This document shows, in pieces, positions 1 through 64,000 of a stretch of DNA of 64,000 nucleotides; the first letter of the stretch is position 1, and every line of letters begins with the position of its first letter. Position numbers and translations under genes: made by a program. Below the pieces are notes generated by a model. It was given only the letters and a program-made list of their open reading frames with translations. It searched no databases and had not been told where the DNA came from. Source of the stretch: a virus. Taxonomy: Duplodnaviria; Caudoviricetes. Where the stretch lies: the IMG/VR virus record IMGVR_UViG_3300011577_000001; one strand, given 5' to 3'.

Positions 1-206
1 ATACCATGTTCTCTGACTACCTGGCTATCTTGTCGAGTATGTCGCTCACTGAGCAGACGTACACGTACCAGAAGCTGCGTGTCAACTTAGCGAAACAAAT
101 GGGCTCGATGAATACCTGGTTCTCGAAGTCCCACTTTGCCAACTGGTTCATGAACACCACGCCTGCGCGGTTGTTCTCTGGATTTGCGATTGGTACAGGT
201 CTTTGA
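1..206 (+). CDS. 3' end of a gene entering from the left edge (hypothetical, partial)
   Basis: Open frame to TGA at 204-206, followed directly by a terminator-like hairpin. Confidence 0.6.
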   Translation, partial: TMFSDYLAILSSMSLTEQTYTYQKLRVNLAKQMGSMNTWFSKSHFANWFMNTTPARLFSGFAIGTGL

Positions 207-242
207 CGGCATAGAGGGAGGCCACTAGGCCTCCCCTTATGC
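207..242. terminator. Bidirectional hairpin between convergent genes
   Basis: GCATA-GA-GGGAGGCC-acta-GGCCTCCC-CT-TATGC. Confidence 0.75.
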
Positions 243-1250
243 TCAGTCGAACTTGGCCAGCGGATACCACTGTTTCAAGAACGAAGTCAAGGCAGCAGAA
301 CGATACGTTGGAGCAATCATCACCGGAAGTTTGTAAGCTTCCATACGACCCAGCAAAACAACGGCGTGGGCAGAGGCGTAGGTGAACATTTCCAGGTTGT
401 CCACTTCGACCCCATTGCGGTTGTACTTCGCCCAATTAGGATCGATGTGGTTTAAGACGTCCAGCAGCTCCTGTGCGCGTTGATCGTACTGAGCCGGTGT
501 GGTATTGTCCGCAAACTTGTAGAACATCAGGATGCGCTTACAGGCGTCTGGGAGAGTACCTAACACACCACCTGGGGTGAGAGTCTCACCCATTTTCTTC
601 AACGCTTCGATGTTACTAGTTAGAACAGCAACTGGGTAGTTGGTTCGGTAAGCGTAGTAGCCCACAGAACGATCGCTGGTAGACCTTATAGCCTCATCCA
701 ACAGATCCGTTGCACCAGAACGAATTGCATAGTCGATGATGGTTGAAGCCATCGCCGCCTCTGCTGCTAAGTCAAAGACGTTGAACACATCTGACTTACC
801 AGTGAGTTCTTTTGCCAAGCGAGCCAAGCCAGTGGCATCGTCCAGGCTACCCGACATGTACATCTTCACGCCGGTCTTGGTCGCACCCATGATGGAGCTG
901 ACCGTCTCTTTGGATACCCCGAACTTGTCGAAGGTTTCAAAGACCGTATTCTGCATGCTCCCGGTCAGGGTCTTGATCAAACCGCCAGAGCCTAACGACT
1001 TACCGATACGCAGCAAGGCATCAGTCTTGGACAGTCTCCCCGAGGCTGCTTTGGTCACATCGTTCATGATGGACTTTAACGCACCAGGGTTTTTCCTCAA
1101 GGTCTCAGCCGCATCGGCACTGAAGTTCTTCAGGATGTCCGGCAACTGGTTGAGGGTGGTATTCGCTTTCTGTTTATAGTGGTCAATCGTGAGGAGGGCA
1201 TCCGCCGGACCAGACTTAAACAGGGAAGACGCTACTTTATTCGCAGACAT
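243..1250 (-). CDS. Hypothetical jumbo-phage protein, possibly virion structural
   Basis: 335-aa ORF with normal phage codon usage; no diagnostic motif. Confidence 0.75.
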   Translation of the reverse strand: MSANKVASSLFKSGPADALLTIDHYKQKANTTLNQLPDILKNFSADAAETLRKNPGALKSIMNDVTKAASGRLSKTDALLRIGKSLGSGGLIKTLTGSMQNTVFETFDKFGVSKETVSSIMGATKTGVKMYMSGSLDDATGLARLAKELTGKSDVFNVFDLAAEAAMASTIIDYAIRSGATDLLDEAIRSTSDRSVGYYAYRTNYPVAVLTSNIEALKKMGETLTPGGVLGTLPDACKRILMFYKFADNTTPAQYDQRAQELLDVLNHIDPNWAKYNRNGVEVDNLEMFTYASAHAVVLLGRMEAYKLPVMIAPTYRSAALTSFLKQWYPLAKFD

Positions 1251-1265
1251 TCTGAGTCCCCACGA

Positions 1266-1303
1266 GGCAAAAAAAAAAGAAGGGGCCGAAGCCCCCGCTT
1301 TTC
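1266..1303 (-). terminator. Intrinsic terminator
   Basis: Minus strand GGGGC-TTCG-GCCCC followed by TTC and a 10-T tract. Confidence 0.8.
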
Positions 1304-1306
1304 ATG

Positions 1307-1828
1307 TTAACGCTTCCTGAGGAAGTCCCGGATCTCTTCGAGGTCCGTTACCAGTCTCCCAGGATTCTTTGGAGCCACGACCTTACAGTTGTTAGAGTCA
1401 GGGTCCCCATAGTAATAGTAGTGCGTTAACGGCTCGCTGCTGTCCATGAACAACTGGAACAGATCGGGGTTTTGTGTCACTTTCGCAAGTAACCCCAGTC
1501 GCATGTGGTAATCGAAGTCGAGATTGAGCACCATATGGGTACGGCTTAATTCCGCACCTCTTCTTTTGGCTTCGATACCCCAGAGGGTTCGAAACTCTTC
1601 GAAGCGTTGCACGTCGCCTGTTGCTTTGTTTTCGATGCCGACTTTTAGGTAATAGTGTAGCCCTTCACCCGATTCAAAATTCCCTAGAATCGGATGCTTG
1701 AAAGGTGTTCGTGCAAAGTTAGTTAAGAGACGGCCTAACCGAGTACGACCTTTCGTGTAGACGTTACAGTGAGTAACGCCGTCCATCATTGGATTTGGTT
1801 CCATTACGTTCTCTTTCTGTTTCGGCAT
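1307..1828 (-). CDS. NADAR-superfamily (YbiA / T4 gp30.3-like) protein
   Basis: LTNFARTPF..GNFESGEG..YYLK, GIEAKRRG and LAKVTQNPDL resemble NADAR blocks; start at 1828 or 1804. Confidence 0.55.
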   Translation of the reverse strand: MPKQKENVMEPNPMMDGVTHCNVYTKGRTRLGRLLTNFARTPFKHPILGNFESGEGLHYYLKVGIENKATGDVQRFEEFRTLWGIEAKRRGAELSRTHMVLNLDFDYHMRLGLLAKVTQNPDLFQLFMDSSEPLTHYYYYGDPDSNNCKVVAPKNPGRLVTDLEEIRDFLRKR

Positions 1829-1855
1829 ACAGCCGCCCACACGGAGCGGCTATAA

Positions 1856-2335
1856 CTACTGCTTCTTACCCAAGCTAGGATCGATTGCTTCCAGCGCTCG
1901 AACCAAACTCTCGACGGTGGGTCCAGCATGTTTCACTGGGATTCGGGATTCGTCATCGGCAGGTTGCTCTGCTTCTGACAAATGGATGATCGTAGAGTAC
2001 TCGGTTTTTAGGCCGGTTCGCCATTCGAACTCTAACGTCATTTTGACTCTGAGAGGATTTAAGAATCGCAACGCCTTCTCAAAGACTCCCCAAGTCATGG
2101 TGGGTCGCAAGAGTTCCTTGGAGAGGTTTCCTCGAGCAGACGACATGTCACGGGGGTTCTGTGGAATACGATTCCGGGGGTCCTTCAGATAACGCAACAT
2201 GTTCCGGTTCCAAACGTTCTTGTTGAACGACTGGTCGGCCAGGATGCGTCGGAACAACTTACTCAGCGTGCCGCTGGCTTCCTCGGCTGCCTTGGTCTTG
2301 GAGTCGAGTATCCGAGTGAGATCCTTGTTTTGCAT
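1856..2335 (-). CDS. Hypothetical protein
   Basis: Basic ~160-aa ORF in a minus-strand run; start at MQNK chosen. Confidence 0.7.
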   Translation of the reverse strand: MQNKDLTRILDSKTKAAEEASGTLSKLFRRILADQSFNKNVWNRNMLRYLKDPRNRIPQNPRDMSSARGNLSKELLRPTMTWGVFEKALRFLNPLRVKMTLEFEWRTGLKTEYSTIIHLSEAEQPADDESRIPVKHAGPTVESLVRALEAIDPSLGKKQ

Positions 2336-2831
2336 ACAGTTGGGCCTCAATAAGTGCTAGGGTAACCGCCTCGGTTTCACCCATTAGGTGGGTGAACTGG
2401 CGAACGTAGTAATCAACGTTCCCTTTTGAATCGGCACTCGCGGACAGTAGAGCTTTCTGGAGCGTCTCCAGTTGTAACGATAACGCATTATAAACCTCCG
2501 CAGGCTTAAGTTGATGTCCTTGATCAGTGGTCAAGTAATCGTCAAGTAAGCTGACACGCATGTTGGACGCGAGGTTCCGACTGCGCTGTATCTTCTCAGT
2601 GACGGTTAACTTATCACGAACGAGGCGGGATGCTTCGTTTAGGTGAACGAGCAAAGCGTACAGGTTGGGGTGGGCAACTTCGAGAGTTACCCGGAGCCCG
2701 ACCAATGGTGTGTACCGATGCAACACTTTCTCATCGAGCAGTTTGAGCAACGAGATACAGTAGGTGACATCCACTTCAAGGATCTCATCGACTGTATGCT
2801 TGTCCCGAACGGCCTTGATACGGTCTTGCAT
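2259..2831 (-). CDS. Hypothetical protein
   Basis: ORF 2259-2924; start moved to ATG 2831 because a promoter-like motif lies at 2882-2896. Confidence 0.65.
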   Translation of the reverse strand: MQDRIKAVRDKHTVDEILEVDVTYCISLLKLLDEKVLHRYTPLVGLRVTLEVAHPNLYALLVHLNEASRLVRDKLTVTEKIQRSRNLASNMRVSLLDDYLTTDQGHQLKPAEVYNALSLQLETLQKALLSASADSKGNVDYYVRQFTHLMGETEAVTLALIEAQLYAKQGSHSDTRLQDQGSRGSQRHAE

Positions 2832-2881
2832 AGTAACTTCTTTTGGACCACTGAACAGGTTCCTCAGTTTCTGTTCAATGG

Positions 2882-2896
2882 GATAATATACACTTG
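2882..2896 (-). promoter_or_regulatory. Putative early (virion RNAP) promoter
   Basis: Minus strand CAAGTGTATATTATC, identical over 15 nt to 58905-58919; resembles the phiKZ early TATATTAC element. Confidence 0.55.
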
Positions 2897-2922
2897 TAAT
2901 CTTTTTGATCAGGGTGCGGAAC

Positions 2923-3336
2923 ATGGCTCAAGACCTTATGACGGATGACGACATCCTGCGGTTTACTCAAGGACAACGCAGGAAGTTGGAAGCTCACCTG
3001 TTACAAAACGGGTGGCCTCAGGATGCCGAGGGACAAACTCAGTTGATGAGTCTCTGGAACGACATGGATCGTCAGGCGTTGGGTAACAAGCGCATTGGCG
3101 TCGAGCAGAAACAATCCGAAGCTGACCGGATGATCGCTACGGTGATCGCTGACGTTGCTAAGCGCTTTGGTTCCCAAGTTCCTTTCGCTCAAGGCGAAGG
3201 TGGCTTGGTCATCGACCACAATCCGCCGGATGGGGCAGAAAAGTTGCCACGCATCAGCACCGTTCCTGGTGAGATGGACATTGGTATCGAAACTCAGAAC
3301 TTCAATGATTTCGTCAAGAAGTTCGAAGAAGAATAA
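2923..3336 (+). CDS. Hypothetical protein
   Basis: ORF starting MAQDL, followed by a hairpin. Confidence 0.7.
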   Translation: MAQDLMTDDDILRFTQGQRRKLEAHLLQNGWPQDAEGQTQLMSLWNDMDRQALGNKRIGVEQKQSEADRMIATVIADVAKRFGSQVPFAQGEGGLVIDHNPPDGAEKLPRISTVPGEMDIGIETQNFNDFVKKFEEE

Positions 3337-3373
3337 TGCCATAGTATCATCATACTCTGTAATTTCTGACGTG

Positions 3374-3406
3374 GGCATAAGGGGAGGCTCAGGCCTCCCT
3401 CTATGC
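3374..3406. terminator. Bidirectional hairpin between convergent genes
   Basis: GGCATAAGGGGAGGC-tcag-GCCTCCCTCTATGC. Confidence 0.7.
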
Positions 3407-3408
3407 TG

Positions 3409-4122
3409 TCAGTTCACTGGACAGAAGAAACGCAAGTCCAGCAAGTGCATGTCCACGAACAATTTGGCAGAACCTTCCACCAGTTCGAACGGAGACACAA
3501 CACCGTAACCTTCCACGGTAATGTCGGCCTCAGTGAAATCCCGTACAAAGGACATCGCTGGCGCAAACACCGTGACAGTTGGTGCACTGACCTTCTCGAA
3601 GTTCTTAGCCTGCACACCCAACCAGTAGTTGTAGTCGTACAGGATATACGCCGAGTACTCAGTGTTCAGCATCGTCGGTGTGATATCCTCAGGACGATAC
3701 CACACCGCTTGCATCTTAGCGCGGTTGTTAACGAACACCGAGATGTTGGTCAGGTAAGCTTCGGTTTCCTCAGGGGTGAGGACGTACGGCCAGAAGTTCA
3801 CCGTCAGGATCAGATCACCAACGTGGGGAGAGTTCACCTGCTGATCACCCAGTTCATCAAACAGGGTGGTGAGGATCAGACACATGTTGGTGGCCAAGGC
3901 TCCCAGCAGCGTGTCTTTGTCCCGTTTGGCGTACATCTCCCGGAAGGCTTCGTTCGTCACCATACCTTCGGTGTACTTCTCGAAGTCGTCTGATAAACGC
4001 TTCCAGTAAGCTGGCTTCATCATCAGAGCGGCTGCGTCGGGGTTGCAACGAGCCAGACTAGGGATACGAGTATCCAGCAGGGCGTCTAACTCGACGAGGA
4101 CATTCTGATCTGCATCACTCAT
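3409..4122 (-). CDS. Hypothetical protein
   Basis: 237-aa ORF whose start overlaps the stop of the upstream gene. Confidence 0.75.
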   Translation of the reverse strand: MSDADQNVLVELDALLDTRIPSLARCNPDAAALMMKPAYWKRLSDDFEKYTEGMVTNEAFREMYAKRDKDTLLGALATNMCLILTTLFDELGDQQVNSPHVGDLILTVNFWPYVLTPEETEAYLTNISVFVNNRAKMQAVWYRPEDITPTMLNTEYSAYILYDYNYWLGVQAKNFEKVSAPTVTVFAPAMSFVRDFTEADITVEGYGVVSPFELVEGSAKLFVDMHLLDLRFFCPVN

Positions 4123-4613
4123 TCAGCAGCCTCCCCATCGGCTAACTGTTTGAGTTCCTCAGCCGATACACCCAAAGCTTTCTGGAGGTCGGTCAGGTCA
4201 ATCATGAAGATCGCCACCAACCACGGATACGCTTCCAGGAACTTGTAGATGGTTCCACGGGACGCCATTCGCTCCAGTGTTTCATCACCCAGTGGGGTTT
4301 CCAGCTCGATGCTGGCCTCGTAGACGATGGTGTACGCACGAGCCAGTTGTTCCTGAGTCTTGGTCCACAACACCGAGTCAGTGTGGAAGGCAAGGTCCTG
4401 ACTGACCAAGAACAGGAAGTCTGTCAGGGTTTCCTGGTCGCGCACATGCTCCCACAGCTCTTCAAGCTGGGTGTCACTGGCGAGCTGGTTCAGACGAATG
4501 TCATTCTGAACGAAAAAAAGAAACTCGACGACTTGCAGCTTTTGTTTGTCGTCCAACATCGACTCGTACCGACGTCGAATGATGGAAGCAAAGAGATCCA
4601 GTATTTCTTGCAT
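4119..4613 (-). CDS. Hypothetical protein
   Basis: 164-aa ORF coupled to the RNAP subunit gene. Confidence 0.75.
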   Translation of the reverse strand: MQEILDLFASIIRRRYESMLDDKQKLQVVEFLFFVQNDIRLNQLASDTQLEELWEHVRDQETLTDFLFLVSQDLAFHTDSVLWTKTQEQLARAYTIVYEASIELETPLGDETLERMASRGTIYKFLEAYPWLVAIFMIDLTDLQKALGVSAEELKQLADGEAAE

Positions 4614-4614
4614 G

Positions 4615-5286
4615 TCACTTGTCCAAGGTGTTGTCGAGGTGGATGGTCTTGAGCAACACGGACAGTGTAGTCACAGACTTCACTTTGGTGCCGAACTGAG
4701 ACAGGTACTCGAGGTTCACAGAGCCTGTATCAATGATAGACCGGTTCATGGCGTTGAACGCCTTGGAGTCACCACCACGGAACTTGATCAGCTCGGTAAT
4801 GGTGGAGTCCAGTCCCTGAGCAAACAACACCTGGAGTTCCGGGAAGGAAATCTTCGAGCCCTTGGAAGGACCAGTCGATTGACCCGACAACTCGTCGATG
4901 TGTTTGTTGTTCTCAGGGATGGTGGACTTACTTTCCAGCAACTGGACCTGACGACGCAACGGTAGATCGATCACGAGATACTTTACAGGTGTCTGGTAGA
5001 GCTGACCGGTGGTAGGGTCAGTCAAGAGCAAGTGCTCGAAGAATTCGTGCCCCAACTCTTTGGCGATCGCCAGATTACGCTGTAGGTCCAGTTTGTGTTT
5101 GCCCAGGTTCGGTACGTTGATCGTGAGGGTTTCCTCACCCGACTCCAGACGGTTCATGAATTCACCGAATTGCTTATCCGACATCGCCGCAAGGCTAGTC
5201 CGATAGAACTCAGTGTTCGGGCTTCCCGGCAAGATCTTGTCAATGTAACGCAAGATCATGTCAGTAGCGGCTTTGCGGTTACCCAT
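4615..5286 (-). CDS. Virion RNA polymerase beta subunit, C-terminal part (phiKZ gp149-like)
   Basis: DELSGQSTGPSKGSKISFPELQVL and ELIKFRGGD match the RpoB C-terminal segment (tGQP.gGka..gG.rfgEME..ElltvksDD); start MGNRK. Confidence 0.75.
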   Translation of the reverse strand: MGNRKAATDMILRYIDKILPGSPNTEFYRTSLAAMSDKQFGEFMNRLESGEETLTINVPNLGKHKLDLQRNLAIAKELGHEFFEHLLLTDPTTGQLYQTPVKYLVIDLPLRRQVQLLESKSTIPENNKHIDELSGQSTGPSKGSKISFPELQVLFAQGLDSTITELIKFRGGDSKAFNAMNRSIIDTGSVNLEYLSQFGTKVKSVTTLSVLLKTIHLDNTLDK

Positions 5287-5315
5287 GGTCGTGTCCTGAT
5301 TAAATACCCATAGAA

Positions 5316-5933
5316 TCAGGTAGTCAACGCGAACTTCAAATACGACACGCCGTGGGTCCAAGCGGTTTGTGCAAACGTTGAGGCCAAAGCCGATGGGTTG
5401 TTAAAGTTGTCTCGAGCTGTAAACTCAACTGCGTGGGTGACCTGTTTGAAAGCATGGTCCAGTGCTTCAAACGCTAAGTCAGGATCACGCGGCAACCGCA
5501 CACTGCTGAAAGGGATACGACGCCGATGAATCAATGACGTCATAGCGTTGATAAACTCGGGATCGCCCATGACGTGCAAAGCTGCACCAACACGAGGTTC
5601 TTCCGGGTCCCAACCTAGGTCTTCCAACAGCTTCAACACCGTGTTCTCGATGTAGATCATCTCACCACGGAATACAGGACAGTACACCATCAGGTGCACC
5701 ACACTGTACATCCCTTGGGTACAATGACGCACATCAGAGGAAGGCATTGGTTCACCACCACGTGTGACGTTGATCTCACTGTCGCGGTCACCACCGCGAG
5801 TGATGGTCATTGAGTGGATGGTGCCGATCATGAAAGGCTTACGCACGTATCCGCCCTCAGGGGCTTGTGCGTAATACTCAACTGGTCGGGGTGGGTTCTG
5901 TCGGAGGAATTCTTCCAACGCTGGATTGTTCAT
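5316..5933 (-). CDS. Hypothetical protein
   Basis: 205-aa ORF in the same operon. Confidence 0.7.
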   Translation of the reverse strand: MNNPALEEFLRQNPPRPVEYYAQAPEGGYVRKPFMIGTIHSMTITRGGDRDSEINVTRGGEPMPSSDVRHCTQGMYSVVHLMVYCPVFRGEMIYIENTVLKLLEDLGWDPEEPRVGAALHVMGDPEFINAMTSLIHRRRIPFSSVRLPRDPDLAFEALDHAFKQVTHAVEFTARDNFNNPSALASTFAQTAWTHGVSYLKFALTT

Positions 5934-5936
5934 AAC

Positions 5937-6215
5937 TCATTTCCAATCGGGTAATCCATACGTCACAATCGTCTGGACTACGTGCTTATTGAAGAGTCGC
6001 AGCCACTCTTTCTCACTGACGTCATCCATCAAGCATTCACGCTCACGGATGGTATCGACAGGGAGCAGACCGAGCTGGGTGCGAAGATAACGGTTCATAT
6101 GGATGACCGCGTCAGCTTCGAAAGGCGTCGGCTGGTAGTGTTGAGTGAACTTGGTAGCGCACTCAGGACTACGTTTATTAATCGAGGACACGACTGAGTT
6201 GTAGAGGGAAGTCAT
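5937..6215 (-). CDS. Hypothetical protein
   Basis: 92-aa ORF, 3 bp from the next gene. Confidence 0.65.
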   Translation of the reverse strand: MTSLYNSVVSSINKRSPECATKFTQHYQPTPFEADAVIHMNRYLRTQLGLLPVDTIRERECLMDDVSEKEWLRLFNKHVVQTIVTYGLPDWK

Positions 6216-6288
6216 TTGCTAATACCTGTAAAGTAAGGGACACATCGGCCTATATAGTTTCTCCTTTGTCTAAAGAATTACTACGTAC

Positions 6289-6319
6289 AAAAAAATAACC
6301 CAGGTAGAACCCGGGTTAT
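6289..6319 (-). terminator. Intrinsic terminator closing the small-gene cassette
   Basis: ATAACCC(A/G)GG inverted repeat with a T tract on the minus strand. Confidence 0.65.
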
Positions 6320-6332
6320 AAGGGGGCGGTGC

Positions 6333-6716
6333 TCAGCCGCGTTGAATCGTAAGCTGAAGGTCTTGAAGTTCTTTGAGAAGAACGTCGTGACGAGCAGCCA
6401 GGATGTCGGTGATTCTCATCAACCGTTCAGCCTGATGTTTGATGCGGACGTCACGGAGAACGCTCTGGATGCACTCCATGAACATCATGTTACCAATCCC
6501 ACGCCAGTAGAACATGTGGGGCAGGTTGTGACTTGCAGCCGCATAGAGGAACATCGTGAACATGGTGTCCAGATTTTCCTCGGTATAGGGGAGGGGCTCA
6601 ATACTGTCATGAAGCCCCTGCATCAGCACTGCGATGCGTGCCAATTTGTTATTGACTCTTTCGTACTCTGCTTTCTTGCTAGGCCAGAGTACTCGTGCTG
6701 CCATCGCGCGACTCAT
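6333..6716 (-). CDS. Hypothetical early protein
   Basis: AAGGAG RBS; shares a YTEE...YW block with 7450-7845. Confidence 0.7.
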   Translation of the reverse strand: MSRAMAARVLWPSKKAEYERVNNKLARIAVLMQGLHDSIEPLPYTEENLDTMFTMFLYAAASHNLPHMFYWRGIGNMMFMECIQSVLRDVRIKHQAERLMRITDILAARHDVLLKELQDLQLTIQRG

Positions 6717-6746
6717 TTCTCAGTTCTCCTTAGAACCCGAAGTTTA

Positions 6747-7091
6747 TTAGTGGACTACGTTGGTAACGTCCCACAGTTGGTGACGCTCCCAGTCACGGTA
6801 GATTTCTGCACGGTCCGCCATCGGCAGGTGTTCGCCGTTCAGTTTGTTACCCACAGCGTTCTTGGACAGCACCAGACGGTTGTTGCTGAACTCGACATTG
6901 TACAGGTTCAGAGCGACACCATCGATCAGACCTACGACAGTTTCCCATTCGCCTTCGTGGCCGAACAGGGCAACGTGAGTCAGACGGACGGGGCGGCGAG
7001 TTGCAGCATCGATCACCAAACCTTTTTCAGCAATCACGGTTTCGATGATGGAGTTGTTGCGAAGACGCAGAGTGTCGATAGTGTTTTCCAT
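6747..7091 (-). CDS. Hypothetical early protein
   Basis: AGGAG RBS, 114 aa. Confidence 0.7.
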   Translation of the reverse strand: MENTIDTLRLRNNSIIETVIAEKGLVIDAATRRPVRLTHVALFGHEGEWETVVGLIDGVALNLYNVEFSNNRLVLSKNAVGNKLNGEHLPMADRAEIYRDWERHQLWDVTNVVH

Positions 7092-7120
7092 GGTGTCTTT
7101 CTCCTAGTGGTTTCTTTTAT

Positions 7121-7435
7121 TTAGGCTTTAGCTTTGTTGTCCCAAGATTGGTAAAGCTTGATGGTCTTGGTGCGACCTTCAATAGCTTCCAGGCGACGGG
7201 CCTGATCTCGCTTGATTACACTCAAGTCGTAGTTCAGGGAACTGAGGTAGATCTTTGCCATCTCGTTGTGGTCAGGTTGATCTTCGCGGTTCACACGATC
7301 GATCTCATCCACAATCTCGTTGTACTTGTTGTTCTCTTCCACAACCAGACGGTCGTGTTCTTGCTGAGCCTGAGCGATCAGGTTCAGGTCTTCTTGCCAT
7401 ACTGCTTCGTTGATCAGTTTCCAGAATGCGTTCAT
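7121..7435 (-). CDS. Hypothetical early protein (coiled-coil)
   Basis: AAGGA upstream, 104 aa. Confidence 0.7.
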   Translation of the reverse strand: MNAFWKLINEAVWQEDLNLIAQAQQEHDRLVVEENNKYNEIVDEIDRVNREDQPDHNEMAKIYLSSLNYDLSVIKRDQARRLEAIEGRTKTIKLYQSWDNKAKA

Positions 7436-7449
7436 TGCGATGATCCTTC

Positions 7450-7845
7450 TTAGGACATGAGTTTAGAGATCTCAGCATTCAGCCGAGACTGTTCATCCGC
7501 TACTTGATTGTAGTGGACGGTAACACGGCGCATGCACTCCATCACTTTGCGGATGAAGTGTTGTGTACGACGTTGACCTGCGCTGGCTCGTTCGATATCA
7601 GACCCGATCTGATTTATAACCGAGGTCCAGTAAGCGATGCGCAGTTGATCCATTTCCCACAGGGCGCAAATCGTAACCTGGAGGATGGTGCACATGTCTT
7701 CTTCGGTGTAGTGAACTTCACGAGGAAGAGCAGCAACTTTCTCCAACATCTTCCTGATCCGTTTGATCTTTTGATGATCTTGGATTAGGACACCGTGGTT
7801 GTGGTGGACTTGTTCAGCAAGCGCTTGAATCTGATCGAGGCTCAT
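7450..7845 (-). CDS. Hypothetical early protein
   Basis: 131 aa; possible paralog of 6333-6716. Confidence 0.7.
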   Translation of the reverse strand: MSLDQIQALAEQVHHNHGVLIQDHQKIKRIRKMLEKVAALPREVHYTEEDMCTILQVTICALWEMDQLRIAYWTSVINQIGSDIERASAGQRRTQHFIRKVMECMRRVTVHYNQVADEQSRLNAEISKLMS

Positions 7846-7849
7846 GGAG

Positions 7850-8068
7850 TTAGTTCCTGAATGGGTCTTTGATCATTTCGAGGTTGGTGATGCCTGGGAG
7901 GAACACGGTGGTTTCAGTTGCAGCGACGATCTTGCTAGTCACCGCCAACGGGTGATTGTTAGGATCGCGGTAAGCTGTGTGGGTGCGAACGATTGTGCCA
8001 CCATGAGTAACCATTGCGTAGGTAGTGGTGTCATCATCTTTTTCCAACACGGTCCAGAGTTTCGACAT
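7850..8068 (-). CDS. Hypothetical early protein
   Basis: AAGGA RBS; first gene after the promoter motif. Confidence 0.65.
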   Translation of the reverse strand: MSKLWTVLEKDDDTTTYAMVTHGGTIVRTHTAYRDPNNHPLAVTSKIVAATETTVFLPGITNLEMIKDPFRN

Positions 8069-8120
8069 TGCTTATTCCTTCTAAGGATTTAGGTTAGATG
8101 AAAGGGATTTGTTATCCTAT

Positions 8121-8155
8121 TCACTCGAGTAATATGTATCTGAGATTTTTTTAAT
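8121..8155 (-). promoter_or_regulatory. Putative early (virion RNAP) promoter
   Basis: Minus strand A-tract-TCTCAGATACATATTACTCGAGTGA; CATATTAC is one mismatch from the phiKZ early TATATTAC element. Confidence 0.6.
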
Positions 8156-8163
8156 TGGACTTT

Positions 8164-8200
8164 GACGGCATAAAAGCCTAGGGGGTCGAAACCCCCTAGG
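8164..8200 (-). terminator. Hairpin terminator after the uvsX operon
   Basis: CCTAGGGGGT-loop-ACCCCCTAGG followed on the minus strand by CTTTTATGCCGTC. Confidence 0.7.
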
Positions 8201-8202
8201 AA

Positions 8203-8448
8203 TCAGTGTGTTCGGAACATGAAGGCTTGGTAGTTCTCGCCATCGTGATAGACCCAGAAACCACTGGACCTATCGCGTTTAATGAACTTCCAACGTTTCC
8301 CCGTGCGACGACTGACACCACGGTTCCACATTATCTTCTCATCAATCCACATGGACCCGATGATCAACAGGATCAGACTCACCAGCCCGGCTAAGATGGA
8401 TGCTGATGTTTGGGCTGCATTGATCAGGGCCTCCGGGGAAATCTCCAT
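8203..8448 (-). CDS. Small membrane protein
   Basis: One hydrophobic helix (ILAGLVSLILLIIGSMWI); start MEISP. Confidence 0.55.
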   Translation of the reverse strand: MEISPEALINAAQTSASILAGLVSLILLIIGSMWIDEKIMWNRGVSRRTGKRWKFIKRDRSSGFWVYHDGENYQAFMFRTH

Positions 8449-8595
8449 ACCTTGCTCTCCGTGAGGCAATAGTCAACAACCAATTCAACAGTTTCCCACC
8501 GCGACGATTGGTTTGTTCAATGTTGGCAACGCGATCGGCAGTCACTACATCGAAACACCGATCATACAGTTTTTGACGCGGATGCCGAAAGTCCA

Positions 8596-9978
8596 TCACA
8601 CAGCCCACTTGGGGCGGTATTCACCTTTGGCCATGCGCAGCAGGTCCAGTGTCGAACAGAAGTCCTGAGGATTCTTGTTCTCTTCGAAGTCCCACCAGCC
8701 ACGGGTCGACAGAATCTGGTCCATGTTGTAGCCTTTCTCTTTGAGTTTGGCGTGTAACTCGGCAGGTTCCATCATCAGACCACGAGCTTGGATGAAGCCC
8801 AAGTTCTCCATCTGGCAGAGTTCCGACGAGATCTCCATAGCGCGCTGGAGTTTCGGATCTTCTTTGATCTTGCCCCGTACGGTAGTGCGCTGCATGCTAA
8901 CGTCAGGGTAGAGGTCCATGAAGTAAGCACGATCGTGGCCACCGATCCCGTACTTGAAGAACTTGCAGTAGTTGAACTCAGAGAGACCAACCAGCAGGCC
9001 TTCACGCTGGGAGTAGATCACCTCGAATGGCATCCCGGTAGGACCAGCCTTGGCCCGCAGGTTTTGCAGGAGCAGCAGGTTCAGGTCGGTATCGCCTTTC
9101 AGGTTGTCATCAGCATCAGCCGGGAACTCAGGCGCCTTGGTCGACTGGTTCTGGAGTACCGAGACGCTGTTGCAGTACCAGAGGTTGTTGGTAAGGAACG
9201 TGAACTTCTCCGGTACGTTCTTGAAGACGTTCTTGCCTTTGAGGAAGGCAAGCTTCTTCGGATCAGGAGCGTACGGATCGAGTTGATGCTTGTCACCAAC
9301 GTGAGCGGTAGCGATCAGCAGGTTGTTCGCACCAGCAGTCAGGTTCGGCAACTGCATCAGCATCTGAGTCTTGGCCGCAGCCGAGCGCAGTGCGTCAGTG
9401 TTGGCCGCCGCGTCACCGATCTCGTTCTTCTCGTAGATGCCTTCCACCGAGTCGGTGATGAACATACTGAGCGAGTCAACCTCGAACAGGTGAGGTAGAA
9501 TGGTGGTGATGAAGTCGCCCTTGTTGTCGATGAACGGCGTGGTGCGTTTGAGGCTCTTGGCCTCTTTGCGTTTCATGTTGGACAGGTCGCGGAACTTGTC
9601 GAACCACTTGTTGCCCGACATTTGAACCGAGTCGGTCAGGATCAGTTGCTTCTCTTCGGCCAGATCACGCTCTGCCAGATTAGCAAACTGCATGGCCAAC
9701 TGGTACAGACGGGCCAGGGTCATGGAGGTCTCGGTATCGTAGAAGTTGGCACGCGCCAGATAACGAGACATGATGCGCAGGATCATGAAGTGGGCAATCA
9801 GGGACTTACCCATGTTGCCGCGACCAGCGATACCGGTGAAGTGTGCAAGACCGCCATTCAAGACCATCTCGCCATTCTTGCCTTCAAAGTATCGACCGGT
9901 TGGAATGTCGAACAGGCAGCCCAAGTTAAAGAATGGGCGCAGTCGTGGTGCCTGTTCGAAAAAGTCGTCTAATTCCAT
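8596..9978 (-). CDS. uvsX: UvsX/RecA-like recombinase
   Basis: Walker A GRGNMGKS, YDTE, Walker B-like FEVDSLS; phiKZ-type context. Confidence 0.8.
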   Translation of the reverse strand: MELDDFFEQAPRLRPFFNLGCLFDIPTGRYFEGKNGEMVLNGGLAHFTGIAGRGNMGKSLIAHFMILRIMSRYLARANFYDTETSMTLARLYQLAMQFANLAERDLAEEKQLILTDSVQMSGNKWFDKFRDLSNMKRKEAKSLKRTTPFIDNKGDFITTILPHLFEVDSLSMFITDSVEGIYEKNEIGDAAANTDALRSAAAKTQMLMQLPNLTAGANNLLIATAHVGDKHQLDPYAPDPKKLAFLKGKNVFKNVPEKFTFLTNNLWYCNSVSVLQNQSTKAPEFPADADDNLKGDTDLNLLLLQNLRAKAGPTGMPFEVIYSQREGLLVGLSEFNYCKFFKYGIGGHDRAYFMDLYPDVSMQRTTVRGKIKEDPKLQRAMEISSELCQMENLGFIQARGLMMEPAELHAKLKEKGYNMDQILSTRGWWDFEENKNPQDFCSTLDLLRMAKGEYRPKWAV

Positions 9979-10088
9979 GCGGTAGGACTCACTGAGGTGA
10001 TAAGTGGTTGTGTTGAACTCACTAGATAGGTCCTAGGAGTTTAATTTTATGTGTCTTTGCTCTAACTTGAGCTTTCCCTATTTACAGG

Positions 10089-10907
10089 ATGGAAACCATG
10101 CAGATCTCCCTTGAACAACAGGCCAGCGTCCTGTCGATGGAAGCTTTCAACCTGCGAGCGTCTCTGACGGCCCTGACCAAGGTCTTCCCAGCGTACGCTC
10201 GTGGCATCAGCGACACCATTCAGTCGTATCTGGCAAATGACCAGCAAACTATTCCGCTGGTTCGTGTGAAGATCAAAACCAAGATCGCACACAATATCGA
10301 TTATAGCGCACACCGAAAAACTGTGATCTACGGACCACAGGGTTTGAAGGTGACTTACCTCGAATACCTCGAGGCAATCGAAGCGTCGGTCGATATCGCC
10401 AAACACGTACACGACAACCAACTGGTGCCGTTCAACGGTTGGGTCACCAAGCTCCTGGGTAACCCGGAAGAGCTGTCGAGCATCAACCACAAGGACATCC
10501 TCAAGTTAGATGAGTCCGACCTCGAGAAAGCCAAGGGTAAGCTCGAGAAGTGTGTGAACCGTGCGAACTCACAGACCAATCACGAGTACGGTAAGCTCGT
10601 TAAGCAGAACGCTGAATGGGACCTGATCTTCGAGAAGACCAACTCCCTGATCGTGTCCTACCAAGCGGTTGACCGCAAGAAGCTGCTGGATGAAGTGGAG
10701 CTGCTGAACGAGCAACTGCTGCGTCTGGCCGACCGTATCCAGGAAGACCCGGACACCTACAAGGCCTCCGGTGTGACCATCTCCGAGTTGGCAAAACGTT
10801 GTCTGCTGATGGCACGTTTCGTTGAGTTCTACTCGATCACTGGCTTCCTGCTGACCGAGCTGTCCTCGACTGTACAACAGTCCTTCGACGCCATCGCGCG
10901 TCTGTAA
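10089..10907 (+). CDS. Probable virion head protein
   Basis: N-terminal SLE and SME motifs resemble phiKZ prohead-protease (S/A/G-x-E) sites. Confidence 0.65.
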   Translation: METMQISLEQQASVLSMEAFNLRASLTALTKVFPAYARGISDTIQSYLANDQQTIPLVRVKIKTKIAHNIDYSAHRKTVIYGPQGLKVTYLEYLEAIEASVDIAKHVHDNQLVPFNGWVTKLLGNPEELSSINHKDILKLDESDLEKAKGKLEKCVNRANSQTNHEYGKLVKQNAEWDLIFEKTNSLIVSYQAVDRKKLLDEVELLNEQLLRLADRIQEDPDTYKASGVTISELAKRCLLMARFVEFYSITGFLLTELSSTVQQSFDAIARL

Positions 10908-10912
10908 AGCGT

Positions 10913-10961
10913 CATAAAGACTGACTCCCCAGGATCACCTTGGGGAGTCAGTCTTGTATGC
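10913..10961. terminator. Long bidirectional hairpin
   Basis: CATAAAGACTGACTCCCCAGG...CTTGGGGAGTCAGTCTTGTATG. Confidence 0.75.
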
Positions 10962-10967
10962 TGGGTA

Positions 10968-11375
10968 TTATGCTAAGCCCAGTTTTGCCGTTTGCATCAC
11001 AGTACGAGCATCGTCAAGCATTTGCTTCATGTCATCGTACTGCAACCACTTCGGCATTTGTTCCACTACCTTCAACGAGCACGCATCGAGTGATCCTGTT
11101 GCGACCGTTTCGTCCAGGTTACAGCCGCTCCAAATGGTGCGAGCCAGTAGGGCCGGGACTTCAAGAGCTTCCTTAGAAGAAGACAAGGACATCTTCTCGT
11201 TCAGGACTTCCAGCTCTTGCAGTTCGTTGTGGGTAAGGTGCTTGAGCCCAGCGAAGAGACTAACTGCGAACAGCAGTCTCTTACCGTACCGTGGCAACCC
11301 CACCCGAAGAAGACGAAGCAGTAAACGCCGGTTAAGGCCTGCTACCGCCTTCGTAAGGGAGGTAATAGGGTTCAT
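10968..11375 (-). CDS. Hypothetical protein
   Basis: 135-aa ORF downstream of RNase H. Confidence 0.65.
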   Translation of the reverse strand: MNPITSLTKAVAGLNRRLLLRLLRVGLPRYGKRLLFAVSLFAGLKHLTHNELQELEVLNEKMSLSSSKEALEVPALLARTIWSGCNLDETVATGSLDACSLKVVEQMPKWLQYDDMKQMLDDARTVMQTAKLGLA

Positions 11376-11388
11376 AGGTCATTCTCAT

Positions 11389-12942
11389 TCAACTGGTCAG
11401 TAGACAGATGTTGGAATAGATGCCAGCCCAGATCCCGATATCATCATCCGTTTTGATGATAGTAGCGTAACGGAAAGCCGTGTCGCTCTCACGCCATGTG
11501 ATCAGGTACACCCTCGGATTGAACGGTGCCAATGCAGACAACGTGTTGCGGTTGGCAATATCCATCCCGATGGTGATCGGCAATTTGAACTGGCCCGACT
11601 TCGCACCTGTGTGGTAAGGCGCTTCAATCTCAATGCGCTTGAGCGCACTGTTGATCGTAGACCGGAGTTTCTTAACAGACTTGTTCTTCTTGACTTCCGT
11701 CTCATAGAACAAGTCAGTGATTTCGTGGTGCAGGAAGGTATGACCAATCGGTACACACACAGCCTTGTCACTGATGAAATCGAGCAGCATGTTCTCCATG
11801 ACAGCCATTGCCTGCATTACACGGAAGGCAATACGTGGAGGTTTCAGGTCCTTGGTCAACTGAAGAGGAGACTCACCAGGCATGAACAGGTCCATCTTCC
11901 CCCAGTTTTTACACTGTAGGAATTGGTCACCATATCGTTCCAACTCAGCGTACACTTTACCGCCTAAGACGTTGTTCAGACGCCCGATCACCATGCTGTT
12001 GAAACCGCCGGTGTCCAGAGTGTCTTGATACTTCGTCAACATCTCCATTACCGGATCACGCTCTTTGAGGAACAGAACCGAGAACGAAGCATCACTGATC
12101 TTCTTGCCACAGAAGTCGTCTTCCGACCCGTGATCGCCCAAGTAGTAGACCGCACGTCCGTCAGGCGCAAACTGTGTCCCACCCACATTGGTATTGAAGT
12201 ACCAGTACGGGAGAGAGAACATACGGTTGTACGTGGACTTAACAGCCCAATACCCTTTGGCATCTGTGAAGAAGACCTCACGCACTTTCAACTCTTTCTT
12301 ACCGGCGATGATTGCAGCACCGGCCAGATAGTCTACAGTGTCATTGCCCAGATCACCAGAATGTCCACGAACCCAACGGGTGTAGATCTGTGTACCACGC
12401 GCTTGCAGAACATCGACCGCAGCAACGATCTGCTGCCACAGTTCTTTGTTCGCAATAGGCGTCTGGTCAGGTCTGCACCAGTTGTTGGCCTGCCACTTGC
12501 GCGACCAGTTCAGCAAACCATTCAAGGCGTACTTACTGTCCGGCACCAGCATTACAGAGGCCACCTTCTCTTGGATTGCTATTTGTAAAGCTTCCAAAAG
12601 CGCCGTGGTTTCAGCTTCGTTATTCGTGGATTCTGGGATCAGCGATCCATACCCCGAGACATAACGTAGGGGTGTTACCGCGTAGATTTGTGGATCATCG
12701 AACCGCTCGACCTCTGGATCACGGTCAGTCGGTTTGTAGTTGAAGAAGGCCATCCCCGGTTGACCTTCATCCGGGTCGATGTATCCAAAGTTGGTAACCA
12801 GAGCAGGTGCGCCGGTCCCTTGCTTCGACTTCTCAGTCGTATAGGTGTAGCCATGAATGGCCCATCCACCTGTCCCACGAGACGGTTTGCAACCACCATC
12901 CGTGTAGATGACGGCGTGCACCGTTTGCTCAGTGTTACTCAT
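11389..12942 (-). CDS. rnh: Ribonuclease HI with C-terminal extension
   Basis: IYTDGGC, STNNEAE, PDSKY, ANKELW, WVRGHSGDLGNDTVDYLA. Confidence 0.9.
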   Translation of the reverse strand: MSNTEQTVHAVIYTDGGCKPSRGTGGWAIHGYTYTTEKSKQGTGAPALVTNFGYIDPDEGQPGMAFFNYKPTDRDPEVERFDDPQIYAVTPLRYVSGYGSLIPESTNNEAETTALLEALQIAIQEKVASVMLVPDSKYALNGLLNWSRKWQANNWCRPDQTPIANKELWQQIVAAVDVLQARGTQIYTRWVRGHSGDLGNDTVDYLAGAAIIAGKKELKVREVFFTDAKGYWAVKSTYNRMFSLPYWYFNTNVGGTQFAPDGRAVYYLGDHGSEDDFCGKKISDASFSVLFLKERDPVMEMLTKYQDTLDTGGFNSMVIGRLNNVLGGKVYAELERYGDQFLQCKNWGKMDLFMPGESPLQLTKDLKPPRIAFRVMQAMAVMENMLLDFISDKAVCVPIGHTFLHHEITDLFYETEVKKNKSVKKLRSTINSALKRIEIEAPYHTGAKSGQFKLPITIGMDIANRNTLSALAPFNPRVYLITWRESDTAFRYATIIKTDDDIGIWAGIYSNICLLTS

Positions 12943-12997
12943 TGGTCCCTACCCAAAAATTGGCTTTACTCAAGAGATTACTGCTTCGAGTAATCCC

Positions 12998-13423
12998 TTA
13001 CTTCCGGCCAGGTTTGCGCGTACGCTCCCATTCAAGGCTCGCTTGGGTGTCGGCTAAGCGCTGCTCAAGAACTAACTGAGTCGCTTTAGCTGATGCCAAG
13101 TCTACCTCTAATTGGTGAGATTCCCCACGGTTGATCTCATACTTACTAACCAGTTCTGCATGGTCAGTGATGAGTTGTTGGTATTTGGCAGTAGTTTCCC
13201 TACTTTCTCGCAACAGCCTGTCGTACAACCGAGAGTATTCCTCAGCAGTGCGAGCGTTACCGATGGTCAGCAGAAGCAGAACCAACGAGGACGCTAACAA
13301 AGTAACGATGCTCTTGTTGCTACGGACAGCGAGTTGGAAGTCCTTGTTCCTGAAGAATACTTCCCTCAGAAAAGGCCACAGTTTCAAAAGAAACTTAAAA
13401 AGAAGGACAGTATTCCCGATCAT
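12998..13423 (-). CDS. Membrane-anchored coiled-coil protein
   Basis: TM segment IVTLLASSLVLLLLTI followed by a heptad-rich region; start uncertain. Confidence 0.6.
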   Translation of the reverse strand: MIGNTVLLFKFLLKLWPFLREVFFRNKDFQLAVRSNKSIVTLLASSLVLLLLTIGNARTAEEYSRLYDRLLRESRETTAKYQQLITDHAELVSKYEINRGESHQLEVDLASAKATQLVLEQRLADTQASLEWERTRKPGRK

Positions 13424-13502
13424 CTTTGGTTTGCTCCGTTCAAACCCCAAGAATGGTATAGGTAATTTATTTTACTTACACCCTCCCCACGAAGAGGTCA
13501 AT

Positions 13503-14822
13503 ATGTATAGTCTCAAAGCGTTTATGATCTACGCGCCGTTGGCTGACAACGCCGTAGATGTGATTGCGCCCTTAGGGGAGCTGTCCACCCACGTACGAAC
13601 TTTCTCGAAGGAGAAGGGTCAGTACACTAGCGAGGATTACAAAGACTCGAAGCTGATCAGCTTTGTGAGTCAGAACATCGCTACCAACGGCACTAAGACC
13701 TTGGTCAAAGTTCCAGCCGCTCATTCTAACGCAGCGCTGAACTTGGGTCAATGGATTTATGCAAAAGCCATTGCCAGTGAAATCCGCGATGACCGTGATG
13801 CACTCACTGTGGCATTGAACACCGCATTCGGTGGTCTGCTCAACGATCTGACTTTCGGTGAGATTGTCACCGACGGCGTACGTTGGATGCCTGAGTGGGT
13901 CACCTACTCCTTGGCCGGTCAACCCGAGAACCGGGTGCGGATCTGGTTTGCTGATGATTCGATGCGTCGTCAATACGACGAATACGAACTTGCCTTCGTA
14001 GCACCGATCGATAACCTGGATGACTTCTTCCGTGACCCTGCCGAAGTCAAGGTCTTGGTCGATGCCTACAAGCTCGATACTGCTCTGTCGAAAGCTGAGA
14101 CGGTGAAGAACCGGAAGCCGGAAACCTACATCATCAACCGCGTGTACAAGTACATTGCGCAGAAGGCTCCGTTCATCAATCTGGACACCAACTGGATGGT
14201 GATCATCTGGGGTCCGGCGGGTAACAACCCCGACATCATCAAGCAAGAACTGGCTAAATGGATTCTGGCCAACTCACAACATACCGAAGAAGAATGGATG
14301 GATATCTTCCCGGATATCTTCACTTCGACGGAGTTCATCGTCACCCCTTTTTGGGATAACATCGCCATCGAACAGAAGGCGATCAGTTCCGGTGTCTACT
14401 CACCAACGATGTTGCTGACCGACATCCGCACCAAGTCCCTGAAGACCATCAAGGGTAAGAACTACACCACTGCTCACATTGACCAGAACTTGGTCCAGAC
14501 GGCGTTCCAATACGCTTCTGTGTGTGCCTCGGTGTGTGGCGGTCCTTACAACCGAGGTGGCATCAAGCGCCTTGATGATCAGTGGCCTGACTACATCAAC
14601 GTGGCTTACGACTCGCTGGATGCTGGTCGGATGAAGCTGGCAACTCAGAACTGGCTGAACTTCATGGTTGAACTGCTGATCCAAGCAGAGAAGGCTACCC
14701 TGTTCAATGACCTGCCTCAGGGGATGGCACGCGTAACCCGTGACGGGATCGTGTACATCGCTTCGACCCACGAGGACATTCTGTACCTGGTTGTTACCAA
14801 GTACTCGATGCTCGACATCTGA
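13503..14822 (+). CDS. Probable virion structural protein
   Basis: GAGG RBS before ATG 13503 (MYSLK); upstream part of the called ORF is antisense overlap. Confidence 0.7.
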   Translation: MYSLKAFMIYAPLADNAVDVIAPLGELSTHVRTFSKEKGQYTSEDYKDSKLISFVSQNIATNGTKTLVKVPAAHSNAALNLGQWIYAKAIASEIRDDRDALTVALNTAFGGLLNDLTFGEIVTDGVRWMPEWVTYSLAGQPENRVRIWFADDSMRRQYDEYELAFVAPIDNLDDFFRDPAEVKVLVDAYKLDTALSKAETVKNRKPETYIINRVYKYIAQKAPFINLDTNWMVIIWGPAGNNPDIIKQELAKWILANSQHTEEEWMDIFPDIFTSTEFIVTPFWDNIAIEQKAISSGVYSPTMLLTDIRTKSLKTIKGKNYTTAHIDQNLVQTAFQYASVCASVCGGPYNRGGIKRLDDQWPDYINVAYDSLDAGRMKLATQNWLNFMVELLIQAEKATLFNDLPQGMARVTRDGIVYIASTHEDILYLVVTKYSMLDI

Positions 14823-14830
14823 GGTGAGTT

Positions 14831-15442
14831 ATGGCTGGAGTAACCCCACCCCTTTTAACGAAGGGACGTTACACCCTTATCACGCCCTTCACAGCGTTGC
14901 CTACGACGTTGTACACCTGTGCGGCTATCCGTACCATGCAGGAGTGTCAGATCCACGGTGAAGACGTCTTAAACGACATCTACATCAAAGCGGGTTTGAC
15001 CAAGGCGGATTACGACCGTGACTCCAAAGCTGGCGCTAAGATCGTTACGTTGCTTTCTGATGAAGCCACGCCGATCTACGTCCCAGACTCCTACATCGAA
15101 TCGTATCCCAACTACGACGCTGTCCCGTATTCCCACACGGTGCTGTCGATTGACTTGGGGGCGCTTCCTGACTACGTGAGTTTGGCAAACCTGCAACTGG
15201 AGATCTCTGCACTCACTTCTGATGTGGTGGGTAAAGAGTCCAAGGTAACGGTTCACCGTGGAGCCTCTACGGGTCTGGTCACGCCTGTGCAACACGAGAC
15301 CGCTGAGGTGGCGCGTGTGGCAGCTATCAAACGTCGCACTACTTATCGAGCAGAGAATGTCCGCTTGACAAATGAGAATGCGGCGTTGGTGGAACAGAAC
15401 CGGATCTTGATGAAACTGCTCCAAGACAACGGTCTGATGTAA
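14831..15442 (+). CDS. Hypothetical protein, possibly structural
   Basis: GAGGTG RBS, 203 aa, C-terminal coiled coil. Confidence 0.7.
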   Translation: MAGVTPPLLTKGRYTLITPFTALPTTLYTCAAIRTMQECQIHGEDVLNDIYIKAGLTKADYDRDSKAGAKIVTLLSDEATPIYVPDSYIESYPNYDAVPYSHTVLSIDLGALPDYVSLANLQLEISALTSDVVGKESKVTVHRGASTGLVTPVQHETAEVARVAAIKRRTTYRAENVRLTNENAALVEQNRILMKLLQDNGLM

Positions 15443-15446
15443 GACA

Positions 15447-15482
15447 GCATAAGGGGAGGCCCGATGGCCTCCCCTTATGCCG
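15447..15482. terminator. Bidirectional hairpin
   Basis: GCATAAGGGGAGGCC-cgat-GGCCTCCCCTTATGC, a perfect 15-bp stem. Confidence 0.8.
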
Positions 15483-16010
15483 TTACTTGTTGTAGCGGAA
15501 CACGGTGATCCAGCGACTGTAGGCGATCTCGTCCGCAAACAGAAGCTCATGTAACTGCGCCACAAAGGTCTCATCAGTCGGTTCTTGCAAAGTTCGGGTG
15601 AGGAACTTTTCAATCTCTTTCCGACGAGCCTCGCGACGGTTGTTCTGGATCGGGTACAGCACCAGGATGAACTGGATGGCCAGGGTGGTGTGAATGTCCA
15701 CAGGACGTGGGTCATCGTCACTGAAGGTCCGCATGAAGAGGTCGTGTGCCGTCTCCAATTGATTCTTCACTGTTGCAGGGGTCGGGAACAAAGCCCGAAC
15801 ACCACCCTCGGTGAAGTGATGCAGAAGAGCGTTGATCAGGTTGGGTAGCGTAAAGGGCTCCAACAACTTGGCGTTCGCAGCGAACTCCAGGTTCTTGTAA
15901 TCCTTGAACAGATCCGCCATCACACGCTGATACGCTTTGTGTTCACGAACCATGGTGGTTCGTTCTACACGTTCATGGACGAATTCGCTCATTCGACTGT
16001 GTACTCCCAA
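15483..16010 (-). CDS. Hypothetical protein
   Basis: ~170-aa ORF; true start probably MSEF. Confidence 0.6.
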   Translation of the reverse strand: MGVHSRMSEFVHERVERTTMVREHKAYQRVMADLFKDYKNLEFAANAKLLEPFTLPNLINALLHHFTEGGVRALFPTPATVKNQLETAHDLFMRTFSDDDPRPVDIHTTLAIQFILVLYPIQNNRREARRKEIEKFLTRTLQEPTDETFVAQLHELLFADEIAYSRWITVFRYNK

Positions 16011-16360
16011 CGAAGATCACGATCGGCCCAGCGAGAGAACCATCCGAGGTTATTGGCATTAAGGTTTGCACCATCAAAACCAAATGCCGCAGTGGCACTC
16101 CCCAACTTGCCGTTAAAGAGGCAGAGAGCGTAAGCATCCCACTCAGTAACCGAACAAGGAAGGACCTTGATACCAGCGAGCGGAGTTGGTGAGAAGCAAT
16201 ACGTGAAAGCCTCGACCACCTCACAATCTGCGATGGAGCAAATCACTCCGTTTCGTTTGGGTAGGTAGAAGACCGGAGCACCGCCAATCAAGTCGTGTTG
16301 CTCCAACTTGAAATCACCGACCTCAACCACCACCTGAGTTTGATGCAAGTCGCTCATCAT
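15989..16360 (-). CDS. Hypothetical protein
   Basis: 123-aa ORF coupled to its neighbours. Confidence 0.6.
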   Translation of the reverse strand: MMSDLHQTQVVVEVGDFKLEQHDLIGGAPVFYLPKRNGVICSIADCEVVEAFTYCFSPTPLAGIKVLPCSVTEWDAYALCLFNGKLGSATAAFGFDGANLNANNLGWFSRWADRDLRWEYTVE

Positions 16361-16370
16361 TTACGCCACC

Positions 16371-17123
16371 TTAAACGTCGTTGGAACCAGGCTCTTCTTC
16401 TTCCTCTTCTTCTTCGTTTTCGTCGTCGTCCCCGTCGGTGTTTCCAGCGTCTTCATCGTCATCGCCTTCATCACCTTCGCCGTCTCCGGCGCCCTCACCA
16501 CCATCGCCTTCGCCTCCGGTGTCGCCATCACCAGCGCCAGTGTCACCACCGTCACCAGCATCGCCAGTGCCGTCACCTTGGCCCTCGTCACCCGCGCCCG
16601 TATCGCCGCCTGAGGTGTCGCCAGCTTCGTCACCGTCTGCTGCGCCACCGGCCGAGCCGTCGTCGTATCCACCATCACCGGAACCCTCTCCGTTTGCGTC
16701 GCCGTCACCGCCAGTGCCGTCTTCCGGCAAGCCAGTGCCCGGTTCGTTCACGCCCTCAGGACGTGGGTTCTTGTCTTCGTCGGTCAGGACGAGTTGACCG
16801 TCAGCCATGGATTGCTCCATGCACTTGATGATCATGTTCTTGGCTTCGCCGACGGCCACAGGGTCGCCGATACCAGCCAGAGGAATACCGCGATCGCGCA
16901 GCAGCTCGACAGCCGCCAGGATCTCGTTCATTTCTTTGATGGCTTTCAAGACCAGGGGTTGACCCATGGTCTCGCCACCTTCTTCCCCGTCTTCTGCCGA
17001 GACGACAGGAGCGCCAGCTTGGTCGAGTGCTTTCGGACCCATGGCAGCCAGTTGAGTGAAGACACCTACGAGTTCACCGGCTTCCTGAGCGCCCCGTACA
17101 AACAGAGATTGGATGAGGTTCAT
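16371..17123 (-). CDS. Protein with a long Gly/Asp/Glu-rich acidic tail
   Basis: AAGGT RBS; C-terminal half is GDG/GDE repeats ending in a poly-Glu run. Confidence 0.7.
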   Translation of the reverse strand: MNLIQSLFVRGAQEAGELVGVFTQLAAMGPKALDQAGAPVVSAEDGEEGGETMGQPLVLKAIKEMNEILAAVELLRDRGIPLAGIGDPVAVGEAKNMIIKCMEQSMADGQLVLTDEDKNPRPEGVNEPGTGLPEDGTGGDGDANGEGSGDGGYDDGSAGGAADGDEAGDTSGGDTGAGDEGQGDGTGDAGDGGDTGAGDGDTGGEGDGGEGAGDGEGDEGDDDEDAGNTDGDDDENEEEEEEEEPGSNDV

Positions 17124-17250
17124 CAGTATTACCTTTACAGTTGGTTACTTGAGTGCCGCACCGCCCAAACCTTGGGTGGCATTGAGCGGCGTTTGACGCT
17201 ACTACACCCTATATGGGAGACGAGCTTATCAAACCATACGGCGCTCAAAG

Positions 17251-19713
17251 TTACTCAATTGTGACGTGTTGGTTGTATCGAGCAGGAACCGTAACGTTAC
17301 TTGGGTCCATCACCAAAACTTCTGCGTTGGTGAAAGAACCGTGACTTACAGCGTAGTGGGAGATCATGAAGACTTGGCTAAAACCTTTGGTTTCAACAAG
17401 GTCTTTCACAAAACTCATCACGTTAGCTTTGTGGGTTTCATCAAAGAAGTGACCCAGTTCGTCCAAGAACAACGGGAACTGATCTAGACGTTTGTACAGC
17501 ATCGCCACGAGCATGAAGGCAAAGTCAATCATCTCCTTCTGACCCATGGACGTTTTCATCACGTCTGGAGTAGGACGCTCACCTTTCACGGAAACAGGGA
17601 AGCGGTAATCCAGTTCACCCGAGGACTCACCACAAGGCAACACTTCTAAGCTGTAGGTCCAAACGTTATCAGTGATAGCGTTCAAGTCCTTAGCCCATGC
17701 CTTAATAAAGCCGATCATCTGCTCAGCAATGATACCGTCCTTAGGCGACAGTTCATCAGCGATAGCTTTGAAGATCTCGTGACGCAGTTGAGCATCGGCT
17801 CGTGAGATCTCCAGATCAGCCAGCAAGTTCTCAATGGTCTTGCGTTCACTGAGTTTGCTATTAAGGAAAGCCAAACGGGATTGGTTGGTCCGAGTGATTT
17901 CATTGATGGTGTCATCACGCAGTTCAACCACGTAGTCACGGAAGGCTTCTTCTTTCTTCTGTGACCCAGCTTCCAGTTGACGACCCAGCTCTTCCAGTTG
18001 ACCAGCCTTGCTGACAATCTCCAACACCTCAGAGTAGTCACGTCCCAACTGCACCAGTTGCTCAGTGAGGTTAGCGATCTTCTCCGAGTTCTGGTCAATA
18101 CGACTTTGCAGCTCACCCTGACCATTGGTTTTCTTCATGGCCTCAACACTCAAAGCCAGTTGGTCCAGACGACGGTTCACTACTTCCCATTCTGCGTACG
18201 TCTCTGCATCACGGGAGAACTGGTTGAACTTGCGAATCCAACCTTGTGGGTTAGTGTTCACACCGTTTTCTGCCAACATCGCATCCCAGAACACACCCAT
18301 GGTTGGGTTGTTGGCTATAAGGGCCCTGTAACGCTGATAGTAAGCCGAAAACTCTCCAGCCTGCTCCAAGTACTGCTCTGCGATTGTCAGCGCTATTTGC
18401 GTGTCGTTGACCTTCTGCTGGAACTCACGCAGATTGGTCTCCGCAGTACGACGAACTTGTTCGGTGTTACCCGGCAGCCACTTGTACTCGCAATTAGGAC
18501 ATTCGTTGTGATTGACCGCCGAGACGTGTTCAAGGATAGACTCTTCCTTGGCCACACGGTTCTGGAACTGCTCCAGCTCTTTCTTCAACTGGATGCGTTG
18601 TTCACGCGTGTCCTTGACGCGCATCAGGTTGAACTGGTTGTCAAGGTTGTTTGGAATCTCACGCAGTACGGCCGTCAATTCCTCACGAGCGTTGTTGATC
18701 GCTTGATTCAACGCCAACCCGTCAACGTCACTGATGTTTGGCCAGTCTACCATGCAACCACGCAGGTAATCGGCACGACGAGTTAGTTGAGCGATCTCTT
18801 CTTCGGCTTCTTCCAAAGAACCTACGCCACCAGAATCCACAGTAGACTTCAAACGCTGGAGGTCTTCCAACGCCTCGGTGGTCCATTGGATCGAGTGTTT
18901 AACCAGATCCTGTTCTTTCTGGATTGCAGTCAGACGATCCTTAGCGTGTTGCAAGCTGTGGAACTTCCCGCCCACTGGATTACCCATCGCCAGAATACGA
19001 TCAGCCATCCGACACTCCCATTGGAGCATCTGATCAATGCGTGACTCGCCACCGGACAAATTACGGTTCGAACGGTTCAGGTACAGGATTTCCAGTTCTT
19101 GTTGGAGTTCCTCAGCCTCAGCAGCCCAAGCAACATAGTCGTCACCCAGTGCCCGCAGTTTGTTCGTCTCCGTCACCATCCGGTCAGACAAACCTTTGGT
19201 GTAACCCAACGCATCCCGAGCATTGCGGGACATGTCGTTGAAGTACCCGACCACAAACGAGAAGTCAGTATCGCACAGCAACGTGAACCATTTACGACGT
19301 TCAGCAGTGGACATACTGGAGAACTTGATCTGTCCAGTAATCAACTCGTGTATGTCATCGTCGTAGTCGAACTCGATCTTTGCCAATTCTCGACTAACGC
19401 TTTGTGTGCCCCCTGGATTTAGCTCTACGCCGTCCTTGATAAACGAATGTTTGCCTGCTTTGGTCTTAAAGCTGGAACTGATGATGTAGATCGAACCTTT
19501 GTGTTCCCACTTGGTTTCTTTGCTCCCACCAGTCATGTAGTCCTTCGAGTCCGCCGGAAGAGGCGAGATCTCGTTCACGATAGAACTTTTACCGCTACCG
19601 TTGGTACCCAATATCAACTGATACATTTGGGTCGGTACGTACTTGATGCGACGGATGTTAGCTACCAGCATCAGCCGGATACATCCGTCAATCGTCATTT
19701 CTAACAGTCGCAT
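17251..19713 (-). CDS. sbcC: SbcC/Rad50-like SMC ATPase
   Basis: Walker A GTNGSGKSS, coiled coils, CPNC zinc hook, signature SMGQ, Walker B FLDE, ISH. Confidence 0.92.
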   Translation of the reverse strand: MRLLEMTIDGCIRLMLVANIRRIKYVPTQMYQLILGTNGSGKSSIVNEISPLPADSKDYMTGGSKETKWEHKGSIYIISSSFKTKAGKHSFIKDGVELNPGGTQSVSRELAKIEFDYDDDIHELITGQIKFSSMSTAERRKWFTLLCDTDFSFVVGYFNDMSRNARDALGYTKGLSDRMVTETNKLRALGDDYVAWAAEAEELQQELEILYLNRSNRNLSGGESRIDQMLQWECRMADRILAMGNPVGGKFHSLQHAKDRLTAIQKEQDLVKHSIQWTTEALEDLQRLKSTVDSGGVGSLEEAEEEIAQLTRRADYLRGCMVDWPNISDVDGLALNQAINNAREELTAVLREIPNNLDNQFNLMRVKDTREQRIQLKKELEQFQNRVAKEESILEHVSAVNHNECPNCEYKWLPGNTEQVRRTAETNLREFQQKVNDTQIALTIAEQYLEQAGEFSAYYQRYRALIANNPTMGVFWDAMLAENGVNTNPQGWIRKFNQFSRDAETYAEWEVVNRRLDQLALSVEAMKKTNGQGELQSRIDQNSEKIANLTEQLVQLGRDYSEVLEIVSKAGQLEELGRQLEAGSQKKEEAFRDYVVELRDDTINEITRTNQSRLAFLNSKLSERKTIENLLADLEISRADAQLRHEIFKAIADELSPKDGIIAEQMIGFIKAWAKDLNAITDNVWTYSLEVLPCGESSGELDYRFPVSVKGERPTPDVMKTSMGQKEMIDFAFMLVAMLYKRLDQFPLFLDELGHFFDETHKANVMSFVKDLVETKGFSQVFMISHYAVSHGSFTNAEVLVMDPSNVTVPARYNQHVTIE

Positions 19714-19805
19714 CCGATTCGCCCCATCTAAAAATTACTCCACATACTCTAAAGACCCCGTGTCAGAATTAACTTATTCTGTGACAACCCCTTAGGAATA
19801 CGACA

Positions 19806-20567
19806 ATGGATGCTACATGCTTCAAGATTGTCTCCATTGGGATAGTGGCAGAGAATAAGTCCATGGTGAACATGGATGGAAGCTGGAACCACGAGGTGGA
19901 CGTCACTCCCATTGAAAGCATGAACATGCTCGACGGTGAGATCAAGTCCAACCCATCCCTGGTGGAGAATAAAGGCGTTGACCGTAAAGGCCAACAGTTC
20001 GGTAGCTCTGTGGCAGTCGACCAAACAGTCAAAGCGACGTGGTTACCTTTTGGCACTAACCGAGTGACTTCTCCTGACGTGCGTCGGGGTGAGCGTGTAT
20101 ACCTCTGGCAGAGCGCTGACGCCGATAAATACTACTGGACTATCGCTGGTCTGGATGATGACAAACGTCGCTTAGAAACGGCTATCTTCGCGTTTAACGG
20201 CAGTCCCACAGAGGGCGGCCTGAACCTGAACAACTGTTACTACTTCGAAGTCTCTACTCACAACAAAACGATCACACTGGAAACCAGTACGGCCAACGGT
20301 GAATCTCATCGGTACACCATCCAGATCAACGCCGCTGAATCGGTCATCACGATTCAAGACGACTCTGGTAACTACTTCCAGTTGGATTCCGATGAACACA
20401 AACTGATTCTTCAGAACCAAGATCAGTCTCACGTGATCCTCAACAAGACCAAGATTGACATCAAGGCCATGGACGAGGTGCACATCGATGTTGGTGCCAC
20501 TCAAGTGACACTGACTCCGGCTGGTACGATCTGGAAAACCCCAACCTTCCAAGGGAGCAGTGGTTAA
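19806..20567 (+). CDS. Baseplate central spike protein (OB fold plus beta-helix)
   Basis: PDVRRGERV gpV/gp5-like motif, C-terminal beta-strand repeats, coupled to a PAAR gene. Confidence 0.7.
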   Translation: MDATCFKIVSIGIVAENKSMVNMDGSWNHEVDVTPIESMNMLDGEIKSNPSLVENKGVDRKGQQFGSSVAVDQTVKATWLPFGTNRVTSPDVRRGERVYLWQSADADKYYWTIAGLDDDKRRLETAIFAFNGSPTEGGLNLNNCYYFEVSTHNKTITLETSTANGESHRYTIQINAAESVITIQDDSGNYFQLDSDEHKLILQNQDQSHVILNKTKIDIKAMDEVHIDVGATQVTLTPAGTIWKTPTFQGSSG

Positions 20568-20830
20568 TGGGCGGTATCTCACGAGTCGGTGTCAACTCGG
20601 CAGGAGGCGTCATACAGGGTCCAGGAGAGCCAACCTTCACCTTAGACGGTGCAGTGGTCTCCCACTTGAATGACGACGTTGCTGGACACGGTACAGGCGC
20701 TCACGCAGGCCCTAAGATGGTAGAGGGTTCAGCATGGATGACGTGGAACGGGATTCCTATCGTCCGGGCGGGTAACAAAGCCAGTTGTGGTCACGAAGCA
20801 GACGGTCATCCCACGTGGAACATTGAATGA
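20567..20830 (+). CDS. PAAR-family spike tip protein
   Basis: ISRVG, VSHLNDDVAGH, PIVRAGNKASCGH; 87 aa with His/Cys metal ligands. Confidence 0.8.
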   Translation: MGGISRVGVNSAGGVIQGPGEPTFTLDGAVVSHLNDDVAGHGTGAHAGPKMVEGSAWMTWNGIPIVRAGNKASCGHEADGHPTWNIE

Positions 20831-20866
20831 CGGCATAGCGAGGGACTTCGGTCCCTCGCTTTATGC
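20831..20866. terminator. Bidirectional hairpin
   Basis: CGGCATAGCGAGGGAC-TTCG-GTCCCTCGCTTTATGC. Confidence 0.8.
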
Positions 20867-20869
20867 TCG

Positions 20870-22114
20870 CTACAAGTCAGTACCGATTTTCAAGAAGTAA
20901 GCCTTCGAGTAACGGTTCGGGTAGTGTCGATCTTGCGTTGGGTCAATCGAAACACCCTCTTGCCAGTGAGTGGTCTCGAAATTGTACTCAGGACGACGGT
21001 TAGAGGTCCCTGCGATGACGTAGGTGTCACCTTCACGCACAACCCAGTACGACATCAACTCGCCCTTGTCGATCACCACAGGCCACAAAGGACGCGTCTT
21101 GGTGAAGTAACGGTCAGGGGTCTTGGAGACCTCCAACTGCTCACGGTCCACATAGATGTCGTTGCTGTTGATGACGACGAGGAACGTTTGCGACAAGGTG
21201 AACAACTTGGTGATGACTTCGTTGCTCAGGTACTCTTCCAGAGCGATCTGGTCGTAGTTCCCATTCTTAATGGTCATCAACGGACGAATGGATTCGAGGT
21301 TGATTCGCTTCTGGGCGTGGAAGTACCAATCGACGAAGACTTGGTTGCGCAGGTCTACTGAGAACGCTTTGTCGCCAATGCGTTTCAGAGCACGACCCCA
21401 AGGTAGTAAGAAGCCCATGAAGGACAACATCACCGTCTTGTCAGTCAGGTCCTCATCGACCGTGAGGATGGTGTTGATGTAGAGCGAAGGATCGCTACCT
21501 CCGGCTGAAATCATCTCAGGGGTAATGGCAATGGTGCGCACGCCACCAACCGCTTGGAAGTTCAGGATGCCGACGTGGTTGTCGTTACAGATGCGACCCG
21601 TCCGCCCACCTTCGTAAACGTAGTTGGCTTCGGAGTCGTAATCCACCCGGTGTAATAATCCATTCACTTCCACCAGACAGTTCTCGTAGAACACTTTGGG
21701 GTCGATGCCTTCTTTCCACAGACGCAGGTCATGTGCATCGGAGATCAGGTAATCGTTCCCATAAGCCACCCCAGGAGGAATCGGGGCCATGTTGTAACCG
21801 GCTGCGACTGCATCGCGATAGGTCACGTATTTGGGGTTGATCTTCGGTACAGTCGTGGAGGTTGGAAGCGACTCATTCCCCAAGCCAGCCAACCACTGTT
21901 TCAGGGTGGTTCCAGGCATCACCTTGGTAATGCGACTGCGGACTTCGTTAAGGTCCAGAGACAAGGGATCTTCGTAGAGTGGCGAACTCAACACGAGGAT
22001 TAACCGGGAATAGTCCGTCCACAGTTTGAAGACGTCCATATCTCCCAAGTCTACTTGGGCCCAGCGACCCGTACGACCGCGCGTTCTGGCCAGCGTATAA
22101 AGGAGTGTGTACAT
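20870..22114 (-). CDS. Probable virion structural (tail/baseplate) protein
   Basis: ~414 aa from MYTLL; lies between spike and fibre genes. Confidence 0.65.
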   Translation of the reverse strand: MYTLLYTLARTRGRTGRWAQVDLGDMDVFKLWTDYSRLILVLSSPLYEDPLSLDLNEVRSRITKVMPGTTLKQWLAGLGNESLPTSTTVPKINPKYVTYRDAVAAGYNMAPIPPGVAYGNDYLISDAHDLRLWKEGIDPKVFYENCLVEVNGLLHRVDYDSEANYVYEGGRTGRICNDNHVGILNFQAVGGVRTIAITPEMISAGGSDPSLYINTILTVDEDLTDKTVMLSFMGFLLPWGRALKRIGDKAFSVDLRNQVFVDWYFHAQKRINLESIRPLMTIKNGNYDQIALEEYLSNEVITKLFTLSQTFLVVINSNDIYVDREQLEVSKTPDRYFTKTRPLWPVVIDKGELMSYWVVREGDTYVIAGTSNRRPEYNFETTHWQEGVSIDPTQDRHYPNRYSKAYFLKIGTDL

Positions 22115-22217
22115 GGGCAAAATCTCTTGGAAGCCGGACCAGAGGCCGGGCAATAGTATGGTGCGTATTCTTTTACAGGCAACTATAACATTCGCATTTT
22201 TCTGAGGAGTCAACGGT

Positions 22218-24596
22218 ATGGCCGCGACCTATACTTACCCATTTGACCCCACCGGTTCCGCGACTACGAACGCCGTTGCTAACGAGCGTCACGTACTGTC
22301 ACCACCGGCGTGGACAGATTACTACTTCATCGTTCCGAAGTATGCACCGTACTTCCGGGACTCGCTCCGGGTAATTCACCGGCCTTCCGGCAAGCTGTTA
22401 GTCGAAGGACAGGATTACCACTGCACCCACTACTTCCACGCAGCGTCTCACGGCGTGGCTCGTCGGGTGTATGGTTCGATCACGTTCCTTGACAAGACCC
22501 TCACCGGTGTTGCCGAGATCAGTTATCAGACCATCGGTGGCGACTGGGTTCTCGATGCGTCGGCCGATCTGACTCGCCTGACCAACACCCAGCTCAACCC
22601 GCGTATCACCACCTGGGAACAAGTGGTAGACGTACCGTATCAGTTCCCACCGATTGACCACGAGTGGAACCTGGAAGACTTGAAAGGCGTTGAAGCCATC
22701 CTTCCGATTCTGGATGAGATGACTGTCGCGATCCGCGAGTCTGCCGGTTCCGACTTCTCCAAGCACATCAACGACAAGAACAACCCTCACTCGGTGACAA
22801 AAGCCCAAGTAGGTTTGGACCTCGTTGAAAACTTCCCGTTGGCTAACCTTCAGGAAGCCCAGGCCGGCGCTACCAACAACCGCTACATGACACCAATGAC
22901 AAGTCGGTCTTTGATCGACTCGTACATGGTGCCTTTGCTGACAGCGCACAAACTGGACGTGGGCAACCCTCACCAAACCACGAAAGCGCAAGTCGGTCTT
23001 GGTAGCGTACAGAACTACCCAATCGCCTCAGCGGTTGAAGCCCGTGCCGGTACGGCGACCGATCGCTACATGACACCGTTGACGGTGAAACAGGCGATTG
23101 ATGCTAACCTCACAGGTTCCATCGAAAGTCACGTTAACAACACCAACAACCCACACGCTACCACCAAGGCGCAGGTTGGGTTGGGGAGCGTTGAGAACTT
23201 CCCTCTGGCCACCACTGACGATGCTGAAGGTGCCAGTCGTAATGACCGGTACATGACGCCGTTGATGACTGCCAAAGAGATCCAGGTGTTGGTAGGTGAG
23301 ACCCTTCAGTTCCACATAGCTGATCGGACTAACCCGCACGGTGTGACGGCTGACCAAATCGGTACCTACACCAAGCAACAGATCGATCAGTCTCTGACGA
23401 GCAAACTCGACCGTCTGGCCACAGCGGCTGACTCGAGCAAGCTGGGAGGGTTTACCTACTCTCAGTTGGTGAACACGATCCTGGGCTCAACCGTTGCGAA
23501 TAGTAACGCCTTGAACGGTTACAGTGCCCAAGACATCATCAACACCATTCAGGCCGGTTCGGTGTCTAACGCTGAACACTTCGACGGTAAAACGTTTGAG
23601 GAAGTCCAAGCACTGATCGTCTCTGACATGATCTCTGCTCGCCAGATTCACATTATCGGTGAGGAACTCACCTACGTCGGTACTGTTGAGAACTGGGTAC
23701 AGATCTTCTCCGTAAACCCTGAATTGGGTGGTGACTTCGAAGACGCAGTCGTATTGGTGACAGGTGGTGTGCCGGGGTCTTTGAATGCCACGACGACCCT
23801 CCTGCGTATCAGTCACGTCAACACTTCGGTGAACGGCGTCCTGCTTGAAGGTAACCCTGCCAACGCACAATTCCGCTACTTGTCAAGTGCCGGTTCCACG
23901 CGAGTCTGGATGCGCACCACCACAGACCTGACCTCGCCTGTAATCACCATCTTGTCCGGTGACGACTTCACCAACTACAACAAGGACGCACCGTTGCTGG
24001 CAACAGCTCCGAACCCGTCAACCCTGTTGCCGTTGCTGAGTTACACGGATGACGCGACCGCAGCGAAGATGTTCCGCTTCCCACAGACGCCAAACGACAA
24101 CAACGTCAAGTACACCAAGTTGGTGGAATTTGAACGTGTGGCCAACTCTCAAGAACACCACTCCTTCATGATCTCTGGGGGTAACCCGATTGGTCAACTG
24201 GATGCGGTGAACGTGGTTGCGGTCAGCCCAACTGGTCAAAGCGTTACGTCAGTGTCTGGTTCCATGGGGACTAACCAGTTCGTCAGTGTCGTACGAACCG
24301 ATCTGTCAAATGGACGGATCTATCACAGTGTCTGGTTGAAGTCAACCGTAGGTCACAGTGAAGTCGTGGTACATGTTCTCACCGACAAAGCCAACGTCAA
24401 CAGTGGCCCGCAGTCGGCAGGTACTACTACCGAGCCGGTTGGGGAAACCCAAACAGTTTTGACTCCGTTGGTTTACGCCAACAATGCAGACCTGTCGACA
24501 ATGTCGGATCAAATCAGTCAGTTCATTCTCGACACTGAAACGGCGCTCAAGCCTGCGGACGTGACGTTCACTCTGGGCACGTGGCCGATCCCTTAA
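22218..24596 (+). CDS. Tail fibre protein
   Basis: GAGGAG RBS; YPFDPTG N-terminus; repeated H-x5-NPH..TKAQVGL..RYMTP units. Confidence 0.75.
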   Translation: MAATYTYPFDPTGSATTNAVANERHVLSPPAWTDYYFIVPKYAPYFRDSLRVIHRPSGKLLVEGQDYHCTHYFHAASHGVARRVYGSITFLDKTLTGVAEISYQTIGGDWVLDASADLTRLTNTQLNPRITTWEQVVDVPYQFPPIDHEWNLEDLKGVEAILPILDEMTVAIRESAGSDFSKHINDKNNPHSVTKAQVGLDLVENFPLANLQEAQAGATNNRYMTPMTSRSLIDSYMVPLLTAHKLDVGNPHQTTKAQVGLGSVQNYPIASAVEARAGTATDRYMTPLTVKQAIDANLTGSIESHVNNTNNPHATTKAQVGLGSVENFPLATTDDAEGASRNDRYMTPLMTAKEIQVLVGETLQFHIADRTNPHGVTADQIGTYTKQQIDQSLTSKLDRLATAADSSKLGGFTYSQLVNTILGSTVANSNALNGYSAQDIINTIQAGSVSNAEHFDGKTFEEVQALIVSDMISARQIHIIGEELTYVGTVENWVQIFSVNPELGGDFEDAVVLVTGGVPGSLNATTTLLRISHVNTSVNGVLLEGNPANAQFRYLSSAGSTRVWMRTTTDLTSPVITILSGDDFTNYNKDAPLLATAPNPSTLLPLLSYTDDATAAKMFRFPQTPNDNNVKYTKLVEFERVANSQEHHSFMISGGNPIGQLDAVNVVAVSPTGQSVTSVSGSMGTNQFVSVVRTDLSNGRIYHSVWLKSTVGHSEVVVHVLTDKANVNSGPQSAGTTTEPVGETQTVLTPLVYANNADLSTMSDQISQFILDTETALKPADVTFTLGTWPIP

Positions 24597-24646
24597 CACT
24601 GGGGGCTGGGTTCGCCCAGCCTTTAATTTTCTCGAGGTAAGGTTAC

Positions 24647-25039
24647 ATGAATCAGTTAACCCCCGCTATCATCACGAGAGTCACGACCCTTCTGACGAAG
24701 ATCATGTCTAACGTGCGCCGTTTGACTCGGCAACAAACCACGATGATTGTCGCTGACAACACCACGATTGCAGTGGGTGCGTATAAAGAGTACGACCTGT
24801 GGACTGCCACGGGTGGCTCGGTGTACGGTAGCTGCGATTTTGCCGGGACAGCGGTTACGGTTCGCATGTTGGACAAGACTGCTGGGTCGCCAACACTCAA
24901 TGCGTACGTGAACGCCGAAGCCTACGTCACGCAAGCCTTGGTGGACGGTCGTTACTTGCGCTTGTACAACAACTCCGACGTTGAGGTACAACTGGAAGTG
25001 CGTTGCCGAGTAGCCTTTGATCAAAGCAAGCTTAGTTAA
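24647..25039 (+). CDS. Small tail-fibre-associated protein
   Basis: 130 aa, beta-rich, between fibre genes. Confidence 0.6.
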   Translation: MNQLTPAIITRVTTLLTKIMSNVRRLTRQQTTMIVADNTTIAVGAYKEYDLWTATGGSVYGSCDFAGTAVTVRMLDKTAGSPTLNAYVNAEAYVTQALVDGRYLRLYNNSDVEVQLEVRCRVAFDQSKLS

Positions 25040-25050
25040 GGACTCCTCCA

Positions 25051-28002
25051 ATGGCCAACGTTTCTTTAAGCGTCCCACCTGGCTACTACCTGTCACAACA
25101 AACGGTATCGTGGCTGCTGAGTGCTGACGTAGACTACATCAGTTACACCAGGGACGGACCCGCCCCGGCGATCTCCAAGTACATCGCTTACGACACCCTG
25201 ACTCCTGCTAACCCGTTCATTGCGGTGACTCAGGACGGGAACGGAAACGTTGTGTACGATGGCGGTTTCCCTAAGTTCTACAACGCCAATGCTCCAGAGG
25301 CAGGGATTGACCCCCTGTTCAGTATGGAGTACAAAGGCACCCGTACTGCTGGTGCAACAGGCAACACGTACTACTACGATGCTTTCACAGACGTGTCGGT
25401 AACGATTGCTGCTGGTGACCGGTTGGTGTACGACATCTTGATGGACAGTGCTAACGCTCGCGTTGGTATTGATGCCATCACCAGCGCTAACCCCAACACT
25501 GACCCCAACCATTATTCCTTACGGGATTGGTTGCAACCACAGGGCGTGATCAGAGACCAAAACGGTCTGGCTATCCACCCGGCGACTGACTTGGGTGGTC
25601 GTGGTGTGGGTTCGTGGTATCACCGTGATTTCGATCTGTCTCAAGCGGCTGGCTACACGTTCAACAAGTGGAGTCTGGCGTACGAGGGTGAGATTGCTGG
25701 TACGTTTTACACCCGTTTCAAAGAAGTGTATATCTTGGACAAGAACGGTAAGGTGAAAGCCACACTGTTCAAAGACTCGATCAAGCTTCCGAACTCAACG
25801 TCGGTTGAAGGTGGTGCATCGGGTTACACCGGTACGCAGAAATACATCTACGACCCACGGTCTCGTTTGACGCCTTCCTTTAAGTACCTGTTCAACGCCA
25901 TCCGCTGGGTAGCCAACCCCACCAAGGCGAAGAAGATCTTGGTGCTGGGCGATGTGACCACTGCGGGCTCTTACCCTGTTAAAGGGACTGGTGCCAACGG
26001 GTTTGCAACGTCGATGCAGCGGATTGCTTCGGCCTGTGGTTACACGTGCGACATTAAAGACGTGTCTGACTACACTGGCGGTAAACTCAACTGCACATTG
26101 ACTGAGTTGAATGCGTACGCGTTGGTGATCATGATCTCCACAGCTTACGACCCGAACAACGCTGAGCTGATCACGCCTGCTGCGGTGACTGACTTGGTAA
26201 CGTACCGGTTGCAAGGTGGTGGATTGATCTTCATCACTGACCATGGTAGTAACGTGCTGACTGACGTGAACCAAGTGGCTACGGCGACTGGTGCTGGTTT
26301 CTACGGTACGGCTAACCGAGTGATCTCGAACTTCGGTGCGTTCTTTTCCGGTAACTACGACCGGGTGCCAGTGAACGTAGGCTTCTTGCGTACGAACTAC
26401 GGTGACCATCCGTTGTATTCGGGAATGTCTAATGCTGAGGACATTGCTGCCGGTGGCTCAGAGTCCAAGATTGTACTGGCGACATTTCCCAAGTACTACC
26501 ATGACAACGTTCCGAACCAAACGATCAGCAACAACGGTGTGAACTCAATCAAAGTGATCGCAGTGTTGAAGGACGGTACGGTTGAGACCTACAACTTCAT
26601 CTACGTGATTGCAACCGGCGATTTGCTCCAGTTCCGCAACGAACAAGGGGTGGTCTTCACTGCGTTCCCTGAATCGTTGGACAGTACTCGGGACTTCACC
26701 ATTGAGGTCTTAGGTTCAGGACTTGGGACATTGGTCGGCGACATCCTGCTCAACAACATCAAAGTTGGTGAGATCGGTTACACGGATGCCAAAGGTTCGA
26801 CCTGTGAGTTCTACGTTGGTTCGTCTGCCCTGATCCGGGTGGTTAAAGGTGACGTCTTCACAGCCAAACTGACCAGTCCGTTCCAGTACGCCAAGTCGCT
26901 GAACGTTAACCGTCTGCAACCAGAGATCAAAGGTTCGTCTTTGGCCCAGATCATTCAGAACCTACGTGCGGGTGTCTCCAGTCCCCCGTTGCCTCCGGCG
27001 ACCATCCGTAGTCAGTTGCAGAACTTTAATGCACTGAACCCCGATAATCCACTGACGTTCCAACCCGACTCCTCACGTAACGTGAAGCAGTTGAGACAGA
27101 ACGTGGGGATTGATCCTGCTCTGCCCGATACCACTGGGTATATCTTTGCCAGCAGTGCTGATGCTGCGGCAGCGATGACCACACTGGTGCCGCCGAGTAA
27201 CGCTACGATCTTCAACACGTGGGATCGTTTTGGAGGAAACGCCTTCTTCAAAGGTGGTGTGGGTGCTTCGGGTGAAGCTGCTCAGTGGGTGTGGGATGAA
27301 ACCAAACAAGCTGCGGTGATGTCGGTTAACTCTAGCGGATGGACAGGCTTCTTGTCGTTGGACTTGGTAGAGAACTACGAGCTGGATGTGGTCGTACAGT
27401 CCGATGATGCGGACGACGACATGAACGGTGTGGTCTTGGCCTTCGATCGAACGGATGGTAACAACAACCGTTTGGTTCTTTGTTTGAGTCAGGCTGGTCT
27501 GACACCTGTCGCATCCCACAGTTTGAACATCTACAGTGGTTCTGGGGCTGCGCTCAGGAATTTGATCAACAACAACTTCGCAGGCACTAGCCACGCGTGG
27601 TCGGGTAAGTTCACCCGTGTGAAGGTTTCCCGTAAGGGCGACTACTTCAAAATCTTGTCCAGTAACTGGAACTCGATGGAGTTGAATCCGGCGTCGTTGA
27701 TCGAGTACACATTGACCTCAGACCCACTTGATCAGAAGTTCAAAGGTCCGAAGGCGTGGGGTTTCTGTAACATCTCCCAAGCCAAGTCCTTCTTCAAACT
27801 CAACGACTTCTCCGGTGGTCAGTTGTACGACATCGTGGTTGACGTGCAGGCTAACAAAGTTTACCGCTTCAGTAAGGGCGTATGGGCTGAGTTGCCGGGT
27901 GTGCGAGTCATGGACATTTACGGTGCCCCTCGAGTCTTGAAAAACCAACAGACGGGTAAGTCGTTCCGTTTGAACACTGACGGTACGATCACCGCCCTTT
28001 AA
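25051..28002 (+). CDS. Multidomain tail fibre / receptor-binding protein
   Basis: 983 aa, G/T/N-rich; C-terminal lectin-like beta-sandwich containing DDADDD. Confidence 0.65.
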   Translation: MANVSLSVPPGYYLSQQTVSWLLSADVDYISYTRDGPAPAISKYIAYDTLTPANPFIAVTQDGNGNVVYDGGFPKFYNANAPEAGIDPLFSMEYKGTRTAGATGNTYYYDAFTDVSVTIAAGDRLVYDILMDSANARVGIDAITSANPNTDPNHYSLRDWLQPQGVIRDQNGLAIHPATDLGGRGVGSWYHRDFDLSQAAGYTFNKWSLAYEGEIAGTFYTRFKEVYILDKNGKVKATLFKDSIKLPNSTSVEGGASGYTGTQKYIYDPRSRLTPSFKYLFNAIRWVANPTKAKKILVLGDVTTAGSYPVKGTGANGFATSMQRIASACGYTCDIKDVSDYTGGKLNCTLTELNAYALVIMISTAYDPNNAELITPAAVTDLVTYRLQGGGLIFITDHGSNVLTDVNQVATATGAGFYGTANRVISNFGAFFSGNYDRVPVNVGFLRTNYGDHPLYSGMSNAEDIAAGGSESKIVLATFPKYYHDNVPNQTISNNGVNSIKVIAVLKDGTVETYNFIYVIATGDLLQFRNEQGVVFTAFPESLDSTRDFTIEVLGSGLGTLVGDILLNNIKVGEIGYTDAKGSTCEFYVGSSALIRVVKGDVFTAKLTSPFQYAKSLNVNRLQPEIKGSSLAQIIQNLRAGVSSPPLPPATIRSQLQNFNALNPDNPLTFQPDSSRNVKQLRQNVGIDPALPDTTGYIFASSADAAAAMTTLVPPSNATIFNTWDRFGGNAFFKGGVGASGEAAQWVWDETKQAAVMSVNSSGWTGFLSLDLVENYELDVVVQSDDADDDMNGVVLAFDRTDGNNNRLVLCLSQAGLTPVASHSLNIYSGSGAALRNLINNNFAGTSHAWSGKFTRVKVSRKGDYFKILSSNWNSMELNPASLIEYTLTSDPLDQKFKGPKAWGFCNISQAKSFFKLNDFSGGQLYDIVVDVQANKVYRFSKGVWAELPGVRVMDIYGAPRVLKNQQTGKSFRLNTDGTITAL

Positions 28003-28021
28003 CCTCTTATGGGAATAGCTC

Positions 28022-29278
28022 ATGAGCACCATTATCATTAAGTACCCCGAAGATCCAACGGGGTTGAACCCGAACAACCTGGTGATCAACGAACCCCATG
28101 ACTTGGGGGAGGGACGTAACCGGGCCTTCGTACCGAACTACGGTTCTTACTTCACCGAGTCGATGATCGTCACGGAAGCGACGACGGGGCGTGTCCTGAC
28201 CAAGGGTGTGCACTACATCGCGGCTCAACTGCAACAAGACGCCAGTATGGCCATGGGCAAAGAAATTTGTGCTGTGGTCATCATCACTGATCCACTCGTG
28301 CGTGACTCGCTGCTCTTTACCTACCAAGTGGTGGGTGGGGTGTTCAGTACCTCAGTCTCTGCGTTGAAGAAAATGATCGAAGACCTCGATCTGGACGAGC
28401 GGGCTGTTGAGTGGGGTGCCATCATTGGTAAGCCTACTGCGTTCCCACCGGCTCCTCACCTTCATGATATCGGTGACCTCTACGGTTTCGAATACCTCGT
28501 GGAAGCGTTGGATGCCCTGCGTAACGCAATCTTGATCGGCGACGAAGCTGCTCACGATGAACTGCGTCAGTACATCCAGTACGAAGACGGTTTGCTGCGG
28601 GACAGCATCACGGCTTTGGATGGTCGCTTCCAAGCGCACGCTCAAGACCAAGGAAACCCGCACCAAACCACCAAAGCTCAGGTCGGCTTAGGTTCGGTTG
28701 ACAACTACGAAACTGCTTCGCAACCCGAAGCAGAAGCTGGTGCGTTGAACAACCGCTTCATGACGCCTCTGCGTACAGCACAAGCCATCTCCCAACAAGC
28801 GTTGGAGCCACTGAACGCACACAAAGCGGACCATAGCAACCCACACCAAACCACCAAAGCTCAGGTCGGTTTGAGTCTGGTGGACAACTACGCCACAGCA
28901 ACCCAAACGGAAGCTGAGCTGGGTGCCTTGGGAACACGGTTCATGACTCCGTTGCGTACAGCACAGGCGATCACTACTCAAGCGATCATCCCGCTCAACG
29001 CTCACATCAACGACAAGAACAACCCACACCAAACCACCAAAGCTCAGGTCGGTCTTGGTAACTTGCCGAACGCTATTACTGACAGCCGTTCAGAGAACAA
29101 CCCTGACACCGTGTTAAGCGGTAAAGGGATGTACGACCACACCAAGTCCGGTGACCACGATGATCGTTACGTAAGGGTTAACGCAACGGTAAGTGGTAGC
29201 GTGAAGGTCGAGTCTGGAATTGCCTACGTTTATGTGACCAATACGTGGCAGCAGTTCTGGCCTCCTCTGTGGCAGTAA
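28022..29278 (+). CDS. Tail fibre protein
   Basis: YPEDPTG N-terminus, paralogous to 22218; three NPHQTTKAQVGL units at a 183-bp period. Confidence 0.75.
   Translation: MSTIIIKYPEDPTGLNPNNLVINEPHDLGEGRNRAFVPNYGSYFTESMIVTEATTGRVLTKGVHYIAAQLQQDASMAMGKEICAVVIITDPLVRDSLLFTYQVVGGVFSTSVSALKKMIEDLDLDERAVEWGAIIGKPTAFPPAPHLHDIGDLYGFEYLVEALDALRNAILIGDEAAHDELRQYIQYEDGLLRDSITALDGRFQAHAQDQGNPHQTTKAQVGLGSVDNYETASQPEAEAGALNNRFMTPLRTAQAISQQALEPLNAHKADHSNPHQTTKAQVGLSLVDNYATATQTEAELGALGTRFMTPLRTAQAITTQAIIPLNAHINDKNNPHQTTKAQVGLGNLPNAITDSRSENNPDTVLSGKGMYDHTKSGDHDDRYVRVNATVSGSVKVESGIAYVYVTNTWQQFWPPLWQ
28661..29052 (+). repeat. 183-bp-period intragenic repeat
   Basis: CACCAAACCACCAAAGCTCAGGTCGG identical at 28661, 28844 and 29027. 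Confidence 0.85.
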
Positions 29279-29328
29279 AAAAATAGTCATGGTTCTGATC
29301 TTATAAGAACCCACCGGAGATTGGAGAC

Positions 29329-29835
29329 ATGGTTAAAAGCTTGCAATTTGAGTTAGGTCTGTGTGAAGCTGATTTACACATGGATGCCGTGCTCTCCAGC
29401 CACTATCCGTACGAACAAGGTCAGGTGTGGGTGATTCATCCTTCGGGGTTATCCACCCAAGCCTTGAACGCCATGGACGTAATAAAGTGCGAGGACTGTA
29501 CGATTAAGGTAGAAGGTTACGAGAAGCTCAGTCGTCGTTTGTTTGACGCTGTACAATCAGTTGCCCAAAACCTGAACCACAATGGTCCTGTGACGTGTCA
29601 CCTCTTCCGCTCTCCCAAAGGCGCTGCCAGTTTTCCTGCTCACACTGATCCTGACGACGTGGTGTTGTACATCGTGTCGGGGACCAAGACAATTGAGTTG
29701 GAGGACCGAGTAGCGACTCTGGGTGCGGGAGAGGTCCTTTATTTGCCGCGTGGAACGATCCATAGGGCTGTGAACCATGACGCATCACTGATGCTCAGCA
29801 TCGGTCTTGAACTTTTTACTGTTGAGAAACTATAA
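29329..29835 (+). CDS. JmjC/cupin 2OG-Fe(II) protein hydroxylase (RoxA/NO66-like minimal domain)
   Basis: FPAHTDPDDV (HxD), GTK, GEVLYLPRGTIHRA (distal His). Confidence 0.8.
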   Translation: MVKSLQFELGLCEADLHMDAVLSSHYPYEQGQVWVIHPSGLSTQALNAMDVIKCEDCTIKVEGYEKLSRRLFDAVQSVAQNLNHNGPVTCHLFRSPKGAASFPAHTDPDDVVLYIVSGTKTIELEDRVATLGAGEVLYLPRGTIHRAVNHDASLMLSIGLELFTVEKL

Positions 29836-30876
29836 ATGGCCCACAAAACGATCTACGTTAAAACCACTGGGGCGTGTAACCTCGATTGTAAGCACTGCTT
29901 CACCAACGGTCGAGATGGCGATAAAACGCAGTTTGATCCGGTGGTAGTGGGCGACTGGCTCGAAGACTACATGTCGCGCCATAATCCGAATGACACTTCG
30001 TACCACATGGAGTTCCACGGTGGTGAGCCGTTTCTGGTGCCGCTGGAGAAACTGCAAGTGGTGGCTGATCGTTTCTACGGTCGCCATAACGTGTCTATGT
30101 GTGCCAACAGCAACTTGACGTTTAAGTTGTACCCGGCCCACATCGAGTTCATTAAGAAGTACTTCAACAGTTACATTGGGACCAGTTGGGACCACTGGAT
30201 TCGTTGGAGTAACCAGAAACAATTCGAGTTGTGGAAATCAAACCTTGCGTTGTTGAACTCGCACGGAATTGGTATCAGTTTGAAAGTGTCGGTCTCAAGG
30301 GAACTGATTGCCAGTACGGCAGATTGGTTCATCGACCAGATCGAACAGTTCGGGGTGGACACTGTCGCTTTGGAACGTTTGACCCGAGACGGTAGCGCCG
30401 AAGACAACTCTGCTATCTTCCCGGACAACGAGGAGCAGGACAACTGGTACCTCGCTCTGTACCTGCGCTATAAAGAGCGTAAGCCCAACTTCACCATTCG
30501 GACGCTAGACATCCTTGAGCAGAAGCTTAAGCAAGGTCTGGTGAAAGTAGACACCAACTGCCGCAACTGCGAACAGAACATGGTGACGATGAACTCGAAC
30601 GGTACCCTCGGTTGCTGTCCTAACGTGGCGACCACGCGTGCACACGCTACTCTAGAACAAGGGGTAGACGCATTCTTCAATTCTGATAGCCGTGCCACCG
30701 ACATCGCCGAAGAGCTGACTTGGGGTGACACGTGCCTTACGTGCGACGTGTTCGATTTGTGTGGTGGCGATTGCCATCAACTACCGTGGCAGAAAGGTCG
30801 GTGTGGGGGTTTAAAGAACACCCTGCGGTACCTCTCTGGTCGCAATCTACAGACCAATTTGATATTCAAGGTGTGA
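29836..30876 (+). CDS. Radical SAM/SPASM-domain protein (rSAM-1)
   Basis: CNLDCKHC, FHGGEP, C-terminal CRNC..CCP..CLTCDVFDLCGGDC..C. Confidence 0.92.
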   Translation: MAHKTIYVKTTGACNLDCKHCFTNGRDGDKTQFDPVVVGDWLEDYMSRHNPNDTSYHMEFHGGEPFLVPLEKLQVVADRFYGRHNVSMCANSNLTFKLYPAHIEFIKKYFNSYIGTSWDHWIRWSNQKQFELWKSNLALLNSHGIGISLKVSVSRELIASTADWFIDQIEQFGVDTVALERLTRDGSAEDNSAIFPDNEEQDNWYLALYLRYKERKPNFTIRTLDILEQKLKQGLVKVDTNCRNCEQNMVTMNSNGTLGCCPNVATTRAHATLEQGVDAFFNSDSRATDIAEELTWGDTCLTCDVFDLCGGDCHQLPWQKGRCGGLKNTLRYLSGRNLQTNLIFKV

Positions 30877-30877
30877 T

Positions 30878-31561
30878 ATGGGTAACATTACCAAGGCTGA
30901 CATTGTCGCCGCCGTCAACACCCGCTTCCGCGATAAAGCTAACGCTGGTATCGTTTGGGGTACAAACACGTATCCTGCCTACGGTTTAGCGTCGTGGTTC
31001 AAAGGAACAACCGCTGGAGTGACAGACTCATTCACCGTGGCTGACATTCCAAACGTGAACCCGAAAGCCGCCGAAGTGGTTGCTGCACTGCAAACCTTTG
31101 TGAACAAGTTTGCGTTTGTTCGTAAAGCACGCATCACCATCTACTACTCCACAGACTACGGTCGCTATCTGGAGACTGACAAAACCGCGATTGGTTACAT
31201 GGCTGACAGCGCTGGTGACATTGCTTCGGTAGTGTCGCTACCAGAGATCTCCAAAGACGCTGTGTTGAGTTTGACCAAGTTCAACGACGCCGTGGACCGT
31301 CTGTATGACAACTACGTGGCGCAGTGTCGCAACGTCGCTCTGGAAAAGAGCAGCAGTCACTGTCACACCAGTTGCCACTCGAGCTGTCACTCCAACGTGC
31401 CGGTCTGCCACTCGAGCTGTCACAGTAACGTGCCGGTCTGCCACTCGAGCTGTCACAGTAACGTTGTTTGTCACAGTAGCTGTCATGACAGTTGCCACAG
31501 TAACGTTGTTTGTCACAGTAGCTGTCATGACAGTTGCCACTCCGCCCGTGGTCGTCGTTAA
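30878..31561 (+). CDS. Cys/His-repeat protein, putative substrate of the rSAM/oxygenase cluster
   Basis: ~160-aa N-domain, then 13 C-H-x-[S/N/A] units and terminal RGRR; starts 1 bp after rSAM-1. Confidence 0.8.
   Translation: MGNITKADIVAAVNTRFRDKANAGIVWGTNTYPAYGLASWFKGTTAGVTDSFTVADIPNVNPKAAEVVAALQTFVNKFAFVRKARITIYYSTDYGRYLETDKTAIGYMADSAGDIASVVSLPEISKDAVLSLTKFNDAVDRLYDNYVAQCRNVALEKSSSHCHTSCHSSCHSNVPVCHSSCHSNVPVCHSSCHSNVVCHSSCHDSCHSNVVCHSSCHDSCHSARGRR
31361..31540 (+). repeat. Nested in-frame tandem repeats (33-bp and 42-bp units)
   Basis: Near-identical 33-bp unit at 31373 and 31406, partial at 31439; exact 42-bp duplication 31454-31495 / 31496-31537. Confidence 0.9.
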
Positions 31562-31575
31562 TTCGGAGTATCCCC

Positions 31576-32307
31576 GTGGAAACCATTTACACTACCGCCC
31601 CGATCTCGCTACCTGACCTCAAACGTAAGTTCACCGAAGACGTTGAGTTCGTCATCGACTACGACAACAGCAAGTTCAAAGGAAAGATCCTGATTACCTA
31701 CCTCAGTAACTTGGACATCAAGTGCAAGCTGGAGATCAAGGACCCTGACCAAGCACTGGCCTTGCTGGAAGAGTACCTGAACATCCCGACGCTGGTGAGT
31801 GTGTTCGACCTGGAAGACTTGGCGATCAACGTATTGCTCGAGTACCAAGGTAAACCGAACAAGCTCAACATTGAAGTAGGCGACTTCATCGAGCGCAACA
31901 AAACCGCGCTGGAGCGTTGGGTACGTCGGGTTAACTCGCTGTTGTTGTACACCTTGTACATCAACGATCAGTTCCGTCCGATGGTTGAGGAGTTCCCCCA
32001 AGACCTCGATGACGGGGTAGTGGGAATCAACTTCGTACACCTGATCAAACACGAACTGTTCCCGGTGTTGCTGGAGAACATTCAACCGTCGTTGATTACG
32101 TGGAACAAAACGTTCTTCAACGACTACGTGTTCGCCGGTAACAACCTGTTCACCTACTTCGCAGTGAAAGAGAACCCGCTGTTCTTGGGTCTGTTGTGCG
32201 GTCTGGACGGTCAACGAAGCGAACTATCCATCATCCCGTCGATGGAGACGGTCGAACAAGCCTGCGTAACACGCATCAAGGAGATCGCTCATGTTTCATC
32301 TGTTTAA
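31576..32307 (+). CDS. Hypothetical protein of the rSAM cluster
   Basis: GGAG RBS then GTG at 31576; overlaps the next gene. Confidence 0.75.
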   Translation: METIYTTAPISLPDLKRKFTEDVEFVIDYDNSKFKGKILITYLSNLDIKCKLEIKDPDQALALLEEYLNIPTLVSVFDLEDLAINVLLEYQGKPNKLNIEVGDFIERNKTALERWVRRVNSLLLYTLYINDQFRPMVEEFPQDLDDGVVGINFVHLIKHELFPVLLENIQPSLITWNKTFFNDYVFAGNNLFTYFAVKENPLFLGLLCGLDGQRSELSIIPSMETVEQACVTRIKEIAHVSSV

Positions 32308-33346
32308 CTCAGTCTACGTTGATACCGAACGTCGACTGGATCGCCGGTACGATCACATCACGATCTCCCCTACGATCGGTTACGAGTACGTCCACTTCGA
32401 CAAGTATGACAAGATCGGTCAGCAACTGTGGTACTCCACCACGCTCGACCACCTGGACCCGACCACGTTTGAGTACGTGTTCAACCAAGCGTTGCTGTCG
32501 GACAAGAAAACCTTCGTCTACTGCGACAACGAAACCTACCTGCGTCTGTACGGCATGTTGGTTAAAGCGGTGTTCCCAAGCGTCGATCTGGAAACCTTCC
32601 GCTGGATTCTGCTCTGTAAGAAAGCCACGTTTAACACCACGCTGACCAAGTACGGTGTGACAGACAACAACGCTTTCACCGGGGTGGACATCAACACAGC
32701 GGTCATCGACAAACTGTTTGCGTACAAAGACGCTAACCAGAAAGCGATGGAGAAAGTGGTTCGTGCTAATCCAGAAGCGCTGTCGCTGGAATGGCGTGTG
32801 GCTCGTCTGGTAGCGACTGGCGAAGTCGGTTCACTGCCGAAGACCCTACTGAACATCCTGCGTCGCATTGCGTTGGCCAACACTCACGATGTACTCGACG
32901 TTTGGGGTCGGATGATCACTGACCCGGCTAACTGGGACTACGCAGGCTGCGACATGCAAACCCTACTCGACGCCCCAACCGTGTTCCAAGGAGCGGTAGG
33001 TTTCAACTTCACCAACAACCCGGTGTTCTTGAAGCCTGGTCTGTTTGAACTCAAACCGTCGGAGTCGTGGATCTTCGGTCTGCTGGAAGAGATGATCCCA
33101 TTACTCGAACACTGCGATGAAGGCCCAACTGCTGGGCGTAGTCGTCTGGTGTTGGAACTGCTGCGTAACGGTGGTGACTGGGAAGATCCAGAGAACTGCC
33201 TGAAGAACGTCCACACGATGTTCCGGGGTCCGAAGCGTCTGGCACTACCAAACCGCGACACCGGTAAGTACGACGAAAACCTGCTCCGCTATCTGCTGGG
33301 TCGTGACCCCAGCGAACTGCACGAGTGTTTCCAAGAGAAAGATTAA
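32291..33346 (+). CDS. Hypothetical protein of the rSAM cluster
   Basis: AAGGAG RBS, 351 aa, abuts rSAM-2. Confidence 0.8.
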   Translation: MFHLFNSVYVDTERRLDRRYDHITISPTIGYEYVHFDKYDKIGQQLWYSTTLDHLDPTTFEYVFNQALLSDKKTFVYCDNETYLRLYGMLVKAVFPSVDLETFRWILLCKKATFNTTLTKYGVTDNNAFTGVDINTAVIDKLFAYKDANQKAMEKVVRANPEALSLEWRVARLVATGEVGSLPKTLLNILRRIALANTHDVLDVWGRMITDPANWDYAGCDMQTLLDAPTVFQGAVGFNFTNNPVFLKPGLFELKPSESWIFGLLEEMIPLLEHCDEGPTAGRSRLVLELLRNGGDWEDPENCLKNVHTMFRGPKRLALPNRDTGKYDENLLRYLLGRDPSELHECFQEKD

Positions 33347-34354
33347 ATGAACCTGATACCGCTAGTTGACATCCTCGAAGAGAAGAAAGGGAACACCAAA
33401 GAGGCACACTTGATTTTCTTTGAGAAGTGTAACTTGCGGTGTTCGTTCTGTCACCAAGACCACGATTCCGAAGTGGGACTGTCTGCGGACGAGATCCTTG
33501 AAAAGGTCAATACCCTGATCGAGGTGAGCGACCCTGAAGTCCCAATCGTGATCAACCTCACCGGTGGGGAGTTGTTCTCGGACAATATCCCTGACTGGAT
33601 GTTCGGCTACTACTTGATGGCGGGACAGTTGTTGCTCCGTCATTTTAAGCGAGCGAAGTTGGTCTGGGGGACGAACTTGGTTTACAGCGATCTCTTCCGC
33701 GTGATGCGGTTGATGACGATGCTCAAGGCTGAGGCATCCAAAGACCAGAACGTGTGTCTGGCAACGTCCTACGATCCAGCAGGGCGTTTCACTGCGGGTA
33801 ACCGGGATCTGTTTCTGCGCAGTCTCATGGTGGTTAAGCCCTACGTAGAAACAGTGAACGTGGTGATCACTCGCCAGAACATCCAACTGTTCCTGACAGG
33901 TAATGAAGGCAAAGAGTTTGAGTGGTTGTGTAGCAACTTCGACGTGTACTTTGACCACTACATTCCCTCGGAGCGGTACGAAGAGCACCAGCCTACAGAG
34001 TCGGCTATCAGTCAGCTCTATCTGACGCTCGACAAGAAGTATCCCAACTCCTACCCCATCAAAGCATGGAAGGAGAATCGGTTCAATGACACGACCTGTC
34101 GCTCCACGAAGATCATCAACAAGGATGGTGTCGTGACGACGTGTTGGTCAGAAGCCGGTAAAGATGCCATCCTCGATGAAGGGGCTGGTCTGAAGGCTAA
34201 GCACGAGGCGGAAGAACGCTTCTTAAACCACTATGGTTGTTTGGCCTGTGAGTACTATCAACGGTGTGGCTTGCGGTGTTTCTTGCACCACAGCTTCGTT
34301 GAGACGGACTCTAAGGAATGCCAAATCAAAGTGATGTTTGACCAAATCCTGTAG
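33347..34354 (+). CDS. Radical SAM protein with C-terminal Cys cluster (rSAM-2)
   Basis: CNLRCSFC, LTGGELF, CLACEYYQRCGLRC..C. Confidence 0.9.
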   Translation: MNLIPLVDILEEKKGNTKEAHLIFFEKCNLRCSFCHQDHDSEVGLSADEILEKVNTLIEVSDPEVPIVINLTGGELFSDNIPDWMFGYYLMAGQLLLRHFKRAKLVWGTNLVYSDLFRVMRLMTMLKAEASKDQNVCLATSYDPAGRFTAGNRDLFLRSLMVVKPYVETVNVVITRQNIQLFLTGNEGKEFEWLCSNFDVYFDHYIPSERYEEHQPTESAISQLYLTLDKKYPNSYPIKAWKENRFNDTTCRSTKIINKDGVVTTCWSEAGKDAILDEGAGLKAKHEAEERFLNHYGCLACEYYQRCGLRCFLHHSFVETDSKECQIKVMFDQIL

Positions 34355-34375
34355 CCTCGTATTAAGGACACTCCC

Positions 34376-35464
34376 GTGGATCTGATTATCAAACCAACCG
34401 TGAAGTGTAACTTCAAGTGCACCTTCTGCTCCAGTACCCACCTTTCGGAAGACCCGAAGGAGATTGTGGAACTGGAAGCGATCGAGCGGTTCATCAAACG
34501 TTTTCCAGAAACCCGTACGCTGATCATCAACGGTGGCGATCCACTGATGATGCCTCCTAGCTACTACTGGAAGATCATCGAGATCTTGGACCGACTGGGG
34601 TCTGAGGCGTGCATCTCGTTTACCACTAACCTCTGGGCGTTCTACAAGAAGCCTGAGATGTGGGTGGAGTTGTTCCGACATCCTCGTGTGGGTGTGGGGA
34701 CGTCTTTCCAGTACGGCAATGCTCGCTTGAAAGGCGACGGTACACCATTCACAGAAGAAGAGTTCTTGAAGATCTCGGACATGATGTTGGAGATGGTCGG
34801 TCATCGTCCAGACTTCATCAGCGTGATCGACGAAGAGAACGTTCACACCGTGCTCGATACCGTGCGACTGGCTAAGCGTCTGGGACTGGTGGCTAAGATC
34901 AACTATGTCAGTGCCTCTGGACCTGAAGTGGTGAACCGTGGTGTGACTATGGGTAGCTGGAACCGCATGTACACCCAAGCGGACATCTACGAGAAATACA
35001 TCGAGATCTACGATGCAGGTTTGGGTGAGTGGGAATATAACACGCAGCAAATGACCAAGCGTCTGCGCAACGGTCAGACTACGTGTCCGCTGTCCCGGAC
35101 GTGCGACAGTGGTATCCGTGCGTTGCAGCCGGGTGAGAACTACTACTCCTGTGGTAGCTTCGGGGACGACGGGGAATACCCGATCGACTTCGACCGTGAA
35201 ATGAAAGGTGAATTCTTCACACCTTTGCAGAACCAGATCGAACTGCACTCGATGAAAGAGAGTTGCAATATCTGCCCGATGTTTATCATCTGTAATGGCT
35301 GCAAGAAAACCATTGCGGACACCAAACGTCTGGGTCAGGTTGAACGTCACTGTAAGAAGATGAAGTCACTGGCACCACGCATCATTGAAATCAATGGCAT
35401 GACGGGCGTTCTCGAACCTACACCGTACGAAGACGAATCGTTGCCCCTGATCGCTAAGGGATAA
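34376..35464 (+). CDS. Radical SAM/SPASM-domain protein (rSAM-3)
   Basis: IKPTVKCNFKCTFC, NGGDPL, CPLSRTC..C..CNICPMFIICNGC..HC. Confidence 0.92.
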   Translation: MDLIIKPTVKCNFKCTFCSSTHLSEDPKEIVELEAIERFIKRFPETRTLIINGGDPLMMPPSYYWKIIEILDRLGSEACISFTTNLWAFYKKPEMWVELFRHPRVGVGTSFQYGNARLKGDGTPFTEEEFLKISDMMLEMVGHRPDFISVIDEENVHTVLDTVRLAKRLGLVAKINYVSASGPEVVNRGVTMGSWNRMYTQADIYEKYIEIYDAGLGEWEYNTQQMTKRLRNGQTTCPLSRTCDSGIRALQPGENYYSCGSFGDDGEYPIDFDREMKGEFFTPLQNQIELHSMKESCNICPMFIICNGCKKTIADTKRLGQVERHCKKMKSLAPRIIEINGMTGVLEPTPYEDESLPLIAKG

Positions 35465-35469
35465 CTTGT

Positions 35470-36417
35470 ATGAAACCCCCTCTTAATCTTTCGATCAACT
35501 GCTGGTACTATTGTAACTTCAGTTGTTCGTTCTGTTACCTCACCCCGGAGCAGTTGAATGATCGACAACTCTTGCCTCTGGAGGTGTTGGAGCAGCGTGT
35601 GGACGAGGTGATGACGCAGTATCGCATCAACCACGTTGACATCTATGGAGGGGAAGTTCTACTCTTGCCACCTGAGTACCTACAAGCGGTGAAGGGGATC
35701 TTCCATGCTCGTGGGGTGGACGACATCGTGTTGGTGACAAACCTCTCGGTGGTGAATGAAGCAGCACTGGATGAAGACTTCGAACTGTCGGTGTCATATG
35801 ACGGCTTGGCACGTGAGAAGTCAGAACTGGTGTTCACCAACATGTTGATGCTTACGCGACAGTTCACAATCCTCTCGCTCTGTGGGCGGGAGTTTCTGGA
35901 CAAGGTCTCAGTCGATGACTACGTACAAACGTTGAACCTGCTGGGTCACCTGAAATGCGTGGAGATCAAACCGTACAGCTCCAACCAAGCCAACAACCAT
36001 CCCGTGACCAATCGGGAGTTCGAGGAGTTTGTGTGGGCGGTGCTGTCTCACCCGGAACGTAACTTCTACATGGAGAACGAAACCCTGATCAAACAAGCGG
36101 TCGCAGGGATTCGTAATTCATTCAGCGATGACCACATCTACATCACCCCGAGTGGGGAATTTGCGGTGCTGGAGTTCGACCAAGCTGAGCGGGAGTACTT
36201 CCTGCCGGTGGACGGATTGGCTGGCTACCAAGCATGGTGTGAAGCTGAGAAGCAACGGGTGACTACCAACCCATTCTGTGCCAGTTGTGAATTTCTAGGC
36301 ACGTGTCTATCAGAACACTTACGCGACGTGAAATCCATGGACAACTCGTGTAACGGGTTTAAGGGATTGTTGTTGCGGTGGGAGGAAGAATGTTCGTCCG
36401 GCATCGGCAACGACTAG
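35470..36417 (+). CDS. Radical SAM protein with C-terminal Cys cluster (rSAM-4)
   Basis: CNFSCSFC, YGGEVL, VTNLS, CASCEFLGTCLSEH..SCNG. Confidence 0.9.
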   Translation: MKPPLNLSINCWYYCNFSCSFCYLTPEQLNDRQLLPLEVLEQRVDEVMTQYRINHVDIYGGEVLLLPPEYLQAVKGIFHARGVDDIVLVTNLSVVNEAALDEDFELSVSYDGLAREKSELVFTNMLMLTRQFTILSLCGREFLDKVSVDDYVQTLNLLGHLKCVEIKPYSSNQANNHPVTNREFEEFVWAVLSHPERNFYMENETLIKQAVAGIRNSFSDDHIYITPSGEFAVLEFDQAEREYFLPVDGLAGYQAWCEAEKQRVTTNPFCASCEFLGTCLSEHLRDVKSMDNSCNGFKGLLLRWEEECSSGIGND

Positions 36418-37418
36418 AGATCACACTCGATCTGTTTCGAGGTTGTGGTCATCATTGTGCAGGGTGTATGATCGACAAGTCGCTGGGTGGGGACATCTCT
36501 GACATCCCTGACCTGTTGGCGTTGATTAGAGAAATGACTGCGGCAGGGTACGTGGCGTTCGACTTAGGTGTTGGACCTACGGACTACATGACATCAACCA
36601 ACACGCAAGAGGTGATGACGAACACCACTTTCCGTGAGATGGCGCAGTTGTTTCATCAGGTGACGTTTAACGCTGCGTTCTTAGACACTCGCATGGAGAA
36701 CTACGGTGCCATGTGTGTGGACATTGATGTAGCGTGTCCTGATAAACCCATTCGTTTTCTAATTCCGGCTGTACCGTCTCATTTCAAGAATGAGAAGTTC
36801 GGCTTAATGATAAAAGAGAAACTGGAGTACATCCAAGAACACTTGGTGGTGGCCCGTTTGAATGAGGCAGGGTTTGTTGTGACCTGTACTCGAGAAACTG
36901 TAGATGAACGTTTTGAAGAATACTTGGCCAACGGGTTTGAGATTGAATTCCCTGTGGACAAAGATGACATCCTCAACATCCCGTATGGTCGAGCGCCTAA
37001 CCGAGATCTCATGGTCGCGCAGAACGTGCGACGGGTGTCCCACCGGATCAGTTCCTTTTATGCGGGGCTCAGCGGTGAAGACGAAAGAAGACGTAATCCT
37101 GACTTGCATTACGACACTGGTACGATGGTCAATCTGCTATATACTGGTGGCAAGCTTTATTGGGTACCGTTCTTAAAGGACGACTGTCCGTTCCTTGACG
37201 ACGACTTCGTGATCCAGCGCCCCTGGACTATGGAGAACTTACTAACGGTCCGTAACGAGGCTCGTGAGCGCTCTATGGACTACTTAGCCGACACTGGGTG
37301 CATGGCGTGTCCACACTTGAGCAGTTGCATGGAAAAGGGCATCACCAACATCATGCAAAAGCTCTCCATCAAAGATTGTTTAGTAGGACTTGAGCATGAT
37401 TCCGACGCGCATTGCTAA
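36390..37418 (+). CDS. Divergent radical SAM-like protein (rSAM-5)
   Basis: CGHHCAGC (Cx3Cx2C); GPTD in place of GGEP; CMACPHLSSC..C. Confidence 0.7.
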   Translation: MFVRHRQRLEITLDLFRGCGHHCAGCMIDKSLGGDISDIPDLLALIREMTAAGYVAFDLGVGPTDYMTSTNTQEVMTNTTFREMAQLFHQVTFNAAFLDTRMENYGAMCVDIDVACPDKPIRFLIPAVPSHFKNEKFGLMIKEKLEYIQEHLVVARLNEAGFVVTCTRETVDERFEEYLANGFEIEFPVDKDDILNIPYGRAPNRDLMVAQNVRRVSHRISSFYAGLSGEDERRRNPDLHYDTGTMVNLLYTGGKLYWVPFLKDDCPFLDDDFVIQRPWTMENLLTVRNEARERSMDYLADTGCMACPHLSSCMEKGITNIMQKLSIKDCLVGLEHDSDAHC

Positions 37419-38436
37419 ATCACTGAACCTCACCCTGGAAGTTCTCAAAGGGTGTGGTTACAGTTGTCCCGGCTGTACGGTGGAGAAAGACTCAGCCCCG
37501 GTGAACATCTCTGACGCTGACGCGACAGCACTGGTGACGATGGCTGAAGACTTGATCGAGAATGACTTCCGCTTGCTGGAGTTTCGATTGGGTCCGACAG
37601 ACATCACCAGCTCGTCCAATTGGCGAGACGTGTTAGCCCATCCATTGATTCACGGGTTGGCTCAGCACTACCGTGCACTCAACGTGTCATTGACCATGCT
37701 CAGTGATCGAGGACTGGAAGAGTTGGCAGCCGACATAGACCCCTTGATGGCGGGAAAGAAACTCAGTGTCTCAATCCCGATGGCGTTAAAGCAAACCTCG
37801 AATCAAAAATACCTCGGGGAGTTACGTAAGCGTATTCTGTACTTTAAGAGTCTGTTTAAGGAAACCGACTTTAACCGCGTTTATGCAAACTTCAACTTGA
37901 TTGATGACAACATCACTCATTTAAACGAAGGGACGTACCAAGCAGCCCACACATTAGACTTGGGCGTCCCTGTCTTCTCGGAGTTCCCGTTTCCACACAC
38001 CCGTAAAGGGATGGGGAACCTGTTGGTACTCAACCAACTGAACCGCGACTTGTACACCTTCTCAGAGTTTCTCAAGGCCCAAGTGAACACGAAGATCTAC
38101 CGCCCGTTGATCCCGAACGTGGTGGATGGCTTTGAGTTTGTCTACCGCAGCGGTGTGTTGTATCACGCCCCAGTGGTGTCAGAGAACCTCCCGATCTTTG
38201 AGTCAGGCTTTGAACTCGCCCGACCATGGAATGCAGAGTCAGTGTTAGGGTTTCGGGAGCAGGGTTACTACGAAGACTTAGTGGCGCTAGCTGAGCATCC
38301 TGAGTGTGGTAGTTGCTGTTTCTTGGACTACTGTTCTCGTGGGTCAGTGAAGCCTTTGATGGACTTGCTAGGGCGTGCAGATTGCCTAACGGGTTTGCGT
38401 AACCGTTGGGACCTCCAACTACACCGACAGGATTAA
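37396..38436 (+). CDS. Divergent radical SAM-like protein (rSAM-6), paralog of rSAM-5
   Basis: CGYSCPGC; GPTD; CGSCCFLDYC..C. Confidence 0.7.
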   Translation: MIPTRIAKSLNLTLEVLKGCGYSCPGCTVEKDSAPVNISDADATALVTMAEDLIENDFRLLEFRLGPTDITSSSNWRDVLAHPLIHGLAQHYRALNVSLTMLSDRGLEELAADIDPLMAGKKLSVSIPMALKQTSNQKYLGELRKRILYFKSLFKETDFNRVYANFNLIDDNITHLNEGTYQAAHTLDLGVPVFSEFPFPHTRKGMGNLLVLNQLNRDLYTFSEFLKAQVNTKIYRPLIPNVVDGFEFVYRSGVLYHAPVVSENLPIFESGFELARPWNAESVLGFREQGYYEDLVALAEHPECGSCCFLDYCSRGSVKPLMDLLGRADCLTGLRNRWDLQLHRQD

Positions 38437-38440
38437 CAAC

Positions 38441-38914
38441 GTGGATATAGTGATCATAGACGACGTCGAGTTCAGCGACGAGTTGATGGCGATCTGCATG
38501 TGTCAACAGAACAAAGCGTACGTGGATGAACCGGAGATCAGTGCTTTCATTGATGCGGTGATTCTACCCCACGTTAAGCGTCACGCCAATGCACACCCGG
38601 ACATCTATGCACAGGCGTCTCACGTACACATCAGTGACCTCGGGCTGGAACCACACACCCACGAACCGTACTCATTGGTGGCGGTGTTGTACTTCTTCGA
38701 CTCACAAGGCGAACTGGTCATTACCGATGGCTCACATCCGAACATACAGCCCCGTAGAGGCCGTTTGGTGTTGATGGGCGGGACTACATCGCATTACGTC
38801 ATTCCGTCAACTGGGCGTGAACTCAGGATGTCGCTGGTGACGAACTTCCACCACGAACAAGTGCAACCGTTTCCTGAAACCAAAGAGGTCTCGGGGAAAA
38901 TCGCGTACACCTAA
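38441..38914 (+). CDS. 2OG-Fe(II) oxygenase superfamily protein
   Basis: PHTH, AVLYF, PRRGRLVLM, SHYV, RMSL (RxS 2OG-binding motif). Confidence 0.75.
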   Translation: MDIVIIDDVEFSDELMAICMCQQNKAYVDEPEISAFIDAVILPHVKRHANAHPDIYAQASHVHISDLGLEPHTHEPYSLVAVLYFFDSQGELVITDGSHPNIQPRRGRLVLMGGTTSHYVIPSTGRELRMSLVTNFHHEQVQPFPETKEVSGKIAYT

Positions 38915-38924
38915 GGATACCCGT

Positions 38925-39482
38925 ATGGATTACTTGGCACCGTGGCCAACCGTGATTGGTGTCACGAACATTGCTGGTCAGATTGACTTGGACTGTTTGT
39001 CCGATGAAGTCTTTAACCTGAACCTGTTGACCAAAGGTGAAGACGCCAGTCAACAGTGGGTAACCCACGAAGCGGTTCCGTTGATCATGCAGTTGCGTGA
39101 CGAGATCATCAACCCGCTGGTGGAACAGTACTCGCTGGAGCAATGGGAATACCCGTTGTCAGGCTACCGGGTGGAAACCAACGCAAAGTGGATTCCAGAA
39201 GGTGAAGGACTGTATCCCCATCTACATCCGGGCAGTAACCTTTCGGCGATCATCTACCCGAAAGACTCACCGTCGGGTATCACGTTGTTTGACCCTCGGA
39301 TGAACGCCTCCCGTGGCTACCCCAAACCGATTCGTCGGGGCTACATGAAACCGGTCACGATCTCACCCAAAGCCGGTGACGTTCTGATCATCCCAAGCTA
39401 CATCCAACACAGTGTCTCTTATGTGAAAGAGGAAGTGCGGTTGTCACTGCTCTTTGAGTATTACTTCGCAGGAGAGGTCTGA
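38925..39482 (+). CDS. 2OG-Fe(II) oxygenase superfamily protein
   Basis: PHLHPGSNLSAIIY, DPR, PKAGDVLIIPSYIQHSV, RLSL. Confidence 0.85.
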   Translation: MDYLAPWPTVIGVTNIAGQIDLDCLSDEVFNLNLLTKGEDASQQWVTHEAVPLIMQLRDEIINPLVEQYSLEQWEYPLSGYRVETNAKWIPEGEGLYPHLHPGSNLSAIIYPKDSPSGITLFDPRMNASRGYPKPIRRGYMKPVTISPKAGDVLIIPSYIQHSVSYVKEEVRLSLLFEYYFAGEV

Positions 39483-39919
39483 TGGCAGAACCCGAATACA
39501 AACAGTACCAACGACTGTACAACCAGTTGGTCACTGAACACACGGACGACTTCAGTTTAATGGAGTACGTCGAATCTCCTGAGATTGTGCAGAACGCTTT
39601 ACACTACTTCAAAGGGCAGTTCTTCCCGTTGATCTATCCGGCGAAGTCCTACGCTGTGGCAGTGATCTACGCGTACCTTATCTTCAAAGAGTATGGGATT
39701 CCAATCCGCGACACCTTGATGGACGACGACCTGTTCTTGGGTCAGGACGAGTACTTCGTTCCTTACTACAAAGACTCGGCGTCTTACGAACAGATCTTGG
39801 CTGCGCTGGATTACATGCCGAACTGGATCACGCTTGGTTGGGCTCCGAAAACGGCAGAGTACTTCCGACTGGAGTGCACGGCGGCGGGGATCGAAGAAGT
39901 CATGAACAACCTTACCTGA
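39482..39919 (+). CDS. Hypothetical protein of the rSAM cluster
   Basis: TGATG coupling; 145 aa, Tyr-rich and acidic. Confidence 0.75.
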   Translation: MAEPEYKQYQRLYNQLVTEHTDDFSLMEYVESPEIVQNALHYFKGQFFPLIYPAKSYAVAVIYAYLIFKEYGIPIRDTLMDDDLFLGQDEYFVPYYKDSASYEQILAALDYMPNWITLGWAPKTAEYFRLECTAAGIEEVMNNLT

Positions 39920-39929
39920 GTACCTACCC

Positions 39930-40484
39930 ATGGAACTGATTCAACCTTGGAACACGTCGATCCTCAAAGCGAACGTGACCCACTTGGTCAACGTCGAAGC
40001 CATTGCGGCTGAGATCCTGACCCTTCACAGCTTGTCTCCTCAAGAGTCTCGGACAGCGTACAAAGTGACGCCGGAAGAGTTCCCCAAACTGTGCGACTTC
40101 CGTGACCGCGTGGTAACTGGTCTGGTGAAAGAGTACCTCAAGCAAACCATGAACTTCACCCTGACCGAGTTCACCGTCGATACGTTCGGTAAGTGGTTTG
40201 TCAAAGGTTCTGACCTTGCACCCCACACCCACGGCAACAGTGGCATCACCAGTATCTTCTATCCAGAAGACTACGAGTCAGGGATGAGCATCTTTGACCC
40301 GCGCGGTAATGCTTCGCGTGGCTACCCTCGAGCGATTCGTGACGAGCACTTTGCTCCGTACCACGTCTTCCCAAAGGCGGGTGACCTATACATCTTCCCG
40401 GCGTTCTTACAACACTACGTTCCAACCGTCAAAGATGACCTGCGTCTGTCGTTGATCAACGACTTCATGTTCGTTGGGATCTAA
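39930..40484 (+). CDS. 2OG-Fe(II) oxygenase superfamily protein, paralog of 38925
   Basis: PHTHGNSGITSIFY, DPRGNASRGYP, PKAGDLYIFPAFLQHYV, RLSL. Confidence 0.85.
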   Translation: MELIQPWNTSILKANVTHLVNVEAIAAEILTLHSLSPQESRTAYKVTPEEFPKLCDFRDRVVTGLVKEYLKQTMNFTLTEFTVDTFGKWFVKGSDLAPHTHGNSGITSIFYPEDYESGMSIFDPRGNASRGYPRAIRDEHFAPYHVFPKAGDLYIFPAFLQHYVPTVKDDLRLSLINDFMFVGI

Positions 40485-40486
40485 AG

Positions 40487-40514
40487 AGGAGGGCTTCGGC
40501 CCTCCTTTATGCCG
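40487..40514 (+). terminator. Hairpin closing the rSAM/oxygenase operon
   Basis: AGGAGGGC-TTCG-GCCCTCCT-TTATGCCG. Confidence 0.8.
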
Positions 40515-40540
40515 CCATCTTATGTAGACTTTCAACCGGT

Positions 40541-41230
40541 ATGGGGACTATTATGTACCAGGTAACCGATCGTAGTGCGATCAAGAAGACGCAACAGAAG
40601 CTTAAGGACCTCGGCTTCTATGAAGGTAAAGTAGACGGGATTTGGGGTCCCCTGTCACAAGCGGCTTTAGAAGCCTCGCGAGGTGAGAAAGTGGTTAGCC
40701 CTACCTTCGACACTACCCGGATTATCTGGGGTAAGAAAGTGTCCAAAGAGTTCATCCTGAAAGTACGTATGATCGCCCAGAAGCTGTTGATGCCTTCCGA
40801 AGGCTCCAACTGGCTGATGGCGTGCATGGCTTTCGAAACGGGTGAGACGTTCTCCCCGACCATCAAGAATGGTGCTGGTGCTCCGTACTACGGTTTGATC
40901 CAGTTCGGTGACGCTGCTGCCAAAGACGCCGGTACTACCGTTCCTGCGTTGCTCAAGATGACCGCCGAGGAACAGCTTGACTACGTGTACAACTTCTTCA
41001 AGCCGTACGCGGGCAAACTGAATACCCTGAGCGATTGCTACATGAGAATACTCTGGCCTGCCGCTGTCGGCAAACCAGAAGACTTTGTAGTGTTCGATCA
41101 GAAAGTGCGTCCAACGGCGTACGTTCAGAACAAAGGTCTGGACATCAACAAAGACGGTAAAGTCACCAAGGCTGAATGTGCAGCCAAGGTCCAACAGAAA
41201 TACGAACGTGGGCAGCAGTTCATCCTTTAA
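40541..41230 (+). CDS. Modular endolysin (peptidoglycan-binding domain plus lysozyme/SLT-like domain)
   Basis: QQKLKDLGFY.GKVDGIWGPLSQAAL; MAFETG..GLIQF catalytic region; start 40541 or 40553. Confidence 0.85.
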   Translation: MGTIMYQVTDRSAIKKTQQKLKDLGFYEGKVDGIWGPLSQAALEASRGEKVVSPTFDTTRIIWGKKVSKEFILKVRMIAQKLLMPSEGSNWLMACMAFETGETFSPTIKNGAGAPYYGLIQFGDAAAKDAGTTVPALLKMTAEEQLDYVYNFFKPYAGKLNTLSDCYMRILWPAAVGKPEDFVVFDQKVRPTAYVQNKGLDINKDGKVTKAECAAKVQQKYERGQQFIL

Positions 41231-41239
41231 GGAAATGTC

Positions 41240-42796
41240 ATGGGTGCATTAGCGAGTTACTTCCCTTCTATGGAAGCGGAATTGCAAGACCCCGAGGACT
41301 TCCTGGGTGCTGGTGCGTTGGTCGAAGATCGTGTAGCTTCGGAGCGTGCTGACAATGACGTTCAAGAACTGACTGAAATTCACGCGTCCTTAGAAGCTTT
41401 GTCGGCCTCGATGGAAGCTGACCTTAAAGCAGATCCTTTCACTCCAGTGTTCATTAACCATGCGCTGGATGCAGTGGGTCGTCGTACTGGCCTGCGCCTA
41501 CCTACCGCTTCATTGGAAGACGCTACAGTCTCCATGGAAGGTTTGGGTGGAGCAATCAAGGCCATCTGGGACGCAATCGTTAAAGCCGTTAAGGCTGCGG
41601 TTGCTGCGGTTGCCAACTTCTTCCGACGGATCTTTGAACTGGTCGCTGGTAAGAAGAAGCGCATCGAAGTCAACTTCGAGAAAGCTAAGAAGGCAGGCGA
41701 TGTCACTCCTTCAAAGCTGGCCGACACCAACAACTTGAGCAAGTTGGCTGATGCTGATGTCCAAGCCATCGCCAAGAAGCTCAAGAAGCCAGAGCTGGCT
41801 AAGTGTCGTAAAGACCAACTCGTTGCGTTAACTGCGGCTGCCGCTACTGTTGTCGATCGCGCCAACATCTTGGACGGTCACGACACTATCGTCAAAGAAG
41901 AAGTCGTTTACAAGAACGAAAGCTTCACCGTAGTGCGTCGTGAGGATGTCAAGCGAGCCAAGTACGTTAAGCTGTGTCAAGCGGGGAATGACTTCATCTC
42001 GCATGCAAGCTTGGCTAAAGTGTCTCTGCGTAAGCTCCAAGACAACCGTTGCGAGATCAACATCACCGACCTGACTGAGCTGGTATGGGAAACTCTCTAC
42101 CGTGGGAAGATGTCGCGTGAAGCGGGCGCTGAGATCGCTAAGTTGGTGGTTAGCGTTTCCAAGTGGGCGGTCGAAGGTCTCAAGCCGTACTTCGAGAATG
42201 GAGGTAAACGACTGGAGGAGTGGGAGGGTAACGCCGAACATGACTTCAATAACCAACTGTTCTTACAGATGGAAGCCTTCCATACCCAGTTCCGTAAATT
42301 CCGTAGCGAAGATGGTCGCATTCCTGCTGGTCGTCGTGTTCGTACTTTCGGTCCTGGTAAAGATATCTCGATGGTCTACGCTGGACGTGATGACCGACCT
42401 TCGTTGAGCGAGTTCACTGAACACGATGTGGTCATGGAACTGCCGACATTCAGTAGCGCTAAGAAAGCCTCTGACGGTGTGACTTCCTTGTTGGTGCTGA
42501 ACACGCAGAAGAACCTGCTGGTCGATATCAACAATGGTTTCAACCAGGCCATCGATATCTGGGATAAAGCGCTTGAGTGGCTGTCAACCCAGAAGTTGGG
42601 CAATCAGTACACGTTCGTGTCTCAGTACTTCACGTTCTACACCAATGTGATCGTGACCCACACCCAAAACTACTTCAACGCTTTCATGCGCTCGCAGTTG
42701 GCAATGGAAGGGACTGTGGTTGGTTGGGGCGACATGCTCTCTGGTGCGATGGCCCGCTTGGCTGATGCTAAGAACCTCGTAGAAGAGTTCGCCTAA
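41240..42796 (+). CDS. Probable internal head protein (phiKZ-type paralog family)
   Basis: Acidic N-terminus with several SME/SLE sites, then SMEGLGGAIKAIWDAIVKAVK amphipathic helix. Confidence 0.7.
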   Translation: MGALASYFPSMEAELQDPEDFLGAGALVEDRVASERADNDVQELTEIHASLEALSASMEADLKADPFTPVFINHALDAVGRRTGLRLPTASLEDATVSMEGLGGAIKAIWDAIVKAVKAAVAAVANFFRRIFELVAGKKKRIEVNFEKAKKAGDVTPSKLADTNNLSKLADADVQAIAKKLKKPELAKCRKDQLVALTAAAATVVDRANILDGHDTIVKEEVVYKNESFTVVRREDVKRAKYVKLCQAGNDFISHASLAKVSLRKLQDNRCEINITDLTELVWETLYRGKMSREAGAEIAKLVVSVSKWAVEGLKPYFENGGKRLEEWEGNAEHDFNNQLFLQMEAFHTQFRKFRSEDGRIPAGRRVRTFGPGKDISMVYAGRDDRPSLSEFTEHDVVMELPTFSSAKKASDGVTSLLVLNTQKNLLVDINNGFNQAIDIWDKALEWLSTQKLGNQYTFVSQYFTFYTNVIVTHTQNYFNAFMRSQLAMEGTVVGWGDMLSGAMARLADAKNLVEEFA

Positions 42797-42800
42797 CAGG

Positions 42801-42838
42801 CGGCATAAGGGGAGGGCCGAAGCCCTCCCGTTTATGCC
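42801..42838. terminator. Bidirectional hairpin
   Basis: CGGCATAAGGGGAGGGC-CGAA-GCCCTCCCGTTTATGCC. Confidence 0.75.
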
Positions 42839-43242
42839 CCGTTCATACCGAGCAACAGCTTGACAAATTCCCAGCCAGTCTGTAACACGCTATCTAAGGT
42901 CTCCTTGTCCCAAGTCCCAAGTTCGGTATCCCAGCTTGCGAGCACACCAATCACCACCATAGCCAACCCACCCACGACACCAACGGTCTTGAGCACGTTC
43001 ACCCCACGGGATGAGCTTGATTCGACGCCTTCTAAGTTACCGATGTCCATCGTGAGAATAGCGATCTGGACAGAGTCTTCCATCGCTACAATCTTTTCCA
43101 TGACCCCGGAACCGGTGTCAGTCAAAGCAACTTTCTTGTCAGCGGGGAGATGGAAGTTGCAGATCTGCGCAACCATACTACCCCACGAATAGGTACCAAG
43201 AGTTTGGTTACCGATGGTACCCAGAGCACCTCCGATGTTCAT
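42832..43242 (-). CDS. Membrane protein, holin/antiholin candidate
   Basis: TM helix VGVVGGLAMVVIGVLA; coupled to the spanin pair. Confidence 0.5.
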   Translation of the reverse strand: MNIGGALGTIGNQTLGTYSWGSMVAQICNFHLPADKKVALTDTGSGVMEKIVAMEDSVQIAILTMDIGNLEGVESSSSRGVNVLKTVGVVGGLAMVVIGVLASWDTELGTWDKETLDSVLQTGWEFVKLLLGMNGA

Positions 43243-43598
43243 TTCGCTTTCCCCTTCTTAGCGATGCGTGCTTTCGTGTCGGCGATCCACTGATTCAGGT
43301 CTCTGGTACGGATGTTACATGAATTGACATTAGCTGTCTGAACCATGTACAGTAGCCCTAATACTTTCAACCGTTCTTCAACCGATAGCTTCAAGAAAGC
43401 TTCCTTGGAAGGAGGAGGCGCGACTGAACTTAAAACCAACAGCTCACTTGGTGGATTTGGGAACGTTTCCCGTACCTCGTACACCGTTACGGTACGAGTC
43501 CCACATGCCGTCAATGACGACATTAGAAACGCTATCCACAACACCCGGCAAGCCAAGGGTTCCAACAGGCGCTTCTTGAAGCAGAGTGGTAACTTCAT
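43239..43598 (-). CDS. o-spanin (Rz1-like lipoprotein)
   Basis: Signal peptide with lipobox LTAC, Pro-rich PNPPSELL..APPP; overlaps the i-spanin 3' end in another frame. Confidence 0.75.
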   Translation of the reverse strand: MKLPLCFKKRLLEPLACRVLWIAFLMSSLTACGTRTVTVYEVRETFPNPPSELLVLSSVAPPPSKEAFLKLSVEERLKVLGLLYMVQTANVNSCNIRTRDLNQWIADTKARIAKKGKAK

Positions 43599-43881
43599 GT
43601 TGCACCTTTTCTCTTGCGACCGCCTGCGCCACGTCTTGCTCTCCCTGAGCTTTACCGTGATCACTTGCGGCCTTGGTATCGATCTGAGTTTGCTCCTTCA
43701 AACCCTCGACCTCACCTTCCAGCCGCTCCCGAGTCTGCTTAAGTTCTTTGACCTCTTTACGGGCCTCGGAAAGGTTTTTCTCCGTATTGGAATGTTTCCA
43801 ATACAGTCCACCTAAAACTATAGCAACCAGAAGCGTTTGGAGGATGTACTTCTTAAACACTTCACCGATAATCGTCAGCAT
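43444..43881 (-). CDS. i-spanin (Rz-like)
   Basis: N-terminal TM helix then coiled coil; overlapped by the lipoprotein gene. Confidence 0.75.
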   Translation of the reverse strand: MLTIIGEVFKKYILQTLLVAIVLGGLYWKHSNTEKNLSEARKEVKELKQTRERLEGEVEGLKEQTQIDTKAASDHGKAQGEQDVAQAVAREKVQHEVTTLLQEAPVGTLGLPGVVDSVSNVVIDGMWDSYRNGVRGTGNVPKSTK

Positions 43882-44471
43882 AGCACTCCACCCCCACGTA
43901 ACCAATTGATCAACGCAAGGATCTTGTAGTACCCAACCGCGATAGCGTCAGTGGAGTGTTCATCCAGATCTTCGATTCTCTTCCCTGATTCATTACGGTA
44001 GTTGGGCAATCGCAAGATCCCTTGCTGCACCTCTACTTTGTTCTTACTTTTACCAGGTACCCCGACCGCAATCTTGGCAGAGGGAGGGTCAACTGTATCG
44101 AGGGGCATGTTGATGTCGTAGTTCAAGAGTGCTCGGCGTATGAACACCTTGCACTCCACCAACGCCTCGAAGGCCTGAGGGAACCGTCCCAAGAAAGGAG
44201 ATTCGCAAATCACGCCGTGTGGACACCAAAAACGGAACCAGTTAATCAGTTCCATTTCGTGGGAATGTAGCTTAGCCCAGCGGGGACCGTGAGTGTCGAT
44301 GACATCAGGGTACATCCGACTGTTCTTTTCACCACGAAGGGTGTTTGCATCGCGCAGGATGACCTCCCCGGTGAAGAGGTCCAGATCCTGCACAGCAGTA
44401 CCCAGGGTATCGGTCCCTGGGTCAATCGAGTTTACCCGATAGTATCGGCTCTGCTCTGGGATAAACAACAT
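43875..44471 (-). CDS. ruvC: RuvC-like Holliday junction resolvase
   Basis: SIDPGT, VICESPF, PPSAK.AVG.PGKSKNK, DEHSTDAIAVG. Confidence 0.85.
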   Translation of the reverse strand: MLFIPEQSRYYRVNSIDPGTDTLGTAVQDLDLFTGEVILRDANTLRGEKNSRMYPDVIDTHGPRWAKLHSHEMELINWFRFWCPHGVICESPFLGRFPQAFEALVECKVFIRRALLNYDINMPLDTVDPPSAKIAVGVPGKSKNKVEVQQGILRLPNYRNESGKRIEDLDEHSTDAIAVGYYKILALINWLRGGGVLC

Positions 44472-44476
44472 AACCG

Positions 44477-45343
44477 TTAACCGTTATTGGCACTCACGTA
44501 GTTGGAGTCCGACAGCAGAGGCTCGGTAGCACCCAGTTCGATGTCCTGAGTGAAGCCTTTGTTGGTGAACGCCACGGAGTGGTGGGTGGTGATGAAGCTG
44601 GCGATCTGGGCACAGATCACTTCCTTCATGTTGAAGGTGGTGTTACCCGGACCTTGTACCTGTGCGTTTCTATCTACACCAGATACCATACCGATTTCAG
44701 AAATTACGGCGTAGGCTTCGTTGTCGTAGAGGATGCGGCAGGCGTTGATCAGTTCCAGCACGTCCTCGGCAGTAAACACGAGGGTGAGGATCTGGGAGGT
44801 CGACAGGTAGTCGCCGGAGGTGGTGATCACACCGGTGTTCGACATGGCTGGCGGCTGTGGGTTCAGGTTCGCCAGAGTCGGTACGTAGTCTTCGGTTTCC
44901 TTCTGGGAACCGTTGACGATGGTGTGGGTAATCGCTGGCGCAGTGTTCGCCATCGAAATACGCTTGAGGTAGTACGCGAAGTAGTTCACGCCACCGATGT
45001 TGACCAGCTTACGCAGACCGTAACGCTGACGGGCTACTGGGTCGAGGTCGTTGTCTACACGACGCAGAACGAACGGCAGTTGGCGATACAGAGCCGCGTC
45101 CCACGCACGGTGAGGGATCGGACTGGTGTACTGCGCACCATCGGCACCCACCATGTTCTTGTGGCCACCGTTACCAATGCAGTAATACTGCATCGCAGGA
45201 CGCTCAGCATCACCGAGCTTTTCATCAACGAGAATACCATGCTTCTCGTTCAGGGTGCTGTGTTCCAGAATGGTTGGTTTCTGGCCCAGCAGCAAAGAGG
45301 TTTGCAGCGATGAACCCCAGATGCTCCGGGTGATAGTCTTCAT
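44477..45343 (-). CDS. Probable virion structural (baseplate) protein
   Basis: From MKTIT; YYCIGNGGH, LPFVLR and ISEIG blocks recalled as typical of phiKZ-like structural proteins. Confidence 0.65.
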   Translation of the reverse strand: MKTITRSIWGSSLQTSLLLGQKPTILEHSTLNEKHGILVDEKLGDAERPAMQYYCIGNGGHKNMVGADGAQYTSPIPHRAWDAALYRQLPFVLRRVDNDLDPVARQRYGLRKLVNIGGVNYFAYYLKRISMANTAPAITHTIVNGSQKETEDYVPTLANLNPQPPAMSNTGVITTSGDYLSTSQILTLVFTAEDVLELINACRILYDNEAYAVISEIGMVSGVDRNAQVQGPGNTTFNMKEVICAQIASFITTHHSVAFTNKGFTQDIELGATEPLLSDSNYVSANNG

Positions 45344-45404
45344 AGATGTGTTCCTGTGGATAGTTGCTAGACCAAGCGTACGTAAGCCAATACACAATAT
45401 ACGG

Positions 45405-45431
45405 CGGCATAGAGGGAGCCGAAGCCCCCTC
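45405..45431 (-). terminator. Hairpin
   Basis: Minus strand GAGGGGGC-TTCG-GCTCCCTC-TATGCCG. Confidence 0.65.
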
Positions 45432-45437
45432 GACACT

Positions 45438-46010
45438 TTAAGCATCCATCAGGGTGACGTTACCCACGTTGCGAGTCGCAGCGAGGTAATCCAACTGACC
45501 ACCATTCGGGTCTACGATCTTGATGAAGAAGCTACCACCACTGGACGACTTCGGCAGGAACCGAGGTGAGTTGTTGGCAATCTTCAACTCCAACACACCG
45601 GCTACAGTCATCGCTTCGTTAAACGCAGTGGCGTCAGTTACAGCACCACCGGTAGTTGGGTGCAGGACGTCCTGTGCTTCGACTACAAGGCCGTACTGGT
45701 TCTTCATGTACGTCGCCATGGTAGCGAACGTGAACGGGTAAGCAGTGGTGAATGGGAACTCCACATAGCCTGCCAACAGGGTCGTCACGTTAGCCCGTTT
45801 CCACGTCACAGGAACCGTTCCTTTATAGCGTCCTGGAACGCCAGAGGTCGCAGTCACACGAGCAGTCATCGTACACGTCACTGACTGTCCGTTACCGGTG
45901 TAAGCCAAGTCCAGATGCGCAACGTCCAGATAGTGGTCGTTGTAATCCTGGAACAGTTTCACCAGCACGTCACTGCCAGTGCTCTTCAAAACTTCACTGA
46001 GTTCTAACAC
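45438..46010 (-). CDS. Probable tail/baseplate protein
   Basis: YKG..PVTWKR motif parallels FEG..IFIYNRL in the upstream gene. Confidence 0.6.
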   Translation of the reverse strand: MLELSEVLKSTGSDVLVKLFQDYNDHYLDVAHLDLAYTGNGQSVTCTMTARVTATSGVPGRYKGTVPVTWKRANVTTLLAGYVEFPFTTAYPFTFATMATYMKNQYGLVVEAQDVLHPTTGGAVTDATAFNEAMTVAGVLELKIANNSPRFLPKSSSGGSFFIKIVDPNGGQLDYLAATRNVGNVTLMDA

Positions 46011-46021
46011 CGCAGTGCTCC

Positions 46022-47284
46022 TTAAGTCAGTTTGCTCAGGTTGTAGTGAATCATCAGACTACCCCTGAGGTTGGTGCAATATTGGTCGTTGAGTTCAATC
46101 ACGGCGATGTAACCCATGAACATGTTGTACGCCTGATTGTACTTACGGTTGAACCCGTTGAAGATCACTTTCGCCCCATACAGGTTATTCTTCGACGCAC
46201 GGTTCACACACTTCCAGCGGTTCTCACCAGTTGCATCCTCGTTGTTGAGGATGAAGTTGATGAAGTCCACGTCGGTGTTGTTGGCAGTGAATTCGTAGTC
46301 AGTTGGGAACGCGGTGATCTGCGTTGGGTAATTGTGACCGTGGTACTGGCCTCCGTTAAGGAGTTCAGGCGGCGACTTAAACGTGATTGGGAACTCAGGC
46401 AGAATCTTACCCAAGCGAGAACTGTAGTAGATGACCAAATCACCCGCCACATCCGTACAGTAGTGAGACGACAGCTCAATGATCAGAGCTTTCGTAGCAG
46501 CACTGTTGTATGGTACCAACCCGATGTTCTCTACCCGACCGTTGTACTTGATAGTGGCACCAAACAGGTTACGAGGACCTGGAGTGTTCTGGTACTTCCA
46601 CGTGGTTTGTACGCCAATTGGAAGATCACCGTAGATCACATCCAGATACTTGGCCAACGTCACCGCATCAGACACGGGTCCTTTGCGAATGTCGTTCAGG
46701 TAAACGCCGTAGGAGAGCCCATCAGTGAACGGTTTGCGATGGGTAACAAACGGACGTCCTTGGTTTTCCACAACGTCGATCCCACCCAAGTCGGTGGTCT
46801 TGGCCAGTGATTCCAGAGAGTCGCGCGGTAACAGGTTAACTGTCAGTTCCCCAACCCAACGTTTGGATCGTGGAGTAGCACGTAGGACGTAACCGTGGGC
46901 ATTGGCAACCGTGATAACCTCTTCGTAGAAGTCGTCACTGTCAAACACGTAACCGTATTCAGCGGTCAGAATGTCCACCAAATATGAAGTGGTGGTCGGT
47001 AAGTCCAACGTCAGGTTGATCTTCACACCCTCGAAGAAAGTGCCTAAGTCCAACCGGTTATAGATGAAGATACTTTGACCCTCGAACGGTACCGGAGCAA
47101 ATGGATCAAAGCTCTTGCGTACCTTAAGCGTTACCTGAGTCTGTCGCCCCGTCAGCGCTACAATGTCGGTGATCTGAATGATGTCCTCACGAAGAGTCAC
47201 ATTGTTGCGAGCACCAGCAATCTCAAGTAAAGCCTTCGTAGGAGTCAGTTTAAGAAGACCGATCGTGTCTAGCACTGTCCTCAC
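46022..47284 (-). CDS. Probable tail/baseplate protein with a duplicated C-terminal domain
   Basis: Two W....NL(F/Y)GA..(Y/F)NG...IEL...YCT...G.L.I.Y units. Confidence 0.65.
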   Translation of the reverse strand: MRTVLDTIGLLKLTPTKALLEIAGARNNVTLREDIIQITDIVALTGRQTQVTLKVRKSFDPFAPVPFEGQSIFIYNRLDLGTFFEGVKINLTLDLPTTTSYLVDILTAEYGYVFDSDDFYEEVITVANAHGYVLRATPRSKRWVGELTVNLLPRDSLESLAKTTDLGGIDVVENQGRPFVTHRKPFTDGLSYGVYLNDIRKGPVSDAVTLAKYLDVIYGDLPIGVQTTWKYQNTPGPRNLFGATIKYNGRVENIGLVPYNSAATKALIIELSSHYCTDVAGDLVIYYSSRLGKILPEFPITFKSPPELLNGGQYHGHNYPTQITAFPTDYEFTANNTDVDFINFILNNEDATGENRWKCVNRASKNNLYGAKVIFNGFNRKYNQAYNMFMGYIAVIELNDQYCTNLRGSLMIHYNLSKLT

Positions 47285-47292
47285 TCCTTACA

Positions 47293-47339
47293 AGCAAAAA
47301 AAGAAAGACTCACACCCCCCCGAAAGAATGTGTGAGTCC
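47293..47339 (-). terminator. Intrinsic terminator
   Basis: GACTCACAC inverted repeat with TTTCTTTTTTTGC on the minus strand. Confidence 0.7.
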
Positions 47340-47344
47340 ATGGG

Positions 47345-50224
47345 TTACTCAGGCGGATTCAACTTTAAGCCATCAAGGCGGATGAAGGGGCGAGGATTCA
47401 ACGTCAACCCAGGCAAACGAGTAATTACTACCATGTCTGCCAGAGCATTCGAATATTCAAAGCCTTCCATCTCACTCGAGAGCGTCAGATTAGGTAGGGG
47501 TTCACCATACTCCAGTCCTTCCATCAACGGGTTCAACTTCAACGCTGTTTCTTCAAACGGCGCGTAGTCAAAGCCATCACAGGACAAGTTTGGAAGAGGC
47601 TCAGCCTCACCATACTCGAATCCTTCCATAACTGGATTGAGGTTCAACGGTTTCTTAGGAGCTGGGTAATCAAACCCTGCAAGCTCTTCAACCAGTTGCA
47701 GGTCTTCGGACTGCTCAGCGTAATCCAAACCGGTCAGGTCAGTTTCCAACTCCTCTACCACCAGCGGTGCTGGGTAGTCAAAGCCAGTTTGGTCTTTGGT
47801 CAGAGCCAACTCAGTACCCAAGTCCTCGTATTGGAACCCGTCCATTTCTGGACGCAGGTCTACTGGAGGAGGCGCCGATGGATAGTCGAAACCATCCAAG
47901 TCTCGTAGCTCGATCTTCGCTTCAAGGAATGGTGAATAGTCAAACCCATTCATCGTCAAGGTGACGATAGGGGACACAGTGCTTGGACGGTAATCGAAGC
48001 CATCCAGATTGACTTTCGCCAACACCTTGTCAATGTGTTTGTATTCTCCGATATTGTGCGGCGGAGTATCTGGGTACAGGTATTCTGGCACCGGCGTCTT
48101 GTTGATGACGTCGTCCAGATCCAAGACCTTAGGCTCTGCGATCGAGAAGTAAACCGTTGGAATAACGTGGCGGACGTAGTAGGCAGTGTAGGCGTCTGCG
48201 CCGAAGTTCACTGTTGGGTCGTAACTCCCAGCATTGTGTTCTTCTGCACCTGTAGACATCTCGAACGTGATGGAATCCAAGTCCGTGATATCAACGTGTT
48301 TACCTGTACCATCCATACCTTGAACGTACACGTTGGCGCTGTGTACTTTCATTCCACCTGCACCGTCACCGGTTTGATCGCCAACACGAATGGCTGACCA
48401 GTTGAGCGCAATCATATTCGTACCGCGCAGCTCTTTGAGGAACTGTACGGTGTAACTGCTCAGTTGAGAGAGCAGACGAATCATGGCGTTCTGGAGTTCT
48501 TCCAGCGACACGGTGACGTGTAAACTGGTGCCCGTGCAAAGTGCTAACAGGTTGTTGTACAACATTTCGAACTCAGCTTGGCCGAAGTTCGTCACATCCA
48601 GTTGATGATCCTTCAACCATTGGTCGTAGGTCACCTTGTCAGCTAAGTTGCACTCCTTGATCATGTACAGGTGGTTGGCCGCTGCTTCTGCTTGGCCACG
48701 CGCGACATGGTGCTCTTGCGTGGTGTACAGCCAGTTATGCTCTCGCCAAGCAGCGTGGATTTCCACACACTTGTTATAGAAAGCATCAACAGACATCATC
48801 TTGTCGATCACTGGTTGATCTCGAAGCATCGCGTTAAGCAATGCGTCGGGAACGTACTGTTGCTCGGTGATCTTGCGCAAGTCTGCGAAGGTAGGCAACA
48901 CTCGCTTACGAACAAAGAACGCGTCAATGTTCGGAACGTATGGCATCTCCTGTCCTAGCGCCCGGTTCAGGGAATAAAGGAACAGGATAAACGCATCTTT
49001 GGCATTCATCCACACCTGGTCACCCGTCAACGGATTGTCGAAGGAGATGATGGTGGTGTAGAGACCCTCGGTTGAGAAGTACAACCAGTGGTTCAACAGA
49101 ACGTCAGAGAACGTGACAGCGTGGTCGTTACTGCGGTCGACCACGGAGGACTCGAGGACTTTCGTCTTGAGTCTGTTCTTCGGACTGTTCTTCATCTTGT
49201 CCGTAACGCTGCGGACTTCCCGATCAGTTTCGTTGTAGTTACCTGGTGCAATACCAGATTCCCGTTCAACGATCCCTTGGACAGTCCACGTGTTTACCGG
49301 GTTACCGCTCGACAGGCGAGACAGCTCTTTTCGCTTGACCTCAATAGTGGGGTATAAGTTGTCCGGTTGATCACTTACGTTATGATGTAGGTTGTATTCC
49401 GATACCGGAAGCATCCTTAAAGTCATCACCTTCTCGACCAACCAGTCGAACGTATCCTGCTTACCAGCGTTGCGTTGGATGTACAGAATGTTCCGGTAGA
49501 AGAAGAGCATCTGCTCTTTGGTCATATGGGTGATGAACTGATCCAGACGCCCATGCGACGCCAAGTACTCTCGGATATGGAAGCTGTGTACTCGCTCCGT
49601 CCGACAGTTCTCAAGTCGTGCGTTCTCGATAATCAGTGGGAGTTCCATGTAGAGCAAAGCCAAGAAGGCGGCCGGGTAAAGGTCGTCAACAATGGCGTAC
49701 TCAGGAATGTCCCAACGAGTGTATCGGGCATCAATCTTTTCTTGAATCTGGTCGATCAGACTGGTTTCGTTCTCCTCTATTAAGGAGCGGTCAATCCAGA
49801 GGATCTTTCCATCAGGGGCATCAATCGCCGTTTGAAGGTCAACTGGGTTGAGGATACCCAAGATCAGGTCTTCCTGGTCAGGGTAACGCTTCACCAATTC
49901 GTTGTAATAGCGAGTCCCGTAAGCGTAAGCTCTCAGGGTATCGCGGTGGATCGCAAGCGTCTCGATGTCGAAGGAAATCTCTTGACGAGTCTCCAATGAC
50001 ACCACAGTCATCTTTGTGTCGGTTGAGTGATAACGCCCAGCTAAATTCAGATAGTATTTCCATGTGGTAGGATCGTCTACGTTGACGTATACCTTCTTCT
50101 CGGACAGACCTGTATTTATAGCGTTAGCACTCGCTTCACTCTTGATGACAATCGTTTTCGCCATCGTGAGGATGGAGTCCACGTAGAGTCTGTAGTAAGC
50201 GTTGGACACGTCACGGTCCTCCAA
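47345..50224 (-). CDS. Large virion structural (baseplate wedge-like) protein with C-terminal xGFDY repeats
   Basis: WKYYLNLAGRYH and FFYRNILYI..NAGKQ.TF blocks; ~13 short repeats at the C-terminus. Confidence 0.7.
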   Translation of the reverse strand: MEDRDVSNAYYRLYVDSILTMAKTIVIKSEASANAINTGLSEKKVYVNVDDPTTWKYYLNLAGRYHSTDTKMTVVSLETRQEISFDIETLAIHRDTLRAYAYGTRYYNELVKRYPDQEDLILGILNPVDLQTAIDAPDGKILWIDRSLIEENETSLIDQIQEKIDARYTRWDIPEYAIVDDLYPAAFLALLYMELPLIIENARLENCRTERVHSFHIREYLASHGRLDQFITHMTKEQMLFFYRNILYIQRNAGKQDTFDWLVEKVMTLRMLPVSEYNLHHNVSDQPDNLYPTIEVKRKELSRLSSGNPVNTWTVQGIVERESGIAPGNYNETDREVRSVTDKMKNSPKNRLKTKVLESSVVDRSNDHAVTFSDVLLNHWLYFSTEGLYTTIISFDNPLTGDQVWMNAKDAFILFLYSLNRALGQEMPYVPNIDAFFVRKRVLPTFADLRKITEQQYVPDALLNAMLRDQPVIDKMMSVDAFYNKCVEIHAAWREHNWLYTTQEHHVARGQAEAAANHLYMIKECNLADKVTYDQWLKDHQLDVTNFGQAEFEMLYNNLLALCTGTSLHVTVSLEELQNAMIRLLSQLSSYTVQFLKELRGTNMIALNWSAIRVGDQTGDGAGGMKVHSANVYVQGMDGTGKHVDITDLDSITFEMSTGAEEHNAGSYDPTVNFGADAYTAYYVRHVIPTVYFSIAEPKVLDLDDVINKTPVPEYLYPDTPPHNIGEYKHIDKVLAKVNLDGFDYRPSTVSPIVTLTMNGFDYSPFLEAKIELRDLDGFDYPSAPPPVDLRPEMDGFQYEDLGTELALTKDQTGFDYPAPLVVEELETDLTGLDYAEQSEDLQLVEELAGFDYPAPKKPLNLNPVMEGFEYGEAEPLPNLSCDGFDYAPFEETALKLNPLMEGLEYGEPLPNLTLSSEMEGFEYSNALADMVVITRLPGLTLNPRPFIRLDGLKLNPPE

Positions 50225-50258
50225 TCAACTTTCTTAAATTGTCACTGGGAGCGGTAAT

Positions 50259-53144
50259 ATGGGCCCTAACTATGACGCCAACCAGATGCAAATGCTGGGG
50301 CTGGACAGTCAGAAACGGCGTTTCGAAAAACTCGGGCTGTTCAAGAAACGACCCTTGGCGACCGCTGTCGTAAGTAAGCTGGTGCGGGCCGGTACCGATG
50401 TACTGGACATCAACACTGGCCAGAACAACCGTGGCGGTGCAGACATGCCCACCTCGGGCTACCTGAACAAAGTCTCGGACACCACTGCGTCGAACGTCAC
50501 TGACGCAGCCAACTTGTACCAGATGTTGCCTGATACCGAACTGGCAGAACAGATCCTGGTCAGTAGTATTCTGTCCCCGAAGGACATGGTTACTACCGAG
50601 CTGAATTACCTCTGTAATGAGACCTCCTTGAAGGGAGACATCACAGGGGTTCTGTTGGCTGTAGTCGAGGAGTTTTTCACCAAAGTCTATAAAATAGATC
50701 CCCAACTGAAGACGATTCTTTCGGACGTTCTGTTCAAGAAAGGTTCGTACCCAGTCCTGATCATTCCTGAGTCGTCGGTTGATGAAATCATCAACGGTGA
50801 CAAGCCGGGTACAGGTCTGGAATCCCTGAGCGGGAAAGGTTCGGATCTGTTCAACTACAGCATCGGGATCTTGGGTGACTCCAAGTTCGAGGACGGGAAG
50901 AAAGTCCCACGTGGGCGTCAAACGCTCTCGATGGAAGACATGAACCAGTACCTCACGCAAAACTTCCGCATGCTGCGTCCACGTCTGGTGAAGAAAGGTT
51001 TCGATACCAAGATCACCGTCTCGGACAACCCGGACATCCTCAAAGCACCGTTTGCTTACGAGTTACAGCGTCGTACGCATTTGGCCAACACGTTCAAGTC
51101 TCGTGGCTTTGGTATGGAGTCGCAGAACGAAGTAACGCGTGACGATATCCAGATGTCGTTCTACCGCCCACGGACCAACCCAATGCGTCCTGTGGTAGCG
51201 ATGAAGACCAAGGACCAGATCAAGCGTGCTACAGTGGGTCACCCACTGGTCATGCGTCTGCCCTCGGAGTCGATCATTCCGGTACACGTTCCTGGCTCGC
51301 CAGAAGAACACATCGGCTACTTCGTAATCCTCGACCAGACTGGTAACCCAGTCGTGAAGGCCAACCGTTCAGAGTACTACAACGACCTGAACATGAACAT
51401 GACGATCAACAAAGACATGGCATCCCAGTTGATCTCGCAAGGCCAACGTACGGTTGAAGGTTACCAACAACGTTCTGACGTGGACACCGAGGAAGCTACT
51501 CGGATCTACGCACAGCTCGTAGAAGAAGACCTGATCGCTCGTCTGCGCAACGGTATCTACGCCGACAACATCGAGATTGCACGTCCTCTGGAAGTGTACC
51601 GGATCATGCTGGCGCGCACCTTTGCCAACATGTCTACTCAGTTGCTGTTCGTACCGGCTGAACTGGTAACCTACTTCGCCTTTGACTACAACCGTTGGGG
51701 TGTGGGTAAGTCGCTGCTGGAAGACAACAAAATCCTGGCTTCTCTGCGAGTCATGATGATGCTGTCCAACACCATGGCGGCTGTGAAGAACTCGGTACCA
51801 CACACTGGCCTGAACATTACCCTGGACCCGGCTGACCCTGATCCGTCTGGTACAGTGGAGAAACTGGTTCACAACTACACCCAAACTCGTCAAGCCTCGT
51901 ACCCACTGGGTGCGTCGAGTCCGGTGGACATCGTGAACTTCCTCCAGAACGCAGGTGTTGACCTTCATGTTTCTGGTTCTCCGGCCTACCCGGAAACCCG
52001 CATGGAAGTTGAAGACCGTCAGCGTTCGGTAGCCAAGCCTGACACGGATCTGGAAGACAACCTCAAGAAGCAATTCTTGATGTCGCTGGGTCTGTCGCCT
52101 GAAACGGTGGACAACGGTTACAACGTGGAGTTCGCAGCCAGTATCGTGACCTCCAACCTGTTGCTGACCAAACGAGTGATGCTCTACCAAGACCTCTTCA
52201 CTGAGCTGTTGGGCGAGTTCATTCGTAAGTACGTGTTCAACTCGGGTAACCTGCTCGATAAACTGCGCAAGGCTATTGAAGCCAACCGCAAGCTGATCGA
52301 AGTAGAGGACGGTCAAGAAGCACCAGATACCGAATCGATCCTTCACGAATTCGTGAACTCGATTGCAGTGTCCCTGCCGCGTCCTGACTCGATCACCATC
52401 GAACGCCAGATGGAAGCCTACGACAAGTATGTGGAAGCACTCGAGAAGTGCTTGGAAGCCTACTTCTCCTCCGACTTCCTTGACGGTACGGCGATGGGCG
52501 AGCAGCAGGAATCGGTAGATGTTGTGAAAGCAGCCATCCTTGCGCACTTCAAGCGTAAGTGGATGCGTGAGAACAACATGCTTCCTGAACTGGCTGATCT
52601 CGTGACGTTCACCGAAGACGAATCTCCAATGATTGACTTGCTCACTGAGCATACTCAACACATCGACGCTATCGGGGCCAGTATCCAAGGGTACATGATC
52701 AAAGTAGCGGAAGCCCAAGACGCTCGTAACAAACTCACCGAAGCAGTAGAAGCCGACAAACACATCGAAGTAGGTGGTGGCGGTGGTGGTGACTATGGTA
52801 GCTCGGACGACGACTCCGGTGGAGATGACGACATGGGTGACGATGATGGAATGGGTGGGGATGACGAGTTCGGAGGCGACGACTTCGACATGGACTCTGA
52901 CACTGGCGGAGATGACTCCGGCGATGACGCAGACTCCGGTGACGATGAAAGCCTTGAAGTAGACGATGCCGATGCTGCTGGCGCCGCTAGTGCAGGCGGA
53001 GACGGCGGTAACGACAACGGTGGGGATACCGATGAAGATATCGGTGAAGAGGGTTCTCCAGACACTGGTGGTAGCACCGGTTCGCTGAGCGAGTTCTTGG
53101 AATCCACCAAGCAGAAACGTCGCGACAACGAAAACCCGGCATAA
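50259..53144 (+). CDS. Probable portal protein (phiKZ gp129-like) with acidic C-terminal tail
   Basis: 961 aa, LPDTELAEQILVSSILSPKDM; divergent orientation near the capsid region; family call from recall. Confidence 0.65.
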   Translation: MGPNYDANQMQMLGLDSQKRRFEKLGLFKKRPLATAVVSKLVRAGTDVLDINTGQNNRGGADMPTSGYLNKVSDTTASNVTDAANLYQMLPDTELAEQILVSSILSPKDMVTTELNYLCNETSLKGDITGVLLAVVEEFFTKVYKIDPQLKTILSDVLFKKGSYPVLIIPESSVDEIINGDKPGTGLESLSGKGSDLFNYSIGILGDSKFEDGKKVPRGRQTLSMEDMNQYLTQNFRMLRPRLVKKGFDTKITVSDNPDILKAPFAYELQRRTHLANTFKSRGFGMESQNEVTRDDIQMSFYRPRTNPMRPVVAMKTKDQIKRATVGHPLVMRLPSESIIPVHVPGSPEEHIGYFVILDQTGNPVVKANRSEYYNDLNMNMTINKDMASQLISQGQRTVEGYQQRSDVDTEEATRIYAQLVEEDLIARLRNGIYADNIEIARPLEVYRIMLARTFANMSTQLLFVPAELVTYFAFDYNRWGVGKSLLEDNKILASLRVMMMLSNTMAAVKNSVPHTGLNITLDPADPDPSGTVEKLVHNYTQTRQASYPLGASSPVDIVNFLQNAGVDLHVSGSPAYPETRMEVEDRQRSVAKPDTDLEDNLKKQFLMSLGLSPETVDNGYNVEFAASIVTSNLLLTKRVMLYQDLFTELLGEFIRKYVFNSGNLLDKLRKAIEANRKLIEVEDGQEAPDTESILHEFVNSIAVSLPRPDSITIERQMEAYDKYVEALEKCLEAYFSSDFLDGTAMGEQQESVDVVKAAILAHFKRKWMRENNMLPELADLVTFTEDESPMIDLLTEHTQHIDAIGASIQGYMIKVAEAQDARNKLTEAVEADKHIEVGGGGGGDYGSSDDDSGGDDDMGDDDGMGGDDEFGGDDFDMDSDTGGDDSGDDADSGDDESLEVDDADAAGAASAGGDGGNDNGGDTDEDIGEEGSPDTGGSTGSLSEFLESTKQKRRDNENPA

Positions 53145-53191
53145 AAGCCAAAAAAAAAGAGCCTGGGGAAACCCGGGCTCTTTATGCCGTC
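53137..53191. terminator. Bidirectional terminator with nested inverted repeats
   Basis: CGGCATAAAAG..A9-GAGCCTGGG-gaaa-CCCGGGCTC-TTTATGCCG. Confidence 0.8.
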
Positions 53192-53618
53192 AAACGGCAG
53201 ATAGTAAGTGTTTGCGGTGATCACTGAGAATTCGATGGCGAACAATAGGCGCGATACCTTTGAACACCATAGAAACGTCTCCGTTCTCAGCGTAGTAAAC
53301 ATCAGAATGGCCCACTTCAAATGCTCTTTCAATGGCTTCGACGCAAGTGTTGATTTCATGATCGTGTGCTGCTTTCTGGAAGTAGAAGCTACCGCCAGGC
53401 AACGAGAACAGCACTTGTAGATCATCCGAATGGTGATTGTTGTCATTGATGAAAATGACTGCGCACCCGACAGGGAAACCAATCACGTTAGTCCAGCGTG
53501 ATTCACCCGTAAAGGTTTTACCACGACAGAATGGAATATAGTGGAGAACTTCTTGTCCGAACGATTCATTAATGTCCGTCAAGGCTTCCGGGGTGAAGTG
53601 CATCACAGTTACAGACAT
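53190..53618 (-). CDS. Hypothetical protein
   Basis: 142 aa, AAGG upstream. Confidence 0.65.
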   Translation of the reverse strand: MSVTVMHFTPEALTDINESFGQEVLHYIPFCRGKTFTGESRWTNVIGFPVGCAVIFINDNNHHSDDLQVLFSLPGGSFYFQKAAHDHEINTCVEAIERAFEVGHSDVYYAENGDVSMVFKGIAPIVRHRILSDHRKHLLSAV

Positions 53619-53648
53619 AACAAACCTTCTTAGGTTAAATAGTTGAGG

Positions 53649-53676
53649 GACATAGCGGGAGCCCGAAGGCCCCCGC
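53649..53676 (-). terminator. Hairpin
   Basis: Minus strand GCGGGGGCC-TTCG-GGCTCCCGC-TATGTC. Confidence 0.65.
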
Positions 53677-53684
53677 GTCAGTCA

Positions 53685-55943
53685 TTACAGCTTAACGCTG
53701 CGAACCAGTACAGCTTTCATACCGAGGTAGCCCGGCAGCACTTCCGTCACGCGCCCGTAGACGTCTACGATGTAGTGGCGGCTGAACTTCACGGCCTGAC
53801 CTTTGCAACGATCCAGCAGGGCTACACAGGCAGCGTGCAGTTCTGGTTGGGTCGAGGCTTTTACCGACTGCGCTTGCTCACCGTAGATCTCCACAGACCA
53901 CGGTACGTGAGTCACCGAGAACTTCTCGAAGCGAGCCAGGATGGAGTTCACCTTGGCTTTATTCTCACGAGTCATCTGATCACCCAACTTGCTCAGGTAA
54001 TCCCAGTACTCGTCACCCTTGAGGATGTTGGAGACTGCTTTGATGATGTCTTCCGCACGCTCTTGGTTCAGCAGGGTCCACAACAGACCCATTTGATCTT
54101 CGAGCAGTGCTTCGCCCAGGGATTCGATGTCGGCCACGAAGTTTTCAATTTCGAGGGCGTTACCGTAACCCAGGTTGATGGACAGCGCTTCGTTTACACG
54201 CTCGGTGAGAGCTTCGTTCAGAACGTTGTACAGACGAGCAGTGATCTGCTCACGTTCCATATGGTCAGCCAGGAAGCGTGCTGCGCCCACGAGGGTCGTC
54301 TTCTTGGCCAGTTCCAGCATCACGCCAATCATAGCGCCATCCACAGAGATCGGCTTCATCTCACGGAAGTAGTACTCGCGTACTTTCCCTTCGAAGTTGT
54401 CCGAGCCCAGTTTCAGGACTTCGTTCAGGCACTTGATCTCGGCTTCCTGGAAGGAGTGGGCCTCGATCTCTGTCGGAATGATCTTCACCTCAGGATTCTC
54501 CACAGGTGTCTCGCTGTGGTCCTCAGGATCGACAACCACTTGCGGTTTGTCCAGATCAGCTACTTCACGCCAGTTGGTCGGCACCACCCGCTTGGTTTCA
54601 TCAAGCTGGTACGGCTTACGCTGGCGGATTTCGTGTTGCAGGTATTCCATCTGTTCCATTTCGGCCTCACTGATTTCCTTCACGACTTCTTTCACGATGA
54701 AGGAACCATCGGCTTGCGGTGCACGAATGTGGAACTTCATGTGGGTGAGAGGGTTGAACGCTTCAGGCCATGGATTATCCACGGTCCAGGTGCGATCCCA
54801 GCCGCTGGAATGAGCCGGACGGATCTCGCTGCCGTTTTGCAAGCGCACGTAGTCGAATGGACGTTCCTCGTTGATCGAGTTCTTGTCCACCATACTGTTG
54901 AGGCTTACTTCGCCGCCGGTGGTGGCCTGGGTAGGCTCCACCAAAGGCTCTGGAGTGAGCGCCGCTTGTGCCCGTTGTTTTTCTACTCGCGCAGCGAATT
55001 CTTGCTGCTGCTTGTTCACGGGTTGTTGTGGTTGCACGTTGGTAGTCCCGAAGTCATTGAACATTTCCTCCACGACACCATTGGGCTGACCCGTAGGCTG
55101 CACTGGCCCTTGCGAACTACGGCCACGGGACGACACAAAGGCGTTGGAGGTAGAAGCCGGGGTTTCCTGTTGCACCTGTTGGGGAGCAGGTTCTGCTCCT
55201 TGTGGGCGCAGGGCCGTCCGTCCTTTATACCCCGAGTTAGGGTTATCGTAGACAGCGTTGGCTTGTGCAATGGTACTTTGAGTACCTGCGAAGCGACCCC
55301 AGTTGATGTTGGGGTTACCTGCTGGTTGGCTACCGCCGCCGGAATAAGGCCAGCCAGTACCTTGACGCGCCGCTTGGAACGAGGATTGCTGCTGGTTTCC
55401 AGGCCAGTTGTTGTTGAATTGTTGGTTGGTATTCGGCCACGGGCTCTGTTGGAACTGAGCCTGTTGATTGACCTGTGCTACTGCTTGTTCCAATTGCCCT
55501 TGCCGCTGCAACAGACGCTGGATCTCGGCTTCGATACCGACACCCATCATGTTTTTCACCATCGGGTTTTGCTGCGCGATAGTCGCCGTGTAGCAAGTGA
55601 CGATCTCATTCGCAGCGTTGGCCACGATTTGTTCTTGCGACTGACCTTGGCTAGCGGGCAGTTTCGCCATAGCTTCGGCCAGTTGCGTGGTGCTGTTGAG
55701 CAGCGTGTAGTACGTGTCGTTCTGCCAGGCGTTGTCCGACGCCATGTTGAACATGTAGCAACGCAGAGGGTTTTTCTGCGCATTGTCTTGCAGAAGTTTG
55801 ATCACGTACCCGTTTACGATAGCAGGGAAGTTGTTCTGGAACGGCACCTGGTAGGGTGCTCCCTGTACGTAGTACGTAGGGTTTGGCTCATTAGCAGAGT
55901 ACTGCCGATTACCCATGTTGTTGGATTGGTTGAAGAACGACAT
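53685..55943 (-). CDS. Hypothetical protein with Q/N-rich low-complexity region
   Basis: 752 aa, GGAG RBS, directly downstream of the RNAP subunit gene. Confidence 0.8.
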   Translation of the reverse strand: MSFFNQSNNMGNRQYSANEPNPTYYVQGAPYQVPFQNNFPAIVNGYVIKLLQDNAQKNPLRCYMFNMASDNAWQNDTYYTLLNSTTQLAEAMAKLPASQGQSQEQIVANAANEIVTCYTATIAQQNPMVKNMMGVGIEAEIQRLLQRQGQLEQAVAQVNQQAQFQQSPWPNTNQQFNNNWPGNQQQSSFQAARQGTGWPYSGGGSQPAGNPNINWGRFAGTQSTIAQANAVYDNPNSGYKGRTALRPQGAEPAPQQVQQETPASTSNAFVSSRGRSSQGPVQPTGQPNGVVEEMFNDFGTTNVQPQQPVNKQQQEFAARVEKQRAQAALTPEPLVEPTQATTGGEVSLNSMVDKNSINEERPFDYVRLQNGSEIRPAHSSGWDRTWTVDNPWPEAFNPLTHMKFHIRAPQADGSFIVKEVVKEISEAEMEQMEYLQHEIRQRKPYQLDETKRVVPTNWREVADLDKPQVVVDPEDHSETPVENPEVKIIPTEIEAHSFQEAEIKCLNEVLKLGSDNFEGKVREYYFREMKPISVDGAMIGVMLELAKKTTLVGAARFLADHMEREQITARLYNVLNEALTERVNEALSINLGYGNALEIENFVADIESLGEALLEDQMGLLWTLLNQERAEDIIKAVSNILKGDEYWDYLSKLGDQMTRENKAKVNSILARFEKFSVTHVPWSVEIYGEQAQSVKASTQPELHAACVALLDRCKGQAVKFSRHYIVDVYGRVTEVLPGYLGMKAVLVRSVKL

Positions 55944-55959
55944 GCTGGGTTAACTCCAC

Positions 55960-57621
55960 CTAAGCGTATTTTGTAAATTGGATTCGTCGTTGTACGTTGT
56001 CGATCAGCTCACGGAACTTCTCGTTCCTGACAACACGATAAGAATCATCGTATTGAACGTAAGGCGAAATGCGCGTACGCCCACTCGGGCTCGCCTTAGG
56101 TAGGTTGTTGTAACTACCCACCTCTACAATCGACGAGTGCAACAATTTGGACGCATCTCCAGCAGAAGACTTCCCGCTGTTGCGACCGTTACCAGTAGCG
56201 CTGGTCTGTGGGACCAGGTTCGACGTGATCTTGAAGTAGAGGTTATCCCCCGGGCTGGAGACCCCCGCAACCTCGCCGTGCTGCCGGTTGATTTTCATGA
56301 TCGCATCTACAGTCAGGTTCCGCCGTAGTGCATTGTTGATTTCCTCTTTGACTTTTGGTTTCCGTACCGCCTTCTGCAAGGCGAATTTGAAGTGAGAAAT
56401 TGCCTTGTTGATATCGAACAAAGCGTAACGCAATACCATCAACTCCTTGTCGTACATCGTGGACTCGACGTTGTCCGACTGGATGACCATCTCTGAGAGC
56501 GCTCCAATGATGAACGCGAACAGTTGGTATATGTCATTTGCGTGGATATTCTCACTGAGAAGGTCAAGCCGCGATCGTTCGTCCAAGGATTCATCCAAGG
56601 ACTCGATGTGGTTGTCAATCTCGTCTGCCAGCTTACCTTCACTTTGCCCTGGGCCGAAGATCAGGTGCCCCAGCAGAATACGCCAGAATCGGGTGCTCTC
56701 AATGAACTCGGGTTCCACACGTTGCGGGAAATGATCCGTAATGTAGAAGAACCCGGCCACCAAACCGATGTTCTGGGTAGTCCATGCCGTACGGCGAATT
56801 GCTAAGCGGATATTCGTTGGAATGTACCCGCTACGTCTTACGCCCCGAAGGCTGCGTGGACAGATCTGCTTGGAGCCACAGATCAGCCACTCTTCCTTCG
56901 GGTAGATGTCGTAATTGATCTCGTCGGGATACCCAACGAAAACGTCCGTGTTCGACATCATTTTAAACGCCTGGCTAACCCCATACTTGCTAAAGAGGTA
57001 GTGCGCCATCGTGTGTTTCGCTGTGATGCGATTTCTGTTTCCTGTTCCCTGCGCAGGGTTTCGATTATAGACCGTCGCCCATGCGACGTTCGCCGTTTCG
57101 TTCCAACTGGTCTCCAGGTTACCCTCGTCGAGATCATAAATACGGAACGTGTGATCCAACCGCTCGAAGGTAAGTTTCGTTACCTGGAGTGGAATAAAGA
57201 TCGTGTTAACGCCATAACTGATAGCACGGTCGGCCAACACGGGGCTGATCGAGAACGTACTACCGCGGATCGTGATCAAACCTGCCTGGGTCATGTAAGG
57301 CAAGTACATATGCGGTTCGTACATAGGTTCCCCATTGTACGTGAACCGATACTTCATCAAGAACAGATTGTTCCGCGCGATGTCAAACACCGGCTTCCCA
57401 CTCCGCTTTGGCGTGACCACGTTGTACTCTTCCTGAGGAGTGCAGCGTGTGCATCCTTCATACCGCAACCCTGGGGGGAAGCTCTTAGAGATACTTCTGA
57501 ACAACCCATCCACGTGACGCTCAACTACCCGCATTTGCTCTACGGCAAGGCCTCTCATGACCTTTTCATTCATACGGGGTATGGCCTTTTCATGAATCCG
57601 GCCAAATAGGAGGTTATCCAT
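55960..57621 (-). CDS. Non-virion RNA polymerase beta subunit, N-terminal part (phiKZ gp123-like)
   Basis: YLPYMTQAGLITIRGS..ISPV resembles RpoB region B; LHSS..EVG...SP.G resembles region D; position next to capsid and DnaB as in phiKZ. Confidence 0.75.
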   Translation of the reverse strand: MDNLLFGRIHEKAIPRMNEKVMRGLAVEQMRVVERHVDGLFRSISKSFPPGLRYEGCTRCTPQEEYNVVTPKRSGKPVFDIARNNLFLMKYRFTYNGEPMYEPHMYLPYMTQAGLITIRGSTFSISPVLADRAISYGVNTIFIPLQVTKLTFERLDHTFRIYDLDEGNLETSWNETANVAWATVYNRNPAQGTGNRNRITAKHTMAHYLFSKYGVSQAFKMMSNTDVFVGYPDEINYDIYPKEEWLICGSKQICPRSLRGVRRSGYIPTNIRLAIRRTAWTTQNIGLVAGFFYITDHFPQRVEPEFIESTRFWRILLGHLIFGPGQSEGKLADEIDNHIESLDESLDERSRLDLLSENIHANDIYQLFAFIIGALSEMVIQSDNVESTMYDKELMVLRYALFDINKAISHFKFALQKAVRKPKVKEEINNALRRNLTVDAIMKINRQHGEVAGVSSPGDNLYFKITSNLVPQTSATGNGRNSGKSSAGDASKLLHSSIVEVGSYNNLPKASPSGRTRISPYVQYDDSYRVVRNEKFRELIDNVQRRIQFTKYA

Positions 57622-57651
57622 TGGTTGTTACGCCCCTGTCTATCTATCAAA

Positions 57652-58824
57652 CTACTTAAATGCTAGAAAGATAGCCGCTAGTCCAGTAGCAATGGCGGGA
57701 ACCCACTTGAGAAACTCCGAAGAATCTTTCCTCGCATAACTGCGTTCTTCGTAGTGATCTTTACGTTCAAGCGATGCGATTGCTCGCAGATGCTCTACGC
57801 GTGTTTGTTCCTCTTTTAGCCTGGCCGAAGCTTCGTTGATACGAGCCTCTTCCAGCTTCCACCGGTGCTCCTGCGCTCTTCGGTCACTTTCCTCCGCGAC
57901 GCGCCTTTCATCTATGCTGCGTTTCCACTCCTCGTGTTCCTGGTCCCGCTGTAGACGCTCAAGTCGAAGGCGATGCTCCGTCTCCTTCAAGTCATGAGCA
58001 AACTGGTCCAGTTCACGTTTCCTTTCCGCTGCAAGGTCTCCCAATACCATTGCATCTTCATAGGACTTAAACATCCCCAGGAATTCCTCAGCTTCCGGGA
58101 AGGCGAAGTAATCTGACCTAGGTGCACCGACTCCCCCATGTTCGGAAACAGGCGCGGTGGATGCTCGATAGACACCAGACTTTCGTCCAGGGTCTTTCGT
58201 GGGCTGCACTAGGAAGATTTCTTTGTTGATGTTAATGAAACGAGGTCCAAAGATGTCTTCGTTATCGACAATCTGTAGGAAGTACCCCACCGCTCCCACG
58301 GTGTTGATCGTTTCGTTCTCTGCTACTAGGCGGTTGCGAATTCCTTCCATACTGAAAGGATGATGCGGGACATAACCCCCTTGCATCGTGGAAACCACGA
58401 CGTCAAGGTTTACTAGGTATAATGATCCTCCAGATGCGGCTACGTCAGCCTCATCAACTCCGTAGTCCACTTGGGCATGACACTGCCCCATTCGCTGTCG
58501 CACACTTCCCTGAAGGACTGCATCACGCAAAGCGCGCATTCCATCAGAGGTAGCATTTGATAGGCGGTCTACGTCAATCTTTACACCGTGTCGATACTTG
58601 ATCGTGTATCGCACGATGAATTTGTTTAGAGCCTTGACATTCATTGGCTGAATGGTAAGGGGCATTCCAGAACGGTCAACTAATGTAACGGGAACACGAA
58701 ACCCGTTATAAAACTCCTTCTCTATGGAAAGTTGTGCACCGGGACCTAATTCAAGTGCACCAGGCACTTCGGTCAGGGATGCTTCTCGATTTATCAGTTG
58801 GTTGTTGTGGATATATTGGCTCAT
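57652..58824 (-). CDS. Hypothetical protein with C-terminal coiled coil and tail anchor
   Basis: 390 aa; ends WVPAIATGLAAIFLAFK. Confidence 0.75.
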   Translation of the reverse strand: MSQYIHNNQLINREASLTEVPGALELGPGAQLSIEKEFYNGFRVPVTLVDRSGMPLTIQPMNVKALNKFIVRYTIKYRHGVKIDVDRLSNATSDGMRALRDAVLQGSVRQRMGQCHAQVDYGVDEADVAASGGSLYLVNLDVVVSTMQGGYVPHHPFSMEGIRNRLVAENETINTVGAVGYFLQIVDNEDIFGPRFININKEIFLVQPTKDPGRKSGVYRASTAPVSEHGGVGAPRSDYFAFPEAEEFLGMFKSYEDAMVLGDLAAERKRELDQFAHDLKETEHRLRLERLQRDQEHEEWKRSIDERRVAEESDRRAQEHRWKLEEARINEASARLKEEQTRVEHLRAIASLERKDHYEERSYARKDSSEFLKWVPAIATGLAAIFLAFK

Positions 58825-58897
58825 GCTTGTTCACACTGTGAATAGGTAAGATCTATTGATTCACTTTTGATAGAGCATGCGATTCCTCTGTGGTTGG

Positions 58898-58921
58898 TCA
58901 CTTTGATAATATACACTTGAG
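58898..58921 (-). promoter_or_regulatory. Putative early (virion RNAP) promoter for the non-virion RNAP operon
   Basis: Minus strand CTCAAGTGTATATTATCAAAGTGA; aligns without gaps to 8121-8144. Confidence 0.6.
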
Positions 58922-58936
58922 TTTGCTTTGAATAGA

Positions 58937-59043
58937 GACGGCATAAAAGAAGGAATTCCTCCTGAGCCCGAAAGCTCAGGAGGGTTCCTTTGAGTCCCCA
59001 CTTAAAGGACACTCCAAAGGAGCCGAAGCTCCTAAGGAGGTGT
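58937..59043 (-). terminator. Tandem hairpins downstream of the major capsid gene
   Basis: Stems at 59009-59043 (TTCG loop) and 58950-58990, then CTTTTATGCCGTC. Confidence 0.75.
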
Positions 59044-59098
59044 AACCAACCGTAGACCATCAAGTCTAGTGGTTGTGACCAGTTCAGCCAACGGTCGC

Positions 59099-61282
59099 TT
59101 ACGGTTGCTCTTGAGTAGCAACCACGATTTTGTTGGTGAGAACTTTGTCCAACCCCTTCACTTTGATGATGGCCAGGGCAGGGAGGTGGTTGATGTGCAG
59201 GTTACGCGGCTGCACCATGGCTTCCGGGTAAGTACCGCCATCACGCTGCACCATCATGCTGGAAGCCAGCTCAGGAATCCACGCGTGCACACCGAAGGTG
59301 AGCGGGTCGATGCCTTCGGATTGGCCCATGCGGGTCAGACCGATGATGATGGTGTCCTTCATACGGAAGTCGAAGGAGGACTCGATCTGGTACTCGGGGA
59401 ACGCGATACCGAAGGTACGGCTGTCGCCCACGACCATCAGGTGACGTTGCAGAACCACGTCAGTACCGATCAGCAGCTTCGGCTGTTGCGAGCCAGTTAC
59501 GGCAGCGTTCAGCGCAGGCTGGTAGCCGGTGTCGCGGTACATGCGGTAGGACACGTCACGAATGGCGTTGACCAGGATGGCGTTGATGTCCTGGGCACGG
59601 TCCATGTCACGGATGGAGTTGATCTCTTGCTCCAGATCGATTTCCTTCTCTTCGAAGAAGGGCTTGATCAGGAAGCGACCAACACCTTCCACTTCAGGGA
59701 TGGTGTCCTGGCGCTTGACGGCCTTGGCGTAGGCCTTCAGGGTTTCGGCGTAGTTCAACAGGCGGGTGACCGCGTTGTTGGTGTTACGCACGCGCACGGC
59801 GTTGATCAGCATTTCCAGGTCGCGAGCGTCGCGGTTAGAACCGGCCGGGGAAGGCGCGGAGATCGGAGCACCCAGCGGGATGTGGAAACGGAAGGTACGG
59901 TCGTTGGTGTCCAGCAGCAGACCACGGGTACGACGGTTGCTGTTGGTACGAGCAGCCTTCAGATCGTAAGCCACGACCTTGGCGTCTTTCAGCGAAGCGA
60001 CGATCGGAGCACCAGCGCCGGAGACCAGGCTGATTTCCTTGCCGTCAGCATCGATGATGCTGTCGACGGTTACAGGCGAGCTGTAAACGCGGCCGTTGCC
60101 GAGCTGAGTGTCGAAGTCGCCGTTCAGGTTCACAGCCAGGCGTACGGTGACGTTGGCGGTGGTGATGGCGGCCAGCAGGGTCGGAGCAACACCGGCGGTG
60201 GTGAGAGTGTCTTTGTCCAGGACCAGGTCAGCGGTCTTGAAGTTCAGGTTCATCTCACGGTTGGCGCCTTCAACCGACTTCACGAAGTGGCTGCGAGCCA
60301 GACGGGAGGTCACGTACTTCACAGCTTCGCCGTCGGCGAGCTGGATGTAGATGTTCTCCAGACCGATCGAGTTGTCGATCGCGTCGGTGTGGTCGATGAT
60401 GCCAGCGCCGATCAGGCCTGGGTGTTGGGACAGGCCCAGCAGGTTCAGCTCAACGTTGATCGCCAGCGGAGCGGTCGGAACGTCGATGTTGGAGATGCGA
60501 CGAACGGTCGGAGCAACCAGAGTAGCGTCGATGAACTTGTCGGCGTTGCCGCCGTTGGCCAGAACGACCGGGATCAGGCTGGTGGATTCGTCGGCCAGGA
60601 TTTTGTGGTCCATGGCAGCGTCGACCAGGTTCTTACGGTTCCAGTCAGTCACCTTACCGGTGTTGCTGTGCTGGATGGCGTTGTGCACCAGGGTACGACG
60701 GACGGTGATGTCCAGGCCGCCTTGCTCCGGCGGAACGACGGTGGTCGGGTACCACATCTCGGAGAAGCTGTCCTGGACAGCGGCCTTGACGTTGAACACG
60801 ATGGAGTACGGCAGGAACTTGGCCAGCTCACGCTCGTCGAAGCTTTCCAGGGACGGGGTGTCACGGGTGTCAACGACACCAGCAGCGCCGCTCGAACCGA
60901 TGTCGACGACGTTGTCGCCGGAAGCGGTGGAACGCATGGCGACTTCGGCGTACTCGGCCGGGTTACCAGCAGCCATGGCGGCGATCGCACCGGCTTGCAG
61001 TTGGGTTTCGGTCAGATCTTCTTCGCCGTCTTCGCCAGTCTCACCGTCTTCCAGGGACGGACGCAGGGCAGCGAAGGCTTCTTTGATCTCACGACCCATG
61101 TCCTTGGCGCGGCGATCCAGTTCAGCGAACTGGCCTTCGTCCAGGGATTCCATGGAGATCAGTTGACCGGTGATTTCACGCGAAGCAACGTCGGTGCCTT
61201 GAGCAGCGATGGTTTGGCGCAGGGCCGAGACGACGTTGTTCAGAGGCGAACCAGCAGAGCCTTTGAATTTCAGGAATGACAT
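59099..61282 (-). CDS. Major capsid protein (phiKZ gp120-like)
   Basis: 727 aa; strongly biased codons; AAAGGA RBS; propeptide with SME/SLE sites; ARTNSNRRTRG and QPRNLHINHLP blocks. Confidence 0.88.
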   Translation of the reverse strand: MSFLKFKGSAGSPLNNVVSALRQTIAAQGTDVASREITGQLISMESLDEGQFAELDRRAKDMGREIKEAFAALRPSLEDGETGEDGEEDLTETQLQAGAIAAMAAGNPAEYAEVAMRSTASGDNVVDIGSSGAAGVVDTRDTPSLESFDERELAKFLPYSIVFNVKAAVQDSFSEMWYPTTVVPPEQGGLDITVRRTLVHNAIQHSNTGKVTDWNRKNLVDAAMDHKILADESTSLIPVVLANGGNADKFIDATLVAPTVRRISNIDVPTAPLAINVELNLLGLSQHPGLIGAGIIDHTDAIDNSIGLENIYIQLADGEAVKYVTSRLARSHFVKSVEGANREMNLNFKTADLVLDKDTLTTAGVAPTLLAAITTANVTVRLAVNLNGDFDTQLGNGRVYSSPVTVDSIIDADGKEISLVSGAGAPIVASLKDAKVVAYDLKAARTNSNRRTRGLLLDTNDRTFRFHIPLGAPISAPSPAGSNRDARDLEMLINAVRVRNTNNAVTRLLNYAETLKAYAKAVKRQDTIPEVEGVGRFLIKPFFEEKEIDLEQEINSIRDMDRAQDINAILVNAIRDVSYRMYRDTGYQPALNAAVTGSQQPKLLIGTDVVLQRHLMVVGDSRTFGIAFPEYQIESSFDFRMKDTIIIGLTRMGQSEGIDPLTFGVHAWIPELASSMMVQRDGGTYPEAMVQPRNLHINHLPALAIIKVKGLDKVLTNKIVVATQEQP

Positions 61283-61451
61283 ATCGATGTGTCCTTTTTA
61301 CTTTCACGAAAGTACAAGTGGGGTGGAATCGGCACGCTGCCTTACCAGTTGCGACTAAACAACGGTATCGGTTATAGCTGCTATATAATTAAACATTTAC
61401 AGCAAACCGAGTTGCAGAGTCATTGAAACATAAAATACGTATTTACGTACT

Positions 61452-61994
61452 TCAAGGTTTACCGAGAGAAGCAAGCCACTCACGGAAGAAGTCGGAACGA
61501 GCGACGTTCACCAATCCACTAGCGATAACCCAGCGGGTCATCAGCTCGTCCAGGAAGGTCTCTCCGTTGACATAGGGAGATTCGCCCATCTGTCCTAAGA
61601 TAGGTGTAACAATTAACGTATCGGATTCCACGGACTGTACAGTGAGAGTGTACTCGTCATTGGAAGCATCGTCGCGTCCAAGCCATGCCTCATCAGCATT
61701 GAAGCTGGAAACACCCTTGGCTCGCATGTAGTCAACAATCTGACTGATCTTGCGATACCTATCTTCTGAACCCTTCGGTGGGTCACACAGAAGTAAGGTG
61801 CAAGTCGACGGGAAGGTCTCCGCGAAGGCGCGGGAGAACAGTGCTTCACGCTTCTCGTTGAGCAGCACATATTTGGCTACATCCTCAGGGGATAGTATAG
61901 CCGTCAACTGGTGGAAGTCGTTCACCGTTGCTAAATCGACTTTAGCGTATTCCAGGGCTTTCTTAAGCCACAGGGGTACCAAGACTACTCTCAT
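61452..61994 (-). CDS. Hypothetical protein
   Basis: 180 aa, between helicase and capsid genes. Confidence 0.7.
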   Translation of the reverse strand: MRVVLVPLWLKKALEYAKVDLATVNDFHQLTAILSPEDVAKYVLLNEKREALFSRAFAETFPSTCTLLLCDPPKGSEDRYRKISQIVDYMRAKGVSSFNADEAWLGRDDASNDEYTLTVQSVESDTLIVTPILGQMGESPYVNGETFLDELMTRWVIASGLVNVARSDFFREWLASLGKP

Positions 61995-62021
61995 TTATAC
62001 AGACTCCGCGTTAGGAAAACC

Positions 62022-63575
62022 GTGATGGATGAAAAACTGCTATTGATACAGGTGATCACACTCCTGTATCGAGAAAGCCAACTGGAGACTCGTAACTCAA
62101 ACTCGAGCGAGCTGGCTGCCTCAGTTGTGGCCACTGTCCGTATCCCAGAAACGGCAATGGAGGCCGACCGCGGACGTGAATCGCTCAAGGCTCTGAGAAA
62201 CACCGCATTGTGGATGATCTCTAATCCTCCGAGCCAGGATTATGACAGGACTATCCTGCTTCAAAAGATACGTGTAAACGTAGGCGACGAGGACGAGCTG
62301 TATCAAGCCTTCGAAGCTGCAACCCACCCGATCGAAAACGAGATCTGGTTGAAGAAGGCGATCCTTGAGTATCGTGCTGAACTGAACTCGTATATGAACC
62401 GGGCTCAGATCACTGAGATCTTGAAGCAGGCGTATTCGGCTTCGACCTTCAATCCGCACACCGTCGATTGGAAGAACTTCGTCCATGACATCATGGGGAA
62501 TCTGGAACCGCTGGCTCAGATGCAGACAGTGGAGCAGAACCCTGCCATTGTAGGCTCTGTAGACCTCGATGACGACGAAGCTGTGATGGCCCTGATGAAC
62601 CAGGCGCAGGAAGAGCTTTCGACCAATGGCGTGCTTCGTACGGGCTGGCAGGGCGTCAACCGCATGTGTGGTGACCAAGACGGTTTCCGTCGTGGTGAGT
62701 TCATTCTGGTTGGTGCACTGCAACACAACTTTAAAACAGGCTTTACCTTGAACCTGTTTAAACAGTTTGCGCTGTACAACCGTCCGTACATGCGTGATCC
62801 GTCGAAGAAACCACTGCTCCTGCACATCTCGGCAGAGAACAACCTCATCGACAACGTTATGCAGCTCTACGTCTCTATTAAGGAGAACGAAACGGGCGAG
62901 GCAGTATCTATCCGTGGGGTAGATCAGAAAGAAGCTGCTGCGTACGTTAAGAGCCGCCTGATGGGCAACGGTTACAACATCCGCATGCTGCGGGTGGACC
63001 CATCGATGTTCAGCTACCGCGACCTGTTCGACTTGATCACCAAGTACGAGTCGGAAGGTTTCGAAGTACACTGCTGTGTGTTCGACTACCTGAACATGAT
63101 CTCGAAGAAGGGCTGCCAACAAGGTCCTCACGGCTTCGAGACACGCGACCTCGTGCGTCGTGTGCGTAACTTCACTGCACCCCGTGGTATCACCTTCATT
63201 ACCCCACACCAGCTCTCCACGCAAGCCAAAGAGTTGGTACGGCAACAGATCGAGAACTTCGTTCAAGAGATTGCCAACAAAGGCTACTACGACTCCTGCC
63301 GAACGGTCGACCAAGAGGTTGACATGGAGATCACGATTCACATCGAGAAATTCAACGGCGAGAGTTACCTCACTATTCAACGCGGTAAACACCGTAAGGT
63401 TACGATCACTCCAGAGAAAGACCTGTACTGCGTTCTCAAGTTCGAGAAGATTGGTAACATCCCTGACGACTACGGTAAAGAAGACCGCACCCTTAAGAAA
63501 GTGGGCGGACGACCGGCAGCGGAAGGTGGCAACGCAAACGTCTGGTGGGATTCGCAAGAACCAATAGCTGCATAA
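62022..63575 (+). CDS. dnaB: DnaB-like replicative helicase
   Basis: LRTGWQGVN, GFRRGE..LVGALQHNFKT, FDYL, TPHQLS, QRGKHR. Confidence 0.85.
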   Translation: MMDEKLLLIQVITLLYRESQLETRNSNSSELAASVVATVRIPETAMEADRGRESLKALRNTALWMISNPPSQDYDRTILLQKIRVNVGDEDELYQAFEAATHPIENEIWLKKAILEYRAELNSYMNRAQITEILKQAYSASTFNPHTVDWKNFVHDIMGNLEPLAQMQTVEQNPAIVGSVDLDDDEAVMALMNQAQEELSTNGVLRTGWQGVNRMCGDQDGFRRGEFILVGALQHNFKTGFTLNLFKQFALYNRPYMRDPSKKPLLLHISAENNLIDNVMQLYVSIKENETGEAVSIRGVDQKEAAAYVKSRLMGNGYNIRMLRVDPSMFSYRDLFDLITKYESEGFEVHCCVFDYLNMISKKGCQQGPHGFETRDLVRRVRNFTAPRGITFITPHQLSTQAKELVRQQIENFVQEIANKGYYDSCRTVDQEVDMEITIHIEKFNGESYLTIQRGKHRKVTITPEKDLYCVLKFEKIGNIPDDYGKEDRTLKKVGGRPAAEGGNANVWWDSQEPIAA

Positions 63576-63586
63576 AGTCGAAAACA

Positions 63587-63647
63587 AGCAAAAAAAAAGA
63601 GTCTAACGCGGACTCCAGAGTGTAGAGACCCGAAGGTCTCTACACTC
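63587..63647. terminator. Tandem hairpins between convergent genes
   Basis: A9-GAGTC..GACTC and a perfect GAGTGTAGAGACC-CGAA-GGTCTCTACACTC. Confidence 0.75.
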
Positions 63648-63654
63648 GCCCTGA

Positions 63655-63993
63655 TTATGCCTCTTCTTTTCCGAGCGCCATGTGGAGTGCGAAGTAAGCT
63701 TGGCGAACAGCGTCTTCGAACGTGTGCGACCAGACGGTAACTTCTTCCTCGTCATCGTCCAGCGGCAAGCTGGTGATCTGTACGATGCGATCCACTTCGA
63801 GCATGGCGTGCACTACGTCGTCGGAGAGCCCGGCAATGGTTTGCAGATGTTCGACAGCGTCTTCGATGGAGCCCTTGCCATCCTTGTACTCATTGATGAG
63901 GATAGTCAAGCTACCCCCGGTGAGTTCTTGGATGCCAATCAACATTACTTCCAGAGTCAGTTCTGGCGCCTCTGGAGCGCTGTTGTCCATCAT
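63655..63993 (-). CDS. Hypothetical acidic protein
   Basis: 112-aa ORF at the window edge. Confidence 0.6.
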   Translation of the reverse strand: MMDNSAPEAPELTLEVMLIGIQELTGGSLTILINEYKDGKGSIEDAVEHLQTIAGLSDDVVHAMLEVDRIVQITSLPLDDDEEEVTVWSHTFEDAVRQAYFALHMALGKEEA

Positions 63994-64000
63994 TCTTCGG

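Follow-up and report, generated by a model that had tools for sequence, protein, structure and literature searches.

What does a jumbo phage do with six putative radical SAM enzymes and several putative iron oxygenases packed beside a single protein that ends in a Cys-His repeat? This question was raised by positions 29329–40484 of a 64,000-nucleotide stretch of viral DNA (hereafter the window), for which a preliminary description had proposed an operon similar to those producing RiPPs, with six radical SAM proteins, four 2OG-Fe(II) oxygenases and a Cys/His-repeat substrate. The re-analysis confirmed the observation itself, while the interpretation placed on it was supported only in part. The locus is one copy of a widespread cassette that most likely modifies the repeat tail of a virion-associated protein, although the chemistry is inferred and no modification has been observed for any member. 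No paper describing the cassette was found. What is new in this phage is the recent tandem expansion of the tail.

Gene content of the cassette

A total of 14 ORFs (g1 to g14) were located on the forward strand between 29329 and 40484, with junctions ranging from a 40-nt overlap to a 21-nt gap. The operon is closed by an intrinsic-terminator-like hairpin at 40485–40513 (+), directly after the last stop codon, which consisted of a 10-bp GC-rich stem, a UUCG loop and a U-rich tail in both the MFE and centroid folds. Upstream of the cassette, two tail-fibre-like virion structural genes (25051–28002 and 28022–29278, +) could be annotated using PHROGs (phrog_11065 virion structural protein at 2.3e-146; phrog_2163 at 1.1e-123, plus tail and tail-fibre families). 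Downstream, 40541–41230 (+) encodes a protein like the C-terminal part of a baseplate hub (phrog_4928 at 2e-68; phrog_196, baseplate hub, at 1.6e-44).

Six proteins carry the Cx3Cx2C motif of the SAM-binding [4Fe-4S] cluster, and orthologue alignments revealed that all three Cys are conserved at 95–100% in every one of the six orthologue groups, together with conserved C-terminal Cys clusters. The first of them, g2 (29836–30876, +; 346 aa), lies directly upstream of the tailed protein in nearly all loci, and its C14, C18 and C21 and 8 C-terminal Cys, including Cx2Cx5Cx3C, are invariant in 60 orthologues. The SPASM-type g6 (33347–34354, +; 335 aa) has 7 conserved C-terminal Cys. The SPASM-type g7 (34376–35464, +; 362 aa), with 8, is the best conserved gene of the cassette, showing 51–76% identity across 80 IMG/VR loci. 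The Cx2Cx5Cx3C spacing is shared by g2 and g6 and reads Cx2Cx5Cx2C in g7, whereas g8 (35470–36417, +; 315 aa) has one auxiliary cluster of four conserved Cys (C270, C273, C279 and C294). A paralogous pair of divergent radical-SAM-like proteins, g9 (36378–37418) and g10 (37390–38436; both +), also has 4 conserved C-terminal Cys each; their start codons are uncertain and they are lineage-specific, being found in 28 of the 80 loci.

Profile searches supported these assignments unevenly. Pfam Radical_SAM (PF04055; gathering score 29.5 bits) was passed by g7 (48.8 bits) and g8 (34.7), while g2 (23.9) and g6 (22.3) were significant but below the cut-off. No Pfam or NCBIfam hit was obtained for g9 and g10, and in hhalign they aligned to the others, including the g7 family, only over the Cx3Cx2C region (probability 81%, 40 columns), although their homologues are annotated as radical SAM in pPa_SNUABM_DT01. 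The SPASM profile TIGR04085 scored 23.6 bits for g2 and 15.8 bits for g6 against a cut-off of 27.

Among the putative oxygenases, g1 (29329–29835, +; 168 aa) is a small cupin/JmjC-type protein matching PF07883 (44.6 bits, cut-off 27.2) and PF08007 (43.3 bits, cut-off 22), with H105, D107 and H145 conserved in 48 orthologues; it was found in 53 of the fetched loci. The paralogues g12 (38925–39482, +; 185 aa) and g14 (39930–40484, +; 184 aa) match PF13759 at 41.5 and 34.8 bits (cut-off 27). A conserved HxH...H was observed in both (H99, H101 and H162 in g12) and in g11 (38441–38914, +; 157 aa; H72, H74 and H118), a small DSBH-like protein that reached only 22.1 bits for PF13640 (cut-off 27) and 19.2 bits for PF13759. 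The PF13759 family of putative 2OG-Fe(II) oxygenases is itself uncharacterised, and the structures nearest to g12 are the uncharacterised 2rg4 and 3bvc. The earlier count of six radical SAM proteins and four 2OG oxygenases is therefore generous, as two of the former and one of the latter rest mainly on motifs.

The remaining enzyme-neighbouring genes, g4, g5 and g13, have no Pfam or NCBIfam family and are cassette-specific. The 243-aa g4 (31576–32307, +) most likely starts at GTG 31576, 14 nt after g3, matches phrog_20767 of unknown function, gave no PDB sequence hit and lies directly downstream of g3 in most of the 67 loci that have it. The 351-aa g5 (32291–33346, +) belongs to a very divergent family; its AF2 model (pLDDT 91) gave only weak, generic fold matches with Z up to 7.3, and 611 representatives of 50%-identity clusters at E<=1e-3 were all about 350–390 aa long, with no fusions among the best 150. 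The small, strongly conserved g13 (39482–39919, +; 145 aa) matches phrog_20737, also of unknown function, with a mean column identity of 46% and 10 invariant residues; no significant PDB sequence hit was obtained, the single match (1db3) having an E value of 0.58.

The tailed protein and its distribution

The 227-aa protein encoded by g3 (30878–31561, +) consists of a confidently folded N-terminal domain (residues 1–165), of no known fold, and a disordered C-terminal tail. The tail (31361–31558, +) contains exactly 13 Cys-His tetrads with S, N or A at the fourth position, arranged in blocks of 3, 2, 2, 3 and 3 separated by VPV, VPV, VV and VV linkers and followed by RGRR and the stop. No other CHxxCH motif occurs in any frame of the window. 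Tandem Repeats Finder revealed recent in-frame duplications inside the tail (31373–31540, +), namely a 33-bp unit repeated 2.8 times (94% matches) and a 42-bp unit repeated 2.1 times (100% matches).

The cassette is not unique to this phage. It recurs in 80 fetched IMG/VR loci found through g7, in cultured jumbo phages (pPa_SNUABM_DT01, RSF1/RSL2/FLC6, Atu_ph07 and Phosso) and in a Bdellovibrionaceae MAG, and it sits between tail-fibre and baseplate genes here and elsewhere. The order g1 g2 g3 g4 g5 g6 g7 g8 ... g13 is nearly fixed, while a minimal form keeps only g2 g3 g4 g5 g5' g7. All 65 loci with at least 5.1 kb of upstream DNA encode a g3-family protein; a usual lack of any Cys/His-repeat gene in homologous clusters had been set beforehand as a condition that would refute the preliminary reading, and it was not observed. 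The usual tail is (CHxS)x3 plus RGRR. Although the N-domains share only 24–46% identity, the C, H and R positions of the tail are invariant across 58 distinct tail sequences, in which both Cys codons, both His codons, both Ser codon boxes and both Arg boxes are used, and Ser fills the fourth position in 54 of 58 tails. The tail is the constrained part of the protein, conserved at the amino-acid level with free synonymous change. In expanded tails (P0007), single CHxN tetrads stand alone between linkers, which points to the tetrad as the functional unit.

Further, the Atu_ph07 homologue gp170 (31.89 kDa, tail CHSSCHASCHNSRSRR) was identified in purified virions with 8 unique peptides and 35% coverage, and was most abundant in the top gel band. 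The gel buffer as described contains no reductant, and the high-mass migration could therefore be due to disulfides. The neighbouring cassette proteins gp165–169, gp171 and gp172, including the g4 homologue gp169, are absent from the virion list. This evidence comes from one distant homologue only.

Proposed function and competing readings

The explanation favoured here, with moderate confidence, is that the cassette matures a virion-associated protein after translation and that g3 is its target. In this view, the radical SAM/SPASM-type enzymes (core set g2, g6, g7 and g8; lineage-specific g9 and g10) would act on the tetrads, probably one at a time, abstracting a hydrogen and forming a new covalent bond within or between tetrads; a Cys thioether or a His-Ser type modification like the one reported for HxsA are candidates. 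The cupin/JmjC protein g1 and the HxH...H proteins g11, g12 and g14 would add oxidative tailoring, with g4, g5 and g13 as cassette-specific helpers. The product would not be cleaved off, and the whole protein would be built into the particle, probably in the tail-fibre or baseplate region, next to whose genes the cassette always lies. In this lineage, in-frame tandem duplication has raised the tetrad number from 3 to 13 without any change in the enzyme set. The gene content, its conservation and co-occurrence, the protein-level selection on the tail and the virion presence of one homologue are established by the data, whereas the identity of the tail as the substrate, the chemistry (including the crosslinking and hydroxylation proposed in the preliminary description) and the place of the protein in the particle are inferred.

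The preliminary description was supported in treating the genes as one unit and the Cys/His-repeat protein as its best candidate substrate. The RiPP-like reading was not supported in the sense of a leader that is removed and a peptide that is released. A multi-core precursor is resembled by the several tetrad blocks and by the radical SAM/SPASM gene next to the precursor, and the N-domain would then be a large leader and the tail a released bioactive peptide, for example an antimicrobial or a metallophore. However, no protease, exporter or transporter domain was found in the 14 genes by Pfam, NCBIfam and PHROGs searches, the N-domain is a well-folded 165-residue domain, the homologue is present as a protein in virions, and the position among tail genes also argues against it. 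A classical RiPP is thus considered very unlikely.

A second possibility is that g3 is not a substrate but a metal or Fe-S carrying accessory or structural protein, whose tail supplies the ten iron enzymes or stabilises a virion tip, while the enzymes modify something else, such as the tail-fibre proteins encoded upstream. Cys/His motifs also bind metals without any modification, only the C and H positions of the tetrad are strictly invariant while the third varies freely, and a flexible tail of 3 Cys plus 3 His resembles metallochaperone tails; more tetrads would simply mean more sites, and the cassette lies behind fibre genes. However, Ser or Asn at the fourth position and the RGRR end are conserved across both Ser codon boxes, which pure metal binding would not require. 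The cassette enzymes are absent from Atu_ph07 virions while gp170 is present, so g3 is not merely an enzyme cofactor, and CHxS tetrads also occur inside an Hxs-type substrate. This reading is regarded as unlikely, but as the strongest of the alternatives.

The enzymes may also produce a small molecule, cofactor or nucleotide modification, with g3, g4 and g5 being unrelated structural genes that travel with them. Weak hits of g8 and g7 to viperin and MoaA, two DHFR-like genes inside the Chiangmaivirus copies, which could hint at small-molecule chemistry, and Trp-halogenase-like and B12-radical SAM genes in some marine copies are in line with this. However, the viperin and MoaA hits cover only the generic N-terminal cluster region, and no sugar, nucleotide or carrier-protein genes belong to the conserved core. 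Moreover, g3 stays within the cassette, directly after g2 in nearly all loci, across lineages whose g7 identity falls to 51%, which is hard to explain by hitch-hiking. This alternative is also very unlikely. The occurrence of O2-dependent oxygenases and O2-sensitive radical SAM enzymes in one pathway remains unexplained under the favoured model.

Comparison with known systems

The enzymes look like protein modifiers, as g2, g6 and g7 have conserved SPASM-like Cys sets and their best, though weak, hits are anSME, PapB, AmcB, YhhB, DynA, CteB and ChlB; however, the radical SAM enzymes pass no curated peptide-maturase threshold. In the thioether and cyclophane RiPP maturases (SCIFF/CteB, ranthipeptide PapB, triceptide AmcB/YhhB/FxsB and the CXXX-repeat maturase TIGR04115), repeated short Cys- or aromatic-x-x motifs are modified iteratively by a SPASM enzyme encoded next to the substrate. 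The phage enzymes gave weak hits to all of these families, with g2 matching ChlB and CteB in the PDB at E about 4e-3, but every score was far below cut-off (TIGR04115, 18.5 bits for g2 against 350). In the phage cassette there is no leader cleavage, protease or exporter, and the candidate substrate is a 180–300 aa virion protein.

Among protein-modifying SPASM enzymes, anSME (Cys/Ser to formylglycine in sulfatases) and QhpD (thioether crosslinks in QhpC) act on Cys-containing motifs of a protein that stays intact. The best NCBIfam hit for g2 and g7 was anSME, with 45–48 bits against a cut-off of 349, and it was also the nearest solved structure to g7 (E 5e-4); no sulfatase or QhpA/B/C context is present.

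The closest known system is the bacterial HXS antiphage system (Li et al., Nat Commun 2026, PMC13128918), a characterised system in which the radical SAM enzymes HxsB and HxsC, accompanied by HxsD, mature the His-x-Ser repeat protein HxsA; the earlier statement that no characterised system of this kind was known thus needs updating. The phage enzymes are not HxsB (TIGR03978; best score 20.1 bits for g2, cut-off 370) or HxsC (TIGR03977; 25.8 bits for g7, cut-off 267.9). Pfam and NCBIfam searches found no HxsD-like gene and no peptidoglycan-binding domain, such as the exported effector of the HXS system carries, among g3, g4, g5 and g13, and g3 gave no domain match at all, including no HxsA hit. 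Every phage tetrad contains H-x-S/N/A, but each unit carries a Cys and the repeat period is 4 instead of 3. The cassette further adds oxygenases and three unknown proteins, is encoded by a phage, and its protein, judging from the Atu_ph07 homologue, goes into virions. In both cases, however, several radical SAM enzymes (in the phage, partly by motif alone) are encoded next to a protein, and not a short peptide, that carries tandem units, His-x-Ser in HxsA and, in the phage, tetrads that only partly resemble them. In E. coli HXS, the modification (+8 Da) maps to an SHRSS motif whose His and both flanking Ser are essential (PMC13128918), and an archaeal contig (L094) encodes, directly after an HxsC-like radical SAM gene (TIGR03977, 1.4e-62), a protein in which (HSS)n runs into 12 CHxS tetrads like those of the phage.

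Gene content and predicted enzymes of the cassette

The cassette consisted of fourteen ORFs on the + strand, running from 29329 to 40484, with junctions between a 40-nt overlap and a 21-nt gap. A 10-bp GC-rich hairpin with a UUCG loop and a U-rich tail followed the last stop codon at 40485-40513. The arrangement described in the preliminary description therefore held. The region is part of a 240,392-bp IMG/VR virus record, in which two tail-fibre-like virion genes lie upstream of the cassette and a protein like part of a baseplate hub lies downstream.

The fourteen genes are referred to here as g1 to g14 in the order of transcription. Among the six radical SAM candidates, g7 and g8 passed the Pfam Radical_SAM profile, g2 and g6 were significant but below the gathering score, while g9 and g10 had no family hit. 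Orthologue alignments from 80 related loci revealed that all six keep the Cx3Cx2C motif together with a C-terminal Cys set, consisting of 8, 7 and 8 Cys in g2, g6 and g7, respectively, with a Cx2Cx5Cx3C-type motif, and 4 Cys in each of g8, g9 and g10. However, g9 and g10 could be aligned to the others only over the cluster motif, so their assignment rests on motifs. The best NCBIfam and PDB hits of g2 and g7 were protein- or peptide-modifying SPASM enzymes, namely anSME, PapB, AmcB, YhhB, DynA, CteB, and ChlB, all of which were far below the family cut-offs. The g1 product is a cupin/JmjC protein with an invariant HxD...H triad, while g12 and g14 belong to the uncharacterised family PF13759. 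Together with the weaker g11, these two (window 38441-40484) keep an invariant HxH...H motif of three His instead of the usual HxD/E...H, which can also be seen in the unnamed structures 2rg4 and 3bvc. Three-His iron sites occur in thiol dioxygenases, and such a site, inferred here from the motif alone, would fit a Cys-rich substrate.

For g4, g5, and g13, Pfam and NCBIfam searches found nothing, and PHROGs returned only families of unknown function for g4 and g13. Profile searches against PDB sequences were empty apart from one non-significant hit for g13, and protein-atlas feature searches for g4 and g5 gave nothing usable. Complex prediction of g4 with g3 returned no answer (score 0.00), which carries no weight either way. 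The g5 family (32291-33346) has an almost invariant extreme N-terminus (M1, L4, Y9) and one invariant Glu (E167), although overall identity is only 10-20% outside the clade of the window. The structural model of g5 was confident, but it matched only a weak dual-specificity phosphatase (DUSP)-like fold in the N-domain (Z 5-5.7, with no conserved CX5R Cys, the catalytic residue) and a generic helical bundle; thus, the phosphatase reading was rejected.

The tailed protein and its linkage to the predicted enzymes

The protein encoded by g3 (30878-31561, 227 aa) has no family. AlphaFold2 prediction on a 53-sequence alignment produced a confident alpha/beta domain for residues 1-165 (pLDDT mostly above 90) followed by a disordered tail. 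No fold could be assigned to this domain, as Foldseek against PDB gave nothing at E<=1e-3, VIA-align against 48,161 chains gave a best Z of 4.0, the ESM Atlas gave TM <= 0.28, and BFVD returned only uncharacterised phage homologues. The tail contains 13 Cys-His-x-Ser/Asn/Ala tetrads, which form blocks of 3, 2, 2, 3 and 3 separated by short Val/Pro linkers and are followed by RGRR and the stop codon. At the DNA level, a 33-bp unit repeated 2.8 times with 94% matches and a 42-bp unit repeated 2.1 times with 100% matches could be observed; the expansion is therefore recent. Close relatives (P0004-P0007 and L017) have 11, 13, 13, 14 and 15 tetrads, and in one of them single CHxN tetrads stand alone between linkers, so that the tetrad looks like the functional unit.

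A search of 5.8 billion proteins found 54 homologues of g3, nearly all of 172-205 aa, which end in [VI]-CH[SA]S-CHxx-CHxx-R[GS]RR, with one CY variant in the third tetrad. The same tail ends the homologues in Ralstonia phage RSF1, Burkholderia phage FLC6, Pseudomonas phage pPa_SNUABM_DT01 (DT01), and Agrobacterium phage Atu_ph07. Across 58 distinct tail sequences the C, H and R residues are invariant, while both Cys codons, both His codons, both Ser codon boxes, and both Arg boxes are used, and Ser fills the fourth tetrad position in 54 of 58. Selection is therefore on the protein, and the idea that the conserved tail reflects a DNA or RNA element was rejected because synonymous codons vary freely. 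In contrast, the N-domains share only 24-46% identity outside the window's own clade.

A scan of IMG/VR with g7 returned 80 loci at 51-76% identity. All 65 loci with at least 5.1 kb upstream of g7 encode a g3-family protein, whereas the 15 without one all have less upstream DNA. The preliminary description had proposed in advance that its reading would fail if homologous enzyme clusters usually lacked the repeat gene; they do not lack it. The order g1 g2 g3 g4 g5 g6 g7 g8 (g9 g10) g13 plus oxygenases is nearly fixed. One clade (loci L081-L091) keeps only g2 g3 g4 g5 g5' g7, and its tail ends CHSNCHGSCHGS[I/L] without RGRR, which suggests that g2 and g7 with g4 and g5 are the functional core. 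A link between loss of RGRR and loss of g1, g6, g8, and g13 was seen in this clade only, while loci L072 and L073 lack g1 but keep RNRR. As these are too few independent events, no co-variation argument is drawn from this single lineage.

The cassette is common. The g5 family alone has 611 representatives of 50%-identity clusters at E<=1e-3 and 484 at E<=1e-10, with no fusions among the best 150. Among cultured phages the cassette occurs only in jumbo phages, namely DT01, the Chiangmaivirus group, Atu_ph07, and Phosso. A full cassette in a different gene order, with tail ACHASCHSSCHGARGRR, is also present on a 77,874-bp contig of the Bdellovibrionaceae MAG UBA2316 (L093), where an AMP-binding enzyme gene lies upstream and no phage gene was recognised in the 16 kb examined; the cassette may thus also exist outside phages. 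A 4268-bp contig of the Dysosmobacter segnis BX15 assembly (L092, NZ_JACOQI010000054.1) encodes the end of g3 (95% identical to residues 115-227 of the window's g3) followed by homologues of g4, g5, g6, and g7. This is probably contamination of the assembly by a near relative of this phage and should not be read as a host clue without checking.

Several copies carry additional genes. In the Chiangmaivirus group (RSF1, FLC6, SURPRISE13) two DHFR-like genes are inserted between the g6 and g7 homologues (L001:8572-9861, L002:8674-9887, L010:8355-9532), and RSF1 also has an HNH endonuclease there. Marine copies carry three Trp-halogenase-like flavoenzymes and extra oxygenases, and another lineage carries a B12-binding radical SAM protein (L004:3310-6448 and 19334-20558; L006:14563-16164), which are lineage-specific extra tailoring genes. 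The DHFR-like, halogenase-like, and B12-radical SAM genes may hint at small-molecule or nucleotide chemistry, although this alternative is considered very unlikely. In another copy, two IS605 OrfB/TnpB-like genes (Cas12f-like TNB domain) are inserted inside the cassette (L008:15825-17018 and 19141-20358).

Presence of a homologue in virions and the proposed maturation

The proteome reported for Atu_ph07 (PMC6102473, Supplementary Table S5) lists gp170 as a 31.89-kDa hypothetical protein, which could be confirmed as the g3 homologue by its computed mass of 31.894 kDa. It appears among the proteins of purified virions with 8 unique peptides and 35% coverage in gel bands 1-9, while the neighbouring cassette proteins gp165-169, 171 and 172 are not listed. 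Thus, the N-domain is not a discarded leader, and the enzymes are not structural. A classical RiPP, in which the peptide is released, is accordingly regarded as very unlikely, and while the interpretation of the preliminary description was partly supported, its term RiPP-like was not supported in this sense. The gp170 protein was most abundant in band 1, where most of the other proteins peaking there are 75-139 kDa. This anomalous migration fits a covalent link; however, the sample buffer as described has no reductant, so disulfides through the tail Cys could explain it as well.

The explanation favoured here, with moderate confidence, is that the radical SAM enzymes modify the tetrads of g3, the oxygenases tailor the product, and the intact protein is built into the particle near the fibres or baseplate. 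The modification could be a thioether from the Cys, a His-Ser type change as in HxsA, or an intermolecular link. Alternatively, the tail may be an unmodified metal site or Fe-S carrier while the enzymes act elsewhere, which is considered unlikely. While the gene content, the linkage, and the conservation of the tail were observed directly, nothing about the chemistry is shown, and the claim remains an inference from comparative genomics plus one proteome.

If the tail is modified, phages spend 8-11 kb and up to ten iron enzymes on finishing one particle protein, a kind of virion maturation which is not covered by what is known, namely proteolysis, autocatalytic crosslinks, and glycosylation. 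The cassette occurs in cultivable phages of Pseudomonas, Ralstonia, Burkholderia, Agrobacterium, and Sinorhizobium, so the question is directly testable. What this window adds is the recently expanded, multi-block tail served by an unchanged enzyme set, and the 3-to-13 tetrad expansion in this lineage gives a natural dose series for the modification, if it occurs.

Comparison with known systems

Literature searches on jumbo phages with radical SAM enzymes and oxygenases, on phage RiPPs, and on the tail motif found no description of the cassette. The genome papers for FLC6, SURPRISE13, and DT01 only list the annotations, and the jumbo-phage survey of Iyer et al. does not mention radical SAM. 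The related Ralstonia jumbo phages RP12 and RP31 (PhiRP12 and PhiRP31; PMC5468394, supplementary tables) carry a different cluster, not this cassette, behind YomR-like fibre genes, which consists of a 537-aa radical SAM protein, an anSME-like protein, a MoaA-like protein, and an MgoB-like protein. Radical SAM clusters behind fibre genes may be a more general theme.

The tetrad can be read as a His-x-Ser unit with a Cys spacer. An archaeal MAG contig found in the genome scan (L094:6382-8728, CAZGDN010000013.1) encodes a 487-aa protein in which a run of HSS/HGS repeats continues into 12 CHxS tetrads. It lies directly after an HxsC-like radical SAM gene (TIGR03977, E 1.4e-62, 211 bits, just under the cut-off of 268), and two more HxsC-like genes and an ACGX/SbtM-like SPASM gene lie nearby. 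The HXS system has just been characterised (PMC13128918); in this system HxsB and HxsC mature HxsA, a +8 Da change maps to an SHRSS motif whose His and both flanking Ser are essential, and the effector blocks phage DNA entry. If the phage tail is modified, the newly opened field of radical-SAM-matured His-x-Ser proteins would be broadened from bacterial defence to the phage side. A further reading, which is not excluded but is considered unlikely, is that the cassette installs a so far undescribed covalent modification (a crosslink or a protein-derived metal site) on a structural protein of the virus particle, which would be the first radical-SAM-matured virion component. This His-x-Ser-type protein would act at the cell envelope during adsorption or DNA delivery, and would be the viral mirror image, or an antagonist, of the bacterial HxsA effector.

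Membership of the CXXX-repeat, triceptide, SCIFF, and ranthipeptide maturase families fails on score. The HXS system is the closest known system in how it works; however, the phage cassette is not a member of it, as its enzymes score 20-26 bits against cut-offs of 268-370 and no HxsD or peptidoglycan-binding domain was found among its proteins, and it adds four oxygenases and three unknown proteins.

Follow-up and report, generated by a model that had tools for sequence, protein, structure and literature searches.

Background

Small peptides and a handful of bacterial proteins are known to be matured by radical SAM (rSAM) enzymes, whereas no such maturation is known for virus-particle components or for the machinery with which predatory bacteria attack. 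The closest precedent for the locus described here is the HXS antiphage system, which consists of the effector HxsA, the rSAM enzymes HxsB and HxsC, and HxsD (Li et al., Nat Commun 2026, PMC13128918). HxsA is a folded protein with HxS repeats that is matured by the two rSAM enzymes, and a site-specific +8 Da change has been mapped on its SHRSS motif (PMC13128918). The CXXX-repeat peptide system (TIGR04115; PF27846, tSAM_targ_Cxxx_rpt) has tandem cysteines at a period of four residues beside a radical SAM/SPASM enzyme. The SPASM enzyme anSME (TIGR03942) acts on Cys or Ser of folded-protein substrates, and its reaction at Cys is an oxidation. PapB makes Cys thioethers, and the maturases of three-residue cyclophanes, or triceptides (HtkB/HaaB, AmcB/YhhB/FxsB/GrrM), link a ring carbon to a beta-carbon within an aromatic-X-X motif, a His-C2 to Lys-C-beta link being reported for HtkB (PMC11499958). 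In phages, rSAM genes have been called numerous or 'highly unusual', or have been guessed to serve in DNA repair, and no substrate has been named (PMC8541153, PMC12390700). The literature on the cassette-carrying phages discussed below notes these genes as accessory, and no mention of the Cys-His (CH) tail described here was found in it, a search for the motif string included.

The CH protein and its cassette

The window analysed here is a stretch of 64,000 nucleotides from a 240-kb record of a phiKZ-like jumbo phage, with a phiKZ internal head protein encoded at 41240-42796 and Pseudomonas phage pPa_SNUABM_DT01 (DT01) as the nearest isolate. It encodes a Cys-His-tailed protein, P0001, whose start codon lies one nucleotide past the stop codon of the gene for the radical SAM enzyme rSAM1, and which stands in a dense cassette of enzyme genes (Table 1). 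According to the initial annotation, the last 66 residues of P0001 comprise 13 C-H-x-[S/N/A] tetrads and a terminal RGRR, preceded by a folded-looking domain of about 160 residues. The former is exact in the translation, with the tetrads at residues 162-223 followed by RGRR, and the latter agrees with the AF2 model built from an alignment of 64 sequences, in which pLDDT is >90 at residues 1-162 and <50 over most of the tail. The tetrads are laid out as 3+2+2+3+3, the first group being CHTS, CHSS and CHSN and the spacers VPV, VPV, VV and VV, and the folded part ends in a helix (132-151) and a strand (155-162). The model hence predicts a real folded domain ahead of the tail, and a tail without confident monomer structure. 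Ahead of the terminal RGRR, the 66-residue tail contains neither Lys nor Arg.

Table 1. Positions in the window of the CH gene, its parts and its neighbours
Feature	Position	Strand	Support and remarks
Tail-fibre / virion structural genes	22218-24596, 25051-28002, 28022-29278	+	PHROG families, E-values down to 1e-146
Cupin/JmjC-like oxygenase, head of the cassette	29329..29835	+	Pfam Cupin_2 1.2e-11, JmjC_2 3.1e-11
rSAM1, radical SAM/SPASM enzyme directly upstream of the CH gene	29836..30876	+	phrog_1802 7.4e-50
CDS of Cys-His-tailed protein P0001	30878..31561	+	227 aa, ATG start, TAA stop
Folded domain, class-specific N-terminal part (residues 1-118)	30878..31231	+	pLDDT >90; absent from class II members
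Helix-strand element ahead of the tail (residues 119-161), common to all family classes	31232..31360	+	hhalign and AF2 model
Array of 13 C-H-x-[S/N/A] tetrads with VPV and VV spacers (residues 162-223)	31361..31546	+	
Tandem DNA repeats that built the expanded array	31373..31540	+	Tandem Repeats Finder
RGRR terminus and TAA stop	31547..31561	+	directly after the tetrad array
unkA (243 aa), downstream partner of class I proteins	31576..32307	+	GTG start after GGAG; phrog_20767 1.2e-40
unkB (351 aa), uncharacterised cassette protein	32291..33346	+	no Pfam, PHROG or NCBIfam match
rSAM2	33347..34354	+	CX3CX2C at residue 28, CX2CX5CX3C at residue 298; phrog_1802 3.3e-32
rSAM3	34376..35464	+	Pfam Radical_SAM 1.2e-12; phrog_1802 7.6e-54
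rSAM4	35470..36417	+	Pfam Radical_SAM 2.5e-08; Cys motifs
rSAM5, divergent radical-SAM-like paralog	36378..37418	+	CX3CX2C at residue 23, CX2CX5C at residue 308
rSAM6, divergent radical-SAM-like paralog	37390..38436	+	CX3CX2C at residue 22, GPTD, C-terminal Cys cluster
Three 2OG-Fe(II) oxygenase genes	38441-38914, 38925-39482, 39930-40484	+	Pfam 2OG-FeII_Oxy_3, 2OG-FeII_Oxy_5; phrog_81
unkC	39482-39919	+	phrog_20737; among the 2OG oxygenase genes

The folded domain has no relative of solved structure that we could detect, since a Foldseek comparison of the P0001 model with the PDB gave no match at E<=0.001, a wide fold search with VIA reached a best Z of 3.8, matches in the ESM Atlas had TM<=0.28, and BFVD returned only uncharacterised phage proteins that are relatives within the family. 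The protein encoded by unkA is likewise well modelled (pLDDT 86.6), and its model has no Foldseek match, a best VIA Z of 4.7 over residues 1-55 only, and no usable match in a protein-atlas feature search. A scan for promoters and terminators found no more sites than in shuffled sequence.

All six rSAM proteins of the window carry both the N-terminal CX3CX2C motif and a C-terminal auxiliary-cluster motif, CX2CX5C(X3C), and by this motif criterion they all belong to the broad SPASM/twitch class. In rSAM1, CX3CX2C is found at residue 14 and CX2CX5CX3C at residue 300, together with GGEP, and the protein scores 23.6 bits against the SPASM model TIGR04085, just below the cut-off of 27 bits. Only rSAM3 and rSAM4 pass the Pfam Radical_SAM cut-off, and rSAM5, in which GGEP is replaced by GPTD, has no Pfam match at all. 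No RiPP-recognition domain is recognisable in the rSAM proteins of the window. A complex prediction for rSAM1 and the CH protein, both entered as alignments, scored 0.00, but it was run without controls and counts neither way. A gene for a tail-associated peptidoglycan hydrolase follows the 2OG oxygenase genes.

Comparison with described maturation systems

As in HXS, a full-size folded protein with tandem H-x-S-type repeats, H-x-S being present in most P0001 tetrads, is encoded beside several rSAM genes. The resemblance is nevertheless one of principle only. HXS is bacterial and defensive and HxsA has a signal/processing region, a peptidoglycan-binding domain and no Cys in its repeat unit, whereas CH units all start with Cys, the motif lies at the extreme C-terminus together with RGRR, and six rSAM enzymes and four oxygenases are encoded alongside. 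P0001 itself is without Pfam, PHROG or NCBIfam match, the HXS models TIGR03976-03979 included, and it has a hydrophilic N-terminus and no peptidoglycan-binding domain. The best scores of the rSAM proteins against the HxsB-type maturase model (TIGR03978, cut-off 370 bits) were 20.1 bits for rSAM1 and 17.9 bits for rSAM4, and those against the HxsC-type model (TIGR03977, cut-off 267.9 bits) were 25.8 bits for rSAM3 and 16.5 bits for rSAM2.

The period-4 cysteines next to a SPASM enzyme are reminiscent of the CXXX-repeat peptides, but the CH family usually has just three tetrads, an obligatory His after each Cys, and a folded domain attached to them. Against the CXXX-repeat maturase model TIGR04115, with its cut-off of 350 bits, rSAM1 scored 18.5 bits (E=0.0011). 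PF27846 gave no match at E<=1 to P0001, to its tail, or to P0129 and P0136, two independently expanded members of the family, in a Pfam copy that may lack this entry; 'faint' precomputed matches to PF27846 exist for both P0129 and P0136.

The best NCBIfam neighbours of rSAM1, namely anSME, AmcB, PapB, YhhB and DynA, are Cys- or His-modifying maturases of peptides or proteins, all of them reached only far below their cut-offs. The top neighbour is anSME, to which rSAM1 (45 bits) and rSAM3 (48.5 bits) align almost end to end at scores well short of the 349-bit equivalog cut-off. The last CH tetrad and the Arg that follows it (C-x-x-x-R) furthermore place an arginine at +4 as in the sulfatase motif. 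The full motif, (C/S)-x-(P/A)-x-R, however, requires Pro or Ala at +2, where CH tails mostly have G, S or T and only 3% have Ala, and there is no sulfatase gene near the CH cassette. The triceptide maturases are a further likeness, as H-x-[S/N/A] fits their aromatic-X-X motif and AmcB, YhhB and FxsB are among the best rSAM1 matches, but rSAM1 scores 10-fold or more below the respective cut-offs, and the known triceptide substrates are short leader-core peptides, none of which has a conserved Cys before each His.

A family with a near-invariant tail

Word-indexed and exhaustive HMMER searches for the family gave 69 and 95 cluster representatives, respectively. Among the 159 proteins retrieved by HMMER, which were not chosen by motif, lengths are mostly 170-200 aa, exactly three CH pairs are found in 133, and the C-terminus is RGRR in 110 and RSRR in 21. 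A back-translated DNA pattern of the tail matched at least 120 viral contigs and 47 bacterial contigs, and all searches pooled yielded 288 unique proteins with the C/H/R signature. The family is thus large, yet unnamed, with an ending CHxS-CHxS-CHxS-RGRR that is near-invariant and N-domains that are divergent. In the pool of 288, the fourth tetrad position is S, N or A in 95-99% of the proteins although it had been excluded from the selection pattern, the Gly of RGRR is present in 85%, and the first Cys is in most cases preceded by Val or Ile.

The N-domains range from 110 to 350 aa across the family. Between the window and its nearest relatives, identity is 32-41% for the CH protein, 68-75% for rSAM1 and 61-78% for rSAM2 and rSAM3, and by this comparison the N-domain of the CH protein is the fastest-evolving part of the cassette. 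Selection on the tail is far stronger than on the rest of the protein.

Two classes can be told apart. Class I proteins have about 170-300 aa and are encoded in the gene order cupin, rSAM1, CH, unkA, unkB, rSAM2 and onward, whereas class II proteins have about 126 aa and are encoded by two genes in tandem that immediately follow a giant fibre-like ORF, with rSAM5/6-type genes next, the enzymes directly behind the pairs being homologs of rSAM5, and with other enzymes further on but never unkA or unkB. Alignment of the two classes by hhalign gave a probability of 99.1, but only across the final ~59 columns; on P0001 these columns cover residues 119-227 and hence helix, strand and tail. This shared region looks like a recognition element and core carried on interchangeable domains. 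The region common to all family members extends beyond the tail. A search for longer fused forms found a single member, of 511 aa.

Synteny in phages and predatory bacteria

The initial annotation had linked the tail to rSAM enzymes, a link that homologs without rSAM neighbours would speak against, but a search for the C-terminal pattern combined with inspection of gene neighbourhoods places rSAM genes near nearly all carriers of the signature. An rSAM homolog is found no more than 6 kb from the CH gene in 112 of 118 viral loci; the other six are mostly on contigs cut off on the relevant side. A cupin homolog is found within the same distance in 62 of these 118 loci, unkA is present in 84, and unkB homologs occur in 39 as well as in Bdellovibrionota loci. 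The conserved cassette comprises the cupin, up to six or more rSAM/SPASM-like enzymes, 2OG oxygenases and three uncharacterised proteins, and its order is kept in RSF1, FLC6, DT01, Atu_ph07 and a 174-kb JGI contig. The cultured carriers come from unrelated groups and include, besides DT01, the Chiangmaivirus phages of Ralstonia and Burkholderia, the 490-kb Agrobacterium phage Atu_ph07 and Sinorhizobium phage Phosso.

About 39 of the 47 bacterial motif matches are genuine, some 27 of them in Bdellovibrionota assemblies, and about 36 of the 39 have an rSAM gene nearby. The remaining eight are chance matches, which are either not at the end of an ORF or lie in low-complexity CHCH runs. In Bdellovibrionota the cassette is chromosomal, the contigs that carry it including ones of 1.3-2.8 Mb, and it has housekeeping genes on its flanks and genes of fibres or adhesins next to it. 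In a Halobacteriovoraceae genome it is flanked by genes for an electron-transfer flavoprotein and a serine dehydratase and includes a 413-aa Peptidase_S74 protein, and in a Bacteriovoracaceae genome a gene for a 2355-aa RCC1/Big_2 surface-type protein comes after the CH gene and unkA.

No signal peptide is found in the CH proteins, those of Bdellovibrionota included. A haem-c site was considered for the tail on account of its overlapping C-x3-C-H strings, but was judged unlikely, since in addition to the missing signal peptide no recognised haem-maturation gene is present in the cassette or in the related loci examined.

These neighbourhoods also bear on the notion that P0001 gives rise to a RiPP-like effector, diffusible or intracellular, for instance an antibacterial, anti-defence or superinfection-exclusion factor, in which case the N-domain would be an outsized leader, removed once the tail has been modified. 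RiPP precursors classically have this design, in which a long N-terminal part leads into a short, conserved core at the C-terminus, and the HXS effector with its HxS repeats does act on the entry of phage DNA once it has been matured by rSAM enzymes and processed at its N-terminus (PMC13128918). We nevertheless regard such a role as very improbable, as a protease, an exporter or transporter and an immunity gene are all absent from the cassette of the window and from the related loci examined, the proteins have no signal peptide, and the putative leaders are folded domains of 110 to 350 aa, the folded precursor itself having 227 aa in the window. Furthermore, the fusion of one CH protein to a fibre chaperone, to which we now turn, points to a structural trimer.

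Fibre context

In viral loci the CH cassette usually stands immediately downstream of tail-fibre genes. In the window it follows three fibre genes, in Atu_ph07 it follows the gene of a giant virion protein, and in class II loci it stands behind the giant fibre-like ORF. In one member, P0057, whose gene has the usual cassette context, the family N-domain is followed by four CH tetrads, and a Gly/Asp linker joins these to a Peptidase_S74 domain (44.8 bits). Peptidase_S74 is a self-cleaving trimerisation chaperone of phage fibres and spikes, and this fusion is therefore the best available hint, from sequence, that CH proteins may be trimeric and structural and that the CH tail may be the mature C-terminus. 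Together with the S74 protein of the Halobacteriovoraceae cassette and the fibre genes ahead of the CH gene in the window, it suggests a likeness to S74 fibres and spikes and to the fibre-like adhesins of Bdellovibrio. P0001 is unlike S74 fibres, however, in having neither an S74 domain nor a recognisable fibre repeat, and its N-domain matches no solved fibre structure. Indirect support for the proposal that the N-domain is a virion anchor comes from P0057 and from the location of the gene downstream of fibre genes. As to direct detection in particles, gp170 is not among the entries listed in the text of the Atu_ph07 supplement, and the papers on RP12/RP31 and on DT01 contain no relevant entry for a CH protein in virions.

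The fibre context of the gene and the S74-fused member are also compatible with the main alternative, a tail that is not modified at all but binds metal, e.g. as a ladder of Zn, Fe or Cu held by Cys-His pairs of three chains at the tip of a fibre or spike, the enzymes of the cassette then acting elsewhere, for instance on the fibres. Metal sites of comparable location are the HxH iron sites in the needle of the T4 long fibre and the Zn site of PAAR tips. In the tail it is Cys and His that are invariant, the cysteines are regularly spaced, 13 units would simply make the ladder longer, and the lack of a confident AF2 monomer fold is as expected if folding depends on metal or on oligomerisation. 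We still find this explanation unlikely, for it accounts neither for the near-absence of CH genes without an rSAM cassette and the translational coupling to rSAM1, nor for the restriction of the fourth tetrad position to Ser, Asn or Ala and the conserved RGRR, and the cassette showed no further conserved protein with a shared motif that could be the substrate instead.

Three Cys plus His can also ligate Fe-S clusters, and up to nine Fe-S enzymes that require clusters are encoded in the cassette. The CH tail might accordingly be an Fe-S cluster or iron carrier, that is, a scaffold or donor which loads the co-encoded rSAM and iron enzymes rather than being their substrate. We give this idea hardly any credence, since the fast evolution and variable size of the N-domains are unlike a housekeeping scaffold, the fusion to a fibre chaperone and the position behind giant fibre genes do not fit, an expansion to 13 tetrads would have no obvious use, and there is no similarity to the IscU, IscA or Nfu families.

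Function of the tail

The tail is instead probably a protein-borne core that is modified by the surrounding cassette, with a product belonging to the host-contact fibre module. The CH gene product would then be the protein substrate of the cassette, built as a variable folded carrier followed by the conserved helix-strand element and by a Cys-His-x-Ser core of normally three tetrads and RGRR. In the cytoplasm, after translation, the radical-SAM/SPASM-type enzymes would modify Cys, His and Ser/Asn of the still-unfolded tail, and the cupin/JmjC and 2OG oxygenases would probably join in. Likely products would be thioether or His-carbon crosslinks and/or oxidised residues, but the specific chemistries that have been put forward for the tail, i.e. 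thioethers, His-C crosslinks and hydroxylations, are guesses. Once finished, the protein would act in the fibre module with which the phage contacts its host, there probably as a trimer, and predatory bacteria would use it in an equivalent module. While the anatomy of the protein, its conservation across the family, the synteny and the repeat expansion are direct observations, we infer from them the modification and its chemistry, the trimer and the location in the virion. It should be mentioned against this reading that six to nine rSAM enzymes are many for a core of 16 residues, so that some may act elsewhere, e.g. on fibres, that the rSAM proteins have no recognisable RiPP-recognition domain, that known folds are matched by neither unkA nor the N-domain, and that invariant Cys and His are also expected of a plain metal site.

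In its widest form, which we consider conceivable though somewhat short of probable, the proposal is that unrelated phage lineages and predatory Bdellovibrionota share an enzyme set that covalently finishes a host-contact fibre protein by placing rSAM crosslinks or oxidations on a modular C-terminal Cys-His-x-Ser unit. If this is true, it would amount to a post-translational maturation of virus particles and predator adhesins without described counterpart, and the 13-unit array of the window would be a natural multi-core version of the substrate. With a conserved core of 16 residues, borne by a rapidly evolving carrier and encoded on at least 120 viral contigs as well as in predator chromosomes, there is furthermore a concrete target that can be followed as a single peptide in mass spectrometry. 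Should the tail turn out to be crosslinked or oxidised, this would mean a new enzyme chemistry on a Cys-His motif and a new layer in how phage receptor-binding machinery is built or stabilised.

Expansion of the tetrad array

The 13 tetrads, which the initial annotation had taken as the defining feature of the protein, turn out to be an exception, as the norm is three (133 of the 159 HMMER-retrieved proteins). Three tetrads are the ancestral and usual state, and the 13 of the window arose by in-frame tandem duplication specific to its lineage. Arrays of 11-15 tetrads are confined to the clade of the window, which consists of P0001 and four relatives at 79-89% identity, and Cys-His is kept in all 65 tetrads of these five proteins while the third position varies. 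Elsewhere in the family, 9-13 CH units arose independently in three other proteins, and six in one more.

At the DNA level Tandem Repeats Finder resolves the array into a 33-bp unit present 2.8 times with 94% matches and a 42-bp unit present 2.1 times with 100% matches. Because the array is encoded by tandem repeats and the 42-bp unit is fully identical, at least the last duplication must be very recent. Its make-up from tandem repeats, the retention of Cys-His throughout the clade and the recurrence of the C-terminal signature in 288 unique proteins show that the array is no product of chance. Both Cys codons and both His codons are in use within the array, with the residues unchanged.

The enzyme set of L188, a relative with 11 tetrads, is the same as that of the window gene for gene, and DT01, with three tetrads, likewise has the enzyme set of the window, and the tetrad is therefore treated as a repeatable unit by whatever acts on the tail. 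Under the preferred reading of a modified core, this phage lineage would have extended the core by tandem duplication up to 13 tetrads with no change in the enzyme set, and it would then be the enzymes themselves that recognise each tetrad as a unit that can be repeated. With its arrays of 11-15 tetrads, the lineage forms a natural series that could show whether the enzymes work iteratively. The repeat also accounts for the further open reading frames across 31238-31616, which arise as its by-products on the opposite strand and in other frames.

Genes flanking the cassette and its occurrence in other genomes

Two fibre genes of the window share, besides their common N-terminal domain, short repeated fibre motifs, and since the shorter of them stops soon after the shaft repeats, its product may require a separate tip protein.

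Selected features of the window
Feature	Position	Remarks
Fibre gene	22218-24596	common N-terminal domain, phrog_2163, E about 1e-123
Fibre gene	28022-29278	common N-terminal domain, phrog_2163, E about 1e-123
Two tandem radical-SAM-like paralogs	36378-38436	GPTD replaces GGEP
Gene with PG_binding_1 domain and baseplate-hub/peptidase-like part	40541-41230	directly 3' of cassette
phiKZ-type internal head protein gene	41240-42796	next after PG_binding_1 gene

Neither of the two GPTD paralogs gave a Pfam match; homologs of these genes, often in 3-6 copies, directly follow the twin CH genes of class II.

The RGRR ending of the CH proteins is not universal. In P0057 (L186, 10001-10948), the gene of which lies in the usual cassette setting, four CH tetrads lead through a Gly/Asp linker into a tail-fibre chaperone domain (Peptidase_S74), which takes the place of RGRR. 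A few further members of the family lack RGRR and have a GDGPG-type linker or CHGS[I/L] at their C-terminus.

The cassettes of other phages may contain insertions: that of a 174-kb metagenomic phage contig (L004) holds two inserted IS605/TnpB-type ORFs (15825-17018 and 19141-20358), and those of the Chiangmaivirus phages RSF1 (L001, 2570-3487 and 10572-11861) and FLC6 (L003) are broken up by extra genes, namely those for a GIY-YIG nuclease and an HNH endonuclease and two dihydrofolate reductase genes.

The cassette or parts of it are furthermore found in bacterial assemblies. The CH tail encoded on a 4.3-kb contig from a Dysosmobacter segnis isolate assembly (L157) has exactly the sequence seen in P0006, a relative from the clade of the window protein. 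The contig also carries unkA, unkB, rSAM2 and rSAM3, and it probably represents phage DNA, either a contaminant of the bacterial genome or co-assembled with it. The entire cassette is chromosomal in predatory Bdellovibrionota, where it is flanked by housekeeping genes in both a Halobacteriovoraceae (L179, 1.29-Mb contig) and a Bacteriovoracaceae genome (L181, 2.84-Mb contig); its neighbour is an S74 fibre protein in the former genome and an RCC1/Big_2 protein of 2355 aa in the latter.
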